Shown here: positions 1 through 64,000 of the stretch, in pieces | Numbering within the stretch: position 1 is the first letter of the stretch | How the letters are laid out: every line of letters starts with the position of its first letter | Assembly: GCA_051872415.1 (NCBI GenBank) | Contig: JBJEDW010000042.1 | Coordinates: 56,850 to 120,849 of the forward strand | Source: Bacilli bacterium | Lineage (GTDB): Bacteria; Bacillota_I; Bacilli_A; RF39; UBA660 | Length of the DNA stretch: 64,000 nt | Direction of reading: 5' to 3' | Notes under the pieces: model-generated | What the model saw: only the letters and a program-made list of their open reading frames with translations | Databases searched by the model: none | What the model was told of the DNA's origin: nothing | Translations under genes and position numbers: made by a program

Positions 1-89
1 CCAGTTATAAAAGAAGCTAATAAATTATTTGTTTTATTTTCTACTGGAATATGTTTATCTACTATTTTTTGATATTTTTTTGTTTCCAT
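1..89 (-). CDS. spoVAC: Stage V sporulation protein AC (SpoVAC), N-terminal part; gene runs off the window start
   Basis: Minus-strand ATG at 89 preceded by AGGAGG. Translation METKKYQKIVDKHIPVENKTNNLLASFITG resembles the SpoVAC N-terminus. Lies downstream of sigF, as in the spoIIA-spoVA arrangement. Confidence 0.5.
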   Translation of the reverse strand, partial: METKKYQKIVDKHIPVENKTNNLLASFIT

Positions 90-159
90 TTTTATTCCTC
101 CTGTTTTATTATGGAAATTTTATCTTTTTTTATACTAAATTAAGCTATAAAAAACAAGG

Positions 160-810
160 CTACATTAGTCTTGTTCTCAGTCTTGTTAAAATTTGTTTTT
201 CTTGTCTTGAAACTTTTACTTGATTTATTCCTAACTCTTTTGATAATTCACTTTGAGTTAATCCTTCTTCATAACGTTTTAGAATTAAATTTCTGTCATA
301 TTCATTTAGATTATCAAGTTCTCTTTTTAAATCAAGTATTTCTTCATTGTAAGCATTTTCTGTATACCCTAGTTTGTCATAAATTTTTAACTCTTCTTCA
401 TTTTCACTATCTAGACTTGCTACTAGAAAATTTGCTTCTTTTGCTTCTTCCAAAAGTTTTACATCTATTTCTAGGAATAATGCTATGTCAATATCACTAG
501 GAATGTATCCTAGTTTTTGAGTTAAAGAATCCCTTGTTTTTTCTACTTTTGTATTTAGTTTTACTAATTCTCTACTAACTTTTAAAACATTTGATTTTCT
601 TATATATTCTTTTACTTTACCGAGGACGTAGAAATAAGCGAAGGAAGAAAACTTAGTGTTTTTATCACTTTTATAGTTTTCATAAGCATCTAAAAGTCCC
701 ATCATACCTACTTGATATAAATCATCTTTGTCAAAATAATAAGTATATTTGTTAATTATGGAATAAACTATTTTTTCATTATCTAACAGAATTTGTGTTT
801 TATCATTCAT
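160..810 (-). CDS. sigF: Sporulation sigma factor SigF-like (sigma-70 family group 3), 216 aa
   Basis: Regions 2 to 4 align to SigF, e.g. INQVKVSRQEKQILTRLR versus ISQVQVSRLEKKILKQIK. Start overlaps the stop of the upstream STAS gene. spoVAC follows. Confidence 0.7.
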   Translation of the reverse strand: MNDKTQILLDNEKIVYSIINKYTYYFDKDDLYQVGMMGLLDAYENYKSDKNTKFSSFAYFYVLGKVKEYIRKSNVLKVSRELVKLNTKVEKTRDSLTQKLGYIPSDIDIALFLEIDVKLLEEAKEANFLVASLDSENEEELKIYDKLGYTENAYNEEILDLKRELDNLNEYDRNLILKRYEEGLTQSELSKELGINQVKVSRQEKQILTRLRTRLM

Positions 811-1142
811 ATATTTATTATTTCATAAGCAGTTACTTCTTCATTTACTTGATATAAATTTTCTGTTAGAATGTTATTTTTATCGAATAGTTTATTTATT
901 CCACAAATAATTAGTTTACCTTTGTTATTGACAATTTGTTTATAACTATTTTGAATTGCTTCTAGACCATAATTATCTATATAATCTAGTTTTTTTAAAT
1001 TTAAAAGAACATATTTAATTCCATTATCCTTTATTACCATTTCTAAGTCACTTTTAAGTAAGTTTACTGTATCTCCATTTAAAATTCCTTTTAAACGAAC
1101 CATTAAAATTCCCTGTTTAAATTCCATGTCTATGTCTAACAT
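807..1142 (-). CDS. spoIIAA: Anti-sigma factor antagonist (STAS domain, SpoIIAA-like)
   Basis: 111 aa. STAS fold with a phosphorylatable-Ser context (YIDNYGLEAI). Immediately upstream of the sigma gene. Confidence 0.75.
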   Translation of the reverse strand: MLDIDMEFKQGILMVRLKGILNGDTVNLLKSDLEMVIKDNGIKYVLLNLKKLDYIDNYGLEAIQNSYKQIVNNKGKLIICGINKLFDKNNILTENLYQVNEEVTAYEIINI

Positions 1143-1402
1143 TTTATTTGCTCCTTTTAAATTTATTTTTATTACTTATTTATAAGTATTAAAACTATAA
1201 CAAATGAAAAAGGAATTTTATGTCGATTTTTAAGATTGGAGTGTCATTTTACATTTTTATACTACTTATACGAAAAAAATAAAAGATGGGGTGATTTAAA
1301 ATCACAAAATAAACTACTAAAATATTTATTACAACATAAAAAACCTTTTCATATATATAATTACCTCAAAAATATATATGACCTAGGTTTTTGAAAATTT
1401 TT

Positions 1403-2131
1403 TTATTTTTTATTTAATTCATATAAAATTATGCTTGTAGCTACTGCTACATTAAGACTTTCTACGTTATTTGTTTTTATATGAACACTTTTCTCAACTT
1501 GTTTTTTTATTTTTTCACTTACTCCATTTGATTCATTTCCCATGATTACACAGAAATTATCTTTTGGAATTTCTGTTATATCTTCTCCAGTATTTACATC
1601 TGTTTTATATATATTTATATTTAGTTTTTTTAAGTTATTTATTGCTTCTTCTAAATCTTCTGTTATGATGTTTACTTTAAATATAGCTCCTTCAGTTGCC
1701 CTTATTGTTTTTTCGTTATAGACGTCACAACAGTCTTCGGATAAAATTATAGTATCTATATCAAATGCTGAAGCACTTCTTATAATTGTTCCAAGGTTTC
1801 CTGGATCACTTACTTTATCAAGCATTAAGTATCTTTTTCCAATGTATTCTAGGTTTTCTTTTTTTGTTGCTATACCTAAGATTTTTGATGTGTTAACACT
1901 TTTTATTTTATCCATTACTTTAGAAGTTACCTCGTAAATAGGACAATCAAGTTTTAAAGAAATATTTTCATTTTCTAATATATAAACTTCTTCTAAACGA
2001 TTTTCAAGATAAGCTTCTTCTATTAGATTTTCTGTTTCTATGATGAATTTATTTTCGATATTGCGGTATTTTTTTTGTTTTAGTTTAACGATTTCTTTTA
2101 TTTTTTTATTGTCTGTACTTGTTATTAACAT
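1403..2131 (-). CDS. TrmH/SpoU family RNA 2'-O-methyltransferase
   Basis: SpoU methylase motifs GNLGTIIRSA, GNESNGVS and LNVAVATSIILYE. Confidence 0.8.
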   Translation of the reverse strand: MLITSTDNKKIKEIVKLKQKKYRNIENKFIIETENLIEEAYLENRLEEVYILENENISLKLDCPIYEVTSKVMDKIKSVNTSKILGIATKKENLEYIGKRYLMLDKVSDPGNLGTIIRSASAFDIDTIILSEDCCDVYNEKTIRATEGAIFKVNIITEDLEEAINNLKKLNINIYKTDVNTGEDITEIPKDNFCVIMGNESNGVSEKIKKQVEKSVHIKTNNVESLNVAVATSIILYELNKK

Positions 2132-2308
2132 ATATTCTCCTTTTTATATTCTGCTACTTTTACTATTTTTTAGTAAATATTCATTTAGATAACTATAATC
2201 ATGTCCAACAATGAAATTTTAAGTTTTATGATATTTTTTAATATTTCGATCTATTAATATGTAATTAAAATGCAATCGCAACTATATTATAAGCTTTTAT
2301 TTAAATTA

Positions 2309-2779
2309 CTATTTTTCAGAATTACTATATACATTTCCATTTTCATCCATTGTATAACCATTTTCACTTTCACATATTTTATTCAATTTTAATGGTTTTT
2401 CAAAACTAACTTTAACAGAATAATCCCAAACATTTCCTTGTTCAATCTCACCAGAAACACTATCATCAAAACTAAAGTATGCTTCTAAATAATTATCTCC
2501 ATTTTCTCCCCCGGAAGTTTGATATATATTACCTTCAATATTACTATCAAATTCAACAGGTACGAAACATCCCTTAATTTCTCCGCCTTCTAAATTCAAC
2601 TCATAAGCATGTTTACCTTTGACAATAGGTATTTCCTGTCCAAAAACAGATAAACTTTCAAGTTTAGGTTCTTTGTAGTGTTCATATAAAAAATAGCCAG
2701 TAATTGCAAGAGCAATAACCACTAAAAGTAATATAGGATAAATATAATTGAACTTTTTATTTCGTTTTTTCTTAGCCAT
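2309..2779 (-). CDS. Hypothetical membrane-anchored protein
   Basis: Basic N-terminus followed by one TM helix. No recognisable domain. Confidence 0.5.
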   Translation of the reverse strand: MAKKKRNKKFNYIYPILLLVVIALAITGYFLYEHYKEPKLESLSVFGQEIPIVKGKHAYELNLEGGEIKGCFVPVEFDSNIEGNIYQTSGGENGDNYLEAYFSFDDSVSGEIEQGNVWDYSVKVSFEKPLKLNKICESENGYTMDENGNVYSNSEK

Positions 2780-2877
2780 AATAACACCTCGCTATAATTA
2801 TATAATAAAAGCATAAGAAATTCAATCATATGCATCTTGAATTTCTTTTTTAAACAAGAGAATAAAATTATAAATCC

Positions 2878-3516
2878 TTATACATTTTTCATCTCTTTTT
2901 TTATTTGTTTATAATTTGGAACATATTTTTCTACTAAAGTCCAAAAATCTTTGGAATGATTTGGATGCTTTAAGTGACATAATTCATGATAAATAACGTA
3001 GATTAGATATTTTGGATTTAGTTTTATTAGTTCTAAATTTAAGGTTATGGTTTTATTTGTTATATTACATACTCCCCATTTACCTTTCATTTTTCTTATT
3101 TTTAGAAGTGGTTTATATTTTGCTTCCTTAAAATTTTGAAAACAAGAATTGTAATAGTTTTCAAATACTTCTATAGCGTTTTTTTTGTACCAATTATCAA
3201 TATTTACGTTTTTTCCTATTAAGGCTTTTTCATCTCCAAGAAAAATTTTTCTTTCATTTATGTAGCAAATATCATAAAGTTTTCCTAGGTACTGAAATTT
3301 GTCCTTTTTTTTTGCTAAGACTTCTTCTTTTTGGATAATTACTTTTGAGATATAATCTATGTTACTTTCAACAAATTTTTGTATTTTCTTTTCGCTTATT
3401 TTTAATGGTGCGGTTACTACTATTTTTAAGTCATCTTTTATTCTAAGATACATGTTTTTATTGTTTTTATATATTATTTCTACGTTGTAGATTTTATTAT
3501 TTATTTTTATATTCAT
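2878..3516 (-). CDS. YgjP-like metal-dependent hydrolase (DUF45 / M48 family)
   Basis: HELCHLKHPNHSKDFW motif typical of the YgjP/DUF45 family. Confidence 0.75.
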   Translation of the reverse strand: MNIKINNKIYNVEIIYKNNKNMYLRIKDDLKIVVTAPLKISEKKIQKFVESNIDYISKVIIQKEEVLAKKKDKFQYLGKLYDICYINERKIFLGDEKALIGKNVNIDNWYKKNAIEVFENYYNSCFQNFKEAKYKPLLKIRKMKGKWGVCNITNKTITLNLELIKLNPKYLIYVIYHELCHLKHPNHSKDFWTLVEKYVPNYKQIKKEMKNV

Positions 3517-3528
3517 ATTATTTCCTTT

Positions 3529-4506
3529 TTAAAGCAAATTATCTTGATGACTTTTTTCAAAGTATTCGTAAGCTTTTGTAGTTGCTATTCTTCCTCTTGA
3601 AGTTCTTTTAAGCATTCCTATTTGAATTAGGTAAGGTTCATACATATCTTCAATTGTTGATGTTTCTTCTCCGACTGCTGTTGCTAGTGAATCTATTCCT
3701 ACAGGGCCACCTGAGAATTTTTCAATAATTGCTAGTAGTAATTCTTTATCAGTTTCATCTAGTCCTATTCTATCTATTTTTAATCTATCTAAAGCTTTTT
3801 TTGTTACTTCAAGGTCAATAGTTCCTTTTCCTTCAACTAGGGCAAAGTCTCTTACTCTTCTAAAGAGTTTGTTAGCTATTCTAGGGGTACCTCTGCTTCT
3901 ACTTGCTAGTTCTTTGGCTGCTTCTTCTTCGATTTCTGCTTCTAAAACTTTACTTGTTCTTTTTATAATTTTTGTTAATTCTTCTTCGGTATAATACTGA
4001 AGTTTATTTACTATTCCAAATCTATCTCTTAGTGGTGAAGTTAAATCTCCAGCTTTTGTGGTTGCTCCGACTAAAGTAAATGGAGGCAAATCTATTTTTA
4101 TATTTCTAGTTGAACCTTCACTTCCAATTATTATATCTAGAGTAAAATCTTCCATGGCAGGATAAAGGATTTCTTCGATAAATCTTGGCATACGATGAAT
4201 TTCATCAATAAATAGAACATCTCCAGGCTCTAGCGATGAAAGGACTGCTGCTAAATCACCTGGTTTTTCTATTGATGGACCACTTGCAGTTTTTATATTT
4301 ACTTCAAGTTCATTTGCTATAATGTAGGCCATTGTTGTTTTACCAAGTCCTGGCGGGCCATATAAAAGAACATGATCTAGGCTTTCTCCTCTTATTTTAG
4401 CAGCCTCTATGAAAACTTTCATGTTGTTTTTTACTTCTTTTTGACCAATATATTCTTCAATTAGGGCTGGTCTTATTGCTATTTCTAATTTTTCTTCTTT
4501 TTCCAT
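3529..4506 (-). CDS. ruvB: Holliday junction branch migration ATPase RuvB
   Basis: [12 protein letters not shown] Walker A and full-length RuvB similarity. Confidence 0.95.
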
Positions 4507-4510
4507 GCAA

Positions 4511-5125
4511 TCACCTTTCTAATAGTTTATTTTCTATTTCGTTTAAATTTTGTTTTTTAACTTTGGTTAGGTAACATTTTCCACATAAAGGTACATAACA
4601 AATATTTGCTGTTCCATCTATTACTATTTCTTCACCTTCTAGAACAAAATTTTCTCCAACTTTTCTTCCTACGTATCTTGCAATTTCTCCGCATCCACAA
4701 AGGGTTGTTAACTCTTCAAGGACATCTGCTATTTCAAGTAATCTTTTACTACCTGCGAAGCTTTCCATTTTAAAATTTGTTCTAAGTCCATAACAGATTA
4801 CTGGGATATTACATGCTTTAGAAATCAAAAATAAGTCTTCTACTTGCTTTATTGAAAGAAACTGCGCTTCATCTACCAAAATACAAGAAATACCTTTTAA
4901 TTTTCCTTTTAGAACTTCAATTAAATTGTCAGAATATAATAGTAAAACATCTATTTTCTTTTCTACTCCAAGCCTGGATGATACAGTATCTTTTGTTTTA
5001 GTATCTATTATTGATTTTATTATTAATACTTTGTAACCATTTTCTTCATAATTGTAGGCTGTTCTTATTAAATCTGTACTTTTTCCTGAATTCATGCTGG
5101 CATATTTAAAATGCATTTTCGCCAT
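4511..5125 (-). CDS. tdk: Thymidine kinase
   Basis: MNSGKST P-loop and a C-terminal zinc ribbon (CxxC..CxxC), typical of Tdk. Confidence 0.9.
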
Positions 5126-5140
5126 AATATCACTCCTATT

Positions 5141-5959
5141 TTATTTATTAATTATTTGAGTTAATTCGTTATAGAAATATTCCACATCAATGATATGTTT
5201 TGTTATAGTTTCCTCATCTTCATTGAAAGAAATTGTTTGCTTTATAATTAAATCATTATTATCATAAAAAACGTTTAACACTCTAGTAGTACAAAAATTA
5301 TTTATAATACTTTGCACATAAGGATTATTCAAATCTATAAATTGTTTGAATCCTACGAAACGATATTCTAATATATTAAATACTCCAACCCATCTTGTTT
5401 GGGGAGGATCACTCCACAAATCGATTTCTTTTGTTTGAATTTCATAATTTGTTAAATGGCATCTATAATTTGGAAAAGAAATATCAAATCTAAATTTCTT
5501 GCGATGAAACTTATCTTTTTCATCAATTCTTCTAGTCATAGTTTTTCTTTCAATAGTAAATGAATCTTGATATTTGCTGTAACATATTTTTTTATAAATT
5601 TTATATTCATGCAATGGTTTAAAAGCGTAAAATATAATTATAAATATCATACCTATTATAAAGGAAGTTACGAATATAATAGCTAATTTTTCATATTTTC
5701 CATCAGTAGATGAAATAGTTCCAACGTTTATTGTTCTAATTCCTATGAATGTTGCAACTATTATCATTAAAAGAAAAAACACTATAACCATTCTAGATTT
5801 TTTTTCGTAATCTATACTTCCATGTAACGATTTATATTGTTCTGGATTTTTTTGTTTTGACATTTTATTAAATTTATATTCTGCTTTAAAGTATACTATC
5901 GCTCCAATTATCATAAATACTATAATAATAAGATAAATTCCCATATTAAAATATTTCAT
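5141..5959 (-). CDS. Hypothetical integral membrane protein
   Basis: Several hydrophobic helices, no known domain. Sits between ruvA and tdk. Confidence 0.5.
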   Translation of the reverse strand: MKYFNMGIYLIIIVFMIIGAIVYFKAEYKFNKMSKQKNPEQYKSLHGSIDYEKKSRMVIVFFLLMIIVATFIGIRTINVGTISSTDGKYEKLAIIFVTSFIIGMIFIIIFYAFKPLHEYKIYKKICYSKYQDSFTIERKTMTRRIDEKDKFHRKKFRFDISFPNYRCHLTNYEIQTKEIDLWSDPPQTRWVGVFNILEYRFVGFKQFIDLNNPYVQSIINNFCTTRVLNVFYDNNDLIIKQTISFNEDEETITKHIIDVEYFYNELTQIINK

Positions 5960-5969
5960 TTTTACTCCT

Positions 5970-6530
5970 TTATTTCAAAAGTAGTTTTAAAGCATCTTTT
6001 ACTTGTTCTTCTACTTTTTTTGTTTCATCTATTTTAGGAATTATTCCTTTGAAATCTTTTTCTTTGTATCCTAAACCTTTTAAAACTTCGATTAATTCTT
6101 CTTTGGTGTTTTCATCTTGAATATCTACTTTTGCAAGTTTTCCTTTTAAATCTAAGATTATTTGTCTAGCTACTTTTTCTCCTATTTTAGGGAATTTTTT
6201 TAAATATAAAATATTTTCTCTTTCAATTGCATCTATTATTCCATTTACTCCGCCTGTTGCAAACATTGGAAGAGCCATTTTTGGACCAAGTCCTTTTACA
6301 CTTATTAGTTTTAGGAATAGTTCTTTTTCCTCAATATTTTTAAAACCATATAAAGTGTGTTCATCTTCTCTTATGTGTTCGTATAAGTATACTTTTGCTT
6401 CTTTTTCAATTTCAAATGAATAAGGATTGGACACATTTATTTCATAACCAATATTGTTAGTTTCTAAAATTATTTGATTTGAAGTTTGATCTTTTACTTT
6501 TCCTATTATGTACGCATACATTTTTATCAC
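5970..6530 (-). CDS. ruvA: Holliday junction DNA helicase subunit RuvA
   Basis: The N-terminal OB fold and HhH region are recognisable: MIKMYAYIIGKV, ELFLKLISVKGLGPKMA. Confidence 0.9.
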   Translation of the reverse strand: MIKMYAYIIGKVKDQTSNQIILETNNIGYEINVSNPYSFEIEKEAKVYLYEHIREDEHTLYGFKNIEEKELFLKLISVKGLGPKMALPMFATGGVNGIIDAIERENILYLKKFPKIGEKVARQIILDLKGKLAKVDIQDENTKEELIEVLKGLGYKEKDFKGIIPKIDETKKVEEQVKDALKLLLK

Positions 6531-6648
6531 ATCCTGTAGTCATTATAACATGAACAATAGTTTTAATCAATATAGTTCGCGAACATTTGTTCTTTTTTGC
6601 AAAAAAAATTATAATACTTTTCTATTACACAAAAAAAGAAAAACTTCA

Positions 6649-6816
6649 TTATTTTCCTTTTCTTTGTACTGATAGTCCTAACATTAAAGTAGATAGCGCT
6701 ATGTTACTAGAGCCCATCGCTATATCCCCTGTTGAAAAATTGATTACTGCTGCAATAATCAAAAGTATAAATGATATTCTATATAAATTAATTTCATTTT
6801 TATTCTTCACTTTCAT
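6649..6816 (-). CDS. Possible small membrane protein (55 aa), not in the ORF track
   Basis: ATG at 6816 with GGTGA about 8 nt upstream. Hydrophobic core FILLIIAAVINF. Unsupported beyond this. Confidence 0.25.
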   Translation of the reverse strand: MKVKNKNEINLYRISFILLIIAAVINFSTGDIAMGSSNIALSTLMLGLSVQRKGK

Positions 6817-6875
6817 ACTAGCTTCACCATATATAGTTTATCATTAAATTATTAAAAAAGAAAGTTATTTTAAAA

Positions 6876-7121
6876 CTATTTTATATAATCATCTAAATTA
6901 TCAGGTACTTTATCTTGCATAATTGTATTTATTATTTTATCTTCTTTTTCTTTAGGAACTTCTTTACCTGTCAAAATACTAATTTGCTTTATTACATCTC
7001 TTAAAGCATCTTCATTTTTCATATTATCATCTTGTAATTTTTCTGCCAAAGAAAGAATTGTATCTTTATCAACGCTTGTCTTTTTCTCTACTTTTTTAAA
7101 AAAGTTATCACTTAATCTCAA
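6876..7121 (-). CDS. Hypothetical small acidic protein
   Basis: 81-aa ORF upstream of der, no domain recognised. Confidence 0.45.
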   Translation of the reverse strand: MRLSDNFFKKVEKKTSVDKDTILSLAEKLQDDNMKNEDALRDVIKQISILTGKEVPKEKEDKIINTIMQDKVPDNLDDYIK

Positions 7122-7185
7122 AATTAAAACCTCCTACTATAAGGTATGTAGAAGGCCTATTTTTTGTTATTAAATATTTTATTTT

Positions 7186-8499
7186 TTACAATAGATCATT
7201 TTTGTTTTTGAAATTTATTTCTATTGGAGTTCCTTCAAAGTCAAAGCTTTCTCTTATTTTGTTTTCTAGGTATCTTTCATAGGAGAAATGAACAAGTCCT
7301 TTATTGTTAACATTAAAGGTAAATTTAGGTGGTTTTACTCCAGTTTGGCTTACAAAATATATTTTTAACCTTTTACCTTTATAACTTGGTGCAGGATTTA
7401 GACTATATGCTTCTGCTATTACATTGTTTAAAACACTTGTTTTTATTTCTTTATTCTGATTTTCTCTTACTTTTTTCACTTCTGGCATTAAAGTATGAAG
7501 TCTTTTTTTAGTAAGTGCTGAAAGAAATACTACTGGGGCATAAGAGATAAATTTGAATTCTTCTTTTATATTTTTAGTAAACTCTTTGATATCTTTATCT
7601 TTTTCAAGTACTATATCCCATTTATTCACTACAATTATTATTCCTTTTCCTTTTTCAAGAGCATATCCTGCGATATGTTTATCATGTTCTATTATTCCTT
7701 CTTCTCTATTTATCACTAAAAGGCAAATGTCTGCTCTATCGATAGCACGCATACTACGAAGAAAACTATATTTTTCTATTTTTTCAAAGATTTTGCCTTT
7801 TTTTCTCATACCTGCAGTATCTATTAAAATATAATCTTCTTTGTCATATTTAAATGGAATATCTACAGAATCTCTAGTTGTTCCTGCAACATCACTTACT
7901 ATTACTCTCTCTTCATTTAAAAGGGCATTTACTAAACTACTTTTACCAACATTTGGACGCCCTATTACACATATTTTAGTTATATCTTCTTTTTCTTTTC
8001 CTTCTTTAGTAAAGTCTTTAGTTAGTTCATCAAGTAGATCTGCTATTCCACGATTATGTTCTCCACTTACTTCTATATAAGTATCAAATCCTAATTCATA
8101 GAAGTCGTAAATATTGTTTTCTGCTTGTTTATTATCTACTTTATTGATTGCTACTATAACATCTTTTCCTGATTTTTGAAGAAGTTCTTTTACTTCAAGA
8201 TCATTTGATGTTAATCCTTCTTTTGCATCTACAACAAAGATAATTTTATCAGCTTCAAGGACTCCTATTTCTACTTGAGTCTTTATTTCATCATTAAATA
8301 GTTCTTTTGATATATCTAACCCTCCGGTATCAATTAAATTGAACTTTTTTCCTTGATAAGTTACTTCTCCATATATTCTATCTCTAGTTACACCAGGAGT
8401 ATCTTCAATAATTGATATTTTTTTTCCTACTAACTTGTTGAAAAGTGTTGATTTTCCAACATTTGGTCTCCCTACTATACATACTGTTGGTAAACTCAT
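7186..8499 (-). CDS. der: Ribosome biogenesis GTPase Der (EngA)
   Basis: Two tandem G domains, GRPNVGKST at both, and a KH-like C-terminus. Confidence 0.95.
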   Translation of the reverse strand: MSLPTVCIVGRPNVGKSTLFNKLVGKKISIIEDTPGVTRDRIYGEVTYQGKKFNLIDTGGLDISKELFNDEIKTQVEIGVLEADKIIFVVDAKEGLTSNDLEVKELLQKSGKDVIVAINKVDNKQAENNIYDFYELGFDTYIEVSGEHNRGIADLLDELTKDFTKEGKEKEDITKICVIGRPNVGKSSLVNALLNEERVIVSDVAGTTRDSVDIPFKYDKEDYILIDTAGMRKKGKIFEKIEKYSFLRSMRAIDRADICLLVINREEGIIEHDKHIAGYALEKGKGIIIVVNKWDIVLEKDKDIKEFTKNIKEEFKFISYAPVVFLSALTKKRLHTLMPEVKKVRENQNKEIKTSVLNNVIAEAYSLNPAPSYKGKRLKIYFVSQTGVKPPKFTFNVNNKGLVHFSYERYLENKIRESFDFEGTPIEINFKNKNDLL

Positions 8500-8573
8500 C
8501 CAATCACCTCTTTTTTTCTTTATGATTATAACAAAAAAAAAGGAAAAAAGCTAGGTCTTTTCCTAAAGTTTAG

Positions 8574-8963
8574 TTATCCTTGATAGGTTGCTTCTCCAAA
8601 TGCTAATATTGGATAAGCAATTATCGGCAAGAATACTGCTAACACTGCAAAACCTGTATCTTTTCCAAATGCTTTAGCAAGTTTAATTGGTATTAAAATT
8701 GAATATACTAGAGCCGCAAACGGAACAAATAACATAATAAGAATATGCCACCATTCTAACTTGATCACTCTTAGCATCACTACTATATTGTAGATTGGCA
8801 CAATAGCTGCCCATCCAGGTTGACCAGCTTTCTTATAAATCATCCAAATTGTTATAATTAAGAAAACTGTTACTGCAAGTGATGATACCCAAAAACCTGC
8901 ACCAAGAACTGCAAATGGATTGTCTGTAGTAGTCGCAGTTACATCGTAATAAGTATAATCCAT
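8574..8963 (-). CDS. Small integral membrane protein
   Basis: 129 aa with 3-4 TM helices and a conserved PGWAAIVPIYN stretch. Confidence 0.5.
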   Translation of the reverse strand: MDYTYYDVTATTTDNPFAVLGAGFWVSSLAVTVFLIITIWMIYKKAGQPGWAAIVPIYNIVVMLRVIKLEWWHILIMLFVPFAALVYSILIPIKLAKAFGKDTGFAVLAVFLPIIAYPILAFGEATYQG

Positions 8964-9036
8964 ATCTTTTCCTCCTTTATAATAACATTATACTTTAGAT
9001 AATTTATCATGTCTAGTTTTTTTACTTGCCCTTAAA

Positions 9037-9627
9037 TTATTTATTTCTTTGAAAAACACTTAAAAATTTTGAAAACTCAAATAATATTTCATTCGCGTTG
9101 TTGATTGCAATTGTTTTTCCAAAAGCTTTTCCTCCAATTGTAAGCGCTGAAATAATACTTGTTGTAATTATTGTTACAATTACTGTGTTTATTCCAATAA
9201 GTGTTGCTAATTTTATGCTTATTGCAAGACCACAACTACCACTTACAACGCCACAGATATCCCCGATTACATCGTTTAAAAATGATGAAACTTTATCTTT
9301 TTGATTTATTAGTTTTATAGCTTGTTTTGCGCCATTTACTTTTTTAGTAGCCATCGAGTGAAATATTTTATCATCTGCTGTTGCAACAGATAGTCCTATT
9401 GCATCGAATATTACTCCAATAAATATGAACATTAATACCAAAAATATTGATACTGCTATAAAAGTGTTTGGAATGATTAATTCACTTATTAAAGATAAGC
9501 AAAATGATATTATAAAAGATATAATTGTTATTGTAAGTAACCATTTTGTATCTGCTTCTTTATTTTTCTTTTTATCTTGTTTTTTTGGCTCTTTGGTATA
9601 TTTTTCTTTGAACTGTTTTATTTTCAT
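9037..9627 (-). CDS. Multi-pass membrane protein, 196 aa; possibly OLE-associated protein OapA
   Basis: About 21 kDa with 4 predicted TM helices. Lies directly downstream, on the same strand, of a ~620-bp structured non-coding region. Confidence 0.5.
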   Translation of the reverse strand: MKIKQFKEKYTKEPKKQDKKKNKEADTKWLLTITIISFIISFCLSLISELIIPNTFIAVSIFLVLMFIFIGVIFDAIGLSVATADDKIFHSMATKKVNGAKQAIKLINQKDKVSSFLNDVIGDICGVVSGSCGLAISIKLATLIGINTVIVTIITTSIISALTIGGKAFGKTIAINNANEILFEFSKFLSVFQRNK

Positions 9628-9649
9628 TTGTTTTAAAGTTCCTCCTTAA

Positions 9650-10270
9650 TACGATTTTATCATAGTTTTTTCTAAGAAAAAAGACCAATATGGTCTTCCT
9701 ATAAAATGGCTAATCTATAGTTAACTTTACGTCTTAGGTCAAGTTGGATTTCCCTATTTCTTACTTTGCCGTTACCAGCAGAGCAGTTCCCTTTTAAAAG
9801 AAACAGTAGTATGTTACCATAGCTACGACTTGATTACCACTTAGTACGCACTGCAATCCTATAAATTATCACTCTAGGGGTTTTCCCCTCTGACAAGTTT
9901 GGTTACTAATACTCTTTTGCAATTACAGTTTCATATAGCAATAATTATATTTTATTGGCCAGTAAAATATAATTTGATCTATAATCCCCTGTAACCACTC
10001 AAGTCACGCTTTTATAATTATTATTTAATTATAGATTTTGCTCCTTAAATTAAGGTCTTAGTGAAAGAATGGGTCGGAATCATATGCCATTATGAGCGCC
10101 CATAAATTCTAACCTTTTAGTAATCACCCCAAACTGGGCGTATGAAGCAAATACTAAAAGTTTCGCAAATTAGCTTTTTAGTGGATTTTTAGCCCCACCT
10201 TCGTAACTTTTGTCAACTAGAATAATGTACCATTTTTCTAGTGGTTTAAATTATATCACAAATGGATAAA
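9650..10270 (-). ncRNA. Large structured non-coding RNA candidate (OLE-like?)
   Basis: About 620 bp with no ORF on either strand. Locally elevated GC, e.g. gccgttaccagcagagcagttccc and gggtcggaatcatatgccattatgagcgcccat. Positioned exactly upstream of a small membrane-protein gene. Confidence 0.35.
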
Positions 10271-10274
10271 AAAA

Positions 10275-10724
10275 TCAAGATTTTCTGTAAATAATTAATT
10301 GTCCTGGTAATAAGTAAATGCTGTTGTTACTATATATTACATCTGCTGAAGGAGCTTTAAAAAACTCTGATACAGTTTCTATAGTATCTCCTGTTTTAGT
10401 AATATATAATTTTACATCTTGTTTTGGTATTAAAATTGTTTGTCCTTCGTATATGTATTCATCTTTATCTAAGCCATTTACTCCTAAAAGTATATCTAAT
10501 GAAATATTATTATTTTTTGCTATTTCATAAAGATTATCCCCTTTTTTTACTACATAATAATTAAATATGTTATATAACCCTGTAGGAATCGTTAAACTTT
10601 CCCCCTCTCTTAATGTATAAGGAGCTTTTAAATTATTAGCTTTTACTATTTCAATTACAGGAATATTATATTTTCTACCTATACTTTCAACAGTATCTCC
10701 TTTTTCCACAATATATATGTCCAT
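10275..10724 (-). CDS. LysM peptidoglycan-binding protein (3 LysM repeats)
   Basis: Three repeats of the type YIVEKGDTVESIGRKYNIPVIEIVKANNL. Confidence 0.8.
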   Translation of the reverse strand: MDIYIVEKGDTVESIGRKYNIPVIEIVKANNLKAPYTLREGESLTIPTGLYNIFNYYVVKKGDNLYEIAKNNNISLDILLGVNGLDKDEYIYEGQTILIPKQDVKLYITKTGDTIETVSEFFKAPSADVIYSNNSIYLLPGQLIIYRKS

Positions 10725-10753
10725 GTTATTTTGTACCTCCTTTTTTTAATTAT

Positions 10754-10840
10754 ATGAAAAAAAGAGTATATAATTACTCCATATAGGTGACTAATATTTT
10801 TTCGAATTAAATAAAAGTTCACTATAAGTTACTAGTTTTT
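10754..10840. repeat. 87-bp direct repeat, copy 1 (decayed copy of the 3' end and terminator of gene 12890..14119)
   Basis: About 85% identical to 12870-12956. Contains hairpin GGAGTA-N6-TACTC(C/T) followed by a T run on the minus strand. Confidence 0.8.
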
Positions 10841-10844
10841 TTAT

Positions 10845-11437
10845 AAATTTTCTAATACGCCATTTTCCAAGTCATCAATGTTATACATTGTTTCTAGCTC
10901 GTTAAATGTTTCTTCCAAATTCTTTCTAGCACTATTCCAACCAGTACCATCAGTAAACCAGATAAATGTTACTCCATCAACTTTTTTAGATTCTTAGGCT
11001 AACATTTTATAACTTCTTGCAGTTTCATTTAGTTTAGAACCTTGTGTAGCATAAAAATTTGTTTCAATAACATAGACTTGATTTTTAGTTTTGATAACAA
11101 AATCAAATCTTTTAGTGGATACATTATTCCAGACATAGCACTTAAATCTAAATTCCATTTTTCTTCAATATCTTTTAAATACATTTCTTTAAAATAAGTT
11201 TTGCCTTTAACAAACCCTGCCTTAATTATGTAGGATTCAACTAAGTTTTCCATTAAATCTCCACCACGACTTTTTCTTGCATGAGAATCCAATCCTACTT
11301 CAATGCCCAAAACATAGTCATATAAATTATTTATAATATGATTTTGTAATAAATCAAATAATCCACTTTCATTCATAAATTTAATGTAATCTTTCATTGA
11401 ATATACCATTTCATCAAACTTAAATAAATATTCTTTT
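10845..11437 (-). pseudogene. dpnB: DpnII/MboI-type restriction endonuclease (R.DpnII-like) remnant: N-terminal ~120 codons deleted and at least two frameshifts
   Basis: ESGLFDLLQNHIINNLYDYVLGIEVGLDSHARKSRGGDLMENLV matches R.DpnII. Homology continues in other frames (NVSTKRFDFVIKTKNQVYVIETNFYATQGSKLNETARSYK, then VTFIWFTDGTGWNSARKNLEETF...). Confidence 0.75.
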
Positions 11438-11800
11438 CCAAGTTATATTATTTATTATTTTGAATCCTTCTTGTTCTAATGCCATACCTATTGAATAAAT
11501 ATTATGCATTGTTCCACTTATCCAAATGGTACCATTATCTTTTAATGCATGATAACATAGTTTAATCCATTTTCTATTAAATTTATGTTTTTCATCTATA
11601 CTAATAGATTTATCCCAATCACCTTTATTTACTGATACCATTTTTCCACCACTACAAGATATTCCATCACTAGACAAAAAATAAGGAGGGTCTGCGAATA
11701 TCATATCAATACTCTTAGGTTCTAACCTCTTAAGTATTTTAAATGAATCGCCTTGTATAAGTTTAAAATCTTTATCCTCATAATAATACTTCTTACTCAT
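11420..11800 (-). pseudogene. dpnA: DpnA-type (M.DpnII 2) N6-adenine DNA methyltransferase, truncated after ~125 codons
   Basis: IFADPPYF and GDWDK..NGTIWISG..IYSIGMALEQEGFKIINNITW match DpnA, then the reading frame ends. The 3' half is replaced by dpnB-derived sequence, consistent with an internal deletion. Confidence 0.7.
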
Positions 11801-11834
11801 ACATTACCCTCCTATATATACTATATATCATTTA

Positions 11835-12686
11835 TTACTCAAATTCCTTATTATTTTCAAAATTTGTTATAATTACTTCTTCTACTTTACCTCGTCTTTT
11901 TCCATCTGAATTAATATTTCTTTTTGCTTCAATTACATGAATATTAAAATCTTTATATAATTCATTTATTAAAGTTGTGTTGTGATTAGAAAGCATAACA
12001 TAACATCCTTTATCAGATAATTCTTTAAATACTTTAGCAAGTCTTTTTTGCTGTTCTTTTCCAAAACCATCTTCAGTATAACTATTAAATGTTGATGTAT
12101 CTGAATCATAAGGTGGATCAAAATAAATAAAATCTCCTTTTTTGGCAGACTTTACTGCTTCTTCAAAATCAACTGATAATAACTCAATGTCATTATAGTT
12201 TAAATACCCACATATAATACCTAAATTTTGTCCTTCATAGGTATTAACCTTATTTTTTTTACCAAATGGTACATTAAATTCATTTTTACTATTAACTCTA
12301 TATAAACCGTTAAAACATGCTTTGTTTAAATAAATAGTTCTTGCTGCTCTTTTGTAATCTGCAAGTTTACTAAATTTTTTCTTATCTCTATCAAGATTTC
12401 TAATTTCATAATAATATTCTTCTGAATGTTCAGCCTCGTGACGATTTAATTCTCTACACATTAAATCAAATTTTTTACTATCTTTAATACATTCATACAC
12501 ATTCATAAGTTCCTTATTAGAATCATTTATAACTGCCCTTTTAGGTGATAATTCAAAAAGTAATGCGCCACCACCTATAAATGGTTCATAATAAGTGTTA
12601 AATTCATCTGGAACATATTGTTTCAATTTATCTATTATTTGCCTTTTTCCCCCAGCCCATTTTACAAATGGTTTTCCTTTAATCAT
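11835..12686 (-). CDS. dpnM: Dam-family GATC N6-adenine DNA methyltransferase (DpnM-like)
   Basis: MIKGKPFVKWAGGKRQI, FIGGGA and DPPY motifs of the D12-class Dam MTase. Intact 283 aa. Confidence 0.85.
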   Translation of the reverse strand: MIKGKPFVKWAGGKRQIIDKLKQYVPDEFNTYYEPFIGGGALLFELSPKRAVINDSNKELMNVYECIKDSKKFDLMCRELNRHEAEHSEEYYYEIRNLDRDKKKFSKLADYKRAARTIYLNKACFNGLYRVNSKNEFNVPFGKKNKVNTYEGQNLGIICGYLNYNDIELLSVDFEEAVKSAKKGDFIYFDPPYDSDTSTFNSYTEDGFGKEQQKRLAKVFKELSDKGCYVMLSNHNTTLINELYKDFNIHVIEAKRNINSDGKRRGKVEEVIITNFENNKEFE

Positions 12687-12869
12687 TGTCTGATACCTCC
12701 AATACGTTTATTAAAAAGATTTATGGTTATTTATTTTTATTTTAAGTATAAAGATATTTTATACCTGTTGTAAATCTTTAATCTCTTTGATAATTATACC
12801 ATGGCAAAAGATATTTTTCTTCAAATTGACTTAAATTTTGTCATTATTTTTAATATTACTTATTTTTCT

Positions 12870-12956
12870 ATGAAAAAAGGAGTATATAATTACTCCATAT
12901 AGATAGCCAATCTATTTTTTGAATTAAATGAAAGTTCACTATAAGTTATTAGTTTT
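12870..12956. repeat. 87-bp direct repeat, copy 2 (authentic 3' end of 12890..14119 plus its terminator)
   Basis: See copy 1. Hairpin GGAGTAATTATATACTCC + TTTTTT immediately after the stop codon on the minus strand. Confidence 0.8.
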
Positions 12957-14119
12957 CTTAAACCTTCTTTAAAATCATATGAGTAAAGATTATCTTCACT
13001 TATAAAATATAATGTATCTTTTACTAAAGTAAAATCTGATATTTCTTTATTAAATAGAAGAACTTTTGTTTTGTTATTTATATTATAGTAATAAACATCA
13101 TTATTTTTTGTTTGATAGTAATAAGTATCTTCTGCGCTCTGAAGATAATTTATGCTAGTATTTTTTTCTATTTGTGATATATAATCTTTCATAGTTTTAA
13201 ATTTTAATTCTTCATCTCTAAAGTCGTAGACACTTTTTGTTTCAAATTTTAAATTATAGAAAAGTGCCCCATCTTCTTTATTTCCTACTTCTTTTATTTT
13301 CTTACCTTTTTTAGATATTTTGTACTGTTTTAATTCATCTTTATCAAAGATATATACTTCATCTTCTATTACTCCATTTATGTAAGAATCTTTGGAAATT
13401 TTATATTTTAATTTTCTTTGTTTCACTTTATTTTTTGTCATATCAATAACATATAATTCATCATAATCATATTTTTGATCATAATTTGGTATCAAATAGT
13501 ATTTATCAATAGTTGTTCCTAAGTGATTTATGTATGTGTCATTTTCAAATAATTTTATTTGTTCTAGTGAGTCTTTTGTTATAGCAAAGAACCCATTATA
13601 TTTATAAATGTAAATATATGTTTTTTCTTTGATATTGTTTTGATATGCTGTTAATGTTTCAATTTGCCTGCTTTTGTTGCTTTGTTTTTCCCAAGATGGG
13701 CTATCATAACCTTGTTTTTTTAATGTTTCCACAAATGATCCTAAATATTTTTCATAGTTTGTGTAAGAGTATGATTTTTTATTTTTACTACATAAAATAT
13801 TTGTACTTTCTCCTTTTTCTATAGCAGGATAAATACAGTATAAATCATCTTTTTGATATGAATAGATTTTGTTTATTATCTCTTTTCTCTTATGAAATTC
13901 ATCTGGTATTTCGAAGGAATAAATTAAATCTTTGTTTGTTATTTTGAAGTAGTATTTTTTATTCTTATAAATTTCATTTATTTTGAATGTTTGGTTATCA
14001 TCTTTTAAGGTATATGTTACTTCATGATGAGTTTTGAATATGTATGCTATTAGTTCAAAAATTAGTACTAGGACAAATATTCCTATTAATAGTTTGATAA
14101 CTTTTTTCATGTACTTCAC
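12890..14119 (-). CDS. Hypothetical exported/membrane-anchored protein (409 aa)
   Basis: N-terminal TM helix, Tyr/Lys-rich, no known domain. Confidence 0.5.
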   Translation of the reverse strand: MKYMKKVIKLLIGIFVLVLIFELIAYIFKTHHEVTYTLKDDNQTFKINEIYKNKKYYFKITNKDLIYSFEIPDEFHKRKEIINKIYSYQKDDLYCIYPAIEKGESTNILCSKNKKSYSYTNYEKYLGSFVETLKKQGYDSPSWEKQSNKSRQIETLTAYQNNIKEKTYIYIYKYNGFFAITKDSLEQIKLFENDTYINHLGTTIDKYYLIPNYDQKYDYDELYVIDMTKNKVKQRKLKYKISKDSYINGVIEDEVYIFDKDELKQYKISKKGKKIKEVGNKEDGALFYNLKFETKSVYDFRDEELKFKTMKDYISQIEKNTSINYLQSAEDTYYYQTKNNDVYYYNINNKTKVLLFNKEISDFTLVKDTLYFISEDNLYSYDFKEGLRKLITYSELSFNSKNRLAIYME

Positions 14120-14431
14120 CTACTTTACTACACTTAATCTTATTATTTCTTCCATATTATCATCTATTGCTTTGATATTTTTAGTTTCATATCCACATTT
14201 TTGACATTTATAAAGTATTTTGAAATTATCTTTTTTTGTTTTTTCTATACCAATTGGAATAAGATGTCCATGACAAGTTGATTTTCTATCTCCAGGAAAT
14301 ATGTCAAGATGAAGAGAATATAAACAGTTTGGGCAGTGATCTCTAGCAGTGTATCCAAGTGGTTTTACTTTTGTTTTACAGTTATAACAAGTAAACTCTT
14401 CATCTATCATTGTAAACTTTTTATCTTGCAT
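14120..14431 (-). CDS. RNHCP domain zinc-ribbon protein
   Basis: CYNC...RDHCPNC...CQKCG matches the RNHCP signature. Overlaps the upstream desulfurase gene by 11 nt. Confidence 0.7.
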   Translation of the reverse strand: MQDKKFTMIDEEFTCYNCKTKVKPLGYTARDHCPNCLYSLHLDIFPGDRKSTCHGHLIPIGIEKTKKDNFKILYKCQKCGYETKNIKAIDDNMEEIIRLSVVK

Positions 14432-15461
14432 GTTCGCCTCTTTTAATTAATTCAATTACTTTATCTAAATCTTTTTTTGTTGTTAAGGGAGAAAGACTTA
14501 TTCTGACAGAAGTTTCTGCTCTTTCTTTATTATTTGTTAAAGCATAAACTGATTTTGAATAAGATCCAGATGTTGAACAAGCACTTTTTGTTGATATATA
14601 GATGTCTTCAAGTTCTAGATAATGCAAAAATGTTTCTGGTTTATAGAATAACATGCTAATGTTTAAAATATGTGGTATAGAGTTTTTACTTTGGTTAATA
14701 ATAATATTAGGAAGGCTTTTTAAGTTATCTTTTAGGTAATTGTTTAGGTCTTCCACTTTTTTATAGTTTTCTTCTAGTGTTTGAAGTGATATTTCAAGAG
14801 CTTTCGTTAACCCATTTATTAGACCAAGATTATATTTTCTCTTGCCATAAATTAATTTTTTTAAATTTATACTTTTATTTGTTAGAAGCACTCCAATTCC
14901 TTTAGGACCATAGAATTTATGAGCTGTAAAACTTACTAAGTCTATGTTATCTATAGGAATGTTTATTTTTCCTATACTTCCTGTCATATCACAGTGAAAT
15001 GGAATGTTATGTTTTTTTGCTAAAACTCCTATTTTTTCTATAGGTTGTATAGTTCCAGTTTCAGTATTTACTGATGATATCGTAAGGAGTGCAACATCAC
15101 TTGTCAGGAGCTTTTCTAATTCTTCTATAATAACAATTCCATCTTTTAAAGGAGCATAAATTATTTCAAATCCTTTTGTTTTTAGATAATTTAAAGTTTC
15201 ATTTATTGAAGAATGTTCCATTTCCGTTGTTATTATTTTTGTCTTTTTAGAATTTTCACAAATCCCTTTAAGAGCCCAGTTATTTGATTCACTTGAACCA
15301 CTAGTAATGTTTACTTCTAAATTGGTATTTAGTAGTTTTTGAATTTTTTCTTTTACAGAAGTTAATTCTTTTTCAGAAGCCTCCTTAAATAAATTTTGTT
15401 TTACTATTTCTAACACTTCTTTATTTATCATAGTTGTTGCTGAATAATCTAAATATGTCAT
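14421..15461 (-). CDS. Class-V aminotransferase fold, cysteine desulfurase (NifS-like) family
   Basis: SGSSESNNWALKG, HKFYGPKGIGVL (PLP lysine) and a C-terminal Cys loop SACSTSGS. Confidence 0.75.
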   Translation of the reverse strand: MTYLDYSATTMINKEVLEIVKQNLFKEASEKELTSVKEKIQKLLNTNLEVNITSGSSESNNWALKGICENSKKTKIITTEMEHSSINETLNYLKTKGFEIIYAPLKDGIVIIEELEKLLTSDVALLTISSVNTETGTIQPIEKIGVLAKKHNIPFHCDMTGSIGKINIPIDNIDLVSFTAHKFYGPKGIGVLLTNKSINLKKLIYGKRKYNLGLINGLTKALEISLQTLEENYKKVEDLNNYLKDNLKSLPNIIINQSKNSIPHILNISMLFYKPETFLHYLELEDIYISTKSACSTSGSYSKSVYALTNNKERAETSVRISLSPLTTKKDLDKVIELIKRGEHAR

Positions 15462-15581
15462 AATATCACCTTTAGGTAATTATATCATTGTTTTGGATTT
15501 TTTTAAACAAACTATTGACAAATTGGTTATTTTTACCTTATAATTAGATTTGTCAGTTGTTAATTGGCATTTAATTTTTTT

Positions 15582-15655
15582 GCGGATGTAGTTTAATGGT
15601 AGAACCTCAGCCTTCCAAGCTGACTACGGGAGTTCGATTCTCCTCATCCGCTCCA
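15582..15655 (+). tRNA. tRNA-Gly (anticodon TCC)
   Basis: GCGGATGTAGTTTAATGGTAGAAC...CTTCCAAG anticodon loop...GGGAGTTCGATTCTCCTCATCCGCTCCA. Cloverleaf and encoded CCA. Confidence 0.9.
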
Positions 15656-15762
15656 GAAGCAAAAATCGTCGCACCAAAGCGATGTTAATGATTAAATCTA
15701 TCTGAAAAGATTGATTTTTTTTCGTTTAAGCAAAAAAAGTTAATTATTAGTGTACTTTATCA

Positions 15763-16584
15763 TTAAATCGTTACTGTTTCCATATTTACTAAATAATCTT
15801 TAATTTTATCAATTACCTCATCTATATTTTTATCTAACCAATTATATTTTGGATTATTAAGATTTATTTTGTATAGTCTTGAATCAGCAATTTTTTCAAA
15901 TTGATTTATTAAATCTTTTATATTATTAATATTAATTGATTTATCATCATAAATCAAAATTTTAAAACATTTTTCAAGTTTTTCCTTATTAAGTAGTTTA
16001 TTATCTATTAAATAATAAAAATCAAATATATCTTTATATCTAGTTGATCAAATATTAAATTTTAAAAGAGATTTCATTTTTTCGGTAAAAACTTGTTCTG
16101 GAGAATTAATTAATAAATTGGCTCCTAGATTAATTATACTAAAATCAAACATATATTGTTCTTGTTCAAGTTCAAATAAATTATGAACTCCAATATCTAA
16201 CTTTGTATCAATTTCATTTTTGTAGTTATCTTTAATCTTTAAAAATACTCTTTTGCCTTTATAATCCTGATGATGTAATGGAATAATTTCATCTATTATT
16301 TCAAAATTAATATAATTAATAGTCTTATTTAATTCATTAATAAAATTTATAATAGAATTATCATCTAGAGAATATTTTATAAAATCCAAGTCCAAATCAC
16401 GAGTTGCTCTACGCTTATCATTTGATAGATTATGCATAACAACTTCGCCTTTAATAGTAATATTTTTAATATATTTACTATTTGCTATAGCTGTTAGTAT
16501 CAAATCTTGGGACACTTTTGAAGAAGCAAATTCATCTGAATAACCATTTTCTATGTACTTTTGTATCATTTCTTGTAAATTCAT
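15763..16584 (-). pseudogene. abiEii: AbiEii/AbiGii nucleotidyltransferase toxin, split by an in-frame TGA at 16048-16050
   Basis: The N-terminal ORF 16048..16584 carries the RATRDLDLDF NTase motif. Reading through the TGA continues in frame into ORF 15763..15957, giving about 273 aa, the normal AbiEii length. Confidence 0.6.
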
Positions 16585-17126
16585 TAGAACACTTCCTTTT
16601 GTATTTTTAGAAATAAATCAATATCATTTTTATAATAGTTCAAATAATCAGATAATTTATTCATATCAAGTTTATCACTAATACTTCTATAATTATTTAT
16701 AATTTCCTTATAATAATCAAAAGGAATATTTTTGCTATTTTTTACCAGTTCTATCAATAATTTTTCTTTGTCATATATCTTAATTTTAATTCCATCAACC
16801 ATTATTGTAGTAATTCCAATATCAAACTTATCTTCTGGCACATATATTTGTTTTACTTTATTATCCATTATTTTACTTGCTTTTCTATTTGTAGCAAGAA
16901 AATAATTTTGAGGAATAACATCAGTTAAGTTGTGATAATAAAAAGCACTGTCGGAAGTAAAAACGGCATTAGGATATTTTTTGTTAATAACTAGTAAATA
17001 ATTAACAAATTCTTGACTTGAATATATTCCTGATTCAATTCTAAATATTTTTTTATCTTTTAAAGCTTTATCTAATTGATAATTATTTTTATATTTAGAA
17101 ATTACATCTTTATAACTATAAATCAT
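16584..17126 (-). CDS. abiEi: AbiEi-family type IV TA antitoxin / transcriptional regulator
   Basis: IFRIESGIY...AVFTSDSAFYYHNLTD matches the AbiEi wHTH. Stop overlaps the abiEii start. Confidence 0.7.
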   Translation of the reverse strand: MIYSYKDVISKYKNNYQLDKALKDKKIFRIESGIYSSQEFVNYLLVINKKYPNAVFTSDSAFYYHNLTDVIPQNYFLATNRKASKIMDNKVKQIYVPEDKFDIGITTIMVDGIKIKIYDKEKLLIELVKNSKNIPFDYYKEIINNYRSISDKLDMNKLSDYLNYYKNDIDLFLKIQKEVF

Positions 17127-17154
17127 TTTTCATCACCCAATATAATTTTAAAGC

Positions 17155-17189
17155 AAATCTCGGCAAAATATTGACTTTTGCCGAGATTT
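17155..17189. promoter_or_regulatory. Perfect 14-bp inverted repeat AAATCTCGGCAAAA-N7-TTTTGCCGAGATTT upstream of abiEi
   Basis: Read directly from the sequence. AbiEi proteins autoregulate via inverted repeats in their promoter. Confidence 0.5.
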
Positions 17190-17475
17190 ACTAAAACGAA
17201 ATGTTTTTCTATTAATTTATATATTTTCATGGTATACTTATATCAGTTAGTAGTTTATTACTACCTATAATTTAGTTAAATAAAGGTTGTCCGACTTCAA
17301 CCTTTATAGCTCCATTTGATTTTTAATCGAACTTTTTGGTTCGATTTTTTAATGTTTTAATTTTCTATGGTCGAAAGGTAATCGAAAAGCAATCGAATAC
17401 TATTTTTATATACTAAAATTAAGTCTTTTCTTTTTAACAAAAATGTGCTATAATACACTTGCTCGAGGTGATAGT

Positions 17476-18027
17476 ATGTTAAAAAATAAAGATATTTTAG
17501 ATGAAAAAAATAAAAAACTAAGACAAATAAGCAAAGAAGTAATTTTTCCTTTAGATAAAAAAGATAAAGAAACAATAGATTTAATTATAGAATATCTAAC
17601 TAATAGTCAAATAGAATCTCTCGCAGAAAAATATGATTTAAGACCAGGCATGGGTATGGCAGCAATCCAACTTGGAATACCAAAAAGATATTTTGTAGTA
17701 GTACACGAACAAGAAAAAAAAGAAACATTCAAAAATTATGTAATTATAAATCCAAAAGTAGTCTCAACATCTGAAGAAATGATTTACGTAGACGAAGGAG
17801 AAGGATGCTTAAGTGTAAATCGTGAAGTCGAAGGAATAGTACCAAGACATGCCAGAATAACAATCGAAGGATACGACACTGAAGGAAAAAAAATAAAAAT
17901 ACGTGGAAGAGAAGAACTCGCAGTAGCATTTCAACATGAACTTGACCATTTAGATGGAATTTTATTCACAGATAAAATAGACAAAAAAAATCCTTATAAA
18001 TATTCTGATACTTATAGGGCAATATAA
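17476..18027 (+). CDS. def: Peptide deformylase
   Basis: GMGMAAIQLG, EGCLS and HELDHLDG motifs. GAGGTGA RBS. Extended -10 TGCTATAAT at 17445-17453. Confidence 0.9.
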   Translation: MLKNKDILDEKNKKLRQISKEVIFPLDKKDKETIDLIIEYLTNSQIESLAEKYDLRPGMGMAAIQLGIPKRYFVVVHEQEKKETFKNYVIINPKVVSTSEEMIYVDEGEGCLSVNREVEGIVPRHARITIEGYDTEGKKIKIRGREELAVAFQHELDHLDGILFTDKIDKKNPYKYSDTYRAI

Positions 18028-18045
18028 AATAAAGGAGATAAAAAA

Positions 18046-19617
18046 ATGGAAGCAGTAAAAAAAATAGAACTTTTTGAAACAAAAAAAGAAGAATTCAAAA
18101 AATATATAAAAAATCATAAAATACCTACTAAAAATAATGATGGATACTTTGAAAACGGAAACAGCATGTGTAGTTTCTTTTATAAATACAAAAATGAATT
18201 ATTAAAAGATCCTGAAATACAAGAAATAATCAAATCAAAAATAAAAGAAGAAAAAGAAAAATTCACCCTAGAAGAAGAAAAATTAAAAAAACAAGAACAA
18301 AACTTTTTAAAAGAATTAAAAGAACTCCCAACAAACTTTGATAAATTATCTGAAATAGACAGATTAATATTCTACAGAGAGTGTTTCCTAACACCTGAAA
18401 AAGAAACAAATTCATATGTTATAGAAAATATAGTAGTCAATAAAAAACAATTAACAGCATTCAAAGAATTATATTACAATTATTACGCAACCTATTTAGA
18501 AAAAGAAAAAGCAAAAGGAAACGATCCACTTACAGAAAAAATAAACCAACAAGAACTTGAAAAATTAGAATATCTAAACACAATATGTAATCAAACAAAT
18601 TGGAACGAATCAAAATTAGAAGAACTTGCAAAAATTTATAATTGTACTAAAGAAGACATAAAAAATTCTGTAATAAAATACAATTATTTATCTTTCTATC
18701 CAGAAACAACAGGAATAAAAACTGCAAGAAGAAAACCTACAATATTTCAAACTCATCAATTAAAATCAACAACAATTGAAGAAATCGAAGCAGTAAAAGC
18801 TCCAGTTCAACTAAATGAATACCTAGAATATAAAAATAATAATGAGTCTAACTGGAAATATTTAAAAAAGATTAATATGCCAACTGACGAAACTATTAAA
18901 ATGATATACAATATTCAAACAAAAGCTAATCTATTCTGCAGAAATATTGAAAACAAAAAGATTAAAGAAATAGCACAAAAAGAAAATAACCTAAAAGAAA
19001 AAATTGAACTAACCGAAAAAGAAATAAACTCTGTTTTAGAAAATATAGAAAATCAAACTTTTGCTACAATGACAGACTTTTATAAAATTAACAATTTAGA
19101 TCCTAAAGAATTCAGAAAATCAATGAATTTCCTAAAAGAAAACAATAATAAGTTATACCAAAAATTTAAAACTACTATAGAAGCAAAAAAAGAAGAAAAG
19201 ATAGATCCAAATGAAGAAATTTACAATCTTGTAAACTTACTAAAAAAATATAAAGAAGAAGGCAAAGAATTTACCATAATAGATTATCAAAAAACAACAA
19301 GTATACCTATTCAAGAAATGAAAAAATGCCTAAATAAATTCGACATAACAAATGAAGATAAAAAAATAATACAAACATTCGTTTCAATAACCTTAAGCTC
19401 TAGACCTCTAAAAATCAAACAAATCCTATCAATAAAAACAACTCTTCAAGATAAAAATAATAATCCAGTAACACCAAACAGTAACGAAATAAAAGAAATT
19501 ATAAATTTCATGGAAGAAAACAACATACCATTATTAAATAAAACATACAATACAATTTTAAAACTTTATATAAATGATGAACTTAAAATAAACCAAGAAA
19601 AAAATCGTAAACTTTAA
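18046..19617 (+). CDS. Hypothetical Lys/Glu-rich protein (523 aa)
   Basis: Co-directional with def, in the position where fmt normally sits. No recognisable domain. Confidence 0.5.
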   Translation: MEAVKKIELFETKKEEFKKYIKNHKIPTKNNDGYFENGNSMCSFFYKYKNELLKDPEIQEIIKSKIKEEKEKFTLEEEKLKKQEQNFLKELKELPTNFDKLSEIDRLIFYRECFLTPEKETNSYVIENIVVNKKQLTAFKELYYNYYATYLEKEKAKGNDPLTEKINQQELEKLEYLNTICNQTNWNESKLEELAKIYNCTKEDIKNSVIKYNYLSFYPETTGIKTARRKPTIFQTHQLKSTTIEEIEAVKAPVQLNEYLEYKNNNESNWKYLKKINMPTDETIKMIYNIQTKANLFCRNIENKKIKEIAQKENNLKEKIELTEKEINSVLENIENQTFATMTDFYKINNLDPKEFRKSMNFLKENNNKLYQKFKTTIEAKKEEKIDPNEEIYNLVNLLKKYKEEGKEFTIIDYQKTTSIPIQEMKKCLNKFDITNEDKKIIQTFVSITLSSRPLKIKQILSIKTTLQDKNNNPVTPNSNEIKEIINFMEENNIPLLNKTYNTILKLYINDELKINQEKNRKL

Positions 19618-20711
19618 TACGATTTTTTTATTTCTTTTATTTTTAATTTTTCTTTTTTTGTAGAGTTTTTCTTATCATTCTTTTTACTAATATAATTAAT
19701 CTTATCAGGACGTCTTGCACTTTTCATTTTTATCAAATTATCTGGATTAACATCCTCAACATCTGGAATAAGTTCAACATATAAACTATCAAATTCACTA
19801 GATAAATCATCTAAAATTTCTTTATGCAAACACTTAAGCTTTGCTATACTTATCAAATCTTTTTCTATAACAAAATATATTTCAACCCAAATTTTTCTTC
19901 CTGTTTTTATCACATCTAAAAAATTAATATAACAATTATATTTTTCCATATGTTTATTACAAATTTTTCTTATCTTAGCACTAGTCTCACTATCCGGAGC
20001 AAATAACACTAAATTCTTAAGAGATTCCACAAAAAGCCCAATAGGCTCTTTTAATAAAAGAACAGCCAAAATAATAGCAATACCCGGATCAATATAAGGA
20101 CCAATAAAAGAAAAATCAGTTCTGTCAAGTAAAAGTTTAATCAAAAAAGCAACTCCTACTCCTAAAGTACTAAGAGAATCTAGTTTCCAAATATAAAGTT
20201 CAGCCTTAATAGAAGGAGAAGTATATTTCTTACTTAGTTTACTAAGTACAAAATACATAATAACACATGTAAGAGATACTAAAAGTTCAAATATCGCAAC
20301 AACTGAAGCATCAACTTCATTACCACCCGATAAAATAGTTTGCAAACTATCAAAAATCAAAAAACATGTAACCCCTATCAAAACCCCTGATTTAAGTAAA
20401 ATAAACAAAGATTCAATTTGAGAAAACCCATAAGGTCTCTTTTCTGTTTCTGGTTTATAAAGAAGTGGAATAAGAACCAAAAAAGGTCCAATCATAATAA
20501 GATCAGCAATATCATACACACAATCCATAAAAACAGCATTAGAATTAGTTATAATAGCAACAAGTATTTCTGCAAGCAAAAAAGCAATACTACCAACAAA
20601 AGAAATATTAAGAATTAATTTTTCCCGTTTTAAATTGGGATTCATTATGTCACTCCTCTCAAATAGTAATTTTATCAAATTTTCAACAAAAAGTCTATTG
20701 TTAATTACCAA
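19614..20711 (-). CDS. Cation diffusion facilitator family transporter
   Basis: Six-TM CDF core with a C-terminal cytoplasmic domain. Characteristic HxxxD-like region. Confidence 0.75.
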   Translation of the reverse strand: MVINNRLFVENLIKLLFERSDIMNPNLKREKLILNISFVGSIAFLLAEILVAIITNSNAVFMDCVYDIADLIMIGPFLVLIPLLYKPETEKRPYGFSQIESLFILLKSGVLIGVTCFLIFDSLQTILSGGNEVDASVVAIFELLVSLTCVIMYFVLSKLSKKYTSPSIKAELYIWKLDSLSTLGVGVAFLIKLLLDRTDFSFIGPYIDPGIAIILAVLLLKEPIGLFVESLKNLVLFAPDSETSAKIRKICNKHMEKYNCYINFLDVIKTGRKIWVEIYFVIEKDLISIAKLKCLHKEILDDLSSEFDSLYVELIPDVEDVNPDNLIKMKSARRPDKINYISKKNDKKNSTKKEKLKIKEIKKSY

Positions 20712-20820
20712 AGCAAAATCGTTATAGTAAAACTATAACTAACTCTTCATCTTCACTTTAATATTTTAGATAATCTCCATACTTTAAAGTTTTTCCATAT
20801 ATGATAGAAATTATTAAACA

Positions 20821-21732
20821 CTATTTAACTGCTCTAAAAACTCTAAGTTTATTAGTTTTAGGACTCTTATATTTTGATAATCTTCCATAATAACCTGCAG
20901 AACTTCCACAATAACTAGCTTCAGCTCTATAACCAACATTGCCTTTTTTCAAATATATAAAAGTATGACCTCCACTACCACCACTATGTGAATATGTAAA
21001 TATATCTCCAGATTGTAACTGACTCTCTTTAATTGTATTACCAGTATTTATTTTTTTCCATTTTGAAGATTTCTCATAATATGGAATTTGTTCTGCCAAT
21101 CCCCTTGGAACATTCTTATCATAACCAGATGCCCTTATAACTATTCCTACATAAACATCACAACTTCTACCCTTATTAGCACACTTTCCCCATTTATTAT
21201 GATTTGGGTATACTTGATCTAAATATTTAGTAAACGCTGAAGTTGCTTTTTTAGTGGAGTTACTTCTTTGTGATATCGGCCAAGCTGTTTCAAAAGCAAT
21301 TTTAGTTATTGCTTCACCTCCATTAGAAGACGTACTTGTTGCATTTGAAGAAGAACTAGCATTTGCTTTAATTCTTTTTTGTTCTTCTTCTTTTTCTTTT
21401 TTTATCTCTGCATCTTTTTCTGCTTTTACCTTAGCTTTATATGCTTCATATTCACTCGCTTCTTCCTTTTTTGCACTTTCTATTCCAGAAGGCGTTGCAT
21501 TATTATAACAATCTGCTGCACTTACCTGCATATCTCCGAGAAGTCCAAATGCTATATTTACTATCATTGGTACAAAAAATATTGCTACTGCAAAGATTAT
21601 TCTCTTTACTATCATTCTCATATTAGTTTTTATTACATTATCTTCTCCGCTCATTACTATTTTAAATATATCAATAGAAAGCATTAATATAAGTATCGCA
21701 GGTACCACATAACAAAGTATCTTTACTATCAT
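20821..21732 (-). CDS. Membrane-anchored CHAP-domain peptidoglycan hydrolase
   Basis: N-terminal TM helix, a KEKEEEQKR low-complexity linker, and C-terminal Cys...His CHAP-like residues (GRSCDVYVG...GGHTFIY). Confidence 0.55.
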   Translation of the reverse strand: MIVKILCYVVPAILILMLSIDIFKIVMSGEDNVIKTNMRMIVKRIIFAVAIFFVPMIVNIAFGLLGDMQVSAADCYNNATPSGIESAKKEEASEYEAYKAKVKAEKDAEIKKEKEEEQKRIKANASSSSNATSTSSNGGEAITKIAFETAWPISQRSNSTKKATSAFTKYLDQVYPNHNKWGKCANKGRSCDVYVGIVIRASGYDKNVPRGLAEQIPYYEKSSKWKKINTGNTIKESQLQSGDIFTYSHSGGSGGHTFIYLKKGNVGYRAEASYCGSSAGYYGRLSKYKSPKTNKLRVFRAVK

Positions 21733-21914
21733 ATTTATAAAATAAAATATCTAAAGAACATTACTCGTTTCACAAAATGCTCTAAGTATCATAAAAAAAC
21801 TCCTCCCAAGTATAATCAAAATACCAAATACCATTTCTAAATCAATTGTAACAAATTTCAGTCAAAAAGTCCTTAGATTTAATAAAAAATATTATCAAAA
21901 AAGAAAAAATCATC

Positions 21915-22328
21915 CTAAGACAATTTCTTCTTAAAAACATTAGTATCATAAATATTAAAACCTAAACTTTTATAAAGTCTATTAGCTTCTTTTCTCTTTG
22001 AAGAAGATGTAAGCATAATCTCACAAGCTCCATCTTCCAAAACAATTCTTTCAACTTCTGAAAGCATAAACTTAGCAATTCCTTTATTCCTCATATTCTT
22101 ATCAACACAGACAGTATTAATAAAAGCAGTTCTCTTAGAAACAAATATATCATCCATATAATTAACCATACACATTCCAACAACATCATCATCTAAACAA
22201 ACAACATATATATTTTCATTAGTATAGTTAACAGAAGCTGAAACTTTCTTACCAAAAGAATCACTATAAATAGATTTAACTTTTTCCAAATCAGAAACCT
22301 CAAGTCTCCTTACACTTAAACTTTCCAT
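21915..22328 (-). CDS. GNAT family N-acetyltransferase
   Basis: Acetyl-CoA binding motif VDKNMRNKGIAKFML. Confidence 0.7.
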   Translation of the reverse strand: MESLSVRRLEVSDLEKVKSIYSDSFGKKVSASVNYTNENIYVVCLDDDVVGMCMVNYMDDIFVSKRTAFINTVCVDKNMRNKGIAKFMLSEVERIVLEDGACEIMLTSSSKRKEANRLYKSLGFNIYDTNVFKKKLS

Positions 22329-22774
22329 TACTTCGCTCCAGTAGAACCAAATCCACCTTCTCCTCTAATAGTGTCATTAAGCTCAGAAACTTCGTTAAAT
22401 TCAGCTTTATAAAAAGGCATAATAACAAGTTGAGCAATTCTTTCACCATGTCCTATAACTCTATCTTCTGAAGAATGATTATGAACTGCAACCATAACTT
22501 CACCACGATAATCAGCATCAACTACCCCAACCTTATTCGCTGGAGCAAGACCTTTCTTACAAGCAAGACCACTTCTTGCAAAAATCATTCCAGCGTACCC
22601 CTCTGGAATCTCTAGTGCAAGACCAGTTCTAACAAATACAGTTTCACCTGGACTAATAATAACATCATCATCAAGTACCGCATACAAATCAGCACCCGCT
22701 GACAATTTTGAACCATAAGTTGGAATAACTGCCCTTTCATCTAATTTCTTAATATTAACATTTCCACCTAACAT
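22328..22774 (-). CDS. dut: dUTP diphosphatase
   Basis: Five dUTPase motifs, including AGADL, RSGLA and GVVDADYRGEV. Confidence 0.9.
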   Translation of the reverse strand: MLGGNVNIKKLDERAVIPTYGSKLSAGADLYAVLDDDVIISPGETVFVRTGLALEIPEGYAGMIFARSGLACKKGLAPANKVGVVDADYRGEVMVAVHNHSSEDRVIGHGERIAQLVIMPFYKAEFNEVSELNDTIRGEGGFGSTGAK

Positions 22775-23310
22775 AAAACTTTCTCCTTTTCAAAAATAAT
22801 TTCACTAACTTCCCCCAACTTTAAACTTTCCTGAACATCAATAATTCTCTGATTAGAAGAGCCCCTAAAATAAAGATTAGGATTCTTAAGAGACTCTTCA
22901 AACTTTCCATCAACTAAAACATCTATATAAGATAAAAGTTCCTTAGTCTCAGGAAAAATATTGCACTGTTTACCAACAATATCCCTATCAAACAAAAATC
23001 CAGAATAAGCCCAAATACTCTTTTCAGGATAAGTAGTCTTAACCTTACGAACAAGATCCAAAAGACCTATTTGATTAACATGTTCAAAAGGTTCACCACC
23101 AAGAAGAGAAAGCCCTTCAATATAATCAGGAGCCATCGCATTAATCACTTCATCAATAGTCTCTTCCGTAAAAACATTACCATAATCAAAATCCCAAGCC
23201 TCTTTATTAAAACATCCCTTACAATGATGATTACATCCACTAACAAATACAGAAACTCTAATACCAGGACCATTAGCAACATCATATTTCTTTATAGTAG
23301 CATATTTCAT
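22768..23310 (-). CDS. nrdG: Anaerobic ribonucleotide reductase activating protein (radical SAM)
   Basis: CNHHCKGC cluster motif. Adjacent to nrdD. Confidence 0.85.
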   Translation of the reverse strand: MKYATIKKYDVANGPGIRVSVFVSGCNHHCKGCFNKEAWDFDYGNVFTEETIDEVINAMAPDYIEGLSLLGGEPFEHVNQIGLLDLVRKVKTTYPEKSIWAYSGFLFDRDIVGKQCNIFPETKELLSYIDVLVDGKFEESLKNPNLYFRGSSNQRIIDVQESLKLGEVSEIIFEKEKVLC

Positions 23311-23320
23311 AAATAACCTC

Positions 23321-25465
23321 CTAAAGATGCAAAGTACGTAAATTTATTTCCTTAGTTTTTCCTTCATTCCAGAAATTTTCTCCTAAATAACCACAAGTTC
23401 TACGAGTTACATTCATCTTATTTTTATCTTTATTTCCACAATTAGGACATTCCCATTCAAGATCTTTATTTATTATAATTTCTCCATCAAAACCACACTC
23501 ATGACAATAATCACTCTTAGTATTAAACTCAGCATATTGAATATTGTCATAAATAAATTTAACAAGTTCTTCTAATGCTTTAAGATTATGTCTCATATTC
23601 GGAATTTCAACATAACTAATCGCACCACCTGAACTAATCTTTTGAAACTGACTTTCAAACTTAAGCTTACTAAAAGCATCAATCTTTTCCCTAACATCAA
23701 CATGATAAGAATTAGTATAATATCCCTTATCAGTTACATCTTTAATAGTACCAAACTTTTCCTTATCAATACGAGCAAATCTATAACATAAACTCTCCGC
23801 AGGTGTTCCATATAAAGCAAAACCAATACCAGTTTCTTCTTTCCAACGATCAGTAGTAGCCCTAAGTTTATTCATAACCTTAAGAGCAAATTCTTCCCCA
23901 ACTGGATCAGTATGACTAACACCCTTAACAAGTTTAGTAGTCTCATAAATTCCAATATAACCAAGAGAAATAGAAGAATATCCACCCTTTAAAAGTTTAT
24001 CAATCTTTTCCCCTTTCTTAAGTCTTGCAATCGCACCATATTGAAAATGAACAGGACTAGTATCAGAAAGCGTTCCAAGAAGAGCATAATGACGACACAT
24101 AATCGCTTCATAACAAAGTTCAAGTCTTTCTTCAAGAATTTCAAAAAACTTATCTTCATCACCCTCACTTAAAATACCAATTTGTGGAAGATTAATACTA
24201 ACAACACCTTGATTAAATCTACCTTCAAACTTATAATTTCCATCCTCATCCTTCCAAGGAGCAAGAAAACTTCTACAACCCATTGGGCTAAATACATTAC
24301 CCTCACAATTTTCTCTCATCTTTTTCGCAGAAATATAATCAGGATACATTCTCTTAGAAGAACACTTAACAGCAAGATGAGTCAAATAATCATACTTACC
24401 ACCCTTTAATGAGTTATGTTCATCAAGAACATAAATAAGTTTAGGAAAAGCTGGAGTAATATACACACCTTTTTCATTCTTAATACCTTGAAGTCTTTGA
24501 TTCAAAATTTCTTCAATAATCATAGCATTTTCTTCAATATAAGGATCATCTTCCTTAAGATTCAAAAACAAAGTAACAAAAGGAGTTTGTCCATTAGTAG
24601 TCATCAAAGTATTAATTTGATATTGAATAGTTTGAACTCCCGCAGAAAGTTCTTCTTTTAATCTTTCTTCCACTAAAGCATCAATTTCTTCCTTAGAAAT
24701 CTTACCCTTATGCTTAGCATTAATCTTTTTCTTAAACTTATCACGACTTATTTTAAGATACTTACCAAGATGACTTACATCAACACTTTGTCCTCCATAT
24801 TGATTAGAAGCAACCGCTGCAATAATCTGAGTCATAACAGTACAAGCAACTTGAAAACTTTTAGGACTCTCAATCATCTTTCCATTCATAACAGTACCAT
24901 TATCAAGCATATCACCAATATTAATCAAACAACAATTAAATATAGGTTGAACAAAATAATCTGCATCATGAAAATGTAAAATTCCATCCTCATGAGCCTT
25001 ACTAATCTTCTCAGGCAAAAGTATCCTCTTAGTCAAATCACGAGAAACTTCCCCAGCAATATAATCTCTTTGAGTCGAAGCAACAGTAGGATTCTTATTA
25101 GAATTTTCCTCATTAAGTTCTTTATTTTCATTCTTAATCAAACTAAGAATAGATTCATCAGTAGTATTACTCTTCCTAACTAAAGCTCTATTATAACGAT
25201 AAATAATATAAGCCTTAGCAAGATCAAACTTCTTAATATCCATAAGTTTCTTTTCAATAATATCTTGAATATCCTCAACCAAAATTCTCTTTTTCTTAAG
25301 TCCCTCAATATATTTTATAATATTTTCAATTTGTCTACTACTAACTCTTTCTTCTTCACAAACATCTTCATTAGCCTTAGTAATAGCAACTCTAATCTTT
25401 TCTCTGTCATAGTCAACTGCACGACCATCACGTTTAATTACTTTCATTTTCATAACTCCTCTCAT
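23321..25465 (-). CDS. nrdD: Anaerobic ribonucleoside-triphosphate reductase
   Basis: ATP-cone N-terminus, C-terminal Zn ribbon CHECG...CPNCG, and glycyl-radical motif RRTCGYLG. Confidence 0.95.
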   Translation of the reverse strand: MRGVMKMKVIKRDGRAVDYDREKIRVAITKANEDVCEEERVSSRQIENIIKYIEGLKKKRILVEDIQDIIEKKLMDIKKFDLAKAYIIYRYNRALVRKSNTTDESILSLIKNENKELNEENSNKNPTVASTQRDYIAGEVSRDLTKRILLPEKISKAHEDGILHFHDADYFVQPIFNCCLINIGDMLDNGTVMNGKMIESPKSFQVACTVMTQIIAAVASNQYGGQSVDVSHLGKYLKISRDKFKKKINAKHKGKISKEEIDALVEERLKEELSAGVQTIQYQINTLMTTNGQTPFVTLFLNLKEDDPYIEENAMIIEEILNQRLQGIKNEKGVYITPAFPKLIYVLDEHNSLKGGKYDYLTHLAVKCSSKRMYPDYISAKKMRENCEGNVFSPMGCRSFLAPWKDEDGNYKFEGRFNQGVVSINLPQIGILSEGDEDKFFEILEERLELCYEAIMCRHYALLGTLSDTSPVHFQYGAIARLKKGEKIDKLLKGGYSSISLGYIGIYETTKLVKGVSHTDPVGEEFALKVMNKLRATTDRWKEETGIGFALYGTPAESLCYRFARIDKEKFGTIKDVTDKGYYTNSYHVDVREKIDAFSKLKFESQFQKISSGGAISYVEIPNMRHNLKALEELVKFIYDNIQYAEFNTKSDYCHECGFDGEIIINKDLEWECPNCGNKDKNKMNVTRRTCGYLGENFWNEGKTKEINLRTLHL

Positions 25466-25508
25466 GTATTCTTACAACATCATCTTAACATAAAAACCAA
25501 AATATTTT

Positions 25509-25526
25509 TTGTTGCATTTGCAACAA
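25509..25526. promoter_or_regulatory. Palindrome TTGTTGCA-TT-TGCAACAA in the divergent nrdD / crp-fnr promoter region
   Basis: Perfect 8-bp arms. A TATAAT-like box lies 10 bp downstream on the plus strand. Confidence 0.4.
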
Positions 25527-25577
25527 AATTAAAATATAATTAAATTAATAAAATTACTTTACAAAGGAGAAAAAATC

Positions 25578-26213
25578 ATGAAAAAAATTTCCATATTTGA
25601 AAACATAAACAAAGAAGATATTAACAAAATGTTAAAATGTTTCGAAGCAAAAACAAGAACCTTCAAAAAAGATGCAATAATTCTAAATTACTTAGGAAAC
25701 ACCAGTATGATAGGAATAATCATAAAAGGAAAAGCAGAACTAATAAGAAATGATTACAATGGAAACAGAACCATTCTAGAAACCCTAAATGAAAACGATA
25801 TCTTCGGAGAAATATTTTCAAATTACAACACAGATGAACTTTCAGTAAAAGCAACCGAAGAAACAGAAGTATTATTTATCGACTATTATCACATAACAAA
25901 AAGATGTAAAAAAGCTTGTCCTTATCACAGTACTCTAGTAGAAAACACTCTAAACATCTTATCCCAAAAAATAGTAACCAATAACGAAAGAATAGAAATA
26001 CTAGCAAAAAGAACCATTAGAGAAAAACTACTAGCATACTTTGACATCATGTCAAAAAAGAAACTATCCAAAACATTTACTATTCCCTTAACATATACTG
26101 ATTTAGCAGACTATCTAGGAATAGATAGAAGCGCCATGCAAAGAGAGTTAAAAAATCTAAAAGAAGATGAACTAATAAAAACCTCAGGTAAAAAAATAAC
26201 CCTAAATTACTAA
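25578..26213 (+). CDS. Crp/Fnr family transcriptional regulator
   Basis: cNMP-binding beta-roll (GEIFS) plus a C-terminal HTH (TYTDLADYLGIDRSAMQRELKNL). Confidence 0.8.
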   Translation: MKKISIFENINKEDINKMLKCFEAKTRTFKKDAIILNYLGNTSMIGIIIKGKAELIRNDYNGNRTILETLNENDIFGEIFSNYNTDELSVKATEETEVLFIDYYHITKRCKKACPYHSTLVENTLNILSQKIVTNNERIEILAKRTIREKLLAYFDIMSKKKLSKTFTIPLTYTDLADYLGIDRSAMQRELKNLKEDELIKTSGKKITLNY

Positions 26214-26262
26214 AAAAAGGGCAAATGAAAAAGCCTTCGAAACGAAAGCTTAAAGTTTGATT

Positions 26263-27642
26263 CTAGACTGCTCCACATTCAAATATTTCGCTACCCAATG
26301 TCCATTTTGGACCTGTAATTAAGATATCTGAAGTTACTCCAGAACCGCAAAACATGGAATATCCATTTGTTACTTTACTTGTATCCCAAGTGTTTAAATC
26401 TAAATCATATAGTTTATATGTGTTTTGAAACATTTCCCCCATGTATAGTACCTTTGATACATTTAATTTATTGGCATTTATTGTTGTGAGATTCACAAAA
26501 CTATCAAACATATAACTGCTATCAGGATTGGCATATATTGTATCTTTGGTTGTTGCTATATATAAAGTATAATTGGAAGATGTGCCTTCTACCCAAGCGA
26601 TTACACTTCCATCTTGTTCTTCGCTTACATCAAGCACCTTCCCATCAACTGCATTACTTGTATCTATTACACTTTGACTCGTTTTAAATTCTACTATTTT
26701 TATAGAATCATTATAATAACCACCCCCAAATGAATCGTTGATTAGATTTTTGAAACTTCGTCCTATCATTAAAGTGGCATTTGTTTCTTCTTGAGGTATT
26801 TTTACTCCTATTTTAAATTTGTATTCTAACTTTGTATTTTCATCCCAGTTTCCTGCTTCTACATCTTTATCTACCCATACTCTCAGTTTAAATTTATCTG
26901 TTTGTTTGGTATTTGTTTTACTATGTATATTTGTATCATTATATAGTATGTAGTTATCTCCTAAAGAACTTATTTTTGTTGGAGATATTAATACATTTCC
27001 TTCATAATCTTCTAAATATATTTTTACTTCATTATCTTTTAAGAATTGAGAAGAATCTACATTATCTCCATTAAATGTATAATCATATGTTATTGTTTCT
27101 CCGGTATCATTTTGATACCAATCAATTAAATCAGCTTCGTAACCTGCTGTTTCTAAAGAATCAGCGCCATTTTGAGCATCTTCTTCAGACCATCCTATAC
27201 TTATAAAATAATTATAAATTCCTTCTTTATCATGGGCTATTATTGCATTATACAAAGTTGTTGCTTGGTCTGTTGTTACGCTGTACATATTGGCTAACCC
27301 ATTAATCAGCTTATTCTTACTTTCTTCTGATATATTAAAATAACAACTTGGATATGTCTCTTTACTTGGATTTTCTATTTCACTACATTTTGTATATATT
27401 TTTTCTAAGTAAAGACTATATCCTATTTCTAAATTTTTACTTGCTTTTGTTGTTACTGCAAAGTCGAATGTTTCATTTAATGTTTTACCTGTTTCATCAC
27501 TTATTGGAAGAGCATTTTCTATACTTATTATATCTGTATTACTTTCTAATAGTTCTAAAGATACTTCTCCTGTATCTATTTTGTTTGTTTCTCCTAAAAA
27601 GTTATAATTCCACACAGCAAAACTTATGCCTGTACAAAGCAT
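26263..27642 (-). CDS. DUF285 / BspA-type surface protein. Body of a phase-variable gene; the true start lies at 27766 behind a poly-G tract
   Basis: C-terminal YMFDSF..LDLNTWDTSKVTNGYSMF DUF285 repeats. The in-frame leader 27715-27766 encodes MKKLFKSTNKCSS-GGGG, which is cut off by the frameshift. Confidence 0.7.
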   Translation of the reverse strand: MLCTGISFAVWNYNFLGETNKIDTGEVSLELLESNTDIISIENALPISDETGKTLNETFDFAVTTKASKNLEIGYSLYLEKIYTKCSEIENPSKETYPSCYFNISEESKNKLINGLANMYSVTTDQATTLYNAIIAHDKEGIYNYFISIGWSEEDAQNGADSLETAGYEADLIDWYQNDTGETITYDYTFNGDNVDSSQFLKDNEVKIYLEDYEGNVLISPTKISSLGDNYILYNDTNIHSKTNTKQTDKFKLRVWVDKDVEAGNWDENTKLEYKFKIGVKIPQEETNATLMIGRSFKNLINDSFGGGYYNDSIKIVEFKTSQSVIDTSNAVDGKVLDVSEEQDGSVIAWVEGTSSNYTLYIATTKDTIYANPDSSYMFDSFVNLTTINANKLNVSKVLYMGEMFQNTYKLYDLDLNTWDTSKVTNGYSMFCGSGVTSDILITGPKWTLGSEIFECGAV

Positions 27643-27717
27643 AAGTAATATTACTATTAGAGAAATTGTTATTATTTTTCTTTTATTATCCCATTTATTT
27701 ATAGGGTTTTTAGTTAA

Positions 27718-27728
27718 CCCCCCCCCCA
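27718..27728. repeat. Homopolymeric tract C11 (G11 on the coding strand) inside the 5' coding region of the DUF285 gene
   Basis: 11 consecutive C. With 12 (or 9, or 15) the leader MKKLFKSTNKCSSGGGG joins in frame to LTKNPINKWDNKRKIITISLIVILLMLCTG..., giving a signal peptide. Confidence 0.85.
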
Positions 27729-27963
27729 GACGAACATTTGTTTGTACTTTTAAATAGTTTCTTCATAGTTTTTACTCCTTTTTTGTAGAATTTTTTCACT
27801 TAAATTACTCTACTTATTTTCATAACCTAATTATACAGTTTTTAATTTATTTTAACAATACCATTTTTTACTTTTTACACTTTTTTCTATTTAACACAAC
27901 TTAAATAAACACTTTTAACAAAATCACAAACCAAAACCACCATACATATACTAAACTAGATAG

Positions 27964-28221
27964 GTGAGGAAAGTGAAAATAGATACTTTAAACAACTTAA
28001 ATTTAGAGGAAACTGCCTATATCATAGAAAATGATATAAAAACAGAAAACAAACAAAATCTAATCAATTTAGGAATAACAAAGAATTCAAAAATAAAATG
28101 TTTATACAAAAGTCCTTTTAACGACCCAACTGCATATCAAATAAAAAATGTTATTTTAGCAATAAGAGAAGAAGATGCTAAACAAATAATGATTTTAAGG
28201 AAAGATAATGGGACTTACTAG
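27964..28221 (+). CDS. feoA: Ferrous iron transport protein A
   Basis: Small SH3-like FeoA domain. GTG start. Overlaps feoB. Confidence 0.75.
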   Translation: MRKVKIDTLNNLNLEETAYIIENDIKTENKQNLINLGITKNSKIKCLYKSPFNDPTAYQIKNVILAIREEDAKQIMILRKDNGTY

Positions 28222-30085
28222 AAAATCAAAATTATTCAAAATAAAAGAAAACGAAAATACCCTAATAGAAAACAAAAACATAATAGCACTACTAGGAAAC
28301 CCAAATGTAGGCAAAACAACTTTATTCAACACCTTAACAGGACTAAGACAGCACACCGGAAACTGGCCTGGAAAAACAGTATCTAACGCAGAAGGAAAAC
28401 TAAAAATTAAAAACAAAACCTATAACTTAATAGACCTACCAGGAATTTACTCTTTAAATGCTTACTCTGAAGATGAACAAATAGCAAAAGAATTTATAAA
28501 AACTAAAGACATAGATATCATCCTTTTAGTAGTAGATGCAACTTCTTTAGAAAGAAACTTAAACCTTGTTTTAGAAACAAAAAACATAAAAAACAACATA
28601 ATAGTATGTCTAAATCTACTAGATGAAGCAAAAAAGAAAAACATAGATATTGATATCAAAAAACTAGAAAAAGAATTAAACTTACCAGTAATAGGCACAA
28701 GTGCAATAAACAAAGCTGGAATAAATGATCTTATAGAAACAATAGAAAATTATAATAAACCCAAAGAAAAAGAAGATTATGTTATTAACACCGAAGAAAA
28801 AGCCAAAAATATTTATGAAAATTGTGTAACTTTAAAAGAAGAAAATTATAATAAAAAAACTATCAAAATAGATAAAATTCTAACTTCTAAAAAATATGGA
28901 ATACCAATAATGCTCCTAACACTTGGACTTATTCTTTGGATAACTATAATCGGGGCTAATTACCCATCTGAACTTTTAAACAAAGGACTATTTTATATTT
29001 ATGATAAACTACTAATTCTTCTAACAAATCTAGGAATAAATACTACTATAATAGATTTTCTTTTAAATGGAATATATAAAGTAGTAGCATGGGTAATATC
29101 AGTTATGCTTCCCCCTATGGCAATATTTTTTCCATTATTTACACTCCTAGAAGATTTAGGATATCTTCCTAGAATAGCATTTAACATGGACAAAGTATTT
29201 AAAAAATGTGGTGCTCATGGAAAACAATCTCTAACAATGTGTATGGGATATGGTTGTAATGCATGTGGAGTAATCGGATGTAGAATAATCCAGTCAAAAA
29301 AAGAAAAACTAATAGCAATCTTAACTAACGTTTTTTCTCCTTGCAACGGAAGATTTCCTTCTTTAATAGCAATAATATCTATCTTTCTAGTAAGTGGAGC
29401 TTCAAACAAATTTGCATCTTCAACACTATCAGCACTTACTCTTCTTGGACTAATAGTTTTCTCGGTTCTAATAACTCTACTAATATCAAAAATTCTTTCA
29501 AGTACAATTCTAAAAGGAAAGCAAAGTTCATTTACCCTAGAACTTCCACCTTATAGAAAACCAAAAATATTAGATACAATCATAAGATCCATCCTAGATA
29601 GAACAATATTTGTTTTAGGAAGAGCAATATATATATCAATACCCGCAGGAATATTAATCTGGCTAACAACAAACATCACAATTAACAGCATTCCACTACT
29701 TAATTATTTATCAAACTTTTTAGAACCACTTGGAACAATAATCGGATTAGATGGTACAATCCTAATAGCATTCCTTTTAGGATTGCCTGCAAATGAAATA
29801 GTAATTCCTATATTATTAATGTCTTACACACAAATGACTACTCTAACAGACTACAACTCCTTAAATGAATTAAAAACATTATTAATAGATAATAACTGGA
29901 CAATAATAACAGCAATATCATTTATGATATTTACAATCTGTCACTTTCCATGTGGCACAACAATAATGACAATAAAAAAAGAAACCAAAAGCACAAAATG
30001 GACATTATTAAGTATAATAATACCAACCCTAACAGGACTCATTCTATGTTTTATAGTATCAAACATCTTAAAACTCTTTATCTAA
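28208..30085 (+). CDS. feoB: Ferrous iron transporter FeoB
   Basis: N-terminal G domain GNPNVGKTT plus a polytopic permease domain. Confidence 0.9.
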   Translation: MGLTRKSKLFKIKENENTLIENKNIIALLGNPNVGKTTLFNTLTGLRQHTGNWPGKTVSNAEGKLKIKNKTYNLIDLPGIYSLNAYSEDEQIAKEFIKTKDIDIILLVVDATSLERNLNLVLETKNIKNNIIVCLNLLDEAKKKNIDIDIKKLEKELNLPVIGTSAINKAGINDLIETIENYNKPKEKEDYVINTEEKAKNIYENCVTLKEENYNKKTIKIDKILTSKKYGIPIMLLTLGLILWITIIGANYPSELLNKGLFYIYDKLLILLTNLGINTTIIDFLLNGIYKVVAWVISVMLPPMAIFFPLFTLLEDLGYLPRIAFNMDKVFKKCGAHGKQSLTMCMGYGCNACGVIGCRIIQSKKEKLIAILTNVFSPCNGRFPSLIAIISIFLVSGASNKFASSTLSALTLLGLIVFSVLITLLISKILSSTILKGKQSSFTLELPPYRKPKILDTIIRSILDRTIFVLGRAIYISIPAGILIWLTTNITINSIPLLNYLSNFLEPLGTIIGLDGTILIAFLLGLPANEIVIPILLMSYTQMTTLTDYNSLNELKTLLIDNNWTIITAISFMIFTICHFPCGTTIMTIKKETKSTKWTLLSIIIPTLTGLILCFIVSNILKLFI

Positions 30086-30123
30086 ATTTAAACACTAAAA
30101 AAGTATCAAAACGATACTTTTTT

Positions 30124-30555
30124 CTATTCAATTTCAATTTTTTTCTTATTAGATATTTCTTCTTTTTTTGGAACAACTACTTTAAGTACTCCATCAATAA
30201 AGCTAGCTTTTATAGAATCTTCATCTACATCACCAACATAAAATTGTCTTTTTGTAGAACCATAAACTCTTTCTTTTCTAATATAATTCTTATCTTCTTC
30301 GTCCTTTTCTTCATTATGAGAAGCACTTATAGTAAGATATCCCTTTTCAACATCAACATCAATTTCATCTTTATTAAATCCAGGAACATCCATTTCCACT
30401 ACATAACTATTATCTTCTTCATAAATATCACATTTCATATCTTGACCCTTTACTTTTCCAAAGTCATCAAAGAAATCATCTAATAAAAAACTTCTAGGTA
30501 CTAAACTCATTATTTTCTCCTCCTTACAATTATAATTATACTCAAGTTTTAGCAC
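30124..30555 (-). CDS. Hsp20 family small heat-shock protein
   Basis: Alpha-crystallin domain, ...DVDVEKGYLTISA...GVLKVVVPK. Confidence 0.85.
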   Translation of the reverse strand: MLKLEYNYNCKEEKIMSLVPRSFLLDDFFDDFGKVKGQDMKCDIYEEDNSYVVEMDVPGFNKDEIDVDVEKGYLTISASHNEEKDEEDKNYIRKERVYGSTKRQFYVGDVDEDSIKASFIDGVLKVVVPKKEEISNKKKIEIE

Positions 30556-30704
30556 TTGTCAAGTAAAAGTGCTAAAAAATAAAAATTTTTTTATTAAAAA
30601 CCTATCATCATAATATATACACTAATTACTATACCTATTTTTATATAAATTATACAAAAAAAATAAAGTTTCAAAAGAATTAATCACTTTCATATAACTT
30701 TATT

Positions 30705-31178
30705 TTAATATTCTAACTTTCTAACAACTGAAGTTTGATTAGTATAAGGACAAATAGCAAAACTAGAATCATCAGATAAACTCTCAAAATTATTAAGATC
30801 TCCTTTTTTATTGTTTTCCAACATTGAAATAAGCTTTTCATCTCCCTTTCTCAAAACATAAGAACTAACAATTCCATATAACATAGGAGACAAAATATAA
30901 GAAATCTTTTTTATTTCTTTACCTTCATAAGTCCTAATAATTGCATAATTAGCATCTTCTAAAAAACAAGAATTACAATCTTCGTCAGTAAAAAAGCCAT
31001 CTGTTTCAATTCTATCAACATATTTATATTTATCATTACACGATCTTTTATAACCATACTTGCCATTTACATCATCAACATAAACATCAATATTATCACA
31101 TTCACAAGCAAGTGAAAGTAATCTTTCTTCAAAGTTGTCATAATCTTTTTTCATCTTATTCTCCTCCTGAGCAAACAT
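30705..31178 (-). CDS. Hypothetical protein (157 aa, Cys-rich)
   Basis: ORF only. Confidence 0.4.
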   Translation of the reverse strand: MFAQEENKMKKDYDNFEERLLSLACECDNIDVYVDDVNGKYGYKRSCNDKYKYVDRIETDGFFTDEDCNSCFLEDANYAIIRTYEGKEIKKISYILSPMLYGIVSSYVLRKGDEKLISMLENNKKGDLNNFESLSDDSSFAICPYTNQTSVVRKLEY

Positions 31179-31204
31179 ATTATAACATAGAAAGCTTTAA
31201 AAAA

Positions 31205-32225
31205 TCAACTAGAAGGTATCTTTAACTGTTGCCCTATTGACAACAAATCACTCGTTAAATTATTATAACTCTTAAGTTCACTTACACTTATTCCATAATT
31301 ATTCGCTATCTTCCACAAACTATCTCCTGATTTTACTATATAAATTGTACTAACACCACCACTTGGTATCTTTAATTGTTGCCCTATTGATAATAAATCA
31401 CTTGTTAAGTTGTTATAACTCTTAAGTTCACTTACACTTATTCCATAATTATTTGCTATTTTCCACAAACTATCTCCTGATTTTACTACATAAACCACCC
31501 CAGTCTCTTCTTCTTTCTCACTCGGAATAAACAAAAGTTGACCTATATTCAAATTATTACTAGTAAGATTATTAGCTTTTTTTAATTCATCCACACCAAT
31601 TCCATAACTAGTGGCAATCTTCCATAAACTATCGCCTTTAACTACCACATAATAATTAGCCCCTGGCAAAGGCGCATATTTAACTCCTGTATAAATTGCT
31701 ATTGCACGTACAACAGCTTCGGCATACTTTAAATAATCTTTTTTTATCCTACTAGCATCATTACTATTATCAACATAACCAAATTCAACCATAACAGTCT
31801 CGTAATCAGGAGTATCTCTTAAAAGAACATAATAATCATTTTGTGTATTCTCTGGATCTCTAAGTTGATAATATTTATTAACAACTCCTCCAGAAGTAGT
31901 AACTTGATCTGCTATCTCTTCAGCAAAATCATCACTATTCCTAAGAGCATAAATAATTTCTAAACCCTCTTCTCCACCTTTATTCAAATGATTAGAAACT
32001 ACTATTACATTTTTATCATTGCCAAAAGCAGAAGTTATAATATTAACCCTTTCTTCATCCGAAATAGTCCTATCAGTACTTCTAGTAATAATATTTTCTA
32101 TTCCCAAATCATCAAGTCTATCTTTAATATAATTAGAAATTAAAAGAGCATAATCTTTTTCTACAATAGCATTACCTTGATTACCAGGATCACTTCCTCC
32201 ATGGCTGGTATCGGATAAACCCAGA
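31205..32225 (-). pseudogene. N-acetylmuramoyl-L-alanine amidase with 3 C-terminal LysM repeats; 5' end (about 10 codons plus promoter) missing
   Basis: Frame is open from TAG at about 32226 with no start. Reads ..SDTSHGGSDPGNQG.. (Amidase_3 zinc-binding region), then 3 LysM repeats. The first ATG (31205..32107 in the ORF track) lies well inside the catalytic domain. Confidence 0.7.
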
Positions 32226-32258
32226 AACTATATTTTTTATTATTTTATAGGTTATACT

Positions 32259-33866
32259 TTATAAATCAAGATTCCACTCTATCTTAATCTCTCTGGTATT
32301 GGTTTCTTTATTTAATGCACCAACATATATTTTTTCTATAAATTCATCCACAATTATTCTAGTTAGTTTTTTAATATGTTTATACTTTTTAAGTATGCTT
32401 TCAATGTCTTTAGAGTTTTCTTTTCTCTCTTTTGTTTCATCAAGTTGTTTTTCTATTTCTTCTAGTCTTAATTGATATGATTCAACATCCTTTGTATATT
32501 CATCTCTTAACATTGAAAAATCACTATCGGATATTACACCTTTCAACTTATCTGTATAAAGATTTTTAAAATATAATTTGCTTTCATTTATCTTCTTTTC
32601 AAGATTTGCTTTTTCCTTATTTAAATTAGTAATTAAAATATCTTGTTTATTTTCTCTTTCTAATGTTGCGTTATATTCATCTTCAAGTAATTTCTTATTA
32701 CACTTTTTTAATAATTCATTTATAGCATCAAGTACATAATTTTCAATAATATCATATCTTATTGATCTATTATTATCACAAGTATGATATTTTTTACTAC
32801 CTTTGCATTGTAGATATGCTCTTTTTTGCATAACTCCATCAGCACATTTAATATTGCATTGATTTCTCATAAAGATTCTTCCACATTCAGCACAATATAC
32901 TTTACTGCTTAATATATGTACTTTACCATCTTCTTTTGCTGGTCTATGATGATTCTTTAATCTTTTTTGAACTAAATACCATGTTTCATTATCAATGATT
33001 GCCTCATGAGCATTTTCTGTGACGCTCCATTCTGATTTAGGAACTTTTTTTGACTTATGATTTTTATAACTAATATTTGTTCTTTTACCTTGTACTAATG
33101 TACCATTATAAGTTTCATTTCGTAGCATTCTTGCTATTGTATCTGATGTCCATATTCCAGTTGTATCATAATCAAAATTGCAACATACGAAATTACTTCC
33201 AATAGATTTTTTATAAAGAGATGGACATAATATTTTTCTTTCATTTAGACTAGCACATATTCTATGATAACCAAGTCCATTTTTATATTTTTCAAATATC
33301 TCTCTAACAATGGGGGCAACATTTTCATCAATAATAAGTTTATGCTTATCATTAGGGTCTTTCATATAGCCATAAGGTGCAAAACTCCCCATAAATAAAC
33401 CATCATCTCTTTTATTTTTCAACGATTTCTTAACATTGTTAGATAAATCCTCTAAATACCACTCATTAACAAGTCCATTAATTTGTCTTGATTTCTTGTT
33501 AGCCTCATTGTTAGTATCAGCATTATCAACTATACTTACAAATCTAACTCCCCATTCAACAAACTTGTTATGTAGATATTTCTCTATTACTTCCATATCT
33601 CTTGAAAATCTACTTTGTGTTTTACATAATACAATATTTATTCTTCCATTTTCACAATCATTAATTAATCTATTAAAATCTGGTCTTTCAACTCCTGCTC
33701 CAGAATAATCATCATCTGAATAAATATCTACAATTTCCCAACCTTGATCCAAAGCATATTTTAAAAGCATACTCTTTTGATTAGTGATTGACTCACTATC
33801 ATCATTTTTATTTTTCTTATATCTATCCTCATCCGATAGTCTGCAATATACACCTACCTTTTCCAT
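32259..33866 (-). CDS. Large serine recombinase (resolvase N-terminal domain, recombinase and zinc-ribbon domains)
   Basis: MEKVGVYCRLSDEDR catalytic Ser motif. 535 aa with a Cys-rich C-terminal domain. Its stop lies 33 bp from the truncated amidase. Confidence 0.9.
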   Translation of the reverse strand: MEKVGVYCRLSDEDRYKKNKNDDSESITNQKSMLLKYALDQGWEIVDIYSDDDYSGAGVERPDFNRLINDCENGRINIVLCKTQSRFSRDMEVIEKYLHNKFVEWGVRFVSIVDNADTNNEANKKSRQINGLVNEWYLEDLSNNVKKSLKNKRDDGLFMGSFAPYGYMKDPNDKHKLIIDENVAPIVREIFEKYKNGLGYHRICASLNERKILCPSLYKKSIGSNFVCCNFDYDTTGIWTSDTIARMLRNETYNGTLVQGKRTNISYKNHKSKKVPKSEWSVTENAHEAIIDNETWYLVQKRLKNHHRPAKEDGKVHILSSKVYCAECGRIFMRNQCNIKCADGVMQKRAYLQCKGSKKYHTCDNNRSIRYDIIENYVLDAINELLKKCNKKLLEDEYNATLERENKQDILITNLNKEKANLEKKINESKLYFKNLYTDKLKGVISDSDFSMLRDEYTKDVESYQLRLEEIEKQLDETKERKENSKDIESILKKYKHIKKLTRIIVDEFIEKIYVGALNKETNTREIKIEWNLDL

Positions 33867-34674
33867 TTACTACAACACCTCAATTCCGATTAGTTGTAGC
33901 AAACATAAATCTACAAGGACATTATATATCATATTATGAATTATTTAAAACTACACTATTTTCTTCCTCTGCTAATATAACTCGTAGTAATTTTTTTGCT
34001 ATGATATCTTTTAATTTATTTTCTTCAATTTCTTTATTATCTTTTATTATATTTATTACATTATAATTTACCTCCATTTTTCTATACCCCCTTTATGATG
34101 TTCTATAAAGAATATCCTCCTATTTTAGTCATATATCAATCCTCCTTAAACTCTTTTAATAAATATTCCATATATGCCTGTTCTTCAGGACTTGCTAGAT
34201 CATCTACACAAACTTCTGGATGTTCCATCCAATATGGAATAAATTTATTATTTTTATTATAATTATTTCTTGTATATTCTTTTCTTTTATATTGGTAATT
34301 TTTTACTATGTTTTTATTCTCATTTTTTCTAACACCTTAGAATTTTCTTTACTCACAATATCTTCATTAAGATAAATTCTTCGTTATCCATTTATAAATT
34401 TAACACTTATATAATTTTTTCTTTTTAAATTATTAATTAAATTAGATATTGTTTTTTCTTTAACACTTAATGTATTAGCAAAGTAACTATTACTAGCATA
34501 GCAATACTCCTTATTATTTAATAGTGAGTTAATCACACCATAAACTAAACTTATCTATTTGGGAACAAGTTTGGTCATTTAATATTATTCTTGGTACAAC
34601 AATAAAATACCTTATAAAAGCCATGTGTTCCTTTCAAATAAATATAGTTCCAGTATCCTAACACCATATTATTA

Positions 34675-34735
34675 GTTTGAACTATAACATATTTTAAAGA
34701 ACTAATTAAAAAAATATATATGTTATAGTTCAAAC
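34675..34735. repeat. Perfect 18-20 bp inverted repeat AGTTTGAACTATAACATAT-N25-ATATGTTATAGTTCAAACT
   Basis: Read directly. Lies in a gene-poor stretch with decayed HTH-like ORF fragments. Confidence 0.6.
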
Positions 34736-35116
34736 TTGTATTCATCCTATATTTCTATAAGATAGGTTCTGATATAAGCCTATATATCTTACCGAGTCTC
34801 TTATAACTAGCGTTCATTGTTACTTTTCTAGTTAAGTGTTATTGTGTACATTCCGTTTGAGTATTCTTTATATATTAGATATTTTAATTCTTTAAACAAT
34901 AATAAGTTCAAAAACAATTGTTGGAATACACCAGATAGTTTACAATCTGAAATATTTCCAAGTGTAAAGCAAAAGAAAAAGAACTGAAGAAAAATTAATC
35001 ATTTAATTTTTCAACAACTCCTTGCTTTGTTTATTATTATTTATATAAATTATTATTTACTACAACTAGTTCTATTTACATTGGATTTATTCGTACTTTG
35101 ATGACACTATTTAATT

Positions 35117-35164
35117 CAAAAAAAGCGGCAAAAAAGCGGCAAAAAAGCGGCAAAAAAGCGGCAA
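35117..35164. repeat. Four tandem copies of an 11-bp unit (GCGGCAAAAAA), iteron-like
   Basis: AAAGCGGCAAAAAAGCGGCAAAAAAGCGGCAAAAAAGCGGCAAATG, period 11 bp, immediately 3' of gene 35168..36838. Confidence 0.8.
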
Positions 35165-35167
35165 ATG

Positions 35168-36838
35168 CTATTTTATTTTCCAGCATGAGCCACCTGATTT
35201 TGCATCATTATATATTTTTCCTTCTTTTTTTAAAACATCTAATAAATATCTAACTCTACTAACTTTATTCTTATTATCTAATGATTTAGGAAGTTTATCA
35301 TTTAATAGTGCTATTATCTCTTTTCTACTTGCCGAACCATATTCATTCAAATATTTTAGAATCATTTCCATATAAAATTCATTTTCTAAGCCAGAGTTAT
35401 ACACATATTCTTCTTTAGCTCCTGTTATCTTGGCAATATCTGATGAAATATAAATTTTAGGATATCTTCCTTCTATTAAATTATCTTTTCTTAAATAATC
35501 GCTTTGTTCTTTTGTAATTTCAAAACCTTTTTGTACCCTATCTAATAACATCACTTCATCTATATCTAAATTCGTTTTTTCAAATAATATTTTACTATAT
35601 TTTTCATCTATTATCTTTCCGTATAAAGTTACTTTAACACGATTATCTTCACTCAAATCATAATCAGGCATTGGAAAAAACTTTTTCTTTTGAATATCAT
35701 ATACTCTTCTTATCCCACTACCAACAGTATCAATCATATTTAAATTAACCATCGCATTAGCTAAAAATTGATTTCTATAATAAGGTGATGAAAAACCATC
35801 TTTTAAAACATTTTCAATTGTTTCAGGAATAAAATTTCCTTCATTAGTTATTATTAACTTATCTTTGTATTCCATAACATTTATATTGCCACGTAATTTA
35901 TAATCTTGGTGAACGATACAGTTGTTAATTAACTCACGAAGTATATAATTATCGTATTGATCTACTTCATTTGGAAATAAAGTGTTATCATTAACCATGT
36001 ATCTATATCTCAAATTTCGTATCTTCGATTTTAATTTCTCAACATTGATAATAAATGGTATACCAAAATGTTCATAATCGATAACATTAAAATCATCATA
36101 AAGTTTCCATGTCATTTTAGGTGTATAGCCATTCATTAAATAATCATCATCATTCTTTCCTAATAATAGCATACAAGCCATAGTAATTTTGTTATTTAAT
36201 GTTAATTTAACTTTATTTAAAAAATCAATATCAGATAAATTATCTATTTCATCAGATATACTTTTTCCTTTATATTTAACCTTAAATTGTTCTCTAGCCA
36301 ATTTGATTGCTTCCTTATCTAAATTATCTATTGTTGCATTTTCTATTACTTGCCTTGACCAGTCATAATTTGCTGTTGCTTTAATTTGTTCTATCTTATT
36401 TGATGTTAAAGGAGATATTGATTCACCATTTCTACCATATGGAAATCCTTTCCAATTAATTGGTGTACCAGAAGCAGCTGGAACTTGAAACATAATTACT
36501 CTATTATGATCCTTTGTAAATTCATATATTTCAATAAACCCTATGTTATCTGTTGTATTATCAGAGATTTGTTTCTTCACTTTGTTAAAATTATTATCTC
36601 TATAAAAATTGGTATTAGTTAATTCATGCGTCTTATCATCAACACCAAAAACTATCCAAGAATATTGTTTATTTTTTAAATTTGCTTCATTACCTAAAGC
36701 TGAAAAATATTTACCCAAAGTATCAATATCGAAATTGTTTTCTGCTCTTTTAAATTCTACGCATTCATCCTCTGGATTTAATAATAGCTCATCTAAAATT
36801 TTATTTAACTCCTCGTTATTTTTATACAAAGCAATCAC
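35168..36838 (-). CDS. COG2865-type putative transcriptional regulator (AlbA_2/Schlafen-like DNA-binding domain + HATPase_c_4 + C-terminal wHTH)
   Basis: N-terminal ECVEFKRAENNFD...LGKYFSALGNEA...IVFGVDDK, typical of the AlbA_2 domain. 556 aa. Confidence 0.6.
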   Translation of the reverse strand: MIALYKNNEELNKILDELLLNPEDECVEFKRAENNFDIDTLGKYFSALGNEANLKNKQYSWIVFGVDDKTHELTNTNFYRDNNFNKVKKQISDNTTDNIGFIEIYEFTKDHNRVIMFQVPAASGTPINWKGFPYGRNGESISPLTSNKIEQIKATANYDWSRQVIENATIDNLDKEAIKLAREQFKVKYKGKSISDEIDNLSDIDFLNKVKLTLNNKITMACMLLLGKNDDDYLMNGYTPKMTWKLYDDFNVIDYEHFGIPFIINVEKLKSKIRNLRYRYMVNDNTLFPNEVDQYDNYILRELINNCIVHQDYKLRGNINVMEYKDKLIITNEGNFIPETIENVLKDGFSSPYYRNQFLANAMVNLNMIDTVGSGIRRVYDIQKKKFFPMPDYDLSEDNRVKVTLYGKIIDEKYSKILFEKTNLDIDEVMLLDRVQKGFEITKEQSDYLRKDNLIEGRYPKIYISSDIAKITGAKEEYVYNSGLENEFYMEMILKYLNEYGSASRKEIIALLNDKLPKSLDNKNKVSRVRYLLDVLKKEGKIYNDAKSGGSCWKIK

Positions 36839-36868
36839 CTCTTTTTTATTTTATCATACTTTTAATAA

Positions 36869-39232
36869 TTATAGTGTCATTTGACAATTATTTTCAATAA
36901 TTTCATATCCTACTTTTTCATATGCTTTTTTTCTTTTTAAAAACATATTTCTAATCATTGAAAAATTATCATCAACATAATCATAAACTATTATTTCTTT
37001 TTTATTCTTATTTTTTCTATGTAGTCTTCCTGTATATTGTACTATTCTATTTACACTAGATATTGGCATGGTTAAGAATAATACTTCTAATGTTGAATCA
37101 TCAAAACCCTCACCAATACATGAACTTGTAGCAATTATAATTTTATTTTCATTGTTTTCTTTAATATTAGAATTTAGTTCATCATATTTTTTAAGTATTT
37201 TCTTACCTAATCCACCGCGATACACAATTATATTATTGGTTATTTTTGATAATTTTCATATAAATATTCTAAATGATCAATTCTTTCCGTTAATACTAAT
37301 ACATTTTTACCATTTTTAAACTCTTTCTCAACATCTTTTATGACCACTTCATTTCTAATAACATCTTTCGAAATTAAATCATATATTTCATTAATTTTAT
37401 AATCTGTTACATTTTTGTTAACAAAATTTAAATGAACACTTTTACTATAAACTTTCATTGATAAATTTAATTTTTTATTATATTCTTTCATATCAACTCT
37501 ATATCTAATATCACCACATTGCATTTTAATAATTGGTGTATGCCCATTTTCTTTTTCTGGAGTTGCAGATACACCATATACATATTTAGCATTCATCATA
37601 TTTAATGCTGCTTCATAGGTATAAGCAGATAAATGATGGCATTCATCTATAATTATCATTCCATAGTTTTTAACAATATCATTAAATTTACCATCATTGT
37701 AAATAGTTTTAATACTAGCTACATCAATTTTATTTGTTAAAGTGTTTTTATTATCACCAATTTGTCCCACTTCTTCAATATTTAAAAATTCTTTTATTCT
37801 TTCTTTCCATTGCTTTAATAGTGATAAATTAAATGTAACTACAAGAGTATTAACATTTCTTGCCTCAACCAGTTTACAACATATAACTGTTTTACCAAAC
37901 CCAGTGGGTGCCTCAAGTATTCCATTTTTCATACTTCAACATTTCTTCTAGTGCTATACTTTGCTCTTCTCTTAATTTACCATTGAATTTTATATTTAGT
38001 TTTTGACCTTTATTTCTCTTATCAATAATATTCATCTTTATATTATTTTGATTACATAAATCAGATAAATACTCAAGTTTACCTCTAGGAATCATCAAAT
38101 ATTTTTCATCTTCTTTGCTGCAATCTATTACCATAGGAACATTATGAACAGACATTCTCATTCTTTGTTTTCTAAAAAATTCTGGATTGGCAAAAGTTGC
38201 AAGTCTTCTGAAACAATTTTTTACAACCGCACTTAAATTTGCTTTATCTATATAAATCATATTATCTAAGATAATATCAATACTTTTAGGAAAGTCAAAA
38301 TTATTTTTTTGCTTATTTTTAATTTCTTTTTTAATTTCTACATATTCATTACTAATATCTATTGTATTTTCAGATAAAATTCTTATTACACTAAATACAT
38401 CATCATAGTTCATTTTTTTTACACTACTTAAATAACTATATTGATCATCATAAGCAATAAAGTTTCTATCCAAGAAAGCAGTGTTATTATATTTCATAGG
38501 TTCATTTTGAAATGGAAGTGCGATTAAATTACCATAACCACCTTTAGGCATAGTATCTTGATTTGGAAACATTCTATCAAAAGAATCAATTTTTAAATTA
38601 TCACGTATTTCCATTGTTTTGGATAGCAATAGACTGCCCATCTTTCTAGCTGTTAATGCTTTTATATTATTTTCAAAGAAAATCCATACATGAATACCAT
38701 GGCCTGATCTACTACGCTCAATAGAAATAGGAACATTATACTTGTCACAAACGCTTGCAAAAGCAAGCACATCTTCTTTAATATCATTTTCATTTTTTTT
38801 ATCATCAAAATCAAAAGCCAAAAAGTAACAAGATTCATCTTCTAACATAGGATAAATTCCAATAGGATTACTATTAAATAAATGATTACTAATTACTTCT
38901 TTATCTATTGGTTTATCAATCCAATAATGACAATCTCTGCATTTTTTACCCATTGTTTTATTACAAACATTTTTATTCCATTCATTAGCACATTTAGGTA
39001 TATAATATTTCTTACTTGGATCTTTTTTATCAATTGATAGATAAGGATATATACTATCTCTACCTTTAAAATAACTCATAAAAACATTAACTTTTTCGTC
39101 ATTAGTAAAATTTATTTTAGGTTGATTATCATAAGTTTTAAGTAACTTCTTTAATTCATTAATTTCATTAATCAATTTCTTCGCTTCAAGTGTTTTTTTA
39201 TTTATGGTTTCAATTATCTCATTTCTTTGCAT
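36869..39232 (-). pseudogene. PrimPol (AEP primase-polymerase) fused to SF2 helicase, broken into three ORFs by two frameshifts
   Basis: 37913..39232 has the AEP motif RSGHGIHVWIFF and Cys clusters. 37240..37932 has helicase motifs I to III (APTGFGKT, DECHH, SAT). 36869..37225 has motifs V and VI (QYTGRLHR). The ORFs overlap or abut. Confidence 0.65.
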
Positions 39233-39349
39233 ATTATGCCCCTTAAAAATAATAAAGTTACTATATTATGCAATATTTTTAATTTTTTTTAAAGATTTAA
39301 AAGGATTTTGCATATTTTTCCGGTATATATACAATAGGAGGTGATGTTT

Positions 39350-39475
39350 ATGCAAGAATTAAACAAAGCAGAAATGCTTAATATCAATGGTGGTTCATCA
39401 ATAGTTGCTTGTACATATTATGGATTAGTTAAAATCACAAGATGTATCATCAAATTCATAAGTTCTAGATTCTAG
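39350..39475 (+). CDS. Double-glycine-leader class II bacteriocin-like peptide (41 aa), unannotated
   Basis: AGGAGGTG RBS 6 nt upstream. MQELNKAEMLNINGG|SSIVACTYYGLVKITRCIIKFISSRF, with an LNKxEMxxIxGG leader. Confidence 0.6.
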   Translation: MQELNKAEMLNINGGSSIVACTYYGLVKITRCIIKFISSRF

Positions 39476-39489
39476 TAAAAATTGCAGAA

Positions 39490-40146
39490 TTAATTTTTCT
39501 GCTTTTTCATTATTGTAAAAATATATCCAATAACACTTATTGGTAATAATATATACCAATAATTACTGTAATTAAGTAAATTATTGCTCACTGCATATAA
39601 ATTATGAATCAAATGTAAAAGAATTGGATAAATTAGGTTATTTGTTTTATAAAATGAATAATTCCATATTAAACTTATTCCTAACAAAATAATAAAACCA
39701 TCAATATTATAGATATGTATTAAGGCAAAAACAGTAGATGTTAATAGTATAGAAATAAAAATATTTAACTTTTTATTTAATTTTTTATATAATCCAAATC
39801 TAAATATTATTTCTTCAAATATTGGTGCAAAAATACAAGTAGTCACAATTTCAGCAATTATTTCAAAAATATTTGAAGGAATTTGAACATCAGTCGTTGA
39901 TATTGGAATAAATGTAACTAATTGTTCTAATAATATCCTAATAATAAATGATAAAAACATGTATTTCAATAAAATATTAACACTAATTTTTCTAATATTT
40001 AAACATTCTCTTATGTCAATTTTATCTTTACTTTTTAAATCATTTATTACTGCAAGTCCAAATAAGATTACTATCACAATATAAAATAATCTAGAAAAAT
40101 AAAAATCATTTATAACTTTATCTACCATTTTATCACCTATCTTCAT
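39490..40146 (-). CDS. CPBP family intramembrane metalloprotease (CAAX/Abi, bacteriocin immunity-like)
   Basis: EEIIFRFGLY motif 1 and FALIHIYN motif 2. Convergent with the peptide gene. Confidence 0.75.
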   Translation of the reverse strand: MKIGDKMVDKVINDFYFSRLFYIVIVILFGLAVINDLKSKDKIDIRECLNIRKISVNILLKYMFLSFIIRILLEQLVTFIPISTTDVQIPSNIFEIIAEIVTTCIFAPIFEEIIFRFGLYKKLNKKLNIFISILLTSTVFALIHIYNIDGFIILLGISLIWNYSFYKTNNLIYPILLHLIHNLYAVSNNLLNYSNYWYILLPISVIGYIFTIMKKQKN

Positions 40147-40273
40147 ACTAATTATACCATTTTGATGATTATTTAAAAAGATACTTCTTAAAAAGTAATT
40201 GGTTTGCTTATATTTGTATAGATTATAATTTGTTACAACTAATTCTTTTTATACTGGGTTTAATCTCACTTGG

Positions 40274-40306
40274 GTGTCCTGCATCAATAGCAACCTTATA
40301 ATTCAT
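40274..40306 (-). other. Amidase gene 5' stub (MNYKVAIDAGH) with RBS, fused to element-end sequence
   Basis: GGTGATGTTTATGAATTATAAGGTTGCTATTGATGCAGGACAC, then unrelated sequence. About 50 bp identical to the 41027-41075 copy. Confidence 0.6.
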
Positions 40307-40666
40307 AAACATCACCAATTAATTTTATGATAGTATTAATAAATAATTGTCAAAAACTATACAAAAAAGGAGCTGTAATAAAATAATTTAATTCAATTCT
40401 TTTATAGTACATATAATTATTTTCAGCTTTTAATAATTTATTTATGACTTTTCTATTATCCAAAAAGAGAAACATCATTTTATTTTGACATTTCTCTTTA
40501 AAAGTTAATTTATTTATTTATTTTCTATTTTCTTTAATTCTGCTAACTCTATTTGAGCTATTGATTTTTTCGGAGTTGGCAAATTTTCTGGCAAAGTACC
40601 ATCTAATCTTTTAATCGTTTCTCTCACTGCTTTTCCTACTTTATGATGAGTCATATTAGCATCGTG

Positions 40667-40897
40667 TTAGTTATTTATATTTTCTTTTTTTAGTTTTGCT
40701 TCAATTTGAACAATACAAAATAAATTATCTGCTAATTCTTCACTGCCCATATAATCTAATATTTCATCTTTATCAGTAAGCCCTATTCGGTTTGCTATTT
40801 GCTTAGCATTTTCTCCACCATACAAACCTTGATAACCATAATTAGTAAATTTACCACAATTGTCTAATCCTTCAAAAATAACTAACACGCCTATCAC
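40667..40897 (-). CDS. Hypothetical small protein (76 aa)
   Basis: ORF only. Lies in a region of decayed phage-like fragments; a DinD/Bro-like C-terminal fragment MTHHKVGKAVRETIKRLDGTLPENLPTPKKSIAQIE is at 40505-40645 on the minus strand. Confidence 0.3.
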   Translation of the reverse strand: MIGVLVIFEGLDNCGKFTNYGYQGLYGGENAKQIANRIGLTDKDEILDYMGSEELADNLFCIVQIEAKLKKENINN

Positions 40898-41023
40898 CTA
40901 ACATATACATTATAGCATTAAAATATGACTTTTTATCAAAAAAGACAATCTATTATTAAATAAATCATCCTTATATTTACTAGGTTTTATAGCTATTCTT
41001 CATATTTGGGATATTCCAACACC

Positions 41024-41059
41024 TTAATGACCTTCATCAATAGCAACCCTATAATTCAT
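41024..41059 (-). other. Second amidase 5' stub (MNYRVAIDEGH-stop), followed by a diverged copy of the element right-arm sequence
   Basis: ATGAATTATAGGGTTGCTATTGATGAAGGTCATTAA, then AGGTGTTGGAATATCCCAAATATGAAGAATAG, about 70% identical to the 40240-40273 arm. Confidence 0.5.
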
Positions 41060-41110
41060 AAACATCACCACTTAATTTTATGCAAAGTAAAAAGAAATAA
41101 TTATTAGAAA

Positions 41111-43027
41111 CTATTTCTTAATACTATCATATAAAACAGCATAACTATAAAGATTAATGCCATCATCATTTGGATGAATACAATCAACATAATATGAAAA
41201 AGCATTGTGACTATCCAAAAACTTTTCTATATAATTATTTGGATTAATATAAACATAATTATTCTCTAGAGCATAACTATAAAGAGCAGAAGAATACTCC
41301 TCAATAAGCATACTTTTTTCATTAAAACTAATTCTAGAAACACTATCATTTATCAAACTATACCAAGGGGCAATTAAAACAACTTTAGCTTTTTTATTTT
41401 TTATAAACTTAACAAGTTTATCAATATTTTCAATATATTCGCTACTTGTCATTGCACATCTTTTAGAATCCCTATATCTAATATCATTAATCCCTAAAGC
41501 TATAAAATAAACATCAGAATCACTTTCACTAATTTTTGAAGAAAAATTATCAATAACATCAACAGTTGTATAACCACTTTTAGAAATATTATTAACCCTA
41601 ACATTTGGGTATAACTCCATAAGAGGTAAATACCAACCTTTTTCATTATTCTTACTAATACCACTTGTAATACTATCACCAATAAAAGAAACAGAAGTAG
41701 CTTTATCCAAAGAACTTTTTAAACTACTTTTTTCCAAAACAGAAGATAAATCCAAATCAATATCCTCATCCTTATAAACAAAATATCTTTTTTGAAGCTG
41801 AGAGACCTCTATACTTTTACCAATCATTGAAGAAGTAACAATTTCATGAACCTTATTAGCTCTTTCTAATTCTTTAGAATCAAAACTATTATACACATCA
41901 TTATTTTCATAAATATCATAAATTGGTACTGCTTGATACTTTCCTTTAGAAATAAGCTTAGTATACATAGGAATAATGCTAGCTTTATCAACTTTTTTTG
42001 TTTTTTTATTAATATAAATTTCTGCAATAGCAGTACTATCACTATCATCTTTAACATATGAATTAGCAAAACTACCTAAAGAATTTACAATAAGCGTATC
42101 ACCCTCAAATAATACAGAAGAAGTAGCATGAGAATTATTTCCTAAAATAATATCTGCACCATATGAAATAAATATATCATTCCATTCTTCCTGCATTTTA
42201 TTAGTTTCATGTACAAATTGAGTCCCCATATGAGGCATAACAAGAATCAAATCAGCCAAACTTTTTTTAGCAAGCTCAAAATCTTTCTTAACCATTGCCT
42301 TAACCTTTTGAAAATTCTTACTATCACTAGAAACAATCACACTTGTCAAATTAGGTTCATCATAAATAAAATAATCACTATCATAATAATTAGAACTTAC
42401 AGAATAAGATAAAACAGCTATTTTTATTCCTTTAACATTAATAATTTTAACTTTACTTTTATCTATTGCACTTTTATAAGACCCAGTATGATCAAGCCCT
42501 ATTTTATCCAAATAATTTATAGTATTAAAAACACCATCTTTACCCTTATCCATTAAATGATTATTCGCAGTACTAACAAAGTCAATTCCAGAAGCCTTAA
42601 CAGAATCTGCAAAAGCAGTTGGAAAACCTAAATATAGTTTATTCCCATCATCATAATTACTTGTAGAATATCCCATTTCAGAATTCGAAACAGGACCTCC
42701 AAGCACCCCGATACAAAAATCAGACTCAGAAAAATATTTTTTTACTCTTTCAAACATATAATCAAAATTATATTTTTTAGAAGAAGAATCATAAGAATAA
42801 TTAACTTGATCTTTAAGTAAACTCAAATCTCCAACATAAGAGATAGAAACATAAGAATTATCTTCATTAGAACTTATCTTAGAATTTTTTACCAAAGAAC
42901 AAATACCATAACCTGCTAAAACAACTAAAAAAAGAAACATAATCAAAAAAAATAATAGTAACAATTTAAATTTATTTCTTTCAAAAAAAGATTTATACAT
43001 CAAAACAATCCTCCAGTAACAACACAA
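41111..43027 (-). CDS. CapA/PGA_cap-like metallophosphatase fused to a C-terminal SGNH/GDSL hydrolase domain, membrane-anchored
   Basis: N-terminal TM, a metallophosphoesterase-like capsule-synthesis region, and C-terminal FIGDSITSG plus a DxxH-like SGNH block. Confidence 0.55.
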   Translation of the reverse strand: MCCYWRIVLMYKSFFERNKFKLLLLFFLIMFLFLVVLAGYGICSLVKNSKISSNEDNSYVSISYVGDLSLLKDQVNYSYDSSSKKYNFDYMFERVKKYFSESDFCIGVLGGPVSNSEMGYSTSNYDDGNKLYLGFPTAFADSVKASGIDFVSTANNHLMDKGKDGVFNTINYLDKIGLDHTGSYKSAIDKSKVKIINVKGIKIAVLSYSVSSNYYDSDYFIYDEPNLTSVIVSSDSKNFQKVKAMVKKDFELAKKSLADLILVMPHMGTQFVHETNKMQEEWNDIFISYGADIILGNNSHATSSVLFEGDTLIVNSLGSFANSYVKDDSDSTAIAEIYINKKTKKVDKASIIPMYTKLISKGKYQAVPIYDIYENNDVYNSFDSKELERANKVHEIVTSSMIGKSIEVSQLQKRYFVYKDEDIDLDLSSVLEKSSLKSSLDKATSVSFIGDSITSGISKNNEKGWYLPLMELYPNVRVNNISKSGYTTVDVIDNFSSKISESDSDVYFIALGINDIRYRDSKRCAMTSSEYIENIDKLVKFIKNKKAKVVLIAPWYSLINDSVSRISFNEKSMLIEEYSSALYSYALENNYVYINPNNYIEKFLDSHNAFSYYVDCIHPNDDGINLYSYAVLYDSIKK

Positions 43028-43067
43028 ATATATTAATAGTATATCAACAAAACAAAAGAAAAAGAAA

Positions 43068-43589
43068 CTATTTTACAATAATTTCATCAAAACTTTTTCT
43101 AGGTCTCATCTTAGGTTTTTCTAAAGACCTTCCAATAGCAAGACTAGATACACATTCCAAAGAAACACCAGTAATTTTACTTATTTCATCTTTCACATAA
43201 TTAGTATTAGCAATCCATAAAGAACCATATCCCATTTCAGTACACTTTAAATGCATACTTAAAGTAAAAGCACCAATAGATAACATATCATTATCACGAC
43301 TTCCTGTACTCTTATCATAAAATATCAAAATCAAAACAGGAGCTTCTTTTATTATTCTCGCAGTATTAGTAATACTAGGAGCTAAATTAGCCTTTTCAAA
43401 AAGAGTATCCGCAATTAAATTCTTTTCATCACTTTTAACTATCTTAACCTTCCAAGGTTGTCTATTATGAGCAGAAGGAGCATAGATTCCAAATTCTATT
43501 ATTTTATATAAATCATCTAAACCAACATCTTCAGCAAGATATTTTCTAATACTACGACGATTTAAAACAACATCATCAAATTTCATCAT
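43068..43589 (-). CDS. Nitroreductase family protein
   Basis: RRSIRKY and GIYAPSAHNRQPW motifs. Confidence 0.8.
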   Translation of the reverse strand: MMKFDDVVLNRRSIRKYLAEDVGLDDLYKIIEFGIYAPSAHNRQPWKVKIVKSDEKNLIADTLFEKANLAPSITNTARIIKEAPVLILIFYDKSTGSRDNDMLSIGAFTLSMHLKCTEMGYGSLWIANTNYVKDEISKITGVSLECVSSLAIGRSLEKPKMRPRKSFDEIIVK

Positions 43590-44566
43590 CTACCAAGCCC
43601 AACTTTTTCTTTAACAAGTTCATACTTAACTCTAGCAATCTCTCTAGTTTTAGAAATTCCCCTATCAAGAATTTTATCAAGTTCATCACTTTTTATCAAT
43701 TCTCTATAACGAGCTTGTATTTTAGAAACTTCATCGCACACAACATCCGCAACCTTTTCTTTAAAATTACCATAATTTGAAGTCTTAAACTCATCTTCTA
43801 TCTCTTTAACACTTTTCAAAGTAAGAGCACTATAAATATTAATTAAATTAGAAATACCAGGTTTATTTTCCATATCAAACTTAACAGACATTTCACTATC
43901 CGTAGTAGCACTCTTTATCTTTTTTCTAATATCCTTAACATCATCTAAAAGTCTAATAACCCCTTTAGGATTATCACTAGATTTACTCATCTTTTTCAAA
44001 GGATCAACTAAATCCATAATTTTAGTACCACTATCACTAATCATAACATCAGGCACTTTAAAAGTATCTCCATATTTTTTATTAAAACGAATAGCAATAT
44101 CCCTAGCAATTTCAACATGTTGTTTTTGATCAATCCCTACTGGAACATAATCAACATCATAAGTCAAAATATCACTAGCCATCAAAACCGGATAAGTAAA
44201 AAGTCCTGCAGAAAAATTAGCATTTTTACGACTCTTATCTTTAAACTGAGTCATACGAGAAAGCTCTCCAAAATAAGTATTACACTCTAAAATCCATGAA
44301 ATGTTCGCATGATATTCATTCTCAGATTGAATAAAAATAACATTTTTCTCTGGGTCAATACCACATGCCAAATAAAGAGCCACTAAATTTCTAATATTAT
44401 CATGAAGCACTTTTGGATCCTGACTAACAGTAATTGAATGTAAATCCGCAATAAAAATATAACTTTCAAACTCATCCTGATACTTAACCATTTGCTTAAT
44501 CGCACCAATATAATTACCAAGAGTAATAACCCCTGTAGGTTGAAGTCCAGTTAACATTCTTTTCAT
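43586..44566 (-). CDS. trpS: Tryptophan--tRNA ligase
   Basis: HIGH-like (TGLQPTG..TLGNYIG) and KMSKS motifs. Class Ic size. Confidence 0.9.
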   Translation of the reverse strand: MKRMLTGLQPTGVITLGNYIGAIKQMVKYQDEFESYIFIADLHSITVSQDPKVLHDNIRNLVALYLACGIDPEKNVIFIQSENEYHANISWILECNTYFGELSRMTQFKDKSRKNANFSAGLFTYPVLMASDILTYDVDYVPVGIDQKQHVEIARDIAIRFNKKYGDTFKVPDVMISDSGTKIMDLVDPLKKMSKSSDNPKGVIRLLDDVKDIRKKIKSATTDSEMSVKFDMENKPGISNLINIYSALTLKSVKEIEDEFKTSNYGNFKEKVADVVCDEVSKIQARYRELIKSDELDKILDRGISKTREIARVKYELVKEKVGLGR

Positions 44567-44842
44567 AAATAAACACCTCTAATCAATTATAGCACAACTC
44601 TCATTAAAAACTAAACAATTAAAAATAATATATTCCAAAAACAAGACATTTTAAAATATAAAACCCATAAAAAAACAAATAATTAAAAGTAATAATATTA
44701 AAAATAAAGATAACACTCAAAATAAAATATCAAAATTACTATAAAAAGACCAAATCAAACAAAAAATTACAAAAAAAATTAATCTCAAACACAAAAATTG
44801 CCAATTTGCAAGCAACCTAAAACTAATCTATAATAAAAAACC

Positions 44843-46381
44843 ATGGAAACAAAAATAAATAAACTTCTAAACAATATAAATGGATATCCCTTAGACAAAG
44901 CCCAAAGAAAAGTAGTAACCGATGAAAAAAAACATCTCTTAGTTTCTGCAGGAGCAGGTTCTGGAAAAACCCTAACCATAATCGGTAAAATAAGATACCT
45001 AATAGAAATAAAAAATTTAAAAGAAGAAGAAATAATCTGTATCTCATTCACTAATGAAGCAACAAATAATCTTAAAAACAAACTAAAAGAAAACTATAAT
45101 TATAACATTCCCTGCTATACATTTCACAAACTAGGACTAGAAATCCTAAAAAATGAAAAATATCAAATATCTCAAGCAGACACATTACCATATATAATAA
45201 ATGAATACTTCATATCACTAATAAACGAAAATCCAGAAAATAAAAAAAGAACCCTTTCATTTTTAAACATAAAATATACCTCCAAAAACTTTCAAAAAAA
45301 ATATCAAAACTTATCAAACAAAGACTTAGAAAACTTAAAAAATCTAATAGAAAAATTCATCAATCTCTTCAAAGCAAATGATTATCCAAGCACAGAATTT
45401 ATTAACTTCTTAAAAAACGAAAAAAATAAAAAATACCAAAATTTCCTAATCTTAACTTACTATATATACCATATCTACCAAAAAGAACTAGAGTCGAAAA
45501 AAGAAATAGATTTTTCTGACATGATTTCTTTAGCAACAAAACACGTAGAAAAACATGGTTTTAAAAACAAAATAAAATACATAATCATAGATGAATTCCA
45601 AGACACCTCAAAAGTAAGATTCAATCTTATCAAAGCAATACTCAAAAAAACAAATTCATCCCTCCTCGTAGTAGGAGACGATTTTCAATCTATCTATCGT
45701 TTTACAGGATGCGACCTATCTCTTTTCCTAGAGTTTAAAAATCTCTTTAAAGATAGCAAAATACTAAAAATAGAAAACACTTACAGAAACAGTCAAGAAT
45801 TAATAAATATTGCAGGAAATTTCATCATGAAAAACAAAAATCAATTAAAAAAAGACTTAAAATCAATAAAACATAACAAATATCCTATTCAAATAATCTA
45901 TTACAAAAACTTCATAAAAACATTTACCAAACTAATAGAACATATTCATAAAACCACCAATAAACCTATTCTAATTCTAGGAAGAAATAACTTTGATGTA
46001 AACAAATTAACAAGCACCAACCTCTTCACCTTAAATAAACAAAATCTAATATATAACAAAAACAAAGACATAAAAATGACTTATTTAACAGTACACCGTT
46101 CAAAAGGACTTGAAGAAGAAAATGTCATTATAATAAATCTTACAAATAATAAACTAGGATTCCCAAACAAAATAACAGATCATACTGTACTAAAACATGT
46201 ATCACAAAAAGAAGATATCTATCCTCATGCCGAAGAAAGAAGACTCTTTTACGTAGCAATAACTAGAACAAAAAACATAAGCTATCTTTTAACACCTTTA
46301 AAAAATGAATCAATTTTCATAACAGAACTTAAAAAAGATTACAAAAACAAAATAAAAGTAATCAAAAACAATAAATTCTGA
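44843..46381 (+). CDS. UvrD/Rep-family SF1 helicase (short, 512 aa)
   Basis: AGAGSGKT Walker A, DEFQD motif II and a C-terminal VHRSKGLE block. Confidence 0.75.
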   Translation: METKINKLLNNINGYPLDKAQRKVVTDEKKHLLVSAGAGSGKTLTIIGKIRYLIEIKNLKEEEIICISFTNEATNNLKNKLKENYNYNIPCYTFHKLGLEILKNEKYQISQADTLPYIINEYFISLINENPENKKRTLSFLNIKYTSKNFQKKYQNLSNKDLENLKNLIEKFINLFKANDYPSTEFINFLKNEKNKKYQNFLILTYYIYHIYQKELESKKEIDFSDMISLATKHVEKHGFKNKIKYIIIDEFQDTSKVRFNLIKAILKKTNSSLLVVGDDFQSIYRFTGCDLSLFLEFKNLFKDSKILKIENTYRNSQELINIAGNFIMKNKNQLKKDLKSIKHNKYPIQIIYYKNFIKTFTKLIEHIHKTTNKPILILGRNNFDVNKLTSTNLFTLNKQNLIYNKNKDIKMTYLTVHRSKGLEEENVIIINLTNNKLGFPNKITDHTVLKHVSQKEDIYPHAEERRLFYVAITRTKNISYLLTPLKNESIFITELKKDYKNKIKVIKNNKF

Positions 46382-48409
46382 TTACTTAAACTTATTCCTA
46401 ATTCTAAGGGTATTAAATATTGTAATTAATGTAACACCAGTATCTGCAAAAACTGCAAACCACATAGTAGTAAGACCAAAAACACTTAAAACAAGAATAA
46501 TAATCTTAACACCAATAGCAAAAACAAGATTTTGTTTAATTATATAATTTGTATATTTAGAAATATCAATACTCTTTATAATCTTCATCAAATCATCACT
46601 CATAATAACGACATCAGAAGCCTCTATTGCAGAAGGAGTGCCTATTGCTCCCATACTAATACCAACATCAGCACGTTTTATAACAGGAGCATCATTAATC
46701 CCATCACCAACAAAAGCAGTAAGCTTTCCATCACTAGAAACTTTTTCATATTCTTTAAATTTATCCTCAGGAAGCATCTCATATTTGACATCAGAAAGCT
46801 TAAGTTTTTTTGAAACACTAACTGCAGCATCTTTACGATCACCTGTAAACATCATAGTACTTATTCCCATTTCACTAAGTCTTGAAACAAGTTCAAAAGC
46901 ACTTTTTTTAATACAATCACTCAAACTAATCGAAGCAACATGCTTTCCATCTATATTAACATGTAAATTAGTATCAACTTTACAACCTTTACAAATTTTA
47001 TTTGTACCTATCTTTACACTTTTACCCTTAAACTTATAACTAATTCCTTTACCAGAAATTTCTTTAAAATCCTGGACCATACCAGGGTCAATCACGCCAT
47101 CATAAATATTTAAAATAGACTTAGCAATAGGATGAAAAGACAAAGACTCCCCAAATGCAACTATTTTAATAATTTCATCTTTACTATAACTATCATCTAA
47201 AACCTCAACATCAGAAACTTCAAAAAAGCCAGTTGTCAAAGTACCAGTCTTATCAAAAATTATTCTCTTCAAATGAACTAAATTATCTAAATAATTGCTT
47301 CCTTTAATTAAAATACCATTTCTAGAGGCAGAACCAATTCCTGTAAAATAAGAAAGAGGTACAGATATAGCAATAGCACAAGGACAAGCAATAACTAAAA
47401 AAGTAAGTCCTCTATATAAAGAATCATCAAAAGAAACACCAAAAACAGGAAGTAAAAAAGTAGTAAGAATAGCCAAAACAAGAACAATTGGAGTATATAC
47501 TTTACTAAACTTAGTAACAAAAGTTTCAGTCTTAGCTTTCTTATCACCAGCATTCATTGCAAGATCCAAAATCCTCGAAGTTGTAGAATTTTCATAAATT
47601 TCAGTTGCACATAAAACAAAAGCATCACCTTCATTAATAGAACCTGAAAGAATTTTATCGCCTAAAGTAGCATTATATAAATAAGATTCTCCAGTAAGAG
47701 AAGACATATCAAGCTTAGCAACACCTTCCTTCAAAACACCATCAACCGGAACCTTTTCCCCTCTTTTAACAACCAAAATATCCCCAACTTTAATATCATA
47801 AACATCTATTTTTTTAAGTGTAGAACCAACTTTAACATTAGCATAATCTTGCTTTATTTCTAACAAACTCTTAATAGAAGTCCTAGTATTATTAATCGCC
47901 TTCTCTTCTAAAATCTTACCAATAGCATAAAGAAAAGCAACCATCATACCTTCCAGAGCTTGAGAAACACAAATCGCACCAATACAAGAAATACAAATAA
48001 GAGCATTTTCATTTATAGAATGACTCCTAATAAACATCAAAACAGCATTGACAAAAGGCTTATAAAGAAGAAGAACATAAGAAAGTCCAATAAAAATAAC
48101 TTTTAAAAACAAAGAAAAATCTAAATAAAAACCTAACCCTCCAAAGAAAAGAGCCACAATAGGAATAAACATTTGATACTTCTTCAAACTAACTCTAACA
48201 GAACTAGTAACATAACTAGAAGGTTCAACCCTTTTTATAATTCTATTAATCTCAAAAGCAGAAATATCATCATCAGAATAAAAAACAAGAGTAGACGCTC
48301 CAAAATTAACTTTAACATTCTTAAAACTTAAATTTTTACTTAATTCACTTTCAATCTTTCTAGCACAATCAGCACAATCAAGACCAACAATATCATAAGT
48401 ATACTTCAT
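46382..48409 (-). CDS. cadA: Heavy-metal translocating P1B-type ATPase (Cd/Zn/Co type)
   Basis: N-terminal HMA GLDCADCA, CPC transduction motif, DKTGTLT, and GDGINDAP. Confidence 0.9.
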   Translation of the reverse strand: MKYTYDIVGLDCADCARKIESELSKNLSFKNVKVNFGASTLVFYSDDDISAFEINRIIKRVEPSSYVTSSVRVSLKKYQMFIPIVALFFGGLGFYLDFSLFLKVIFIGLSYVLLLYKPFVNAVLMFIRSHSINENALICISCIGAICVSQALEGMMVAFLYAIGKILEEKAINNTRTSIKSLLEIKQDYANVKVGSTLKKIDVYDIKVGDILVVKRGEKVPVDGVLKEGVAKLDMSSLTGESYLYNATLGDKILSGSINEGDAFVLCATEIYENSTTSRILDLAMNAGDKKAKTETFVTKFSKVYTPIVLVLAILTTFLLPVFGVSFDDSLYRGLTFLVIACPCAIAISVPLSYFTGIGSASRNGILIKGSNYLDNLVHLKRIIFDKTGTLTTGFFEVSDVEVLDDSYSKDEIIKIVAFGESLSFHPIAKSILNIYDGVIDPGMVQDFKEISGKGISYKFKGKSVKIGTNKICKGCKVDTNLHVNIDGKHVASISLSDCIKKSAFELVSRLSEMGISTMMFTGDRKDAAVSVSKKLKLSDVKYEMLPEDKFKEYEKVSSDGKLTAFVGDGINDAPVIKRADVGISMGAIGTPSAIEASDVVIMSDDLMKIIKSIDISKYTNYIIKQNLVFAIGVKIIILVLSVFGLTTMWFAVFADTGVTLITIFNTLRIRNKFK

Positions 48410-48768
48410 TTCATCATCCTCCTACAAAGTTCCATAACCTCATCAATTGTTTCATAATTCTTATTATTAATATCATCAATCATACAAGTCTTCATATGAT
48501 TAAGAAGAATTTCTTGCCCTAAACTTTTAATAGCATTATTAACCGCAGAAATTTGAATCAAAATATCATCACAATGACGATCATCACCAATCATCTTACT
48601 TATTCCCCTAACTTGACCTTCTATTCTGTTAAGTCTTTTAACATAATTACCCTTTTCCTCACAACTACGATGAACTGATCTCTTACATCTATCACTTTCT
48701 TTACTCATACTAGTCACTCCAAACTTTTTAACTAAAAAAAGTATATACCCTAGGGAGGTATATGTCAA
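48406..48768 (-). CDS. CsoR/RcnR-family metal-sensing transcriptional repressor (true start probably MSKESDR at 48706)
   Basis: RLNRIEGQVRGI...DDRHCDDILIQISA. Stop overlaps the ATPase start. Confidence 0.8.
   Translation of the reverse strand: MTYTSLGYILFLVKKFGVTSMSKESDRCKRSVHRSCEEKGNYVKRLNRIEGQVRGISKMIGDDRHCDDILIQISAVNNAIKSLGQEILLNHMKTCMIDDINNKNYETIDEVMELCRRMMK
48744..48763. promoter_or_regulatory. Candidate CsoR-type operator TATACC-N7-GGTATA
   Basis: ATATACCCTAGGGAGGTATAT upstream of the csoR-like gene. Resembles known CsoR operators of the form TACCC...GGGTA. Confidence 0.4.
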
Positions 48769-48797
48769 GAAAAAAATGTTAACACAAAAGTTAACAC

Positions 48798-49916
48798 CTA
48801 TTCAAAATACTTATTATACTGACTAATAAAAAATGCATCAGTCATTCCTGCTATATAATCAATAACCTTCCTAGCACTAGAACACTCATTATAAAAAACA
48901 TCCATTTCATTAAGAAAAAGAGTAAAAATATCTTCAGTAACATCTTTATTTTCAATTTGCTTATAATAAAGAGCAAAAAGTTCATTAAACATTTTCTCAT
49001 ATTTCTCTATTTGACTTTTACTATTCGCCTTAAAATATATATTTTCATAATTAAAAGAAATAAGCTTATTCAAAGCATTATAAATATCATCTGAAATCTT
49101 AATATAATCTTTACCAATACTATTATTTATAATATCTTTAACAATAGTATCAACTATACTAGAATTAGAATTTCCAAAAACATCTGAAATATCCTTAGGA
49201 ATATCTTCTTTTCTTATTATTCCAAGTCTAATTGCATCATCTATATCTTTACCTATGTAAGCAACTATATCACTAATTCTAACAACACAACCCTCTAAAG
49301 TCATTGGTCTTACATTTTTTAAAATATCCTTATCTTTATAACTTTTCTCATATTCCAATAGAAAATCATTCACACTCTTAGAAACTGGTCTATATTCTCC
49401 CTCAAGCATTTCTCCATTATGACAAAAAATAGCATCTAAAACCTGAACAGTAATATTATTTCCTTTACCACAATTCTCAATATTCATAAGAGTCCTAACA
49501 CTTTGAACATTATGATTAAAATAACCTTCACCATACCTTAAACTAATTTTATTTAAAATACTTTCTCCAACATGTCCAAAAGGAACATGACCCAAATCAT
49601 GCCCAAGACTAGCAGCCTCAATTAAATCCTCATTTAAATTTAAAGCCCTACCAATAGTCCTAGCAATCTTGCTAACCATTTGAACATGTGTCATTCTCCT
49701 ACTTATCATATCATTATCACTATCAGAAAAAACTTGTGTCTTATCAATATAACGAACATATGACAAAGAATAAATTATCTTATCAATATCTCTAAAAAAA
49801 GGAGTCCTAAAATCCTCTTGAGTAGAAACAAGTCTTTTAGCCTCATTATCAAAACAAGCATATCTAGAAAGATTAAGATTATGTTTTTTCATATTTTGAT
49901 TTATCTTATCATTCAT
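48798..49916 (-). CDS. HD-domain dGTPase-like deoxynucleoside triphosphate triphosphohydrolase
   Basis: HDLGHVPFGH metal-binding motif. Dgt-family architecture. Confidence 0.8.
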   Translation of the reverse strand: MNDKINQNMKKHNLNLSRYACFDNEAKRLVSTQEDFRTPFFRDIDKIIYSLSYVRYIDKTQVFSDSDNDMISRRMTHVQMVSKIARTIGRALNLNEDLIEAASLGHDLGHVPFGHVGESILNKISLRYGEGYFNHNVQSVRTLMNIENCGKGNNITVQVLDAIFCHNGEMLEGEYRPVSKSVNDFLLEYEKSYKDKDILKNVRPMTLEGCVVRISDIVAYIGKDIDDAIRLGIIRKEDIPKDISDVFGNSNSSIVDTIVKDIINNSIGKDYIKISDDIYNALNKLISFNYENIYFKANSKSQIEKYEKMFNELFALYYKQIENKDVTEDIFTLFLNEMDVFYNECSSARKVIDYIAGMTDAFFISQYNKYFE

Positions 49917-50022
49917 ATTATTACCTCACAACCATTAAATATATATTCATTTTAACATATTGGCAAAAAAGCATAAAGATAAAAACAAAAAAAACCTTGC
50001 ACAACAAGGATTACTAACATAA

Positions 50023-50096
50023 TGGCAGGGGTAGCAGGAGTCGAACCCACATCAGCGGTTTTGGAGACCGTTATTCTACCATTGAACTATACCCCT
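50023..50096 (-). tRNA. tRNA-Trp (anticodon CCA)
   Basis: Minus strand AGGGGTATAGTTCAATGGTAGAAT..CTCCAAAAC..GGGTTCGACTCCTGCTACCCCTGCCA. Confidence 0.9.
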
Positions 50097-50171
50097 AACA
50101 ACAAAATAATTATATCTAATATAACACACTTTTGTCAATTATTTTTAGCACATTAACATATTATTAATTAG

Positions 50172-50606
50172 GTGATAAATATGGCAATAGTAAATTATAC
50201 AACTAAAGAAAAAGAATTACTTGCAAGAATAATGAGAGCAGAAGCACTTGGAGATGGAAATCTAGCCATGCTAATGGTTGGGAACGTTATTATAAATAGA
50301 ACAATTGCTAACTGCCTCACTTTCACAAACTTAAGAACCATAACAGATGTAGTGTATCAAAAAAATCAATTTTCTGGAATTAATTCTTCTCTTTTTGTAG
50401 GGAATCCAACAACAAAAGAATTAGAACTAGCTGAAAGAATCCTAAGAGGAGAATACTATCACCCTGCAACAAATGCCCTATGGTTTTTCAATCCAGGAAC
50501 CAATAACCCTTGTCCAACTCTCTGGTACGATCAAAGAAATTCAGGAAAATACAAAAGCCATTGTTTTTATATACCATACCCAGGTGTATGTAGACAACTT
50601 CATTAA
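50172..50606 (+). CDS. SleB/CwlJ-type cell wall hydrolase (Hydrolase_2 domain)
   Basis: LLARIMRAEALGDG...MLMVGNVIINR...VVYQKNQFSG is typical of the spore cortex-lytic catalytic domain. Confidence 0.75.
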   Translation: MINMAIVNYTTKEKELLARIMRAEALGDGNLAMLMVGNVIINRTIANCLTFTNLRTITDVVYQKNQFSGINSSLFVGNPTTKELELAERILRGEYYHPATNALWFFNPGTNNPCPTLWYDQRNSGKYKSHCFYIPYPGVCRQLH

Positions 50607-50706
50607 AAAAATCTCTATAACAGAGAATTTTTTTTATTAAAAACAGATCAAAATATCAAAAAATATCTTAATCTATTATTAAATTTTACCAAAAAATAGA
50701 AATAAA

Positions 50707-51647
50707 TTATGGAATCAAAAGAGTTTGTCCTATTTGCAAAATATCACTAGATAAATTATTAAGCTTAATCAAATCATTAACATTAACATCATAAATTTGA
50801 GCAATTTTCCATAAACTATCTCCACTCTTAACAATATAAGTTTCATATTCACTAGTCTTTGGAATAACAAGCTGTTTACCTATACTAAGCATATTACTGC
50901 TTAAATTATTAGCCTCCTTAAGTTCATCAACTGTAATATTATATTTCTTAGCAATACTCCACAAACTATCACCTGATTTTACTACATAAATAATTTGATC
51001 ACTATTATTTTTATCAATACTAGGTATTAATAGTTGCTGACCTATTTGTAATAAAGTAGTACCCAAGTTATTATAATCAACAATATCATTAACACTCACA
51101 CCATATTGATTAGCAATATTCCACAAAGAATCACCAGATTTTACAGTATAAACAACATAATCACCAGGAGAAACATTAGAAGAAGTCGGAATAACCAAAG
51201 TTTGTCCAATATTAATAAGATTACCACTAAGTCCATTAGCATTCTTTAAACTTTCAACACTAATATCATATTTATTAGCTATTCCATATAAACTATCACC
51301 TTTTTTAACAACATAAGTATTTGCACTAACCCCAGGAAGCGAATAAGGAACACCTATATAATCCACAACAGCTTTAACAACAGCCTCTACATAATCATCT
51401 AAGTTATTCTTAAGCTGACTAATATCATCCTTAGGACTATCAATAAAACCATATTCTACCAAAATAGGTTCAGTCTTTCCTGTTTCTCTATGAATAAAGT
51501 AATAATCCTTAGTAGGATCACTAGGAAGTCTTCTCTGATAATAACTACGAATATTTTGTCCTTCACGAGCTATATTATTAAGAACAGACTTAGACAAAGT
51601 ATCACTATTTCTTAAAGCATAAACTACTTCAGCACCATCGCCACCTG
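50707..51647 (-). pseudogene. C-terminal about 313 codons of a LysM amidase (end of catalytic domain plus 4 LysM repeats), 5' part severed
   Basis: Frame opens at TGA right at the junction. Reads SPGGDGAEVVYALRNSD.., about 90% identical (protein) to 55040..56233. Junction after CACCT 51643-51647. Confidence 0.75.
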
Positions 51648-51699
51648 GTGATGGTCATTGTGTAACATTTTTCTAATTTCTTAATATTTTAAAACTTTA

Positions 51700-52130
51700 T
51701 ATTGTGCTTTTCACACCATTCTCTAAATACATAATTATAATAATCAGATGAAAAGTTGCGATATTCTTCATATAAATCATGTTTTTTCAAACAATCATAA
51801 AATTTATCCATATAATTGTGGTTTCTTAATATATAAAATAATTCTGTCTTGTTTGTTTATCATCCCAAATATTTTTTACAAATTCAGACATTGTTGATTT
51901 ATGATCAATAAATTCATAACTTGGCAGTGAATAAATATTTAAAGAAGCTTTAGATAGTAATTTTTCATAATCTTCATCAATTGGATTGTCAGGTAAATGC
52001 TTTTTTTAATAATCCCATGGATTTACTATTTCCATTATATCCGTTTTAAAAAAAACACATTCCCTGTCACGTATATTCATAAGAATATCTGCTATCGTAT
52101 ATTTTTTTAAATTATTCATTATTATCACCA
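51700..52130 (-). pseudogene. Decayed ORF with multiple in-frame stops
   Basis: Minus-strand translation gives recognisable segments (KKHLPDNPIDEDYEKLLSKASLNIYSLPSYEFIDHKSTMSEFVKNIWDDK) interrupted by stops. Confidence 0.4.
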
Positions 52131-52153
52131 TCTATCTAACATTTAAATTCTTA

Positions 52154-53041
52154 TTAATTATGACTCTTTTTATTTTTCGTTAAATTTTCTATAACATACT
52201 CATGAAGTCTTGGCATCGTAATTAATAAATAGACATAACGTTCCAAATACATAAAGATTTCGGAAGAATCGCCTCTACTATAATAACCAGGGTTTGCTTT
52301 ATCACTTTCTTTTATAGTACCATTAAAAAACTTAACAAAATTTGAATTGCATTTATTAACTCTATTTAAATATTCTTTAGCTTTCTTATCATTTCCAATC
52401 TTATAGTATAATGCAAATAAAGGAAATAACATTTCTAAATTTTCTTCTGGATATTTTTTATATAATTTCAGCATATCATTTTCTTCTTCTAATGTAGCAA
52501 GTATTGCCATTAATAAATATCTGGCTCCCATATTGTCATTTTCATTTAATCTTAAAACTTCTCTACATATACTTTCTGCTTGGCGTAATTTTCCTTCTTC
52601 TAATAAATATTCTGCTTTAACAACCAGCCCTCTAATATATGGTCTTGTTTCAAATATTCCATAAAAATATCCAATGTTTTCTTTATCAAAATATTTCTCT
52701 TTTGTTAATCTATTTTTTTCAGCTTCTAAGCCATCATCTAAAAGTTTCATTCTTTTTATTCCATTTTCCTCTAAATCACATTGAAATAAAATTGCATCAA
52801 AACATTCTGGCGATTTTTCATATGCTTTTTTTGCTAACTTTATAGCCTCTTTCTCGTTTCTTGCATTTTGTGCTTCTTCTAATATTTCATAAGCATCATC
52901 AAGTGGTGTATTTTCATATTCTATTTCTCCATTGTTATACATTTTTATAAATTCTTGTAATTTTTCATTTGCTTCATCAATGCTTTCAACATTATTATTT
53001 TTTAAATATTCTTGTAACATATTATTAAACTTATTATCCAT
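52154..53041 (-). CDS. Hypothetical helical-repeat (TPR-like) protein, 295 aa
   Basis: Repeated amphipathic helix pairs (AIKLAKKAYEKSPECFDAIL, EGKLRQAESICREVLRLNENDNMGARYLLMAI). No catalytic motif. Confidence 0.45.
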   Translation of the reverse strand: MDNKFNNMLQEYLKNNNVESIDEANEKLQEFIKMYNNGEIEYENTPLDDAYEILEEAQNARNEKEAIKLAKKAYEKSPECFDAILFQCDLEENGIKRMKLLDDGLEAEKNRLTKEKYFDKENIGYFYGIFETRPYIRGLVVKAEYLLEEGKLRQAESICREVLRLNENDNMGARYLLMAILATLEEENDMLKLYKKYPEENLEMLFPLFALYYKIGNDKKAKEYLNRVNKCNSNFVKFFNGTIKESDKANPGYYSRGDSSEIFMYLERYVYLLITMPRLHEYVIENLTKNKKSHN

Positions 53042-53066
53042 TTACTTCACCTTCTACTTTCTATTT

Positions 53067-53501
53067 TTAACAATCTTTTTCATATTCTATTTTATTATCA
53101 ATACACCATTGTTCAGCAATTTTCTTATATTCATTATCTCGAAATTTATACCAATCATCAGTTATATTATTGTAATCAGTTATTTCTCTAAACCTATGAA
53201 AAGTTCCGTTTCCTCTAGTTACGTTAAATAATTCATTTCTTATTAAATCATTACTTATATTACTAATAAAATCCTGCATAATATCATAATCATTTTTTGT
53301 ATAAAAATTAAACATACTAATGATATCATCATTGAATTCATCATCTTCTGTATATGTAGATTCCTCTTTGTTAAAATCCCATTGCCACAAAACTTCATTT
53401 GTTTTAGTATTAAAATAACAACTTGTTTCCATACTAACATCATATAATGCATCTCTTATTTCAGATAATTTTATCATATTTACTTCACCTACTACTTTCA
53501 T
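53067..53501 (-). CDS. Hypothetical acidic protein, 144 aa
   Basis: ORF 26 bp downstream of 52154..53041. Preceded by the TGCAGAATTCTCTGCA palindrome at 53526-53541. Confidence 0.45.
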   Translation of the reverse strand: MKVVGEVNMIKLSEIRDALYDVSMETSCYFNTKTNEVLWQWDFNKEESTYTEDDEFNDDIISMFNFYTKNDYDIMQDFISNISNDLIRNELFNVTRGNGTFHRFREITDYNNITDDWYKFRDNEYKKIAEQWCIDNKIEYEKDC

Positions 53502-53586
53502 TCTGCGGTAATTATTGTAGAACTATGCAGAATTCTCTGCACATTTTTATTATTAAATATTTCTTAATAACATAGGATTTTTCATT

Positions 53587-54801
53587 TTAAAATTCTTCAC
53601 TTAATAAAAAATCAATCAAATTCAAATGAATAATACCATCACGAGATAAATCTATCTTATCAAGAGAAATAACATATTTTGGATAATTATCTTCTATAGA
53701 TTTATACGCTCCAAATTCTCTTTCAATAGTACTTTCATTGCCTTTCATTTCATAAGTGACTTGAATATATTTAATATTTCCATCTTTCTTTGCTAAAAAG
53801 TCAACTTCACCATTTTTAGTTTTACCAATATATACTTCATAGTTTCTATTTATTAATTCGTTATAAACAATATTTTCTAAAACAACATAACTTTTAAATT
53901 CTGGATTATTATTTTTAATTTGGGCAATTCCTAAATCAGTTGCATAATACTTATTTAACGTTTTTAAAACTCCTTTACCTGCAATATCATATCTATATAC
54001 CTTTTTAAGTATTAATGCTTTACATAAAGCATCTATATAATTATATAATGTTTCATTAGATATTTTTTTATTTTCTTTATCTAGATATTTTATAATATTA
54101 TCAGAAGAAAACTCACGACCAGCAGTTTCAATCAAATATTGTAATATCATATCAAACAAAACTGTATCTTTTAAATTTAATCTTTTTACAACATCTCTTA
54201 AAATAATTGAATCATATACACTATGAAGATAATTTTTAATATCAATTTCATTTGTAAACTCACATCTATTAGGAAGTCCACCCCATTTAGCGTAATCCCA
54301 AAAAGTATCTAAGTCTTTTCCATCTTTATTTGTTAAAGAAACATACTCTTTATAAGATAAAGGATTAATATTAAATGAAACATATCTTCCTGATAAAACT
54401 GATGACAATTCATCTGATAACATTTTACTATTAGAACCAGTTAAAAATATGCTTATATTTTTTATTGAAGCTCTTAATGAATTAACAACTTTTTCAAAGT
54501 TATCTACATTTTGAATTTCGTCTAAAAACAAATAATATATTTTATTATCTTGAATTTTATCTTTTACGTATTTATTTAGCTTTTTATAATCTAGTAATTC
54601 TTCAAATTCAATAAATTCAAAATTAATAAATATTATATGTTCTTCATCAATTTTTCTTTTTTCTTTTAATTCTTCTATTATTTGATTTAGAATAACTGAT
54701 TTACCGCATCTTCTTATACCAACCAATATTTTAATTAAATCTGAATCATAAAATCCTCTTATTTTAGATAAATAATCTTCTCTTAAAAGCATATTAATCA
54801 C
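53587..54801 (-). CDS. AAA ATPase of the AAA_14 + DUF4143 family
   Basis: VGIRRCGKS Walker A, LFLDEIQ Walker B and a C-terminal DUF4143-like region. Confidence 0.7.
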   Translation of the reverse strand: MINMLLREDYLSKIRGFYDSDLIKILVGIRRCGKSVILNQIIEELKEKRKIDEEHIIFINFEFIEFEELLDYKKLNKYVKDKIQDNKIYYLFLDEIQNVDNFEKVVNSLRASIKNISIFLTGSNSKMLSDELSSVLSGRYVSFNINPLSYKEYVSLTNKDGKDLDTFWDYAKWGGLPNRCEFTNEIDIKNYLHSVYDSIILRDVVKRLNLKDTVLFDMILQYLIETAGREFSSDNIIKYLDKENKKISNETLYNYIDALCKALILKKVYRYDIAGKGVLKTLNKYYATDLGIAQIKNNNPEFKSYVVLENIVYNELINRNYEVYIGKTKNGEVDFLAKKDGNIKYIQVTYEMKGNESTIEREFGAYKSIEDNYPKYVISLDKIDLSRDGIIHLNLIDFLLSEEF

Positions 54802-54833
54802 CTCTGATTACATTATATATTATTTTTATATTT

Positions 54834-54871
54834 TTGTAAAGTTATTACGGTTAATCGTAATAACTTTACAA
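54834..54871. promoter_or_regulatory. Perfect 16-bp-arm palindrome TTGTAAAGTTATTACG-GTTAAT-CGTAATAACTTTACAA
   Basis: Read directly. Lies between the amidase stop and the start of the DUF4143 ATPase. No flanking T run, so operator-like rather than a terminator. Confidence 0.5.
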
Positions 54872-55039
54872 ATGTAAAAATTATTACACCAGTAGTATAT
54901 TGGTCAAAAAATAAAATTCTATAAATTATATTCAATTTATTTCAAACAATCCATTTTTTATCAAAACACAAAATAGATTAAAATATCTACAAGAATATCT
55001 CAATCTATTATAAATAATTACCAAAAAATGGAAAATAAA

Positions 55040-56233
55040 CTAAGGTATCAAAAGAGTTTGCCCTATTTGCAAAACATCACTAGATAAATTATTAAGCTTA
55101 ATTAAATCATTAACATTAACATCATAATTTTGAGCTATTTTCCACAAACTATCACCACTTTTAACAACATAAGTTTCATATTCACTAGTCTCAGGTATAA
55201 TAAGTTGTTGTCCTATACTAAGCATGTTACTACTTAAATTATTTGCATCTTTAAGTTCATTAACAGTTATATTATATTTCTTAGCAATACTCCATAAACT
55301 ATCACCTGATTTTACTACATAAATAATTTCATCACTATCAAGAGTAACACTAGGTATTAAAAGTTGTTGTCCAATTTGTAATAAAGTAGTTCCTAAATTA
55401 TTATAATTGGCAATATCATTAACACTAACACCATATTGATTTGCAATCTCCCATAAAGAGTCACCCTTTTTAACAGTATAAACCACATAATCACCTGGAA
55501 GAACATTGTTAGAAGCAGGAATGATTAAAGTTTGTCCAATATTAATAAGATTACCACTAAGTCCATTAGCACTCTTCAAGCTTTCAACACTAACACCATA
55601 TTTATTAGCTATTCCATATAAACTATCACCCTTTTTAACAACATAAGTATTAGCACTTACACCAGGAGCAACATAAGGAACACCTATATAATCCGCAACT
55701 GCTTTTACAACAGCTTCAACATAATCATCTAAATTATTCTTAAGTTGACTTATATCATCCTTAGGACTATCAATAAAACCATACTCCACTAAAATAGGTT
55801 GGGTCTTCCCAGTTTCCCTATGAATAAAGTAATAATCCTTAGTAGGATCACTAGGAAGTCTTCTTTGATAATAACTACGAATATTTTGTCCTGTTTTAGC
55901 AATATTATTAAGAACAGATTTAGCTAAAGTATCACTATTTCTTAGAGCATAGACTACTTCAGCACCATCGCCACCTCCCGCATTTATGTGATTAGAAATA
56001 ACTATCACATCATCTCTATTACCAAAAGCATTAAGTATCCTACTAACTCTTTCAGTCTTAGAAAGCGTCTCATCAGTATCACGAGTAAGTTTAACAGGAA
56101 TTCCAAGTTCATTAAACCTATCATACATATATAAAGCAGCCTCTAAAGTAAAATCTTTTTCCTGTAAATTTCCATTAATAGCACCAGGATCAACTCCTCC
56201 ATGTCCTGCATCCACTACTATTTTATAATTCAT
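55040..56233 (-). CDS. N-acetylmuramoyl-L-alanine amidase (Amidase_3) with 4 LysM repeats, intact
   Basis: MNYKIVVDAGHGGVDPGA...SNHINAGGG...E. The C-terminus has four LysM repeats of the type YVVKKGDSLYGIANKYGVSV. Confidence 0.85.
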   Translation of the reverse strand: MNYKIVVDAGHGGVDPGAINGNLQEKDFTLEAALYMYDRFNELGIPVKLTRDTDETLSKTERVSRILNAFGNRDDVIVISNHINAGGGDGAEVVYALRNSDTLAKSVLNNIAKTGQNIRSYYQRRLPSDPTKDYYFIHRETGKTQPILVEYGFIDSPKDDISQLKNNLDDYVEAVVKAVADYIGVPYVAPGVSANTYVVKKGDSLYGIANKYGVSVESLKSANGLSGNLINIGQTLIIPASNNVLPGDYVVYTVKKGDSLWEIANQYGVSVNDIANYNNLGTTLLQIGQQLLIPSVTLDSDEIIYVVKSGDSLWSIAKKYNITVNELKDANNLSSNMLSIGQQLIIPETSEYETYVVKSGDSLWKIAQNYDVNVNDLIKLNNLSSDVLQIGQTLLIP

Positions 56234-56421
56234 AAACTATCACCTAAAATATCTTATGAAAAAAATCAAAAATGGTGCAAATATATTAAATGTAAACAAA
56301 ACAAAATTACCAAAAATTACCAAAAAAAATAGGTTGACATAGTCAACTCTAAGCCTCTCCATTCCAAAAATATAAAGGAATTTAGAAAGTTTTCGCAAAT
56401 AATACTATTAGGAGGTGTTAT

Positions 56422-56550
56422 ATGTCAAATTTAAATAATTCAGAACTAATGAATATTTATGGCGGTAGAGCAGGATTTGCTTTACCTAATTTTGATGCTT
56501 ATATCAAAATGTTTAATTGGATTTATAAAACTGTTAAATCCTGGTTCTAA
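56422..56550 (+). CDS. Double-glycine-leader bacteriocin-like peptide (42 aa), unannotated
   Basis: TAGGAGGTG RBS. MSNLNNSELMNIYGG|RAGFALPNFDAYIKMFNWIYKTVKSWF. Confidence 0.6.
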   Translation: MSNLNNSELMNIYGGRAGFALPNFDAYIKMFNWIYKTVKSWF

Positions 56551-56644
56551 TTTTTTACAGTAGTATTTTTGCTACTGCTTTTAATTTTTAATAATATATA
56601 AATGATTAAACATATAACACCAAATACAAAGTAAACTATATTAT

Positions 56645-57060
56645 TCAATTAATATATCCTATCATTGCATAAATATTGTGTATAAAATGCATAATTATTG
56701 GATATATTAAATTATCCATTTTAAAGTAAGAATAATTCCATATTAAACTAATAACTAATAGTATTACAAAAACATCTATCCCATAAAAATGTATTAATGA
56801 AAATATTATTGAAGTTAATAGCATAATTATAATATTAGATTTAAATTTTTTATTTAAATATTCATATAATCCAAATCTAAATATTATTTCTTCAAAAATT
56901 GGAGCAAACAAACACATAGTAACTATTTCTAAAACTATAGACCAAAAATTCGTTGGAATATTTGAAATAGTTTCATCTATTGGTAAAAAATAAATTGTTT
57001 GTTCAATTATATTCTTAATATTTCTAAAGGAAAGTGTTTATCAATATTTTTTACTTCCAT
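56645..57060 (-). pseudogene. CPBP-family (Abi/CAAX) immunity-type protease, N-terminal part disrupted
   Basis: ORF 56645..56917 carries EEIIFRFGLY and SLIHFYG. Upstream TM-coding sequence is out of frame. Confidence 0.55.
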
Positions 57061-57189
57061 AAAACCACCTATAATTTTTTTATATAATACCTGATATAAT
57101 TTTTAATTTTGCCTGGTATTATGAAACAACATTTAAAAATTATTCTTTATTTAAATATTTTCAATTTATCCTATCAATCTATAGTTTGA

Positions 57190-58482
57190 TTAATTTTTTA
57201 AATTTCCAATAGAAACAACATATACCCCATCTTCACGAACATAAGATAATTCCGAAGCTGTTAACACCATTAAAAATGCCGGTTCCCCGCTTTTAGCTAT
57301 ATCTATTTTATCTTTAAATTGGATTAATGTCTTAGCAGCATCATCAATTTGTTTTGCTCCCATTTTAACTTCAATTGCACCCCATTTACCATCAGAAGTT
57401 TTTAATATAAAATCGACTTCAAAATCTTTGTTATCTCTAAAATAGAATAAATCTGCATTTATAGATTCGGCATATATTTTTAAATCTCTATAACACAAGT
57501 TTTCAAAAATAAATCCAGTAAAATTTAAATCATTTATTAAATTTTCTTTTTTTAATCCTAAAGACGCTATTGCTATAGAAGGATCTATTAATTCTAATTT
57601 AGGACTTGTTCTTAATTGTATTGATGATCTTAAATTCAAATTAGTTGCAGGAACATATTCGAGAACAAATAATTTTTCTAACGTTAATAAATAATCATCA
57701 ACGGTAGGTCTTGAAATTCCTAGATTAAATAAATTTGATGTATCGTTTACAATTGTAATTTTATTTGTTGCTGTTGAAACATTTCTACTAATACTTTTTA
57801 ATAAAGCTTCCATTTTATATTTATCTCGTTCAATGCCATCTAATGATTTTACATCTTCATTAATTAAACTTTTAACATATTCTGTAGCAACTTTAAATTT
57901 ATTTTCACCAGCAATATTTAATGATTCAGGCCATCCACCTCTTATCATTACATTAATAATATCATCAAAAGATAAACTAGAAACTCCAGATATATCTTTA
58001 CTATTTATAATGTCTAATAATGATACTTTTCCATTTGATTCTCCAGATTCATACAATGACATTGTTCTCATCATTAGCTTTGTTATCCTACCTGTACCAG
58101 TATGCATAATCTCGTTTTCAACTGGTCTTGCAGAACCCGTCAAGATATATTGTCCTTTTAAACTAGTATGATCAATATCCATTCTAATAGAATCCCATAT
58201 AACAGGATACATTTGCCATTCATCAAATAATCTTGGTTTTTCACCTTCTAGAAACAACGATGGTTTTGTATTACTAATATTATCATATTGAATTTTTTTA
58301 TCAGGATCTTGTAATTCAACTAAACTATTACAAAATTGTTTCGCAGTCGTTGATTTTCCACACCATTTTGGTCCTTCTATCACAATTGCTCCCATATATT
58401 CAAGCTTATTTTTTATTATATTATCTACAATTCTAGGCATATATTTTTTCATAAATGAATCCCTCCAAATATTATTATACAC
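57190..58482 (-). CDS. AAA ATPase of the AAA_14 + DUF4143 family (second copy, diverged)
   Basis: IEGPKWCGKST Walker A and a DUF4143-like C-terminus. Confidence 0.7.
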   Translation of the reverse strand: MYNNIWRDSFMKKYMPRIVDNIIKNKLEYMGAIVIEGPKWCGKSTTAKQFCNSLVELQDPDKKIQYDNISNTKPSLFLEGEKPRLFDEWQMYPVIWDSIRMDIDHTSLKGQYILTGSARPVENEIMHTGTGRITKLMMRTMSLYESGESNGKVSLLDIINSKDISGVSSLSFDDIINVMIRGGWPESLNIAGENKFKVATEYVKSLINEDVKSLDGIERDKYKMEALLKSISRNVSTATNKITIVNDTSNLFNLGISRPTVDDYLLTLEKLFVLEYVPATNLNLRSSIQLRTSPKLELIDPSIAIASLGLKKENLINDLNFTGFIFENLCYRDLKIYAESINADLFYFRDNKDFEVDFILKTSDGKWGAIEVKMGAKQIDDAAKTLIQFKDKIDIAKSGEPAFLMVLTASELSYVREDGVYVVSIGNLKN

Positions 58483-58649
58483 TATTTTTATTATTTTACA
58501 AATTTTATTTTACATTTTGTACTGTTTATGTTTTACGTTTTGTACTTTTTTTATTTTGCATTTTGCCTTTTTTATTTTATGCGCATTATTCATATTTAAT
58601 ATTATATAAAAAACTAAACATAATAACTTTTTATTTTTTATCTCAATAC

Positions 58650-58946
58650 TCAATCAATTCCTTTGTAGTGGTAACTAAACTCTGCACCTCCCGCATTTAT
58701 GTGATTAGAAATAACTATAACATCATCTCTATTACCAAAAGCATTAAGTATCCTACTGACTCTCTCACTCTTAGAAAGGGTCTCATCAGTATCACGGGTA
58801 AGTTTTACAGGAACACCAAGTTCATTAAACCTATCATACATATATAAAGCAGCTTCTAAAGTAAAATCTTTCTCCTGCAAATTACCATTAACAGCACCAG
58901 GATCTACTCCTCCATGATCAGCATCCACTACTATTTTATAATTCAT
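58650..58946 (-). pseudogene. N-terminal about 87 codons of the amidase (DADHGG variant) with promoter, severed after HINAGG
   Basis: About 97% nucleotide identity to 55976-56340, including about 100 bp upstream. Diverges exactly after CACCT (58684-58688). Confidence 0.75.
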
Positions 58947-59042
58947 AAACTATCACCTAAAATATCTTATGAAAAAAAGCAAAAATGGTGCAAATATATT
59001 AAATGTAACCAAAACAAAATTACCAAAAATTACCAAAAGAAA

Positions 59043-59786
59043 TTAACAGCGCCTAACTCTAAACTTCTCCATAAAAGTAAATCTACCAAAAATAATATAA
59101 AAACAAGAGCACAAAGAAATAATAAAAGCACTAATAGAATTAACAAACAAATCCTCCATAGTATCAATAAGCCCAATATCCAAATATCCATCATCTAAAA
59201 CAATAACAGAACCATCAACATAAATCTCTGCCTTTTCAATATTTCTAATTTTACTAACAACTAAATTTTCTCTATCTAAACTAACAGTATTAAACTTCTC
59301 AACATAAGTATCTTTCTGCATATCAAAACCAAAGCAGTTATCAAATGCAAATTCCGTAAATTCCCAAAACACCCCAACTGAAATAGAAAAACAAAACACA
59401 AACAAAAAACACATCAAAAACATATTTTTTACCTTACTACATCTTTTTAAAAACCCATAAATCAAAGAAAAACCAAAAGAAGCAGTAATTACCCCTGCTA
59501 AAAAATGTAAAAAATTATCCCAAAAGGAAAAAATAGTATAAAAATTAAACACTTCTCCTAGTATCTCAGCTAAAAATATGAAAGAAAAAATAAAAAATCG
59601 AAGCAAAAAAGGAATCTCAAATCCAAAAAACTTTTCAACAAACAAACACAATAAAAACAAAAAAGAAGTCAAAAAAGAAATAAAAACCATCCTATGCTCT
59701 CCAATACAAAACCCATAACACAAACACAAAAAAGTTAAAAAATAAAACAAATAAAATATACTCTTTCTCTTCTTCAAATCTTTCAC
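59043..59786 (-). CDS. Polytopic membrane protein of unknown function
   Basis: At least 6 hydrophobic helices, Phe/Cys-rich. Confidence 0.5.
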   Translation of the reverse strand: MKDLKKRKSIFYLFYFLTFLCLCYGFCIGEHRMVFISFLTSFLFLLCLFVEKFFGFEIPFLLRFFIFSFIFLAEILGEVFNFYTIFSFWDNFLHFLAGVITASFGFSLIYGFLKRCSKVKNMFLMCFLFVFCFSISVGVFWEFTEFAFDNCFGFDMQKDTYVEKFNTVSLDRENLVVSKIRNIEKAEIYVDGSVIVLDDGYLDIGLIDTMEDLFVNSISAFIISLCSCFYIIFGRFTFMEKFRVRRC

Positions 59787-59831
59787 CTAATAAAATATAT
59801 CAACTCAAAACAAAAAAAATGATAACTAATA

Positions 59832-61070
59832 TCATTTTTCCTTCAAATTAATAGAAACATCCACAAGCTTTCCATCTCTTTCAACAGTAAATAAAGCTTT
59901 ATCTCCAACCTCTTGTTTAAATAACTCGTATCGTAAATAAGCCATATTATCAACACTGTTTCCATTAAGCTTTATAATAATATCACCAACCATAAGCTTT
60001 CCATCAGCAGAAGTACCAGATTGAACTTCCTCAATAACCACTCCTTTTTCAAGTTTAGTATCAACCTTTTTAGAAAGACCATAATACTCCATAGCTTCTT
60101 GATTTTCTAAATTAACCATAGAAATACCTAAATAAGGTCTTTTAATATTTTCTCCCTTTTCAAATGTATCTAAATGCCCCTTAATATCTTCAATAGAAAT
60201 AGCAAATCCCATTCCTTCAACTTCATTTTTAACAAGTTTAAGAGAATTCATTCCAATAACTTCACCATTAACATTACAAAGAGGCCCACCACTATTACCA
60301 GGATTCATAGCGGCATCAGTTTGAAGAAGCTTCATAACATAATCTTCTACACCCCCACTAACAGCAACTGTAACAAGTCTATCCTTACCAGATAAAATAC
60401 CTCGAGTAACAGTACCTCTATATTCATCTCCAACTGGAGAACCTACAGTAAATACAGTATCACCAAGTACAGCACTTGTACTAGAACCAAGCTCAGCAAC
60501 CTGCTTAACAGCACCATCATCAACACTTATAATAGCAATATCTAAATATTGATCCCCACCAACATATTTAGCATCAACTTTAGAATCATCTGAAAAAGAA
60601 ACCTTCAAAGAACTACTACCATTAACAACATGATAATTAGTTAAAATATATCCTTTACCTGAATCTTTTTTATATACAAAACCTGTTCCAGAAACAGAAA
60701 GTTTATCATTCTTATAATTCTCTATATAAACAGTAGCATCATAAACTTTCTTTATCCCTAAATTAAGCCCCTTATCAACAAGTTCTACCTGAGCAGTGGA
60801 AGATTTAAACATAACTTCTTTAAAACAAAATACAAAAATAATAGCAACTACAAATCCAAGAACAAACAAAAGAATATACTTAATATTCTTACTCAAAAAA
60901 TCACTTTTCTTAACAGATTGACTCAAAGATTCACTCTTCTCATTATTTCTTGTAAAGCTTTTCTTTTTATCAGAATTATCCTCATAAACAACTTCAGCAT
61001 CAATTACTTTATCACTAATAACTTCAGTTTCATCTTCTTTTAATTTTTTTTCCTCATTACCTGTTTCCAT
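59832..61070 (-). CDS. htrA: HtrA/DegP-family serine protease (trypsin domain + PDZ), membrane-anchored
   Basis: His in TNYHVV, Asp in DIAII, Ser in GNSGGPL. C-terminal PDZ. N-terminal TM. Confidence 0.85.
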   Translation of the reverse strand: METGNEEKKLKEDETEVISDKVIDAEVVYEDNSDKKKSFTRNNEKSESLSQSVKKSDFLSKNIKYILLFVLGFVVAIIFVFCFKEVMFKSSTAQVELVDKGLNLGIKKVYDATVYIENYKNDKLSVSGTGFVYKKDSGKGYILTNYHVVNGSSSLKVSFSDDSKVDAKYVGGDQYLDIAIISVDDGAVKQVAELGSSTSAVLGDTVFTVGSPVGDEYRGTVTRGILSGKDRLVTVAVSGGVEDYVMKLLQTDAAMNPGNSGGPLCNVNGEVIGMNSLKLVKNEVEGMGFAISIEDIKGHLDTFEKGENIKRPYLGISMVNLENQEAMEYYGLSKKVDTKLEKGVVIEEVQSGTSADGKLMVGDIIIKLNGNSVDNMAYLRYELFKQEVGDKALFTVERDGKLVDVSINLKEK

Positions 61071-62026
61071 TAAAACAACTCCTTCTTAAATATTCCCTTA
61101 ATATCACTCCAATTATCTGGAAATCCCATTCTATCAAGAACTTTATTAATAGGTATAGTCCTTAAATTAAAATCTAAATTATTAATAGCATCCTCTATTT
61201 CTAAAACTAAATCATTAACTTCATTCTCCTTAAGCATAGACTTAAGAATAATAACAAGAGCAAATAAATCATTCTTACCATAAATATACTCATTATCCAT
61301 CATAGGAATATTAAGTTTTCTATGATACACAGAATCTTCAATACATTTTTGAGTTCTATTTTCATAAACAATATCCTCATGAGCACATAAATTACGATAA
61401 TTAGACAAAATACTAAGATTATTCATAAAAGCTTTTAAATCAAGATCATAAAATTCAATAATATCATATTGATCCTCTTTCTTTAAAACCGAAAAAAGCT
61501 CAACAACAATTCCAAAAGACAACACCTTAACAAGAACCCACAAAGGAATATAGCCATAATTAAGAGCATAATGTCTAGTAGCAGAATGAACAGTAGCATT
61601 AGTCTTAATTTGTCTTTTCATTTTACCAATCACATCATTTACTTGCCTTCTGCAATCAAAAGATGTATTAAAATTAGAAGACTTTAAATATTCCTTTTCT
61701 CTATAACCATATTTCTTAGAAAGTTGATAAGATATTATAGACTTAATATTATTCTCAATTATTAAAATATTTTTAAATAATATATTTCTAAGACGCCTAT
61801 CAAATAAAAATAAACTATATACTTCTTCAAACTTAGTACCTTCAATATATCTAGATTTATCCTTTGATTTCATAAAAAGATGACGATATCCATTCAAAAA
61901 GAAATAATTTTCCCTAAGAAGAACTTCCTTAGCAAACTCTTCATCATCTATTACAAGACCCTTATCCCTCAAAATCTTAATTTGTTCATCTAAAGACTTA
62001 AATGTTTTGCTTCTCATAAGTACCAC
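61070..62026 (-). CDS. Abi_2 family abortive-infection protein (AbiD/AbiF-like)
   Basis: LDEQIKILRDKGLVIDDEEFAKEVLLRENYFFLNGYRHLF matches the Abi_2 N-terminal signature. Its stop overlaps the htrA start codon. Confidence 0.65.
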   Translation of the reverse strand: MVLMRSKTFKSLDEQIKILRDKGLVIDDEEFAKEVLLRENYFFLNGYRHLFMKSKDKSRYIEGTKFEEVYSLFLFDRRLRNILFKNILIIENNIKSIISYQLSKKYGYREKEYLKSSNFNTSFDCRRQVNDVIGKMKRQIKTNATVHSATRHYALNYGYIPLWVLVKVLSFGIVVELFSVLKKEDQYDIIEFYDLDLKAFMNNLSILSNYRNLCAHEDIVYENRTQKCIEDSVYHRKLNIPMMDNEYIYGKNDLFALVIILKSMLKENEVNDLVLEIEDAINNLDFNLRTIPINKVLDRMGFPDNWSDIKGIFKKELF

Positions 62027-62398
62027 CTACTATAAAAGTATAACATAATTATCTAAGAAATAAAATAAACTACCCTCACAAAATTAGAAATTTCAAAACA
62101 AGAATAACAGCAGTAATTATTAACACAAATAAATCACTTCCGAAAAATATCACTAATAATAAAAACAAACTTATCTTATCATCAAAACAAAAAATATTTC
62201 AAAAAATCTTAAAAATAAGCCAAAAATATAGCTTTTAAAGAATTATACTTCGAAAAAAAGGAGTTTTAACCAAAGAAAACTCCTAAAAATAAACTCCAAA
62301 CAAAAGTTATAAATAACACAAAAATATTAATATTTTCTATTACTTTTAAAACATCGTTTTTTTATAAAATAAACATCAAATTACAAACCATCAAATTA

Positions 62399-62596
62399 TT
62401 AACTTTTGAATATATTAGTAAGTCTATCATTAATTTCAATGGCTAAAGCATTTTGTTGATCAAAATACTCTTCATCAGTAAGAGTACCAGGTTCATAATT
62501 TGGATAAGGTACATCCTTCATATCATTTATTATATCTAATAATCTAAGAATTTTTCTCAAATTTAAATTTAATTCATTTTTTTTATCTTCTATCAC
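62399..62596 (-). CDS. Hypothetical small protein (65 aa)
   Basis: ORF abutting the upstream gene by 1 nt. Confidence 0.35.
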   Translation of the reverse strand: MIEDKKNELNLNLRKILRLLDIINDMKDVPYPNYEPGTLTDEEYFDQQNALAIEINDRLTNIFKS

Positions 62597-64000
62597 TATC
62601 TTGCACTTCCTTTTCTAAGATCTTCAACATAATCTTCTGATAAAGCTGAATCTACAAAATCATCACGTCCATCTATAGAAAATTTTTCTTTTGCAAAATC
62701 TTCAAACTTCTTATCATATCCATTTGCTTTAGCAATCATAAATTGTTCATATATTGTTTTATCTCTTTTTTCTCTTAATTCTAATACTTTTATCACTTGA
62801 ACCTGAGACGGATATTTTCCTTTCATATACTCTAAATAAGATCCCTTGTATCCTTTTACCTTTTCTCTCATATAATCTGGATAATGCAAATTTAATCTAA
62901 TATCTGGATTTTTATCTTTTTCAGTCAAATAATCATTTGTCATATCATTTACTTCATCTTCAATAGTAATAACTTTTGATTCCTGATTATTAACTACTGG
63001 ATTTTCTAAAACTTCATTTTGCACCATTTTAGAATGATTAACATCCTCAGCAGAATCCTGATTTAAAATTTCCGTTTTTTCCTTATCAAATTCTCCTTTT
63101 TCATTTTTTGCATCTTCTATAATAACATTTTCTTCTTTGCCATTAGTTTCCTTTTTATTTTTTTCATAATCTATTTTACCAATTTCGTTAATCAACTTTA
63201 TTTTTTCTTTCCTTTGTTCTTCTACAATCTTATCTAATCCATTAAGTGTTTTACTGAAATCTATATTATATATTTCATTTAAAATCTTTTTTAAACTTTC
63301 TATAGCTAAACAATTATTCTCTATACTATCTATTCTAATTTCCATATTTCGAGCATTTGAATTAATTTCTTCAGCAGACATAATTTCTTTATTTTTAAAC
63401 GAAGATTCTAATTTTTCACCAGTATTTGACCACATCAAAATACTTTTCTCTTCATACAATTTAACTATTGATTGCATTAAATTTTCTACTGAAGTAGAAC
63501 CAAATTGTCTATATCCCAAACCAAGATTATCTTCTTTATATTGATACATATCTATATGTGCTTTATTAAAACCTAAACTCTTTAATTGTTTTAAACATTC
63601 ATTTATCTTCTTTTCAAAATGTTGATTCTGTTTTTGAGATTCTTTTCTTAAATCTTCTGAAATAAGTTTATGAACTTCTCTAGCAGTTTCCTTATCAAAC
63701 TTTCCTAATTCATCTGCTATCTCTGATAAATCATGCCCTGCTAATTCAAAATTGTGCTTATCTGAATAAGTTTTACATATATTACAAATATCACTTGCTA
63801 CTTGCATATCTCTTTTTGCAGATTGAAATTCCTTTAGTTTATTAGTGTTTATTCTTTTCTCTATTAAACCTTTCGAATCTTGCAATTTTTCCTTTAACCT
63901 ATCAACTCTACTATTATATAGTGCTGTTTTTTTTTTAAGATACTTATCTAAAGAGAAAAAAGCCTCATCAAGTTTCTTTTGATTTTCAACATACGCATAA
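62596..64000 (-). CDS. Hypothetical large acidic coiled-coil protein; 5' end beyond the window
   Basis: Frame stays open upstream of the annotated TTG (63885) to the window edge: ..YAYVENQKKLDEAFFSLDKYLKKKTALYNSRVDRLKEKLQDSKG... Confidence 0.45.
   Translation of the reverse strand, partial: YAYVENQKKLDEAFFSLDKYLKKKTALYNSRVDRLKEKLQDSKGLIEKRINTNKLKEFQSAKRDMQVASDICNICKTYSDKHNFELAGHDLSEIADELGKFDKETAREVHKLISEDLRKESQKQNQHFEKKINECLKQLKSLGFNKAHIDMYQYKEDNLGLGYRQFGSTSVENLMQSIVKLYEEKSILMWSNTGEKLESSFKNKEIMSAEEINSNARNMEIRIDSIENNCLAIESLKKILNEIYNIDFSKTLNGLDKIVEEQRKEKIKLINEIGKIDYEKNKKETNGKEENVIIEDAKNEKGEFDKEKTEILNQDSAEDVNHSKMVQNEVLENPVVNNQESKVITIEDEVNDMTNDYLTEKDKNPDIRLNLHYPDYMREKVKGYKGSYLEYMKGKYPSQVQVIKVLELREKRDKTIYEQFMIAKANGYDKKFEDFAKEKFSIDGRDDFVDSALSEDYVEDLRKGSAR

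Follow-up and report, generated by a model that had tools for sequence, protein, structure and literature searches.

Two short open reading frames in a genome of the uncultured Bacilli raise the question whether peptides with a double-glycine (GG) leader, each encoded beside a gene for a CPBP-type intramembrane protease, represent bacteriocins with their immunity proteins. An earlier note on this DNA had answered in the affirmative and had placed both gene pairs on inserted elements. The analysis presented here covered a stretch of 64 kb (termed the window) of a contig of 126,668 bp together with the 10-kb flanks of related loci, all data stemming from metagenome-assembled genomes (MAGs) and metagenomes.

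The first peptide gene, pep1, occupies positions 39350..39475 of the forward strand (ATG at 39350, stop codon to 39475) and encodes a precursor of 41 amino acids, composed of the leader MQELNKAEMLNINGG and the mature part SSIVACTYYGLVKITRCIIKFISSRF and classified as type T1. The second, pep2 (56422..56550, forward strand), specifies a 42-residue precursor of type T2a with MSNLNNSELMNIYGG as leader and RAGFALPNFDAYIKMFNWIYKTVKSWF as mature part. Both genes are preceded on the same strand by the ribosome-binding site AGGAGGTG, read from the sequence at 39336..39343, i.e., 6 nt 5' of the pep1 ATG, and at 56410..56417 for pep2. The two leaders comprise 15 residues and match the double-glycine consensus exactly: positions -4, -7 and -12 are hydrophobic and position -8 is acidic in either peptide (L-12, E-8, L/M-7, I-4, G-2, G-1). 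Residues 11-15 read NINGG in pep1 and NIYGG in pep2; AG, SG or GV only rarely takes the place of the GG within the family, and L4 and I12 are invariant among 21 family sequences. A strict GG-leader pattern applied to all six frames of the window retrieved exactly two open reading frames, pep1 and pep2, as compared to none in 200 first-order Markov simulations. In full agreement with the earlier note, two short reading frames with strong ribosome-binding sites and GG leaders are therefore present, and they are genuine genes, not chance ORFs. The GenBank record of the MAG annotates both as hypothetical proteins (ACI31R_03265 and ACI31R_03355), so that the term "unannotated", which the note had applied to them, is true only of the ORF track from which it was prepared. 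Scans for sigma-70 promoters at the peptide genes yielded no score above shuffled expectation and, therefore, no promoter was assigned to them; for pep1, the most promising candidate, at 39307-39335, would intrude on the ribosome-binding site of the gene.

The mature parts carry net charges of +4 (pep1) and +3 (pep2) and possess amphipathic C-terminal helices, which is consistent with their original description as cationic and hydrophobic; a confident helix is predicted by AF2 for residues 21-40. A disulfide bond in pep1 was considered and dropped because relatives have W, Y, F or L in place of the second cysteine. The two peptides align over their full length with 34% identity and belong to a family that comprises 21 clusters at 90% identity in a word-indexed search and 26 clusters at 50% identity in an HMM search of 1.84 billion representatives (E<1e-3). 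Family members range from 29 to 91 residues and have the 15-residue leader in common. Their mature parts (24-33 residues, net charge +1 to +5) follow the pattern x5-8-P-x-F/Y-...-K-x-F-x-W-I-x-K-x-I-x-S-W/R-F, and the hydrophobic moment of the C-terminal 18 residues amounts to 0.41-0.77, exceeding that of most shuffled sequences. The ribosome-binding site is likewise conserved among the peptide loci. At least 18 contigs encode exactly the pep2 protein, which is specified by seven different DNA sequences; a comparison of 11 distinct DNA variants of the T2a type yielded pN/pS values of 0.066 (leader) and 0.064 (mature part). Decayed copies exist as well, namely a truncated peptide of 32 amino acids beside a 77-residue CPBP fragment on many contigs and a further case at locus L023.

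With regard to known peptides, resemblance is confined to the leader. NCBIfam models for lactococcin G-beta/enterocin 1071B and cerein 7B/lactobin A and the GG-leader model TIGR01847 matched 11-12 of the 21 members, in the leader only and below threshold. TIGR01847 scored 15.6 bits with pep2 (cut-off 15.7 bits), and 11 of the 21 members reached E<1, the lowest E-value being 0.004. None of the NCBIfam models matched the mature parts, none of the Pfam families matched the peptides, and sequence searches of the PDB with both peptides returned nothing meaningful, such that no similarity of the mature peptides to a described bacteriocin was found in these three resources. The family carries no name, and purifying selection keeps the two reading frames conserved.

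The partner of pep1, CPBP1 (39490..40146, reverse strand), is an Rce1-like intramembrane protease (PF02517, 1.3e-20) encoded by an ORF of 218 amino acids; homologues suggest Met7 at 40128 as the start, preceded by AGGTGA and resulting in a protein of 212 amino acids. The second CPBP gene (56547..57020, reverse strand) had been described as disrupted, and this proved correct: approximately 190 bp of the 5' part are replaced and two single nucleotides are deleted as compared to intact homologues, so that CPBP2 is a pseudogene. A 90-residue ORF of this pseudogene, at 56645-56917, still matches PF02517 with 1.1e-19, and both CPBPs are well above the gathering threshold of the family (73.9 and 70.9 bits vs. 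22.4 bits). The motifs EExxxR, FxxxH and HxxxN are intact in CPBP1, and 31 sequences with identities of 47-94% show no exchange at the residues E111, E112, R116, F140, H144, H178 and N182. An AF2 model of the protein (pLDDT 91, pTM 0.87) consists of eight helices, and the best two PDB matches of this model, albeit with weak E-values, were SpdC (6u0o, probability 0.98) and Rce1 (4cad, probability 0.90, TM-score 0.51), which are to our knowledge the only CPBP structures. Searching the PDB with the CPBP profile produced no meaningful match. None of the 162 close relatives is named, and a search for relatives on plasmids found only Bacillus CPBPs of about 29% identity. A functional tie between CPBP and amidase as in SpdC-SagB was considered and rejected, since the amidase gene serves as the attachment target and does not keep a fixed orientation towards the pair.

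Peptide and CPBP genes are arranged tail to tail in both pairs of the window. A hairpin at 39484..39502, terminator-like on both strands, lies between or overlaps the 3' ends of pep1 and CPBP1, while the stop codons of pep2 and CPBP2 share 4 nt, the 3' end of the pseudogene overlapping the pep2 stop codon. The 3' ends of the two genes abut or overlap in all loci. Starting from CPBP alone and considering the 23 loci that include sequence 3' of the CPBP gene, an intact convergent GG peptide was found in 21, a pseudogene in one and no peptide gene in another. The adjacency typical of Abi-type immunity genes is therefore present, whereas the co-transcription also typical of them is absent, as the genes converge and do not form an operon. 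Three CPBP clades pair with three peptide subtypes, and even a CPBP of only 39% identity is accompanied by a convergent member of the peptide family. The two genes form a cassette of approximately 0.7-0.8 kb, and the block containing pep2 and its CPBP (56362..57020) is 85-94% identical in type-T2a loci, with homology breaking off sharply on both sides. Peptide and CPBP thus constitute a fixed two-gene module, and the statement that a CPBP gene partners each peptide gene (PF02517 matches, convergent) is upheld. In pair 2, a perfect peptide gene adjoins a dead CPBP gene.

Pair 1 resides within an element of about 8 kb, in the order amidase start, P' arm, CPBP1, pep1, TOTE/SLFN cargo, recombinase, P arm and amidase remainder, and the following features of this region all lie on the reverse strand. 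The orphan 5' end of an Amidase_3 gene (40274..40329), equipped with a ribosome-binding site and an ATG at 40306 and starting with MNYKVAIDAGH, is cut after the DAGH codons. It is followed by the P' arm of attL (CCAAGTGAGATTAAACCCAGTAT, 40251..40273), which is located directly upstream of the CPBP1 promoter region. The defense cargo (35168..39232) consists of a TOTE AEP primase (37913-39232), a fragmented ResIII helicase (36869-37932) and an SLFN/AlbA_2-HATPase_c_4 ATPase (35168-36838). A large serine recombinase with Resolvase, Recombinase, Zn_ribbon_recom and DUF4368 domains is encoded at 32259..33866, and the P arm of attR (TTCTGGGTTTATCCGATACCAGCCAT, 32201..32226), which is identical in L013, has the inverted core CTGGGTTTA in common with the P' arm. 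The 3' part of the split amidase-LysM gene (31205..32200) resumes at the GG codons of DAGHGG. The P and P' arms of this element are also present in loci L012 and L013. A second orphan amidase 5' end (40995..41082) is cut at the same codon and followed by a decayed DinD/Bro-like remnant (40514-40897). Element 1 accordingly combines an internal recombinase, a split target gene and att arms in inverted repeat, as in SCC-like elements.

The island that harbors pair 2 exhibits the order 5' amidase, AAA_14a-CPBP2 pseudogene-pep2, intact amiA, AAA_14b-UPF0158-TPR and 3' amidase. Here again, all features apart from pep2 that are detailed in the following are located on the reverse strand. Upstream of CPBP2, an AAA_14/DUF4143 ATPase corresponding to the PADLOC candidate PDC-S01 is encoded at 57190..58482. 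Beyond it, at 58665..58688, a class-2 attL joins amidase codon ~87 to the P' arm (GGTG/CAGAGTTTAGTTACCACTAC). The adjoining orphan amidase 5' fragment (58689..58946, approximately amino acids 1-87) is 86% identical to amiA, the match continuing past attL to 58653, amino acid 101. The amiA gene itself (55040..56233; Amidase_3 and four LysM domains) is intact, adjoins pep2 and contains an empty class-2 attB (GGGAGGTGG/CGATGG) near 55972. A 3' amidase fragment (50707..51646, amino acids 87-397) closes the island at a junction without a matching P arm. The attP reads GTAGTGGTAACTAAACTC-core-GAGTTTAGTTACCACTAC, the class-2 arms form a perfect 18-bp inverted repeat, and class-2 attR junctions occur in L003, L046-48 and L050. 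Neither a recombinase nor a matching attR was found in the pair-2 island, and the island is a remnant. It may have originated by target-restoring integration, tandem insertion or recombination between paralogues, without any single history being favored, and a misassembly across the amidase repeats of about 390 bp (92% identical) may also account for its structure. The assignment of both pairs to inserted elements is hence clearly confirmed for pair 1, while pair 2 sits in an island devoid of a recombinase.

The same setting recurs in related loci. Insertions occupy two conserved sites in N-acetylmuramoyl-L-alanine amidase genes, one between the DAGH and GG codons and the other between the NAGG and GDGAE codons. 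Genes adjoining the cassette vary by contig and encode Gabija, SIR2 plus HerA, Shedu, Hachiman, TOTE AEP-helicase with an SLFN-type ATPase, HipA, AbiE, AAA_14/DUF4143 (PDC-S01) or restriction-modification systems; they are accompanied by large serine recombinases, HTH_3/HTH_36 regulators and, once, a Mob_Pre relaxase. Homologues of the recombinase are encoded in L002, L003, L013, L035, L042 and L046-51. Loci L002 and L013 contain two P' arms in the same orientation, which marks two cassettes in tandem, one with and one without a recombinase. Moreover, the L002 flank, with Fic, HtrA and Abi_2, shares synteny with the window at 59-62 kb; the contents of one and the same chromosomal hot spot therefore differ by strain. 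No relatives of the cassette were found in IMG/VR and, thus, it is not phage-borne. The peptide-CPBP cassette is a constant module of serine-recombinase arrays inserted in amidase genes of uncultured gut Bacilli; these arrays, tandem or nested, are piled up from small integrative cassettes that large serine recombinases move, and the genes surrounding the peptide-CPBP cassette are interchangeable anti-phage systems. This conserved module of arrays that target amidase genes and carry exchangeable anti-phage systems is the main context that had escaped the earlier note.

An exporter for the peptides was sought at several levels. The earlier statement that the window lacks one is correct insofar as no ABC/C39 protein is encoded among its ORFs of at least 200 amino acids; Pfam lists revealed no Peptidase_C39/ABC exporter within 10 kb of the related loci, and a motif scan of the window and 40 loci found no C39/ABC exporter either. 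The C39-peptidase ABC exporter that would be expected at a locus of GG-leader peptides is therefore absent. On the other hand, the C39-type leader consensus is exact and kept across diverged subtypes, which argues for an exporter in trans, and we therefore assign a probability of about 0.5 to the reading that the pair is a class II-like bacteriocin with Abi-type immunity and export in trans. An ABC transporter with a C39 peptidase, its gene lying in another part of the genome, would cleave the precursor behind GG and export it, and the released peptide would permeabilize the membranes of related bacteria that do not carry the cassette. CPBP would shield the producer in the manner of the Abi-type immunity proteins PlnI, PlnL and SkkI and, for the mobile cassette, the pair may act as a competition or retention module. 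Several points weaken this reading. No exporter is encoded nearby, the genes are convergent and the mature part is unlike known bacteriocins; in addition, an intact pep2 beside a dead CPBP2 is awkward, fitting badly with an expressed self-toxic product. The ingredients of the original proposal, i.e., GG leader, cationic peptide and CPBP, stand, while the identity given to them there goes further than they do, as the mature part matches no characterized family, the genes are not co-transcribed, no exporter lies within 10 kb and CPBPs are also documented in peptide maturation.

The last point leads to a rather unlikely alternative, according to which CPBP is a maturation protease and not an immunity protein; by cleaving off the GG leader or processing the precursor in some other way, it would allow a toxin or signal to be made without a C39 exporter. 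The absence of an exporter near any of the cassettes, the strict conservation of the CPBP catalytic residues, a leader as constrained as the mature part and a peptide subtype that tracks the CPBP clade are all consistent with such a role. A precedent exists in Streptococcus anginosus, where the CPBP protein SilX, a CAAX protease, matures the GG-type signal SilCR and is needed for it without any function in immunity (PMC9298176). However, the leader fits the consensus of the C39 peptidase domain at every position, making a C39 exporter in trans the simplest explanation; the peptide would, in addition, need a way across the membrane, and either gene can persist alone, as exemplified by pair 2 of the window and by L017. 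A related idea, which we regard as unlikely, takes the pair as a self-contained module independent of any exporter: CPBP itself would recognize and cut the GG leader and free the peptide, either within the membrane of a cell that is infected or loses the cassette, by way of abortive infection or addiction, or as a matured product, and the pair would then be a core part of the defense arrays instead of a passenger bacteriocin. If true, this would reveal a direct role of CPBP in the processing of GG-leader peptides.

It is distinctly doubtful that the pair is an intracellular defense or addiction module, in which the amphipathic peptide would be a latent membrane toxin and the protease would destroy or activate it upon phage infection or cassette loss. 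No exporter would be necessary in this case, the convergent, overlapping transcription units recall toxin-antitoxin layouts, and known defense systems flank the cassette in all contexts observed (Gabija, SIR2-HerA, Shedu, Hachiman, TOTE, HipA, AbiE, PDC-S01). Cassettes of serine recombinases carry mixed cargo, though, so that neighborhood alone is weak evidence. Furthermore, CPBP1 matched none of the families in PADLOC-DB 2.0, in which neighboring genes matched PrimPol/TOTE, PDC-S01 and others; a literature search for a connection between CPBP proteins and anti-phage defense found nothing relevant, and one would not expect an intracellular toxin to possess a canonical GG leader of the secretion type that is under strong selection.

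A function of the peptide as a GG-leader pheromone comparable to ComC, BlpC or plantaricin A, reporting the density of carriers and produced or sensed with the help of CPBP, strikes us as very improbable. The size of 24-33 residues, the positive charge and the aromatic C-terminus resemble those of induction peptides like plantaricin A, and the family falls into discrete subtypes, but no histidine kinase or response regulator adjoins any of the cassettes and the helix is conserved across subtypes, unlike in hypervariable pherotype systems. That the small ORFs are chance products or decaying, functionless relics, as the decayed copies (the 32-residue peptide with its 77-residue CPBP fragment, L023 and CPBP2 of the window) might suggest, is scarcely credible in view of a pN/pS of ~0.065, the lack of pattern matches in 200 simulations, the conserved ribosome-binding site and the retention of the pair down to 39% CPBP identity.

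Returning to bacteriocin plus immunity protein as the preferred reading, the locus adds an unnamed family of GG-leader peptides, together with its cognate CPBP, from gut Bacilli that are uncultured and Mollicutes-related and from which no characterized bacteriocins are known. A competition-type module would travel as a constant part of serine-recombinase arrays and, as the remaining content of the arrays is interchangeable anti-phage cargo, inter-bacterial warfare and phage defense would share a single mobile platform. Further islands could be found with the help of the att sites in amidase genes, which are precisely defined.

Among known systems, a close parallel is provided by the GG-leader bacteriocins plantaricin EF, plantaricin JK and sakacin 23K, for which the Abi/CPBP proteins PlnI, PlnL and SkkI, respectively, serve as immunity proteins (Kjos et al., 2010, as cited in PMC8538875). 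Class II GG-leader bacteriocins with Abi immunity resemble the pairs studied here in a GG leader of about 15 residues, a small, cationic, amphipathic and unmodified peptide and an adjacent CPBP with three protease motifs. In contrast to the plantaricin/sakacin-Abi systems, the mature peptide shows no sequence similarity, one peptide is present instead of two, the genes are convergent and overlapping instead of co-transcribed, the locus comprises neither a C39 ABC transporter nor an accessory protein or regulatory genes, and the pair is located on serine-recombinase cassettes.

Further cases of CPBP-dependent peptide maturation are SagE with streptolysin S and MroQ with AgrD. Just as in these and in SilX/SilCR, a CPBP adjoins a small exported peptide, and the leader ends in GG as it does in SilCR and SagA; there, the CPBP is needed for production. 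The SilX, SagE and MroQ loci, however, feature ABC exporters, modification enzymes or two-component sensors, whereas only two genes are present here.

With respect to export, the streptococcal blp/cib-type loci are instructive, as they contain orphan pairs of a bacteriocin-like peptide and a CAAX protease with export in trans by BlpAB/ComAB (see PMC4860687). GG-leader peptides and CAAX proteases are scattered away from the serving exporter there as well, and orphan GG peptides that depend on a distant exporter are well known in streptococci. The pairs described here differ in that they stem from uncultured, Anaeroplasma-like gut Bacilli and occur in the context of mobile cassettes, with no quorum-sensing regulon visible.

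With respect to mobility, the elements are comparable to the staphylococcal tandem arrays of the SCC/SCCmec type, which large serine recombinases mobilize and in which anti-phage systems are enriched (PMC11470126). Both have in common a large serine recombinase, a single conserved chromosomal target gene, tandem arrays that include recombinase-less cassettes, and diverse defense cargo. Unlike SCC, which targets rlmH, the elements studied here use two codon sites in an amidase gene, belong to a different bacterial group and contain the peptide-CPBP cassette as a recurring constant module. Most likely, the peptide family and its CPBP clade, undescribed as they are, represent a known kind of toxin with self-protection in a new setting.

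Positions 31205-40329 of the window comprise an element of about 8 kb that is moved by a large serine recombinase, together with the Amidase_3-LysM gene in which it lies. Its insertion point coincides exactly with the DAGH|GG codons, i.e., the zinc-ligand codons of the amidase, and an inverted CTGGGTTTA core is common to both att arms. The element is partly decayed, as its TOTE helicase is broken up into three ORFs and an HTH_36-like gene is left only as a fragment (34384-34536). The TOTE conflict-system gene, in which AEP primase and ResIII helicase are joined and which is fragmented in the window, adjoins the gene for an SLFN AlbA_2/HATPase_c_4 ATPase (35168-39232) within the element that carries the GG-leader peptide gene pep1; in the related loci L042-L045 on other contigs, the TOTE gene and the gene for the SLFN-type ATPase are both intact. 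Just upstream of the latter gene in the window, the 11-mer AAAAAAGCGGC occurs in four copies arranged head-to-tail (35119-35162).

Serine-recombinase elements of another family insert at codon ~87 of the amidase (NAGG|GDGAE). The attB and attL sites of this family are found in the window (55972 and 58665-58688, respectively), and attR is found in the related loci L003, L046-48 and L050. The attP arms constitute an 18-bp inverted repeat without mismatches, GTAGTGGTAACTAAACTC. The P' arm of this family is also present about 150 bp upstream of pep2, the second peptide gene, in L002-L009, a mark of tandem cassettes.

Two paralogous AAA_14/DUF4143 ATPases (53587-54801 and 57190-58482) match the PADLOC candidate system PDC-S01 with E values of 1.5e-138 and 9e-60, and a 66-bp palindrome (54819-54884) is located upstream of the former. 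The top sigma-70-like site of the pep2 region (TTGACA-18-TATTAT, 11/12 matches, 56399-56428, minus strand) overlaps the start codon of pep2; the candidate -35 hexamer corresponds to the Met-Ser codons. This hexamer is kept in some variants, not in all. The site is directed out of the cassette toward the neighboring gene, i.e., the intact amidase gene amiA in the window and defence cargo on other contigs.

A widespread relative on contigs of up to 1.1 Mb (L046-L051) carries a decayed pair only, consisting of a 32-aa peptide in which YSG replaces YGG, plus a CPBP fragment of 77 aa. As elsewhere, this pair resides within a split amidase gene, and it is flanked by an HTH_3/Peptidase_M78 pair on one side and a serine recombinase on the other. 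In the window, two short ORFs (40514-40897) with an orphan amidase 5' end on either side appear to resemble a decayed anti-repressor of the DinD/Bro-N type; they are probably what is left of a further cassette.

A gene for an HtrA-type protease (Trypsin_2 and PDZ) is followed by one for an Abi_2 (abortive infection) protein (59832-62026). Both show synteny with the L002 flank, and the hot spot thus has its chromosomal border here. Elsewhere in the window, a Dam-like D12 methyltransferase gene adjoins a 409-aa ORF (11835-14119), possibly its restriction partner; neither this ORF nor large ORFs of 523 and 429 aa (18046-19617 and 62596-63885) had a match in Pfam searches. A DUF285 ("Mycoplasma protein of unknown function") protein is encoded at 26263-27642, which fits a Mollicutes-related lineage, and so does the labelling of related MAGs as "Anaeroplasma sp."

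Follow-up and report, generated by a model that had tools for sequence, protein, structure and literature searches.

The amidase locus of the window, i.e., the whole 64,000-nucleotide stretch of DNA that was analysed (G+C content ~25%), is best read, with a probability of about 0.7, as a composite of at least two, and probably three, members of one family of large serine recombinase (LSR) elements that target the codons of the DAGH^GG motif of Amidase_3 genes (^ marks the point of exchange). The features on which this reading is based are listed in Table 1.

Table 1. Features of the amidase locus and of the second insertion region, in positions of the window.
Feature	Position	Strand	Basis
Host flanking gene, PGA_cap and GDSL domains	41111..43027	-	Pfam; syntenic with empty-site contigs L027-L032 and L125-L135
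Native intergenic region and amidase 5' stub 2 (B-left copy 2)	41028..41110	-	Near-identical to sister-species intergenic region
E2 right-end remnant: P-R arm TTAAGGTGTTGGAATATCCCAAATAT, conserved right-end block, promoter-like stretch	40867..41027	-	Aligned with L063/L064/L066/L083; matrix rank 3
dinD-like pseudogene, 5'-truncated	40514..40866	-	Homology; in-frame stop 40667-40669
Terminator-like hairpin after dinD, AAAGAGAAA...TTTCTCTTT then T run	40464..40499	-	Sequence reading
Spacer between dinD terminator and second intergenic copy	40366..40461	-	No significant match in fetched loci
Diverged intergenic copy IGR' and amidase 5' stub 1 (B-left copy 1)	40275..40365	-	Alignment to native region
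Element E1: right arm, 5.2-kb cargo, inner right end, core, LSR, left arm	32204..40274	-	attL/attR read; Pfam
Internal family right end within E1, GTCA^TCAAAGTACGAATAAATCCAATGTAAATAGAACTAGTTGTAGTAAAT..., no amidase stub ahead	34990..35101	-	Matrix rank 2; aligned with L045/L046 right ends
LSR of E1, 535 aa, intact	32259..33866	-	Resolvase, Recombinase, Zn_ribbon_recom, DUF4368 (Pfam)
Amidase 3' part, B-right, HGGSDPG..., Amidase_3 and 3 LysM, native	31205..32203	-	Pfam; sister-species comparison
Site-2 insertion region in Amidase_3	50640-59072	-	Break at NHINAGG^G
Amidase 5' fragment, ends ...NHINAGG^AEFSYHY, arm similar to that of L017	58650-58946	-	
Intact full-length amidase paralogue C	55040-56233	-	
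Amidase 3' fragment, starts ...GGTGG^CGATGG (~51646)	50707-51646	-	

The empty site was found in 17 contigs of a sister species (L027-L032, L125-L135), where it consisted of the PGA_cap gene, 51 bp, and one intact amidase. Downstream of this amidase were a 151-aa gene, sHSP and FeoB, the same genes as in the window, and the sister-species homologues were 84–86% identical to the amidase reconstituted from the window by rejoining stub 1 to 32201-31205, which yielded a 342-aa ORF with an Amidase_3 domain and three LysM domains. The single amidase in all 17 contigs indicates one ancestral gene, and that all DNA from 41028 to 32203 is insertion. The 3' part of the amidase was 82–90% identical in nucleotides to the sister species, with identity unbroken at the junction, and its smooth identity profile against this species revealed no imported patch. 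On the opposite side, the stop codon of PGA_cap marked the start of the native intergenic region. For protein P0134 and for the PGA_cap protein of the flank, look-ups returned no record.

The promoter, ribosome-binding site and first 11 codons of the amidase were present twice on the minus strand, with ATGs at 41059 and 40306, and both stubs were cut after the His codon of the DAGH^GG motif, where an element arm followed. Stub 2, as originally predicted, lay at 41024-41059 and read MNYRVAIDEGH-stop (His codon CAT at 41029-41027, TAA at 41026-41024); a 32-nt stub pattern had two matches in the whole window, with a chance expectation of 0. A repeat search paired 40242-40329 with 40995-41082 at 77% identity (family D8), as direct repeats 753 bp apart. 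The upstream sequence common to the stubs, first put at about 50 bp, was longer: global alignment gave a common 5' segment of ~92 nt at 82% identity, reaching over the whole PGA_cap–amidase intergenic region. Divergence was heterogeneous along the copies, with 93% identity over the 55 nt proximal to the ATG, ~73% in the distal intergenic part (8 changes in the distal 33 nt), and 57% in the arms.

The intergenic region at stub 2 was near-identical not only to that of the sister species, but also to that of L002, and the coding part of the stub carried four substitutions relative to the sister attB. The copy at stub 1 (IGR', TTGACAATTATTTATTAATACTATCAT) matched the native region at ~38 of 52 positions by our own count on the alignment, the homology beginning at the ATAG of the PGA_cap stop codon, and had a TTGACA -35 box that was better than that of the native region. 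The coding part of stub 1, with the crossover CA at 40276-40275, was one base off the sister attB. The contigs of the two closest species-level relatives, L002 (end 9332) and L003 (end 7531), stopped no more than ~30 nt from the start of the duplicated 5' segment, which suggests that the site is polymorphic or repeated in those metagenomes too.

Element E1 was 8,073 bp long, one CA counted, and its junctions read GGACA^CCCAAGTGAG... (40276/40274) and ...ATACCAGCCA^TGGAGG (32203/32201). Rejoining its attR (GGACA^CCCAAG) and attL (CAGCCA^TGGAGG) gave the attB of the sister species, and the deduced attP, CTGGGTTTA-N12-CA-N12-TAAACCCAG, was symmetric, with a 9-bp inverted repeat 12 nt to each side of the CA. 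As read from these junctions, E1 was shown to be a bona fide LSR insertion, with exchange at the CA dinucleotide and no target duplication. Its LSR had Pfam values of 3e-24 (PF00239), 2e-25 (PF07508) and 2e-11 (PF13408), in addition to DUF4368, and more than 5,000 homologues. With an intact LSR and proper attL and attR, E1 could still be excised, which would restore the amidase.

Only the last 2.7 kb of E1, containing an HTH_36 fragment, a 47-aa ORF, the LSR and the left arm, was common to its relatives (86–92% identity). The cargo encoded a Schlafen/AlbA_2-HATPase_c_4 protein, a broken TOTE primase-helicase, of which the AEP-primase and helicase were split into three ORFs (36869-39232), and a CPBP protease beside a GG-leader peptide of 44 aa. 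From its gene content, this cargo (35168-40146 on the minus strand and 39341-39475 on the plus strand) looks like a small defence or competition island. Typical relatives of E1 carried a Mob_Pre relaxase, HTH genes and a terminal LSR, and with the relaxase and HTH genes they look like integrative mobilizable elements; E1 itself was without a relaxase.

A further family right end was located inside E1, at 35101, where ~110 nt could be aligned with the right ends of L045 and L046. It consisted of the arm and the conserved ATAGAACTAGTTGTAG block, with GAATTAAATAGTGTCA ahead of it. Its position implies that E1 is itself composite, with an outer right end and 5.2 kb of cargo followed by an inner right end, the core and the LSR. 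In total, the family ends at the locus were three right and one left, and the inner boundary at 35101 could be a left-arm^right-arm hybrid att site with a deletion. Between the Schlafen-like gene and the inner right end, a tandem repeat (GCCGCTTTTTT) was present in four copies at 35113-35160 on the minus strand.

The family was sampled at 48 loci, with LSRs 49–94% identical to that of E1. In 43 of these, the left arm was followed by CA^TGGnGG or CA^CGGnGG, coding HGG(S/D/K/T)DPG, in many different Amidase_3 genes, and attR stubs of the form ...GAYGCNGGNCA^arm were found upstream in 16 loci. The same element lay beside at least three different amidases (L017, L020, and L022). Recurrent use of the amidase 5' region as attB, as proposed, was thus borne out by recombinases abutting the HGG-DPG codons, and the target of the family is the DNA coding the catalytic DAGH^GG motif of Amidase_3. 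In the library of literature that was searched, no description of LSR elements targeting Amidase_3 was found.

Several other sites of the family were recorded. One amidase 5' end (MDFRKKIGVVVDAGH...; ATGGATTTTAGAAAGAAAATAGGTGTAGTCGTAGATGCTGGTCA) hosted five different family elements in different samples (L017, L045, L053, L063, and L066). In L078 (11587-11640), the left arm of an LSR relative (56% identity) was followed by G+C-rich, non-amidase sequence, and this insertion may represent an off-target or secondary site. Within the window, amidase paralogue C contained an attB-like site at 56184-56214 on the minus strand (GATGCAGGACATGGAGGAGTTGATCC) that was intact and unoccupied, despite the presence of the E1 LSR in the same genome.

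The second junction (GGTCATTAAGGTGTTGGAATATCCC) was compared with the ends of the family using an arm matrix built on the right arms of 11 relatives, the window excluded. Among the 127,948 window positions scored, the E1 arm ranked first, the inner end at 35101 second, and the sequence after stub 2 (the E2 arm) third, the match being exactly in register after the CA of the stub. An identity of ~70% between the two arms, as had been claimed, was not found; pairwise alignment gave 57–58% with gaps, yet by its rank the arm was still specific. The E2 arm could be aligned over ~115 nt with the right ends of L063, L064, L066, and L083, a sublineage whose LSRs are ~59% identical to that of E1, across the conserved right-end block and on through the promoter from which the first gene of an element is normally expressed; in E2, this promoter-like stretch comprised TTGATA (40939-40934) and TGcTATAAT (40914-40909). 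The distance from the CA to the inverted-repeat motif (TAAATCCAA-type) was 13 nt in the E2 arm and its sublineage, and 12 nt in E1-type arms. Judged by register, spacing and alignment, the junction at 41027 was shown to be a bona fide right end, with the appearance of an attR-type scar, of an element from a different sublineage, E2.

No recombinase ORF was found in 40330-41026, and a search of 40330-40530 for a decayed recombinase 3' end or a LysM remnant gave AT-rich noise alone. A left partner of the second junction (arm^HGG) was likewise looked for; none was present in the window, in which the only B-right-like sites were those of E1 and paralogue C. Being without a recombinase and without a left junction in the window, E2 is a remnant and not an element.

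Of E2, about 160 bp of right-end sequence were left, and at 40866 its promoter region ran directly into a dinD-like gene reduced to the last two-thirds, everything between them having been lost. The stretch homologous to dinD (40866 to 40514) lacked the N-terminal third and was interrupted by one in-frame stop. Of the decayed fragments placed between the stubs by the original prediction, the DinD-like remnant was real, but its DinD C-terminus and 76-aa ORF proved to be parts of one pseudogene: the 76-aa and 46-aa ORFs were in the same frame, with one stop between them (40667-40669). The predicted product was 88% identical in amino acids to homologues of 162–170 aa, and 52% identical to the 281-aa dinD of L064, which belongs to the E2 sublineage and has its full dinD as terminal gene, after the LSR and before the left arm. 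Given this terminal position in L064, a single internal deletion could yield the E2 remnant. The dinD of the window was 84% identical in nucleotides to free-standing dinD-like genes in unrelated contexts, and homology to one such locus (L033) stopped at 40462; as it is closer to these genes than to that of L064, dinD remains a candidate part of E2. In L064 (11441-12365), a left-arm-like sequence (AAATTTGGATTTTTCTG...) occurred straight after the LSR stop, and the real left arm only after the 281-aa dinD, so that dinD looks like an accreted left-end remnant there.

Neither an intact E2 nor a donor of IGR' was detected by approximate matching in all 135 fetched loci or in scans of viral contigs, and the contexts of dinD homologues identified no source of E2 or IGR'. 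An exact-protein look-up of the 76-aa ORF returned the same arrangement alone. The segment of stub 2 and E2 is now an inert scar, and its decay suggested that E2 is older than E1.

In LSR integration, strands are exchanged at a 2-bp core and nothing is duplicated; serial LSR insertion alone therefore cannot give a second 5' stub. The original prediction of two successive insertions into the amidase 5' region, one of them later largely deleted, was thus sound with respect to the attR-type scar of a related, distinct element, but did not account for the duplicated stub. The boundary between the E2 remnant and E1 was IGR' and stub 1, a B-left of host type, and a left-arm^right-arm hybrid was not seen there. 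As E1 is joined to this host-type half-site and not to an arm of E2, it did not enter an att site flanking E2. The absence of duplication in LSR integration, together with a diverged IGR' on near-native coding sequence, points to non-LSR recombination as the process that placed a second B-left downstream of the E2 remnant. This extra step, homologous or illegitimate, would have rebuilt or duplicated the target half-site and so given a complete attB or attR for E1, and the IGR' copy at stub 1 is probably foreign. A duplicated stub was found at none of the 16 other occupied loci, which makes the proposed step rare, a single case.

Two routes may be envisaged. In route A, E2 would have arrived as a defective piece that brought along the B-left flank of an earlier host, comparable to a product of aberrant excision of the lambda dgal type, and one homologous crossover in the ~85 bp of B-left homology would have inserted it. 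The product would be the native intergenic region with the end of the foreign stub, then E2, followed by the foreign IGR' with the native stub and what lies beyond it, and the order in which E1 and E2 arrived would be left unfixed. In route B, E2 would have integrated by means of its own LSR and decayed. Homologous DNA of a relative would then have repaired the split amidase or taken its place, with its anchor in the amidase and an illegitimate join on the upstream side, and E1 would have integrated last. Both routes fit equally. Along the copies, eight sites at which copy 2 agreed with the sister species were followed by three sites at which copy 1 did; this pattern agrees with route A, and is equally explained by decay of the dead stub.

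LSR integration and deletions would suffice if the ancestor had carried two tandem copies of the intergenic region with its amidase, with E2 inserted in the upstream and E1 in the downstream copy, and if most of E2 and the amidase 3' part of the upstream copy had since been lost in two deletions. The genome does have several LysM-amidase paralogues with similar 5' leaders, and the divergence of IGR' from its native homologue is what an old paralogue would show. However, such a history is improbable; it was down-weighted because the 17 empty-site contigs hold one gene. In addition, no second amidase 3' part or LysM coding sequence was detectable in 40330-40530, one of the two deletions required would have to end exactly at the start of IGR', and the proximal 55 nt at 93% identity beside 8 changes in the distal 33 nt would be odd for a duplication of one age.

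The better -35 box of IGR' could also be taken to mean that E2-type left ends normally carry a promoter and 11 amidase codons as a cassette that restores the target, keeping the amidase expressed and recreating attB. The intact amidase copy between the halves of the site-2 insertion elsewhere in the window would suggest such element-linked copies. This is distinctly improbable, as in all 43 readable attL sites, including those of the E2-type loci L062-L065, the left arm directly adjoined the His codon, with no start codon or promoter. Moreover, a left arm identical to B-left would turn attP into an attR-like site, and LSRs are not known to recombine such sites with attB without a directionality factor. 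Finally, that the attR1 junction was simply duplicated on the spot and then diverged, or that two strains were merged into a chimera in assembly, is very improbable and largely refuted: although the copies are direct repeats and the source is a metagenome-assembled genome, divergence was heterogeneous (82–93% in the 5' part and 57% in the arms), so that a simple local tandem duplication was not borne out, the second arm matched another sublineage in spacing and in ~115 nt of flank, the longest exact run between the copies (~21 nt, by eye on the alignment) is below assembler k-mers and thus too short for a mis-join, and Logan contig L001 (SRR30616767) had the same double-stub arrangement base for base.

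A second hot spot, at NHINAGG^G, was observed in the Amidase_3 genes. In the window, the 5' fragment was followed by ~2.4 kb, paralogue C, ~3.3 kb and the 3' fragment, and the ~7 kb between the fragments contained two AAA-type ATPase-like ORFs (read from the ORFs) and a CPBP fragment as well as paralogue C; no recombinase was found between the fragments. The halves of paralogue C were 92% and 88% identical to the two fragments, and met exactly at the break point. Paralogue C is another intact amidase copy beside scars, and the window may have three structures of rebuilt-amidase type: stub 2 with stub 1, and gene C paired once with the 5' and once with the 3' fragment.

The amidase 3' part was cut again at NHINAGG^G in L017 (11860-11930), L018 (11860-11920), and L064 (12580-12640). 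Just past the break, there was a recombinase gene of 411 aa in L018 and of 553 aa, on the opposite strand, in L064; the genes adjoining the break in L017 were of defence type (AAA_21, Abi_2, HipA_C). The CPBP fragment beside paralogue C (90 aa, 56645-56917) was 72–78% identical in nucleotides to the E1 CPBP gene at 39588-39882 (repeat families D5/D6).

Tandems and decayed remnants of integrative elements have been described in Firmicutes (Guedon et al., 2017, PMC5704250; PMC12084326). As in those ICE/IME tandems, including the mobilome of Faecalibacterium (PMC12084326), related elements are found side by side here, one of them decayed and without a recombinase. In contrast to them, the internal junction is a second, diverged host half-site, made up of the intergenic region and 11 codons, and E1 has defence-type cargo in place of a relaxase. 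Tandem accretion leaves a recombinant att site of the incoming attP and a resident attL or attR between the elements, and the E2/E1 boundary was not of this kind.

SCC and SCCmec arrays at rlmH (orfX) are moved by the Ccr large serine recombinases. There too, LSR-borne elements pile up serially at a site embedded in a gene and leave remnants without recombinases. However, SCC elements insert at the 3' end of rlmH without inactivating it, with a short repeated att core at each boundary, whereas the amidase is split near its 5' end at the codons of a catalytic motif, and the repeated unit is ~90 nt of promoter and 5' coding sequence. In the case of lambda dgal, aberrant excision is followed by homology-driven insertion. 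The likeness to route A would be that of a defective element with one host flank, its opposite end missing, lying between duplicated copies of the flank; this is a mechanistic analogy alone, as no phage is involved here and the event is inferred at one locus.

Precise interruption of coding sequence by an LSR element whose excision could rebuild the gene likens E1 to the gene-intervening elements of spore formers, i.e., skin in sigK, SPbeta in spsM, and gin in gerE (PMC4191935, PMC5595907, PMC5025042). The host lineage has sporulation genes, with spoIIAA/sigF-like ORFs at 160-1142 (read from translations) in the window and Spore_GerQ and Spore_II_R in related contigs. The target of E1, however, is a motif common to many amidase genes in many hosts, and not one orthologous gene. 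Moreover, those three elements reside in sporulation-specific genes and their excision is under developmental control, whereas the gene split here is known just as an Amidase_3-LysM hydrolase.

A remnant beside an intact element is a known kind of structure, and its target is apparently undescribed. A recombinase family that reads protein-motif-coding DNA as attB would have a target that is portable across hosts and paralogues, and its many natural attB/attP pairs, with recombinases 49–94% identical, may be useful for the study and engineering of LSR specificity. An intact target rebuilt beside a scar is also relevant to the recovery, by their hosts, of genes that mobile elements have split. 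A wider reading is possible, though doubtful: a large clade of LSRs would read Amidase_3 motif DNA and not one orthologous locus, and capture of diverged segments would repeatedly rebuild an intact amidase, in a tug-of-war between element and host. If this were true, the same genes would be targets of a second set of recombinases at NHINAGG^G, the LysM-amidases of many Firmicutes would all be landing pads, and the contest would be over an important cell-wall hydrolase, with hosts or elements doing the rebuilding.

Follow-up and report, generated by a model that had tools for sequence, protein, structure and literature searches.

Introduction

Elements that depend on a large serine recombinase (LSR, or serine integrase) include phiC31, Bxb1, A118 in comK, SPbeta in spsM, and LSR-borne genomic islands. 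Islands can also accumulate by accretion at integration hotspots, as in ICESt1-type accretion and in the island arrays of tRNA genes. In classical accretion, the newcomer integrates at one end of a resident element, in its attL or attR, and the element itself restores the target. Products of aberrant excision can re-insert by homology, as in the lambda-gal and lambda-bio heterogenotes and in insertion-duplication.

Spore formers have gene-intervening elements: skin in sigK, SPbeta in spsM, and gin in gerE. These are small, some are non-phage, and they use a serine recombinase; the coding gene is split, and precise excision can restore it (PMC4191935, PMC5595907). The gin element has no phage genes (PMC5595907).

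Here we analyzed a split amidase gene in a window (the whole stretch of 64,000 nucleotides) from an uncultured gut member of the Bacilli. The window contains an instructive example of an element type already described, the LSR island, and its transposon-like insert without a transposase is probably a fossil of serine-recombinase islands. A literature search found no description of the Amidase_3/LysM gene of uncultured gut Bacilli as an LSR target.

Results

The resident amidase gene and its two junctions

The occurrence of the features is shown in Table 1. Amidase X, an Amidase_3 + 4×LysM gene on the minus strand, is interrupted after ...HINAGG. The initial annotation had described the separated 3' and 5' parts, and the survey agrees with it. 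The 5-bp repeat CACCT that it reported is present at both junctions, at coordinates that differ by one base at both sites, and the DNA between the repeats measures 7,038 bp instead of 7,036 bp. As it had also noted, deletion of the insert and one repeat (58946..58690 joined to 51646..50707) restores the reading frame, which runs uninterrupted for 398 aa with ...HINAGGGDGAEVV... and is 91.2% identical to the intact internal copy, amidase Y, for which about 90% had been given. The 5' parts, estimated at about 97% identity, were found to share 92.8% over 263 coding nt and 93% over 387 nt with the promoter.

In the 5' stub, the conserved motif DAGHGG, which is unchanged in the relatives, is altered by G10D. 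The 3' fragment remains homologous to Y for ~77 bp beyond the stop codon (50630 in X, 54954 in Y); an in-frame TGA lies three codons 5' of its junction, and an in-frame ATG is absent.

Table 1. Features of the split amidase locus, with window coordinates and the basis of each assignment
Feature	Position	Strand	Basis
Amidase X 5' fragment	58685-58946	-	promoter homology up to ~59072
Orphan 5' stub of amidase X (promoter + codons 1-86, to crossover core)	58690..59072	-	92.8% nt identity to Y 5' part
Putative attL core (CACCT on + strand, AGGTG on coding strand; with probable GG crossover dinucleotide)	58685..58689	.	same junction position in L032, L056, L064, L051
Left arm, putative P' half-site of type-A LSR element: CAGAGTTTAGTTACCACTACAAAGG...	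58628..58684	-	homology to L032 element left end
ATPase 1 (AAA_14 + DUF4143) with own upstream region	57189..58596	-	Pfam; PADLOC PDC-S01
Truncated CPBP/Rce1-like intramembrane protease, bacteriocin-immunity type	56648..57019	-	Pfam; tblastn
42-aa peptide, double-glycine leader (MSNLNNSELMNIYGG/...)	56422..56550	+	ORF; motif
Imported chromosomal block with promoter + amidase Y	54954..56362	-	chromosomal flanks; identity to L050/L005 amidase
Amidase Y, intact paralog	55040-56233	-	ORF + alignment to X
ATPase 2 (AAA_14 + DUF4143), type-B cargo	53587..54801	-	PADLOC PDC-S01 candidate defence gene, E 1.5e-138
UPF0158-like small protein, type-B cargo	53067..53501	-	Pfam; ortholog L013 8501-8911
TPR protein, type-B cargo	52154..53041	-	Pfam; orthologs L013 8937-9824, L018 13826-14713
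Pseudogene of 149-aa UPF0158-like gene	51692..52125	-	tblastn with L005 4795-5244; ORF fragments
Right arm, putative P half-site of type-B LSR element: ...TGTTACACAATGACCATCACC	51647..51671	-	same arm in relatives
Putative attR core (CACCT on + strand)	51642..51646	.	junction sequence comparison
Amidase X 3' fragment	50707-51646	-	88.7% nt identity to Y
Orphan 3' stub of amidase X (codons ~88-398 + downstream region)	50630..51641	-	no internal stop

Islands at the same site in relatives

Both halves of Y were searched by tblastn against 80 species-representative loci (L numbers). The amidase was cut at the identical codon in L032, L034, L013/L051, L006, L007, L017/L059, L033, L040, L041, L042, L047, L056, and L064, so that the same GG breakpoint occurs in at least 12 other species-level genomes, a recurrence beyond chance. 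The junctions of the split relatives align at ...GGAG/GTGG... (a slash within a sequence marks the cut), and the target is one GG dinucleotide in codons 87-88 (GGA/GGT GGC, ...NAGG/GDG...). Dyad symmetry is the ground on which we infer this GG to be the crossover dinucleotide. The uninterrupted locus, for which the initial annotation had proposed a search in related genomes, exists in L001-L004 and others, where an intact gene stands between HtrA and the SleB-like gene/tRNA-Trp, matching the window flanks.

The DNA just inside the junction, where available, usually encodes an LSR. ORFs of 528-555 aa beside the junction in L032, L034, and L013 have the Resolvase, Recombinase, and Zn_ribbon_recom domains, and tblastn detected LSR homologs beside the split gene in L033, L041, L042, L047, L056, and L064. 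Complete islands in the relatives are 8-9 kb or more and combine an LSR gene, restriction-modification or other cargo, and imperfect inverted-repeat arms, which are matched in all three elements with both ends known; no phage or conjugation genes were seen in their ORF lists. The shared core is 5-6 bp in type A and in the window, and 13-14 bp in type B. Between flanks that are 91-97.5% identical, L032, L034, and L033 contain three different elements, which have nothing but the LSR region in common (~73-76%); because such near-identical flanks differ in their occupants, elements turn over at this site. The amidase gene is a hotspot for small, putatively LSR-driven islands with predicted phage-defence genes in many uncultured gut Bacilli.

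Positions 50000-60000 had no megablast match in plasmid and phage collections. Searches for exact protein matches returned no record for Y, the 98-aa stub ORF, the SleB-like gene, or the membrane protein, and yielded no conspecific genome in which the site is empty or fully occupied. Neither the type-A left arm nor the type-B right arm was detected in scans of viral contigs, so these scans revealed neither a free attP nor a phage form.

The two ends of the insert belong to different element types

Pfam searches of all sizeable ORFs and tblastn with three LSRs detected no recombinase or transposase in the insert (51647-58684), in accordance with the initial annotation. To compare the ends, 24-nt arms were mirrored about the GG (null 7.3 ± 2.3 matching positions). 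The two arms of one element paired at 14/24 positions in type A, 17/24 in type B, and 15/24 in type C. The two ends of the insert paired at 7/24, and the earlier remark that obvious terminal inverted repeats are lacking stands. In inverted orientation, the left end matches the type-A right arm of L017 (17/24), and the right end matches the type-B left arm of L051 (19/24). A partner arm for either end is absent throughout the window, as is any second copy of the type-A left arm or the type-B right arm. A single LSR is encoded in the window; it shares ~30% identity with the A, B, and C recombinases and has a different site and different arms.

These comparisons identify the breakpoints as the putative attL and attR of LSR integrative islands that target the Amidase_3/LysM gene. 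CACCT, which had been taken for a target-site duplication, corresponds to the short predicted attP/attB identity around the crossover, without such a duplication. The initial annotation had also treated the insert as one element; its left and right arms come from different types, both of which have lost the recombinase here, and we describe the insert as the apparently immobile wreckage of two islands, a type-A left arm with cargo and a type-B right arm with recombinase-distal cargo. A 1.4-kb fragment, predicted to be chromosomal and carrying intact Y and an unoccupied attB, replaces both missing recombinase-bearing halves.

The cargo of the two halves

The right 3.3 kb of the insert is collinear with the L013 element, from just past the LSR stop codon to the right arm. 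Window 52153-54922 matches L013 9825-7083 (88.7% nt), and in L013 this block starts right after the LSR gene. The type-B right arm adjoins the 3' amidase fragment in L033, L041, L042, and L013. The UPF0158-like pseudogene has an in-frame stop and a frameshift.

On the left, window 58628-58935 matches L032 1863-1554, including the left end of the L032 element. ATPase 1 (57190-58482) matches the PADLOC candidate defence gene PDC-S01 (E 8.9e-60). In 65 gut-metagenome loci with this gene, homology is restricted to 57189-58596, and it behaves as a putatively self-contained cassette; none of these loci adjoins an amidase stub, and one adjoins an LSR of the window's other type. A complete type-A island with the window's left cargo, the parent of the left half, was not found in the gut-metagenome ATPase 1 scan or among the relatives, since the homology of the 65 loci stops at the gene cassette and no amidase stub is adjacent. 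The left cargo could be a separate arrival, given that the ATPase 1 cassette stands alone in many contexts. The CPBP gene lacks its first ~68 residues (tblastn covers residues 69-192 of 218-221-aa homologs). The 42-aa peptide is read as bacteriocin-like from its motif, and Pfam gave no family match for it. The cargo is defence- and bacteriocin-like, as first proposed.

The intact copy and its surroundings

Y is the sole intact copy among the three amidase genes of the window, and its attB is unoccupied (GCGGGAGGTGGCGATGG at 55965-55981). The block around it, 1.4 kb in total, comprises ~125 bp upstream, with the promoter and ~30 nt from the 3' terminus of the preceding membrane-protein gene, then Y and ~77 bp of the downstream region. 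Y has 98.9-99.0% nucleotide identity to the amidase of another species, represented by the MAG L050/L005; the genes flanking that amidase reach only ~84% identity to the window. Because the remnant of the neighbouring membrane-protein gene is kept and the identity to L050/L005 is 99% against 84% in the flanks, Y is read as a chromosomal amidase allele from elsewhere, apparently joined in by recombination. Divergence among the three amidase copies is 7-11%, with identical stretches of ~30 nt. The two internal joins (~56362 and 54923-54954) are known from this assembly alone.

A stub with a partial island followed by a flank-intact gene was also found in L018, L005, L053, and the window's second amidase. 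L018 has an intact amidase, then ATPase 2 and the TPR gene, bounded by a ~110-bp repeat of the region that lies downstream of the amidase; in L005 an intact amidase is followed by a 24-aa remnant of an LSR C-terminus, by cargo, and by the final 190 bp of an amidase.

Discussion

A probable explanation of the locus combines LSR att sites, the remnants of two islands, and a repair-type history, in which two LSR islands would have lost their recombinase halves while the gene was repaired by recombination. A defective island piece with an amidase stub (upstream-N/arm-cargo or cargo-arm/C-downstream) could have recombined with an intact amidase allele; for each half, one homologous crossover and one illegitimate join would amount to an insertion-duplication. 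The outcome would be a working gene, cargo stranded without a recombinase, and the orphan stubs N_X and C_X outermost. That each half took this specific path is a tentative proposal, and we infer the order of events and the repair mechanism from the end states.

It is conceivable, though improbable, that the whole 7,038 bp form one non-autonomous island whose attP is a hybrid (a B-type and an A-type arm), that a serine recombinase encoded elsewhere integrated it in trans, and that it spares the host the cost by bringing its own replacement amidase. Both junctions lie at the same GG, deletion of the insert restores the ORF exactly, and Y, the only intact amidase of the three, has its own promoter region. 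However, the arms are unpaired, unlike those of the three elements with known ends; the only LSR of the window is distant from the A, B, and C recombinases; the right half is collinear with a type-B island from directly after its LSR gene; the flanks of Y are chromosomal remnants; and the insert contains pseudogenes. A tandem double integration of A and B would leave a hybrid attP in the center instead of an intact gene, and the products of a site-specific attR x attL exchange disagree with the observed order. A chimeric metagenome assembly, joining strains with different hotspot occupants, is very unlikely. Nearly all relatives are MAGs, contigs of other MAGs end at or beside the locus (L050/L005, L146), and the three amidase copies have ~30-nt exact runs in common, but these repeats are below usual assembly k-mers and the copies are 7-11% different. 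Both outer junction types are independently present in other assemblies, and so is the order of intact amidase, ATPase 2, and TPR gene, in L018.

The 5-bp direct repeat at both ends would suit a transposon insertion with a target-site duplication, to which we give almost no weight: there is no transposase in the insert and no terminal inverted repeat between its ends, and serine-recombinase-encoding elements use the same fixed nucleotide in at least 12 species, with a core that varies from 5 to 14 bp. An origin by nothing more than homologous recombination or gene conversion among the amidase paralogs, with CACCT as incidental microhomology, is extremely unlikely. N_X and N_Y are identical over the 32 nt directly before the junction, and short duplicated flanks surround the Y block at spacings of 2,713 and ~4,330 bp. 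Nevertheless, the DNA beyond both breakpoints consists of arms common to the LSR islands of other species at the same nucleotide, where empty sites exist and the junction recurs with recombinase-encoding inserts, and an exchange between paralogs cannot yield N and C stubs parted by foreign arms. The mosaic that had been proposed as an alternative holds in part for the interior, where the Y block was apparently recombined in, and fails at the breakpoints.

The remnants of two LSR islands can be compared with the described systems. As in LSR elements, the recombinases of the relatives have Resolvase, Recombinase, and Zn-ribbon domains and insertion occurs in a conserved ORF at one dinucleotide; imperfect inverted-repeat arms surround a short core, and loss of the insert restores the ORF precisely. 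The window insert shares the precise restoration of the target and the existence of empty sites. In contrast to LSR elements, it encodes no recombinase, and its ends are mismatched arms of two element types, not the two half-sites of one attP; it also shows decay (the pseudogene, the truncated CPBP gene, and G10D in the 5' stub). The complete relatives of the window islands are tiny compared with LSR elements. As with skin and gin, the stubs are still intact ORFs in those relatives of the window that retain the recombinase. Unlike these, the window copy would be unable to excise because it has no recombinase, and the amidase lies far under the CwlD equivalog cut-off (NCBIfam spore_cwlD, 64.8 bits vs. 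221.55), so the CwlD identity was rejected; the SleB/CwlJ-like neighbour is also under its cut-off.

Tandem accretion resembles this locus in that generations of elements and remnants share one attachment site and recombinase-less defence cargo remains. It differs in that the target in the window is an interrupted ORF and a new attB would arise only through an intact gene copy recombined beside the stub. In both halves, a host flank, an att junction, and part of an element precede another copy of the host flank (duplicated segments of 390 bp and ~1,017 bp), as in lambda-gal and lambda-bio. This parallel is offered as an analogy for a possible mechanism; phage packaging is not implied, and the duplicated copies differ by 7-11%, which means that donor and recipient would be different lineages.

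The amidase site might act as a ratchet that builds a defence island, a rather unlikely scheme. An LSR mini-island would bring cargo into the amidase gene, and repair with an intact allele through the arm-adjacent stub would strand the cargo and regenerate a fresh attB. Repeated on both sides, this would leave recombinase-less defence genes around a still-functional gene, with amidase alleles moved between species. Five independent structures fit the scheme (both insert halves, the window's second amidase, L053, L005, and L018).

For an uncultured gut lineage, the comparison defines a conserved attB, ...AATGCNGGAG/GTGGCGATGG..., together with at least three arm types and their cognate recombinases, and genome engineering could draw on these as candidate new integrase/att pairs. 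The comparison also suggests a route by which defence cargo (PDC-S01 ATPases, restriction-modification systems, AbiE) may enter small-genome gut Bacilli and then become fixed. The amidase locus is a place where assemblies of these organisms tend to break: the contigs of L050/L005 end at the att site, that of L146 just before the amidase, and the P0002 contig stops right before it.

The split amidase and its junctions

An N-acetylmuramoyl-L-alanine amidase (Pfam Amidase_3) with four LysM repeats is present in three pieces at the main locus, all on the minus strand: the 5' and 3' stubs (N_X and C_X) of the resident gene, X, and an intact copy, Y, within the insert. On the coding strand, the 5' junction reads ...GCGGGAGGTG|CAGAGTTTAGTTACC, the 3' junction ...CCATCACC|AGGTGGCGATGG, and the uninterrupted sequence in Y GCGGGAGGTGGCGATGG. 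The structure proposed in the initial annotation was confirmed as a whole, with small corrections only. CACCT is present at both junctions, at 51642-51646 and 58685-58689, one base from the positions first assigned, and the insert between the repeats is real but measures 7,038 bp, not 7,036. Joined together, the two pieces form an open reading frame (398 aa, 91.2% identical to Y). The 5' piece had been put at about 97% identity to the intact copy and was measured at 92.8-93%; the 3' piece is 88.7% identical to Y. At codon 10 of N_X (58917-58919) the motif reads DADHGG; in Y and in the relatives examined it is DAGHGG. The motif is conserved and the substitution non-conservative, in keeping with a relaxation of constraint on this stub.

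Features of the window, with positions and strand
Feature	Positions	Strand	Remarks
Third amidase, 3' part	31205-32203		
Second island	32204-40273		8,070 bp, apparently complete
Second-island LSR gene	32259-33866	-	535 aa; reads toward third amidase
Helicase/restriction-like gene, fragments	36869-37225 and 37240-37932		second-island cargo
PrimPol-like gene	37913-39232		second-island cargo
556-aa protein			second-island cargo
CPBP protease, full-length	39490-40146		second-island cargo
Third amidase, 5' stub	40274-40306		
BRO/RhuM-like gene fragment	40667-40897		between the two 5' stubs
Third amidase, older 5' stub	40998-41059		
dGTP triphosphohydrolase-like gene	48798-49916	-	
Amidase X, 3' piece	50707-51646	-	homology to Y extends ~77 bp beyond stop
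Type-B arm	51671-51647		C_X follows
Pseudogene	52125-51692		stop and frameshift
ATPase 2, UPF0158-like gene, TPR gene			after second join
Second internal join	about 54954-54923		
Amidase Y, intact	55040-56233	-	Amidase_3 and four LysM repeats
Last ~30 nt of membrane-protein gene, promoter, Y, 77 bp downstream			after first join
First internal join	about 56362		
GG-leader peptide, 42 aa	56422-56550	+	…ELMNIYGG|RAGF…
CPBP protease	57019-56648	-	lacks first 68 residues
ATPase 1 cassette	58596-57189		
ATPase 1 upstream region	58490-58600	-	
Type-A arm	58684-58628		directly after N_X
Amidase X, 5' piece and promoter	58685-59072	-	homology to Y
AbiD-family gene	61070-62026	-	PADLOC E 1e-61

Occupancy of the site in related genomes

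The decisive evidence on the insert came from the comparison with relatives. With Y as query and one genome scanned per species, 80 loci were obtained (handles beginning with L), nearly all from gut metagenome-assembled genomes (MAGs) that bear the labels uncultured Bacilli, 'Mycoplasma sp. CAG:611', Mollicutes or Erysipelotrichaceae. Separate searches of these loci with each half of Y divided them into intact and cut groups. The gene was uninterrupted in many species; L001-L004, where an intact amidase lies between HtrA and a SleB-like gene/tRNA-Trp, the neighbours that the locus also has in the window, are true empty sites. In at least 12 species-level genomes (L032, L034, L013/L051, L006, L007, L017/L059, L033, L040, L041, L042, L047, L056, L064) it was cut, and always at the identical codon; the junctions align at ...GGAG|GTGG....

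Both stubs lie on a single contig in L032 and L034, spaced 8.2 and 9.1 kb. Their inserts encode a protein of 553/555 aa with Resolvase, Recombinase and Zn_ribbon_recom domains, that is, a large serine recombinase (LSR), as well as C5 DNA methyltransferases that we read as restriction-modification cargo. The LSR gene of L032 occupies 7260-8921. In L013 the order is a 528-aa LSR (5121-6707), an AAA_14/DUF4143 ATPase, a UPF0158-like gene, a TPR gene, the right arm and the 3' stub, and LSR homologs also adjoin the split gene in L033, L041, L042, L047, L056 and L064. The flanks of L032, L034 and L033 are 91-97.5% identical to each other, but their inserts have only the LSR region in common (~73-76%) and carry arm types A, C and B, respectively, at the identical amidase nucleotide. 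Different islands therefore replace each other there among close relatives, which points to rapid turnover of the occupants.

The type-B right arm of L013 provides an in-frame ATG (ATG CGA GGT GGC...), so that the 3' amidase fragment is an open reading frame starting in the arm (9995-10954); the corresponding arm of the window has an in-frame TGA in its place.

Attachment-site arms

Three island types were distinguished by their end arms. Type A (L032, L017, L006, L047) has CAGAGTT(T/C)AGTT(A/G)CCACT at the left end and ...GGTAACTAAAC...GCG at the right; type B (L051/L013, L033, L041, L042) has GGTCAAAGTGTAAC and GTTACA...TGACC; and in type C (L034) the left end contains TTAGCTC and the right end its inverted complement, GAGCTAA. 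Arms of 24 nt were mirrored about the GG of GGA|GGT and matches were counted, the null from local sequence being 7.3 +/- 2.3 (99.9th percentile, 15). The two arms of types A, B and C matched each other at 14/24, 17/24 and 15/24 positions. The ends of the window insert matched each other at 7/24 and, as first noted, are not inverted repeats, but its left end paired with the type-A right arm of L017 (17/24) and its right end with the type-B left arm of L051 (19/24). A partner arm for either end was found nowhere in the window.

Types A and B have their dyad centre on one and the same GG. Serine-integrase attP sites have this geometry, both strands being cleaved at a central dinucleotide. The common core spans 13-14 bp in type B but 5-6 bp in type A and in the window; it is attP/attB identity and not a duplication created by insertion, and serine-recombinase att cores replace the target-site duplication proposed earlier. 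Site sizes and the RDF requirement of serine integrases have been described (PMC12286644).

A composite insert

The insert contains neither a recombinase nor a transposase, in agreement with the initial annotation. From ATPase 2 onward it corresponds to a type-B island: window 52153-54922 matches L013 9825-7083 at 88.7%, the stretch from the LSR gene to the right arm. ATPase 1 and ATPase 2, both AAA_14 + DUF4143 genes, match the PADLOC candidate PDC-S01, and at 65 gut-metagenome loci ATPase 1 occurs with ~100 bp upstream as a cassette on its own. Its upstream region holds several copies of a (G/T)TACAAAA(C/T)GTAAAA-like motif, which is conserved along with ATPase 1 across many metagenomic settings and may form a regulator binding array. 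The GG-leader peptide had no family match; beside a 5'-truncated CPBP-type immunity-like gene, it is read as a putative decayed bacteriocin locus.

Compared with the amidase of the MAG that L050/L005 represent, Y is 98.9-99.0% and X 88-92% identical, whereas the HtrA/membrane-protein flank of that MAG is only ~84% identical to the flank in the window. This marks Y as a chromosomal allele held in common with another lineage, and not as a gene of an island. Decay is visible in the pseudogene, in the truncated CPBP gene and in G10D in the DAGHGG motif of N_X.

By mechanism, the inserts of the relatives belong to the serine-integrase islands. They resemble the gin element in gerE in size and in the absence of phage genes (PMC5595907), and SPbeta in spsM in their position inside an open reading frame (PMC4191935). 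The window insert, in contrast, lacks two defining features of an LSR element, the recombinase and matched arms, and is best called a composite remnant. The amidase scores far below the CwlD cut-off, and a sporulation-linked, programmed excision is not supported. A literature search combining serine recombinase, this amidase and attB returned no description of this target.

A second island in a third amidase

A second island, apparently complete, interrupts a third amidase paralog at about codon 12 (DAGH|GG). Its LSR is ~30% identical to the A/B/C recombinases, and its arms have CTGGGTTTA in common in inverted orientation (32204-32230 and 40245-40273). Two successive 5' stubs read ATGAATTATA(G/A)GGTTGCTATTGATG..., with a similar island arm after each, the stub-duplication pattern of the main locus. 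In L019, the same LSR type occupies the same site of the X/Y ortholog. Since X and the third amidase are both cut, Y is the only intact amidase of the three in the window, which fits selection for repair.

Origin of the chimera

We consider it probable that the breakpoints represent att sites of LSRs and that the insert comprises what is left of two islands, both lacking their recombinase, on either side of an imported, intact gene. The observed order is not the one that site-specific exchange between att sites of two islands would produce. Tandem integration of A and B would place a hybrid attP centrally, at the position where a gene is found.

A stub followed by an arm and partial island, then a short gene flank and an intact gene, recurs beyond the main locus, and the recombinase side is lost in every instance. 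L018 has an intact amidase, then ATPase 2 and TPR (94% identical to the window), in a block delimited by a ~110-bp repeat of the sequence downstream of the amidase, with the C stub deleted. In L005, a Y-like amidase is followed by an LSR C-terminal remnant of 24 residues, genes read from their sequences as putatively AbiE-like, an intact version of the window's pseudogene, the last 190 bp of an amidase together with the downstream region in second copy, and finally the beginning of a further TPR gene. L053 has a 13-codon stub and partial island, then a second promoter and Y-like 5' end; the third amidase of the window is a further instance.

As the simplest process, we tentatively propose recombination, in either direction, between an intact allele and a defective island fragment still bearing an amidase stub. 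One crossover would be homologous, within the stub, and the other join illegitimate; this would duplicate the homology segment (left, 390 bp; right, ~1,017 bp), restore a working gene and strand the cargo. If cycles of repair and reinvasion at the amidase site are real, they could possibly act as a ratchet accumulating defence genes.

Assembly and neighbouring genes

All comparators are metagenome assemblies, as the window probably is, and several MAG contigs break at the amidase locus. Other assemblies independently show both types of outer junction and the order Y-ATPase 2, whereas the two internal joins occur in the window assembly only. Contigs stop exactly at or beside the amidase att site at the L050 end/L005 start, the L146 end and the L053 end. 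Coexistence of occupied and empty alleles, or of repeated stubs, in the samples would have this effect, and the site is likely a systematic assembly break point in this clade.

The dGTP triphosphohydrolase-like gene shows weaker matches to anti-phage dGTPase models, below their cut-offs. On the opposite side of the locus, upstream of HtrA and outside the insert, lies the AbiD-family abortive-infection gene; L053 and L146 have an Abi gene in the same position.

Follow-up and report, generated by a model that had tools for sequence, protein, structure and literature searches.

Do three neighbouring genes that share a strand make up a single system? The locus at 52154-54871 of the window, as we call the whole 64,000-nt stretch of Bacilli DNA that was analysed, raises this question in a direct way. 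The original prediction described three co-directional genes there, encoding a TPR-like protein, a 144-aa acidic protein and an AAA ATPase with a DUF4143 domain, and saw in them an undescribed conflict system. All three ORFs are present there, on the minus strand, and two of the labels are upheld by Pfam (TPR_19/TPR_14 for the TPR-like protein, AAA_14/DUF4143 for the ATPase). The proposed system itself does not hold up: the ATPase is already catalogued as PADLOC candidate PDC-S01, the trio is not obligate, and subsets of it occur in close relatives. On balance we favor another account, namely that the locus is probably a mosaic of two separable same-direction units within a decayed integrative island.

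What is the ATPase? The ORF finder started this gene, which we call ATPase1, at GTG 54801; the true start is likely ATG 54792, giving a protein of 401 aa (53587-54792, minus strand), the same length as called in relatives. Pfam recognizes an AAA_14 P-loop ATPase domain (E=1.1e-33) followed by DUF4143 (E=2.3e-12), and the PADLOC model for PDC-S01, PDLC04787, matches residues 3-402 of 404, that is the full length, at E=1.5e-138. By this match ATPase1 is a member of PDC-S01, a single-gene candidate that was already catalogued. The Walker A motif is GIRRCGKS and the Walker B motif LFLDE, with GKS and DE invariant across the alignment. A winged-helix region is weakly indicated, and the DUF4143 domain is PD-(D/E)xK-like. 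A sequence search of solved structures with ATPase1 gave nothing significant, and searches of NCBIfam and PHROGs with ATPase1 and the two other proteins of the trio gave nothing useful.

PDC-S01 was put forward as a single-gene candidate from 'guilt by embedding' (bioRxiv 10.1101/2024.01.29.577857). Its architecture is an ATPase fused to a PD-(D/E)xK domain (PMC12988326), and DUF4143 is listed in the PD-(D/E)xK superfamily (PMC3424549). In recent surveys PDC-S01 ranks among the candidates detected most often (PMC12988326, PMC13356809), and one representative that was tested fell outside the set of candidates giving E. coli B protection from T4, T5 or T7 (bioRxiv 10.1101/2024.09.26.614923). ATPase1 resembles PDC-S01 in joining an ATPase to a domain of this superfamily and in behaving as an autonomous single gene, but it departs from PDC-S01 in two respects. 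One is the nuclease motif, which across the ATPase1 subfamily aligns as D...QVT where D...EVK is expected. The D of E-V-D-F is retained, E-x-K has become Q-V-[T/A/S], and because an E-R-E is conserved downstream, a shifted nuclease active site is possible. E-V-K is retained in the second PDC-S01 subfamily and in ATPase2, the second DUF4143 ATPase of the window, which matches PADLOC model PDLC04790 at E=8.9e-60 and has neither UPF0158 nor TPR partners. The other departure is a conserved palindromic putative operator of three half-sites; such a site is absent from the PDC-S01 literature that we searched, in searches not aimed at it.

What might this palindrome do, and to which gene does it belong? 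It lies at 54833-54872, with perfect 17-bp arms (TTTGTAAAGTTATTACG and CGTAATAACTTTACAAA) on either side of a 6-nt spacer, GTTAAT, and its conserved core is AAAGTTATTACG-N6-CGTAATAACTTT. It is the longest perfect inverted repeat of the window and is non-random by simulation, since arms of 16 bp were reached in none of 60 first-order Markov simulations. A third half-site, GTAATAATTTT, is found at 54877-54887 on the minus strand, roughly 10 nt to the 5' side of the core and in direct orientation to the promoter-proximal arm, and it is invariant in the alignments of every palindrome-bearing context. The same region holds a sigma-A-type promoter (54812-54840, minus strand; -35 TTTACA, 17-nt spacer, -10 TATAAT; 11 of 12 positions), which is the best promoter match within 51.5-55.3 kb and the only strong one. 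Its -35 box sits within the proximal arm of the palindrome, and the alignment of relatives keeps the palindrome core together with both promoter hexamers.

The original prediction placed a perfect palindrome in each intergenic gap. The larger one is genuine and its arms are longer than was claimed; it stands upstream of the first gene, ATPase1, and outside the gaps between the three genes. The smaller, TGCAGAATTCTCTGCA at 53526-53541, in the spacer between ATPase1 and the acidic-protein gene (UPF0158a), has TGCAGAGAATTCTGCA as its reverse complement and is thus imperfect: it is a short hairpin, TGCAGA-ATTC-TCTGCA, with a 6-bp stem and a 4-nt loop. Relatives have direct TGCAGA repeats at this position and no inverted repeat. 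We rejected the hairpin as an intrinsic terminator, as its T-run is only on the plus strand, the genes are on the minus strand, and it is not conserved. The single terminator-like site observed in 3.8 kb is within the chance range (shuffle expectation 0.5 +/- 0.9).

Could the large palindrome be something other than a repressor operator: in DNA a site of recombination or the edge of a cassette, or in RNA a hairpin or a terminator? Its core has a 12-6-12 geometry like that of recombinase core sites, homology between gene arrangements breaks no more than about 10 nt 3' of it, and it occurs in several unrelated contexts and once in tandem. Against these readings, it overlaps the -35 box of the best promoter, the hexamers are conserved alongside, and no recombinase is consistently adjacent. 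As to RNA, a terminator was rejected for want of a T-run after the palindrome on either strand, and an Rfam scan of 49.5-59.5 kb found tRNA-Trp only, with no match at the palindrome. Moreover, the arm changes seen in relatives (C to A in L007-type loci, others in L025 and L061) are uncompensated, a pattern more in keeping with separate protein half-sites than with a hairpin. We regard all of these alternatives to an operator as very improbable.

The company kept by the palindrome was followed by an unbiased exact-pattern scan of metagenomes, which gave 17 loci; a search of IMG/VR found it absent there. In 11 of the 17 the palindrome lies directly 5' of an ATPase1-type gene, about 24-37 nt away. 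The genes downstream of these palindrome-anchored ATPases vary, as befits a single gene: a 263-aa protein (L112), unrelated genes (L116, L124), UPF0158-Fic (L126) and UPF0158-TPR (L114, L118). A TPR gene is downstream in only two of the six such loci with enough sequence. The palindrome is not exclusive to the ATPase, since it also stands immediately ahead of the TPR gene where that gene follows Bro-N (L035, L044, L046, L119, L123) and in four unrelated contexts. Once, in L115, it is in tandem. As far as these arrangements indicate, the putative operator belongs to the ATPase gene, and not to the trio.

What of the other two genes? The ORF finder gave the acidic protein, UPF0158a, 144 aa from 53501. 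A start at ATG 53477 is likely, for a protein of 136 aa (53067-53477, minus strand): 7 nt ahead of this ATG is a ribosome-binding site, GGTGA, and among the listed homologs of nearly full length the majority have 136 aa. The protein is acidic, as had been said (pI 4.3), and probably shorter than had been said. Pfam has an uncharacterised family, UPF0158 (PF03682), on whose model it scores 21.0 bits, just short of the gathering threshold of 21.1; the 90%-identical ortholog in L023 scores 29.3 bits, above threshold, and most cluster representatives have a precomputed PF03682 assignment. With the small protein placed, by way of its homologs, in a Pfam family and the ATPase in PDC-S01, the statement that none of the three has an assignable function was only partly true. 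The AlphaFold model of UPF0158a (pLDDT 93) had no Foldseek match in PDB or BFVD at E<0.1, and the search of solved structures by sequence found nothing.

A fourth gene had been missed. By tblastn, a second UPF0158 paralog, the pseudogene UPF0158b, lies at 51692-52131 on the minus strand, where the reading frame is broken by a stop codon at 52006-52008 and shifts near 51840-51853; in two frames the pseudogene is 85-89% identical to intact 143/144-aa genes of relatives. An intact ortholog (L001) passes on Pfam UPF0158 with 24.2 bits. UPF0158a and the intact orthologs of the pseudogene have motifs in common with distant family members from Planctomycetes-like genomes, G-x-G-x-F-x-R-F ... W-Y ... 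W-C. The setting differs: in the window two paralogs flank the TPR gene, whereas the three distant homologs examined are all solitary.

The TPR protein (295 aa; 52154-53041, minus strand) has, besides its TPR_19/TPR_14 matches, a weak match to Pfam ST7 (PF04184), at 15.2 bits below the gathering threshold of 24.3. Remote homologs pass that threshold (P0290, 67 bits, E=1e-18; P0358, 49 bits, E=5e-13), so the window protein is ST7-like by transitive homology only. It shares with the ST7 family the motifs F-Y-G-x-x-E-T-R-P-Y-x-R and L-N-x-x-D-N-x-G-x-R-Y; unlike that family it is small, soluble and bacterial, with a score below the cut-off. The family to which it belongs is large, with 2,803 clusters at 50% identity (E<1e-3), and a search of phage genomes found no homologs. 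The AlphaFold model (pLDDT 86) is a generic TPR superhelix, resembling consensus TPR proteins and the TPR domain of O-GlcNAc transferase. Foldseek returned generic TPR superhelices only, and the search of solved structures by sequence gave nothing significant (best E=0.06). For the TPR protein and UPF0158a, then, structural comparison points neither to a housekeeping fold nor to the sensor/effector role that had been suggested. One polypeptide, P0231, carries both a UPF0158 and a TPR domain; we give it little weight because this singleton comes from a contig of 2.3 kb, where a merged gene call is possible. A toxin-antitoxin or polymorphic-toxin immunity function for UPF0158 and the TPR protein was considered and rejected, as there is no toxin domain, no match to an Imm or TA profile, and no supporting context.

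Do the three genes nevertheless cooperate? One can picture a single conflict system in which the ATPase, as motor or effector, works with UPF0158 as its small partner or regulator, while the TPR protein acts as a sensor or scaffold. The layout is operon-like, with intergenic gaps in the block of 109, 25 and 22-34 nt and a single promoter. Because ATPase1 reads QV[TAS] without the E-x-K residues, dependence on partners might follow. The trio also recurs, contrary to the condition that the original prediction named as refuting it, that the three genes are never found together in other genomes. Among 80 species-representative loci found through the TPR gene, in a genome scan with a 12-sequence TPR alignment, six carry the full trio, as do several metagenome contigs. 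The trios include two ATPase subfamilies (L023, L025 and L026 versus L030-L032), and the PDC-S01 ATPases found 5' of the TPR gene fall into two groups so far apart that phmmer does not connect them at E<1e-3.

The loci taken together tell against cooperation of this kind. A PDC-S01 ATPase is immediately 5' of the TPR gene in 16 of the 80 and a Bro-N (PDC-S13) gene in another 16, and UPF0158 adjoins the TPR gene in 12; set beside six full trios, these counts argue that the parts are separable. Every pair and every single-gene subset is found in close relatives: ATPase-TPR without UPF0158 (in a variant joined exactly through a 22-nt ribosome-binding leader that UPF0158a and the TPR gene have in common), UPF0158-TPR and TPR-UPF0158b without the ATPase, ATPase-UPF0158-Fic without TPR, and the ATPase with unrelated downstream genes. 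Adjacent partners are lacking for the three distant UPF0158 homologs and for about half of the TPR homologs, which have no PDC-S01, Bro-N or DnaI-like gene immediately 5'. To this may be added the ATPase1 loci reached through the palindrome, with a TPR gene in two of six, the partnerless ATPase2 of the same window, the modeling of PDC-S01 by PADLOC as a single gene, and the finding that the TPR protein, UPF0158a and UPF0158b match none of the PADLOC defence models. A single lineage of uncultured gut Bacilli supplied all of these gene contexts, which means that many of the loci are not independent. A fixed three-part or obligate system is not supported by these gene arrangements, and a cooperative trio of any kind seems to us decidedly unlikely.

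One regularity deserves separate thought. In 32 of 79 species loci the gene just ahead of the TPR gene is a PADLOC candidate, every time in the same direction and at a short distance; this exceeds what simple co-residence might predict and could reflect real cooperation. Is the TPR protein, with or without UPF0158, a generic accessory adaptor or regulator for a variable upstream effector, be it PDC-S01 or Bro-N/PDC-S13? Each of these is the effective 5' neighbour in 16 of the 79 loci, co-directional and with gaps usually of about 0-130 nt. TPR proteins 85-96% identical to that of the window stand behind different partners, and the control block with the palindrome precedes the ATPase-TPR pair in some loci and just the TPR gene in others. 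The same pattern is predicted, however, if the TPR gene is a conserved flank of a recombination hotspot. The neighbour is a DnaI-like gene in six loci and an unrelated gene in about 39, the TPR and UPF0158 proteins match no PADLOC model, and the sampling is of one lineage. We therefore hold this reading to be unlikely.

How did these genes come to lie together? The insert of 7 kb that had been noticed is borne out: it measures 7,038 bp (51647-58684) and splits an N-acetylmuramoyl-L-alanine amidase gene. Junction mapping shows that the N- and C-fragments of the amidase abut on a core, AGGTG, that is intact in a full amidase copy; the breakpoint, at about codon 87, is the same in L010 and L026. 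At the right end (51642-51665, minus strand) the insert terminus TTACACAATGACCATCACC meets AGGTG and the amidase 3' fragment resumes; at the left junction (58685-58689, minus strand) the 5' fragment ends on AGGTG. L010 has the right-end sequence at this very position in the amidase, L026 has a less similar form of it there, TTACATTTTGACCTATGCG, and both loci have a large serine recombinase. In relatives a Resolvase/Recombinase/Zn_ribbon_recom gene stands beside the amidase fragment, and the locus carries restriction-modification, OLD-family ATPase, Fic, HEPN and AbiE-like genes. This mobile, defence-rich variable region agrees with the defence or mobile-element context that had been proposed. 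The immediate neighbours in the window are the second DUF4143 ATPase, a CPBP/Rce1-like gene and a GG-leader peptide. The insert is like large-serine-recombinase islands in the precise splitting of its target on a short core and in its conserved element end; in relatives such islands carry restriction-modification, OLD-family, Fic and PDC cargo. It is unlike them in having no recombinase: none was found between 50 and 59 kb, the nearest being at 32322-33851. It also contains the target amidase gene a second time, in full, so the insert is rearranged or decayed.

Might the TPR and UPF0158 proteins serve the mobile element itself, in integration, excision, transposition control or maintenance, rather than phage defence? 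The smallest serine-recombinase elements (L027, L029, L118, L123) do retain the TPR gene; they consist of the amidase 5' fragment, the recombinase, one cargo gene, an optional UPF0158, the TPR gene and the amidase 3' fragment. Also, more than 400 enterobacterial plasmids carry a block of 2,251 bp that opens with an ISNCY-type transposase and has as its second ORF a TPR homolog of 29% identity, the unity of the block resting on one 2,251-bp segment common to two plasmids. But terminal inverted repeats were looked for around the plasmid block and none were found, no recombinase lies within 10 kb in the majority of TPR loci, and no known recombination directionality factor resembles either protein in sequence or fold. 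Service to the element is, in our estimate, scarcely probable. A TPR profile search for distant relatives gave only proteins 58-96% identical, and contexts outside the Bacilli lineage are plasmid records only.

We return to the mosaic of two units. The first would be the PDC-S01-type ATPase gene and its own control region, moving together as a self-contained cassette. In the control region a near-consensus promoter has its -35 box inside the putative operator, which a dimeric DNA-binding protein would occupy, most simply the winged helix of the ATPase itself; occupancy would then repress or autoregulate expression of the ATPase. The ATPase, a candidate for defence or for mobile-element conflict, may work alone and target nucleic acid. 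The second unit would be the ST7-like TPR gene, for which no promoter is apparent in the window, with its flanking UPF0158 paralogs, one intact and one dead, riding 3' of whichever gene is upstream: PDC-S01 of two subfamilies, Bro-N/PDC-S13, DnaI-like or other. Here the TPR protein might be a protein-binding scaffold, with UPF0158 its likely ligand. Both units sit in an island inserted at the recurrent amidase breakpoint, which serine-recombinase gene blocks adjoin in relatives, and the window's copy would have lost its recombinase.

What does the locus tell us? The finding is mostly explained by a common, catalogued candidate ATPase, with the 'module' a recombining mosaic in an integration hotspot. 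It is conceivable, though we doubt it, that ST7-like TPR and UPF0158 proteins form an unrecognised portable accessory module of mobile elements, an adaptor or regulator for an upstream effector or for recombination. If this were true, many 'single-gene' PADLOC candidates would really be two- or three-gene systems. That reading spans the mini serine-recombinase islands of gut Bacilli (with PDC-S01 and PDC-S13/Bro-N) and the plasmids of Enterobacteria (with the ISNCY-type transposase).

For a PDC-S01 subfamily, the palindrome that overlaps the -35 box offers something concrete to work with. If the gene is tightly repressed or dependent on induction, this could help to explain heterologous tests of PDC-S01 that gave no phenotype. 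The lead is the frequent placement of the TPR gene behind defence-candidate genes. A TPR gene, often with UPF0158, behind PDC-S01, PDC-S13 and a plasmid transposase offers a cheap hypothesis for two large families. Finally, small serine-recombinase islands have repeatedly entered the amidase gene in uncultured gut Bacilli, and this hotspot could serve for cataloguing defence cargo.

Every real gene between 51.6 and 54.9 kb lies on the minus strand, in a window of low GC content (~25%) whose nearest relatives are genome bins of uncultured gut 'Bacilli'. As predicted, three co-directional genes are present, in the order ATPase1, UPF0158a (a small acidic protein) and the TPR gene. The ATPase1 ORF (53587-54801, minus strand) has a likely start at ATG 54792, giving 401 aa, the length called in relatives. 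The UPF0158a ORF (53067-53501, minus strand) likely starts at ATG 53477, 7 nt downstream of a GGTGA ribosome-binding site, and the resulting protein (136 aa, pI 4.3) has the length of most near-full-length homologs listed. The TPR protein has 295 aa (52154-53041, minus strand). A fourth gene, UPF0158b (51692-52131, minus strand), is a pseudogene: an in-frame stop interrupts it at 52006-52008, and its reading frame shifts near 51840-51853. It is 85-89% identical to the intact 143/144-aa protein of relatives, where the ortholog is unbroken (e.g., L001 8915-9349 and L013 9360-9791). The gaps between the block's genes are 109, 25 and ~22-34 nt.

What are these proteins? None of the three was thought to have an assignable function. 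That holds only in part: the small protein falls in Pfam UPF0158, as do the orthologs of the UPF0158b pseudogene, and ATPase1, with Pfam domains AAA_14 and DUF4143, matches the PADLOC PDC-S01 model PDLC04787 over its full length (E=1.5e-138). ATPase1 is therefore an already catalogued, unvalidated candidate. Guilt-by-embedding yielded PDC-S01 as a single-gene 'phage defence candidate' (bioRxiv 10.1101/2024.01.29.577857); it has been described as a PD-(D/E)xK domain fused to an ATPase (PMC12988326) and counts among the systems predicted most often (PMC12988326, PMC13356809); a PD-(D/E)xK survey includes DUF4143 (PMC3424549). One PDC-S01 representative is absent from the candidates protecting E. 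coli B against T4, T5 or T7 (bioRxiv 10.1101/2024.09.26.614923). In our ATPase alignment (A7), Q-V-[T/A/S] stands at the expected PD-(D/E)xK E-x-K position (residues ~330-350) throughout the ATPase1 subfamily, with a conserved E-R-E ~12 residues downstream, and E-V-K is kept in ATPase2 and the second ATPase subfamily. ATPase2 (57190-58482), the second PDC-S01 ATPase of the window, matches PDLC04790 with its D...EVK motif intact; its upstream region holds direct repeats, GTACAAAA[C/T]GTAAAA, and not the ATPase1 palindrome. Beside it are a truncated CPBP/Rce1-like protease gene (56645-56917) and, on the opposite strand, a 42-aa GG-leader bacteriocin-like peptide (56422-56550). The ATPase may have a nucleic-acid-directed role in defence.

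The UPF0158a AlphaFold model is confident (pLDDT 93) and finds no match among PDB or BFVD structures. The TPR protein is modeled as a generic TPR superhelix (pLDDT 86); its family, of ~290-aa proteins, comprises 2,803 clusters (50% identity, E<1e-3), of which distant members score above the Pfam ST7 threshold. A possible fusion, protein P0231, a singleton on a short contig, joins UPF0158 and a window-type TPR domain. The TPR protein may well bind UPF0158.

Is the trio a unit? Among close relatives every combination is found. Loci L013-L018 have ATPase-UPF0158a-TPR-UPF0158b followed by an amidase fragment; L019-L022 have a recombinase, an amidase fragment and UPF0158a-TPR without the ATPase; L007-L012 have ATPase-TPR without UPF0158a; and L001-L006 have TPR-UPF0158b without the ATPase. 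A nearly identical 22-nt leader, GAAAGTAG[T/A]AGGTGAAGTAAAT, precedes both UPF0158a (53478-53499) and the TPR gene (53042-53063), and in the relatives that lack UPF0158a the ATPase-TPR junction runs exactly through this ribosome-binding leader (L007 7897-8000), which suggests that UPF0158a was gained or lost through recombination between leader copies. We also surveyed 80 loci of species-representative genomes encoding a TPR homolog of 53-96% identity, calling ORFs and classifying neighbours. The full trio occurs in six of them, UPF0158 adjoins the TPR gene in 12, and all three distant UPF0158 homologs examined are solitary. The genes are thus separable, and the trio does not hold together as a conserved system; that it is nonetheless a true three-gene system, as the six complete loci might suggest, we consider quite unlikely. 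The original prediction of an undescribed conflict module is partly confirmed as an observation and partly supported as an interpretation; the ATPase is already catalogued and the trio not conserved.

If any UPF0158 gene between is skipped, the effective 5' neighbour of the TPR gene is a PDC-S01 ATPase at 16 of the surveyed loci (nine ATPase1-like, seven of a subfamily unlinked by phmmer at E<1e-3), a Bro-N protein matching PADLOC PDC-S13 at another 16, a DnaI/IstB-like gene at six, an amidase at two and other genes at 39; one locus ends at a contig edge. Might the TPR protein act as one adaptor shared by PDC-S01 and PDC-S13? The loci with either candidate upstream speak for it, and the 39 with other neighbours against it; we think the idea doubtful. 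A homolog of the TPR protein also occurs outside this lineage. By tblastn against plasmids, a 267-aa protein with 29% identity across 88% of the query is found on 430 plasmids, mostly of Klebsiella/Enterobacter, directly preceded by an ISNCY-type DDE transposase. Two Klebsiella plasmids have in common a two-gene block of exactly 2,251 bp at 92% identity (L103 5534-7784, NZ_CP043934.1; L104 5537-7784, NZ_CP055413.1), and no terminal inverted repeats were found around the transposase-TPR block. The transposase would fit a view of the TPR and UPF0158 proteins as mobile-element factors, and the lack of terminal inverted repeats speaks against it; we regard this as very unlikely.

Two perfect palindromes had been described, in the gaps between the module's genes. 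The large one is real and lies upstream of ATPase1, not between genes. Its two perfect 17-bp arms are separated by 6 nt (54833-54872), and no other perfect inverted repeat in the 64 kb is as long; 16-bp arms arose in none of 60 Markov simulations. The small one, TGCAGAATTCTCTGCA, is not self-complementary but a 6-bp stem with a 4-nt loop, terminator-like on the non-coding strand only; one such site is within shuffle expectation, and it is not conserved, direct TGCAGA repeats replacing it in relatives. No T-run follows the large palindrome on either strand, and the -35 hexamer of the region's best promoter match (TTTACA-17 nt-TATAAT, 11 of 12 positions) falls within its proximal arm. In relatives the palindrome core, AAAGTTATTACG-N6-CGTAATAACTTT, is conserved together with both promoter hexamers and a third half-site, GTAATAATTTT, ~10 nt upstream of the core. 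Arm changes are uncompensated in L007-type loci, L025 and L061, which argues for protein half-sites over a hairpin. The ATPase may autoregulate through this putative operator, by way of its winged helix.

An exact scan of metagenome contigs returned the palindrome at 17 loci: directly 5' of an ATPase1-type gene in 11, between Bro-N and TPR genes in two, and elsewhere in four; it is absent from IMG/VR. The genes that follow the ATPase1-type gene vary (a 263-aa protein, unrelated genes, UPF0158-Fic, UPF0158-TPR), so that the ATPase gene and its putative operator behave like a single portable cassette. L115 (3856-3924) has two tandem copies of the palindromic element, and in L120, L121 and L127 it has neither an ATPase nor a TPR gene nearby; it is thus also a dispersed intergenic element of the lineage. 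Might it instead be a recombination site? Its dispersal could be read that way, and its overlap with a conserved promoter speaks against it; we find this highly improbable.

The amidase (Amidase_3 + LysM) occurs three times: as a 5' fragment (58685-58946), as a full copy (55040-56233) and as a 3' fragment (50707-51646), with junctions at 51642-51665 and 58685-58689. The fragments abut at codon ~87 on an AGGTG core that is common to both junctions and intact in the full copy, which defines an insert of 7,038 bp (51647-58684) that itself contains the full copy. An empty integration site would be an amidase uninterrupted across AATGCGGGAGGTGGCGATGGTGC. The sequence at the right end of the insert, TTACACAATGACCATCACC, is found again at this amidase position in L010 and, more diverged, in L026. 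Both loci encode a large serine recombinase, which makes the position an apparent integration site for such elements. Blocks in L027 and L029 consist of an amidase 5' fragment, recombinase, one cargo gene, optional UPF0158, the TPR gene and an amidase 3' fragment, and L118 and L123 have recombinase, cargo and TPR gene, then an amidase fragment. Bigger elements of relatives carry restriction-modification, OLD-family, Fic and HEPN cargo at this site. The window's insert has no recombinase. Two separable units, the ATPase gene plus operator and the TPR gene plus UPF0158 genes, within a decayed integrative island is the best-supported reading, and probably the right one.

Further features lie outside the insert. 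An Abi_2/AbiD abortive-infection gene ~2 kb past it (61070-62026, minus strand; Pfam E=1e-40, PADLOC AbiD E=1e-61) is consistent with a defence-rich neighbourhood. A tRNA-Trp (CCA) gene (50023-50096, minus strand) lies on the conserved side of the variable region, just past a SleB-like Hydrolase_2 gene. At 31184-33851 (minus strand) another large serine recombinase, with 32% identity to that of L013, lies beside an amidase paralog (49% identical), and a Bro-N (PDC-S13-like) remnant is found at ~40.5 kb (40520-40870, minus strand); this stretch, too, may be an integration site of that kind. The main lead to emerge is the ST7-like TPR gene, often accompanied by UPF0158, that recurs behind defence-candidate genes and a plasmid transposase.
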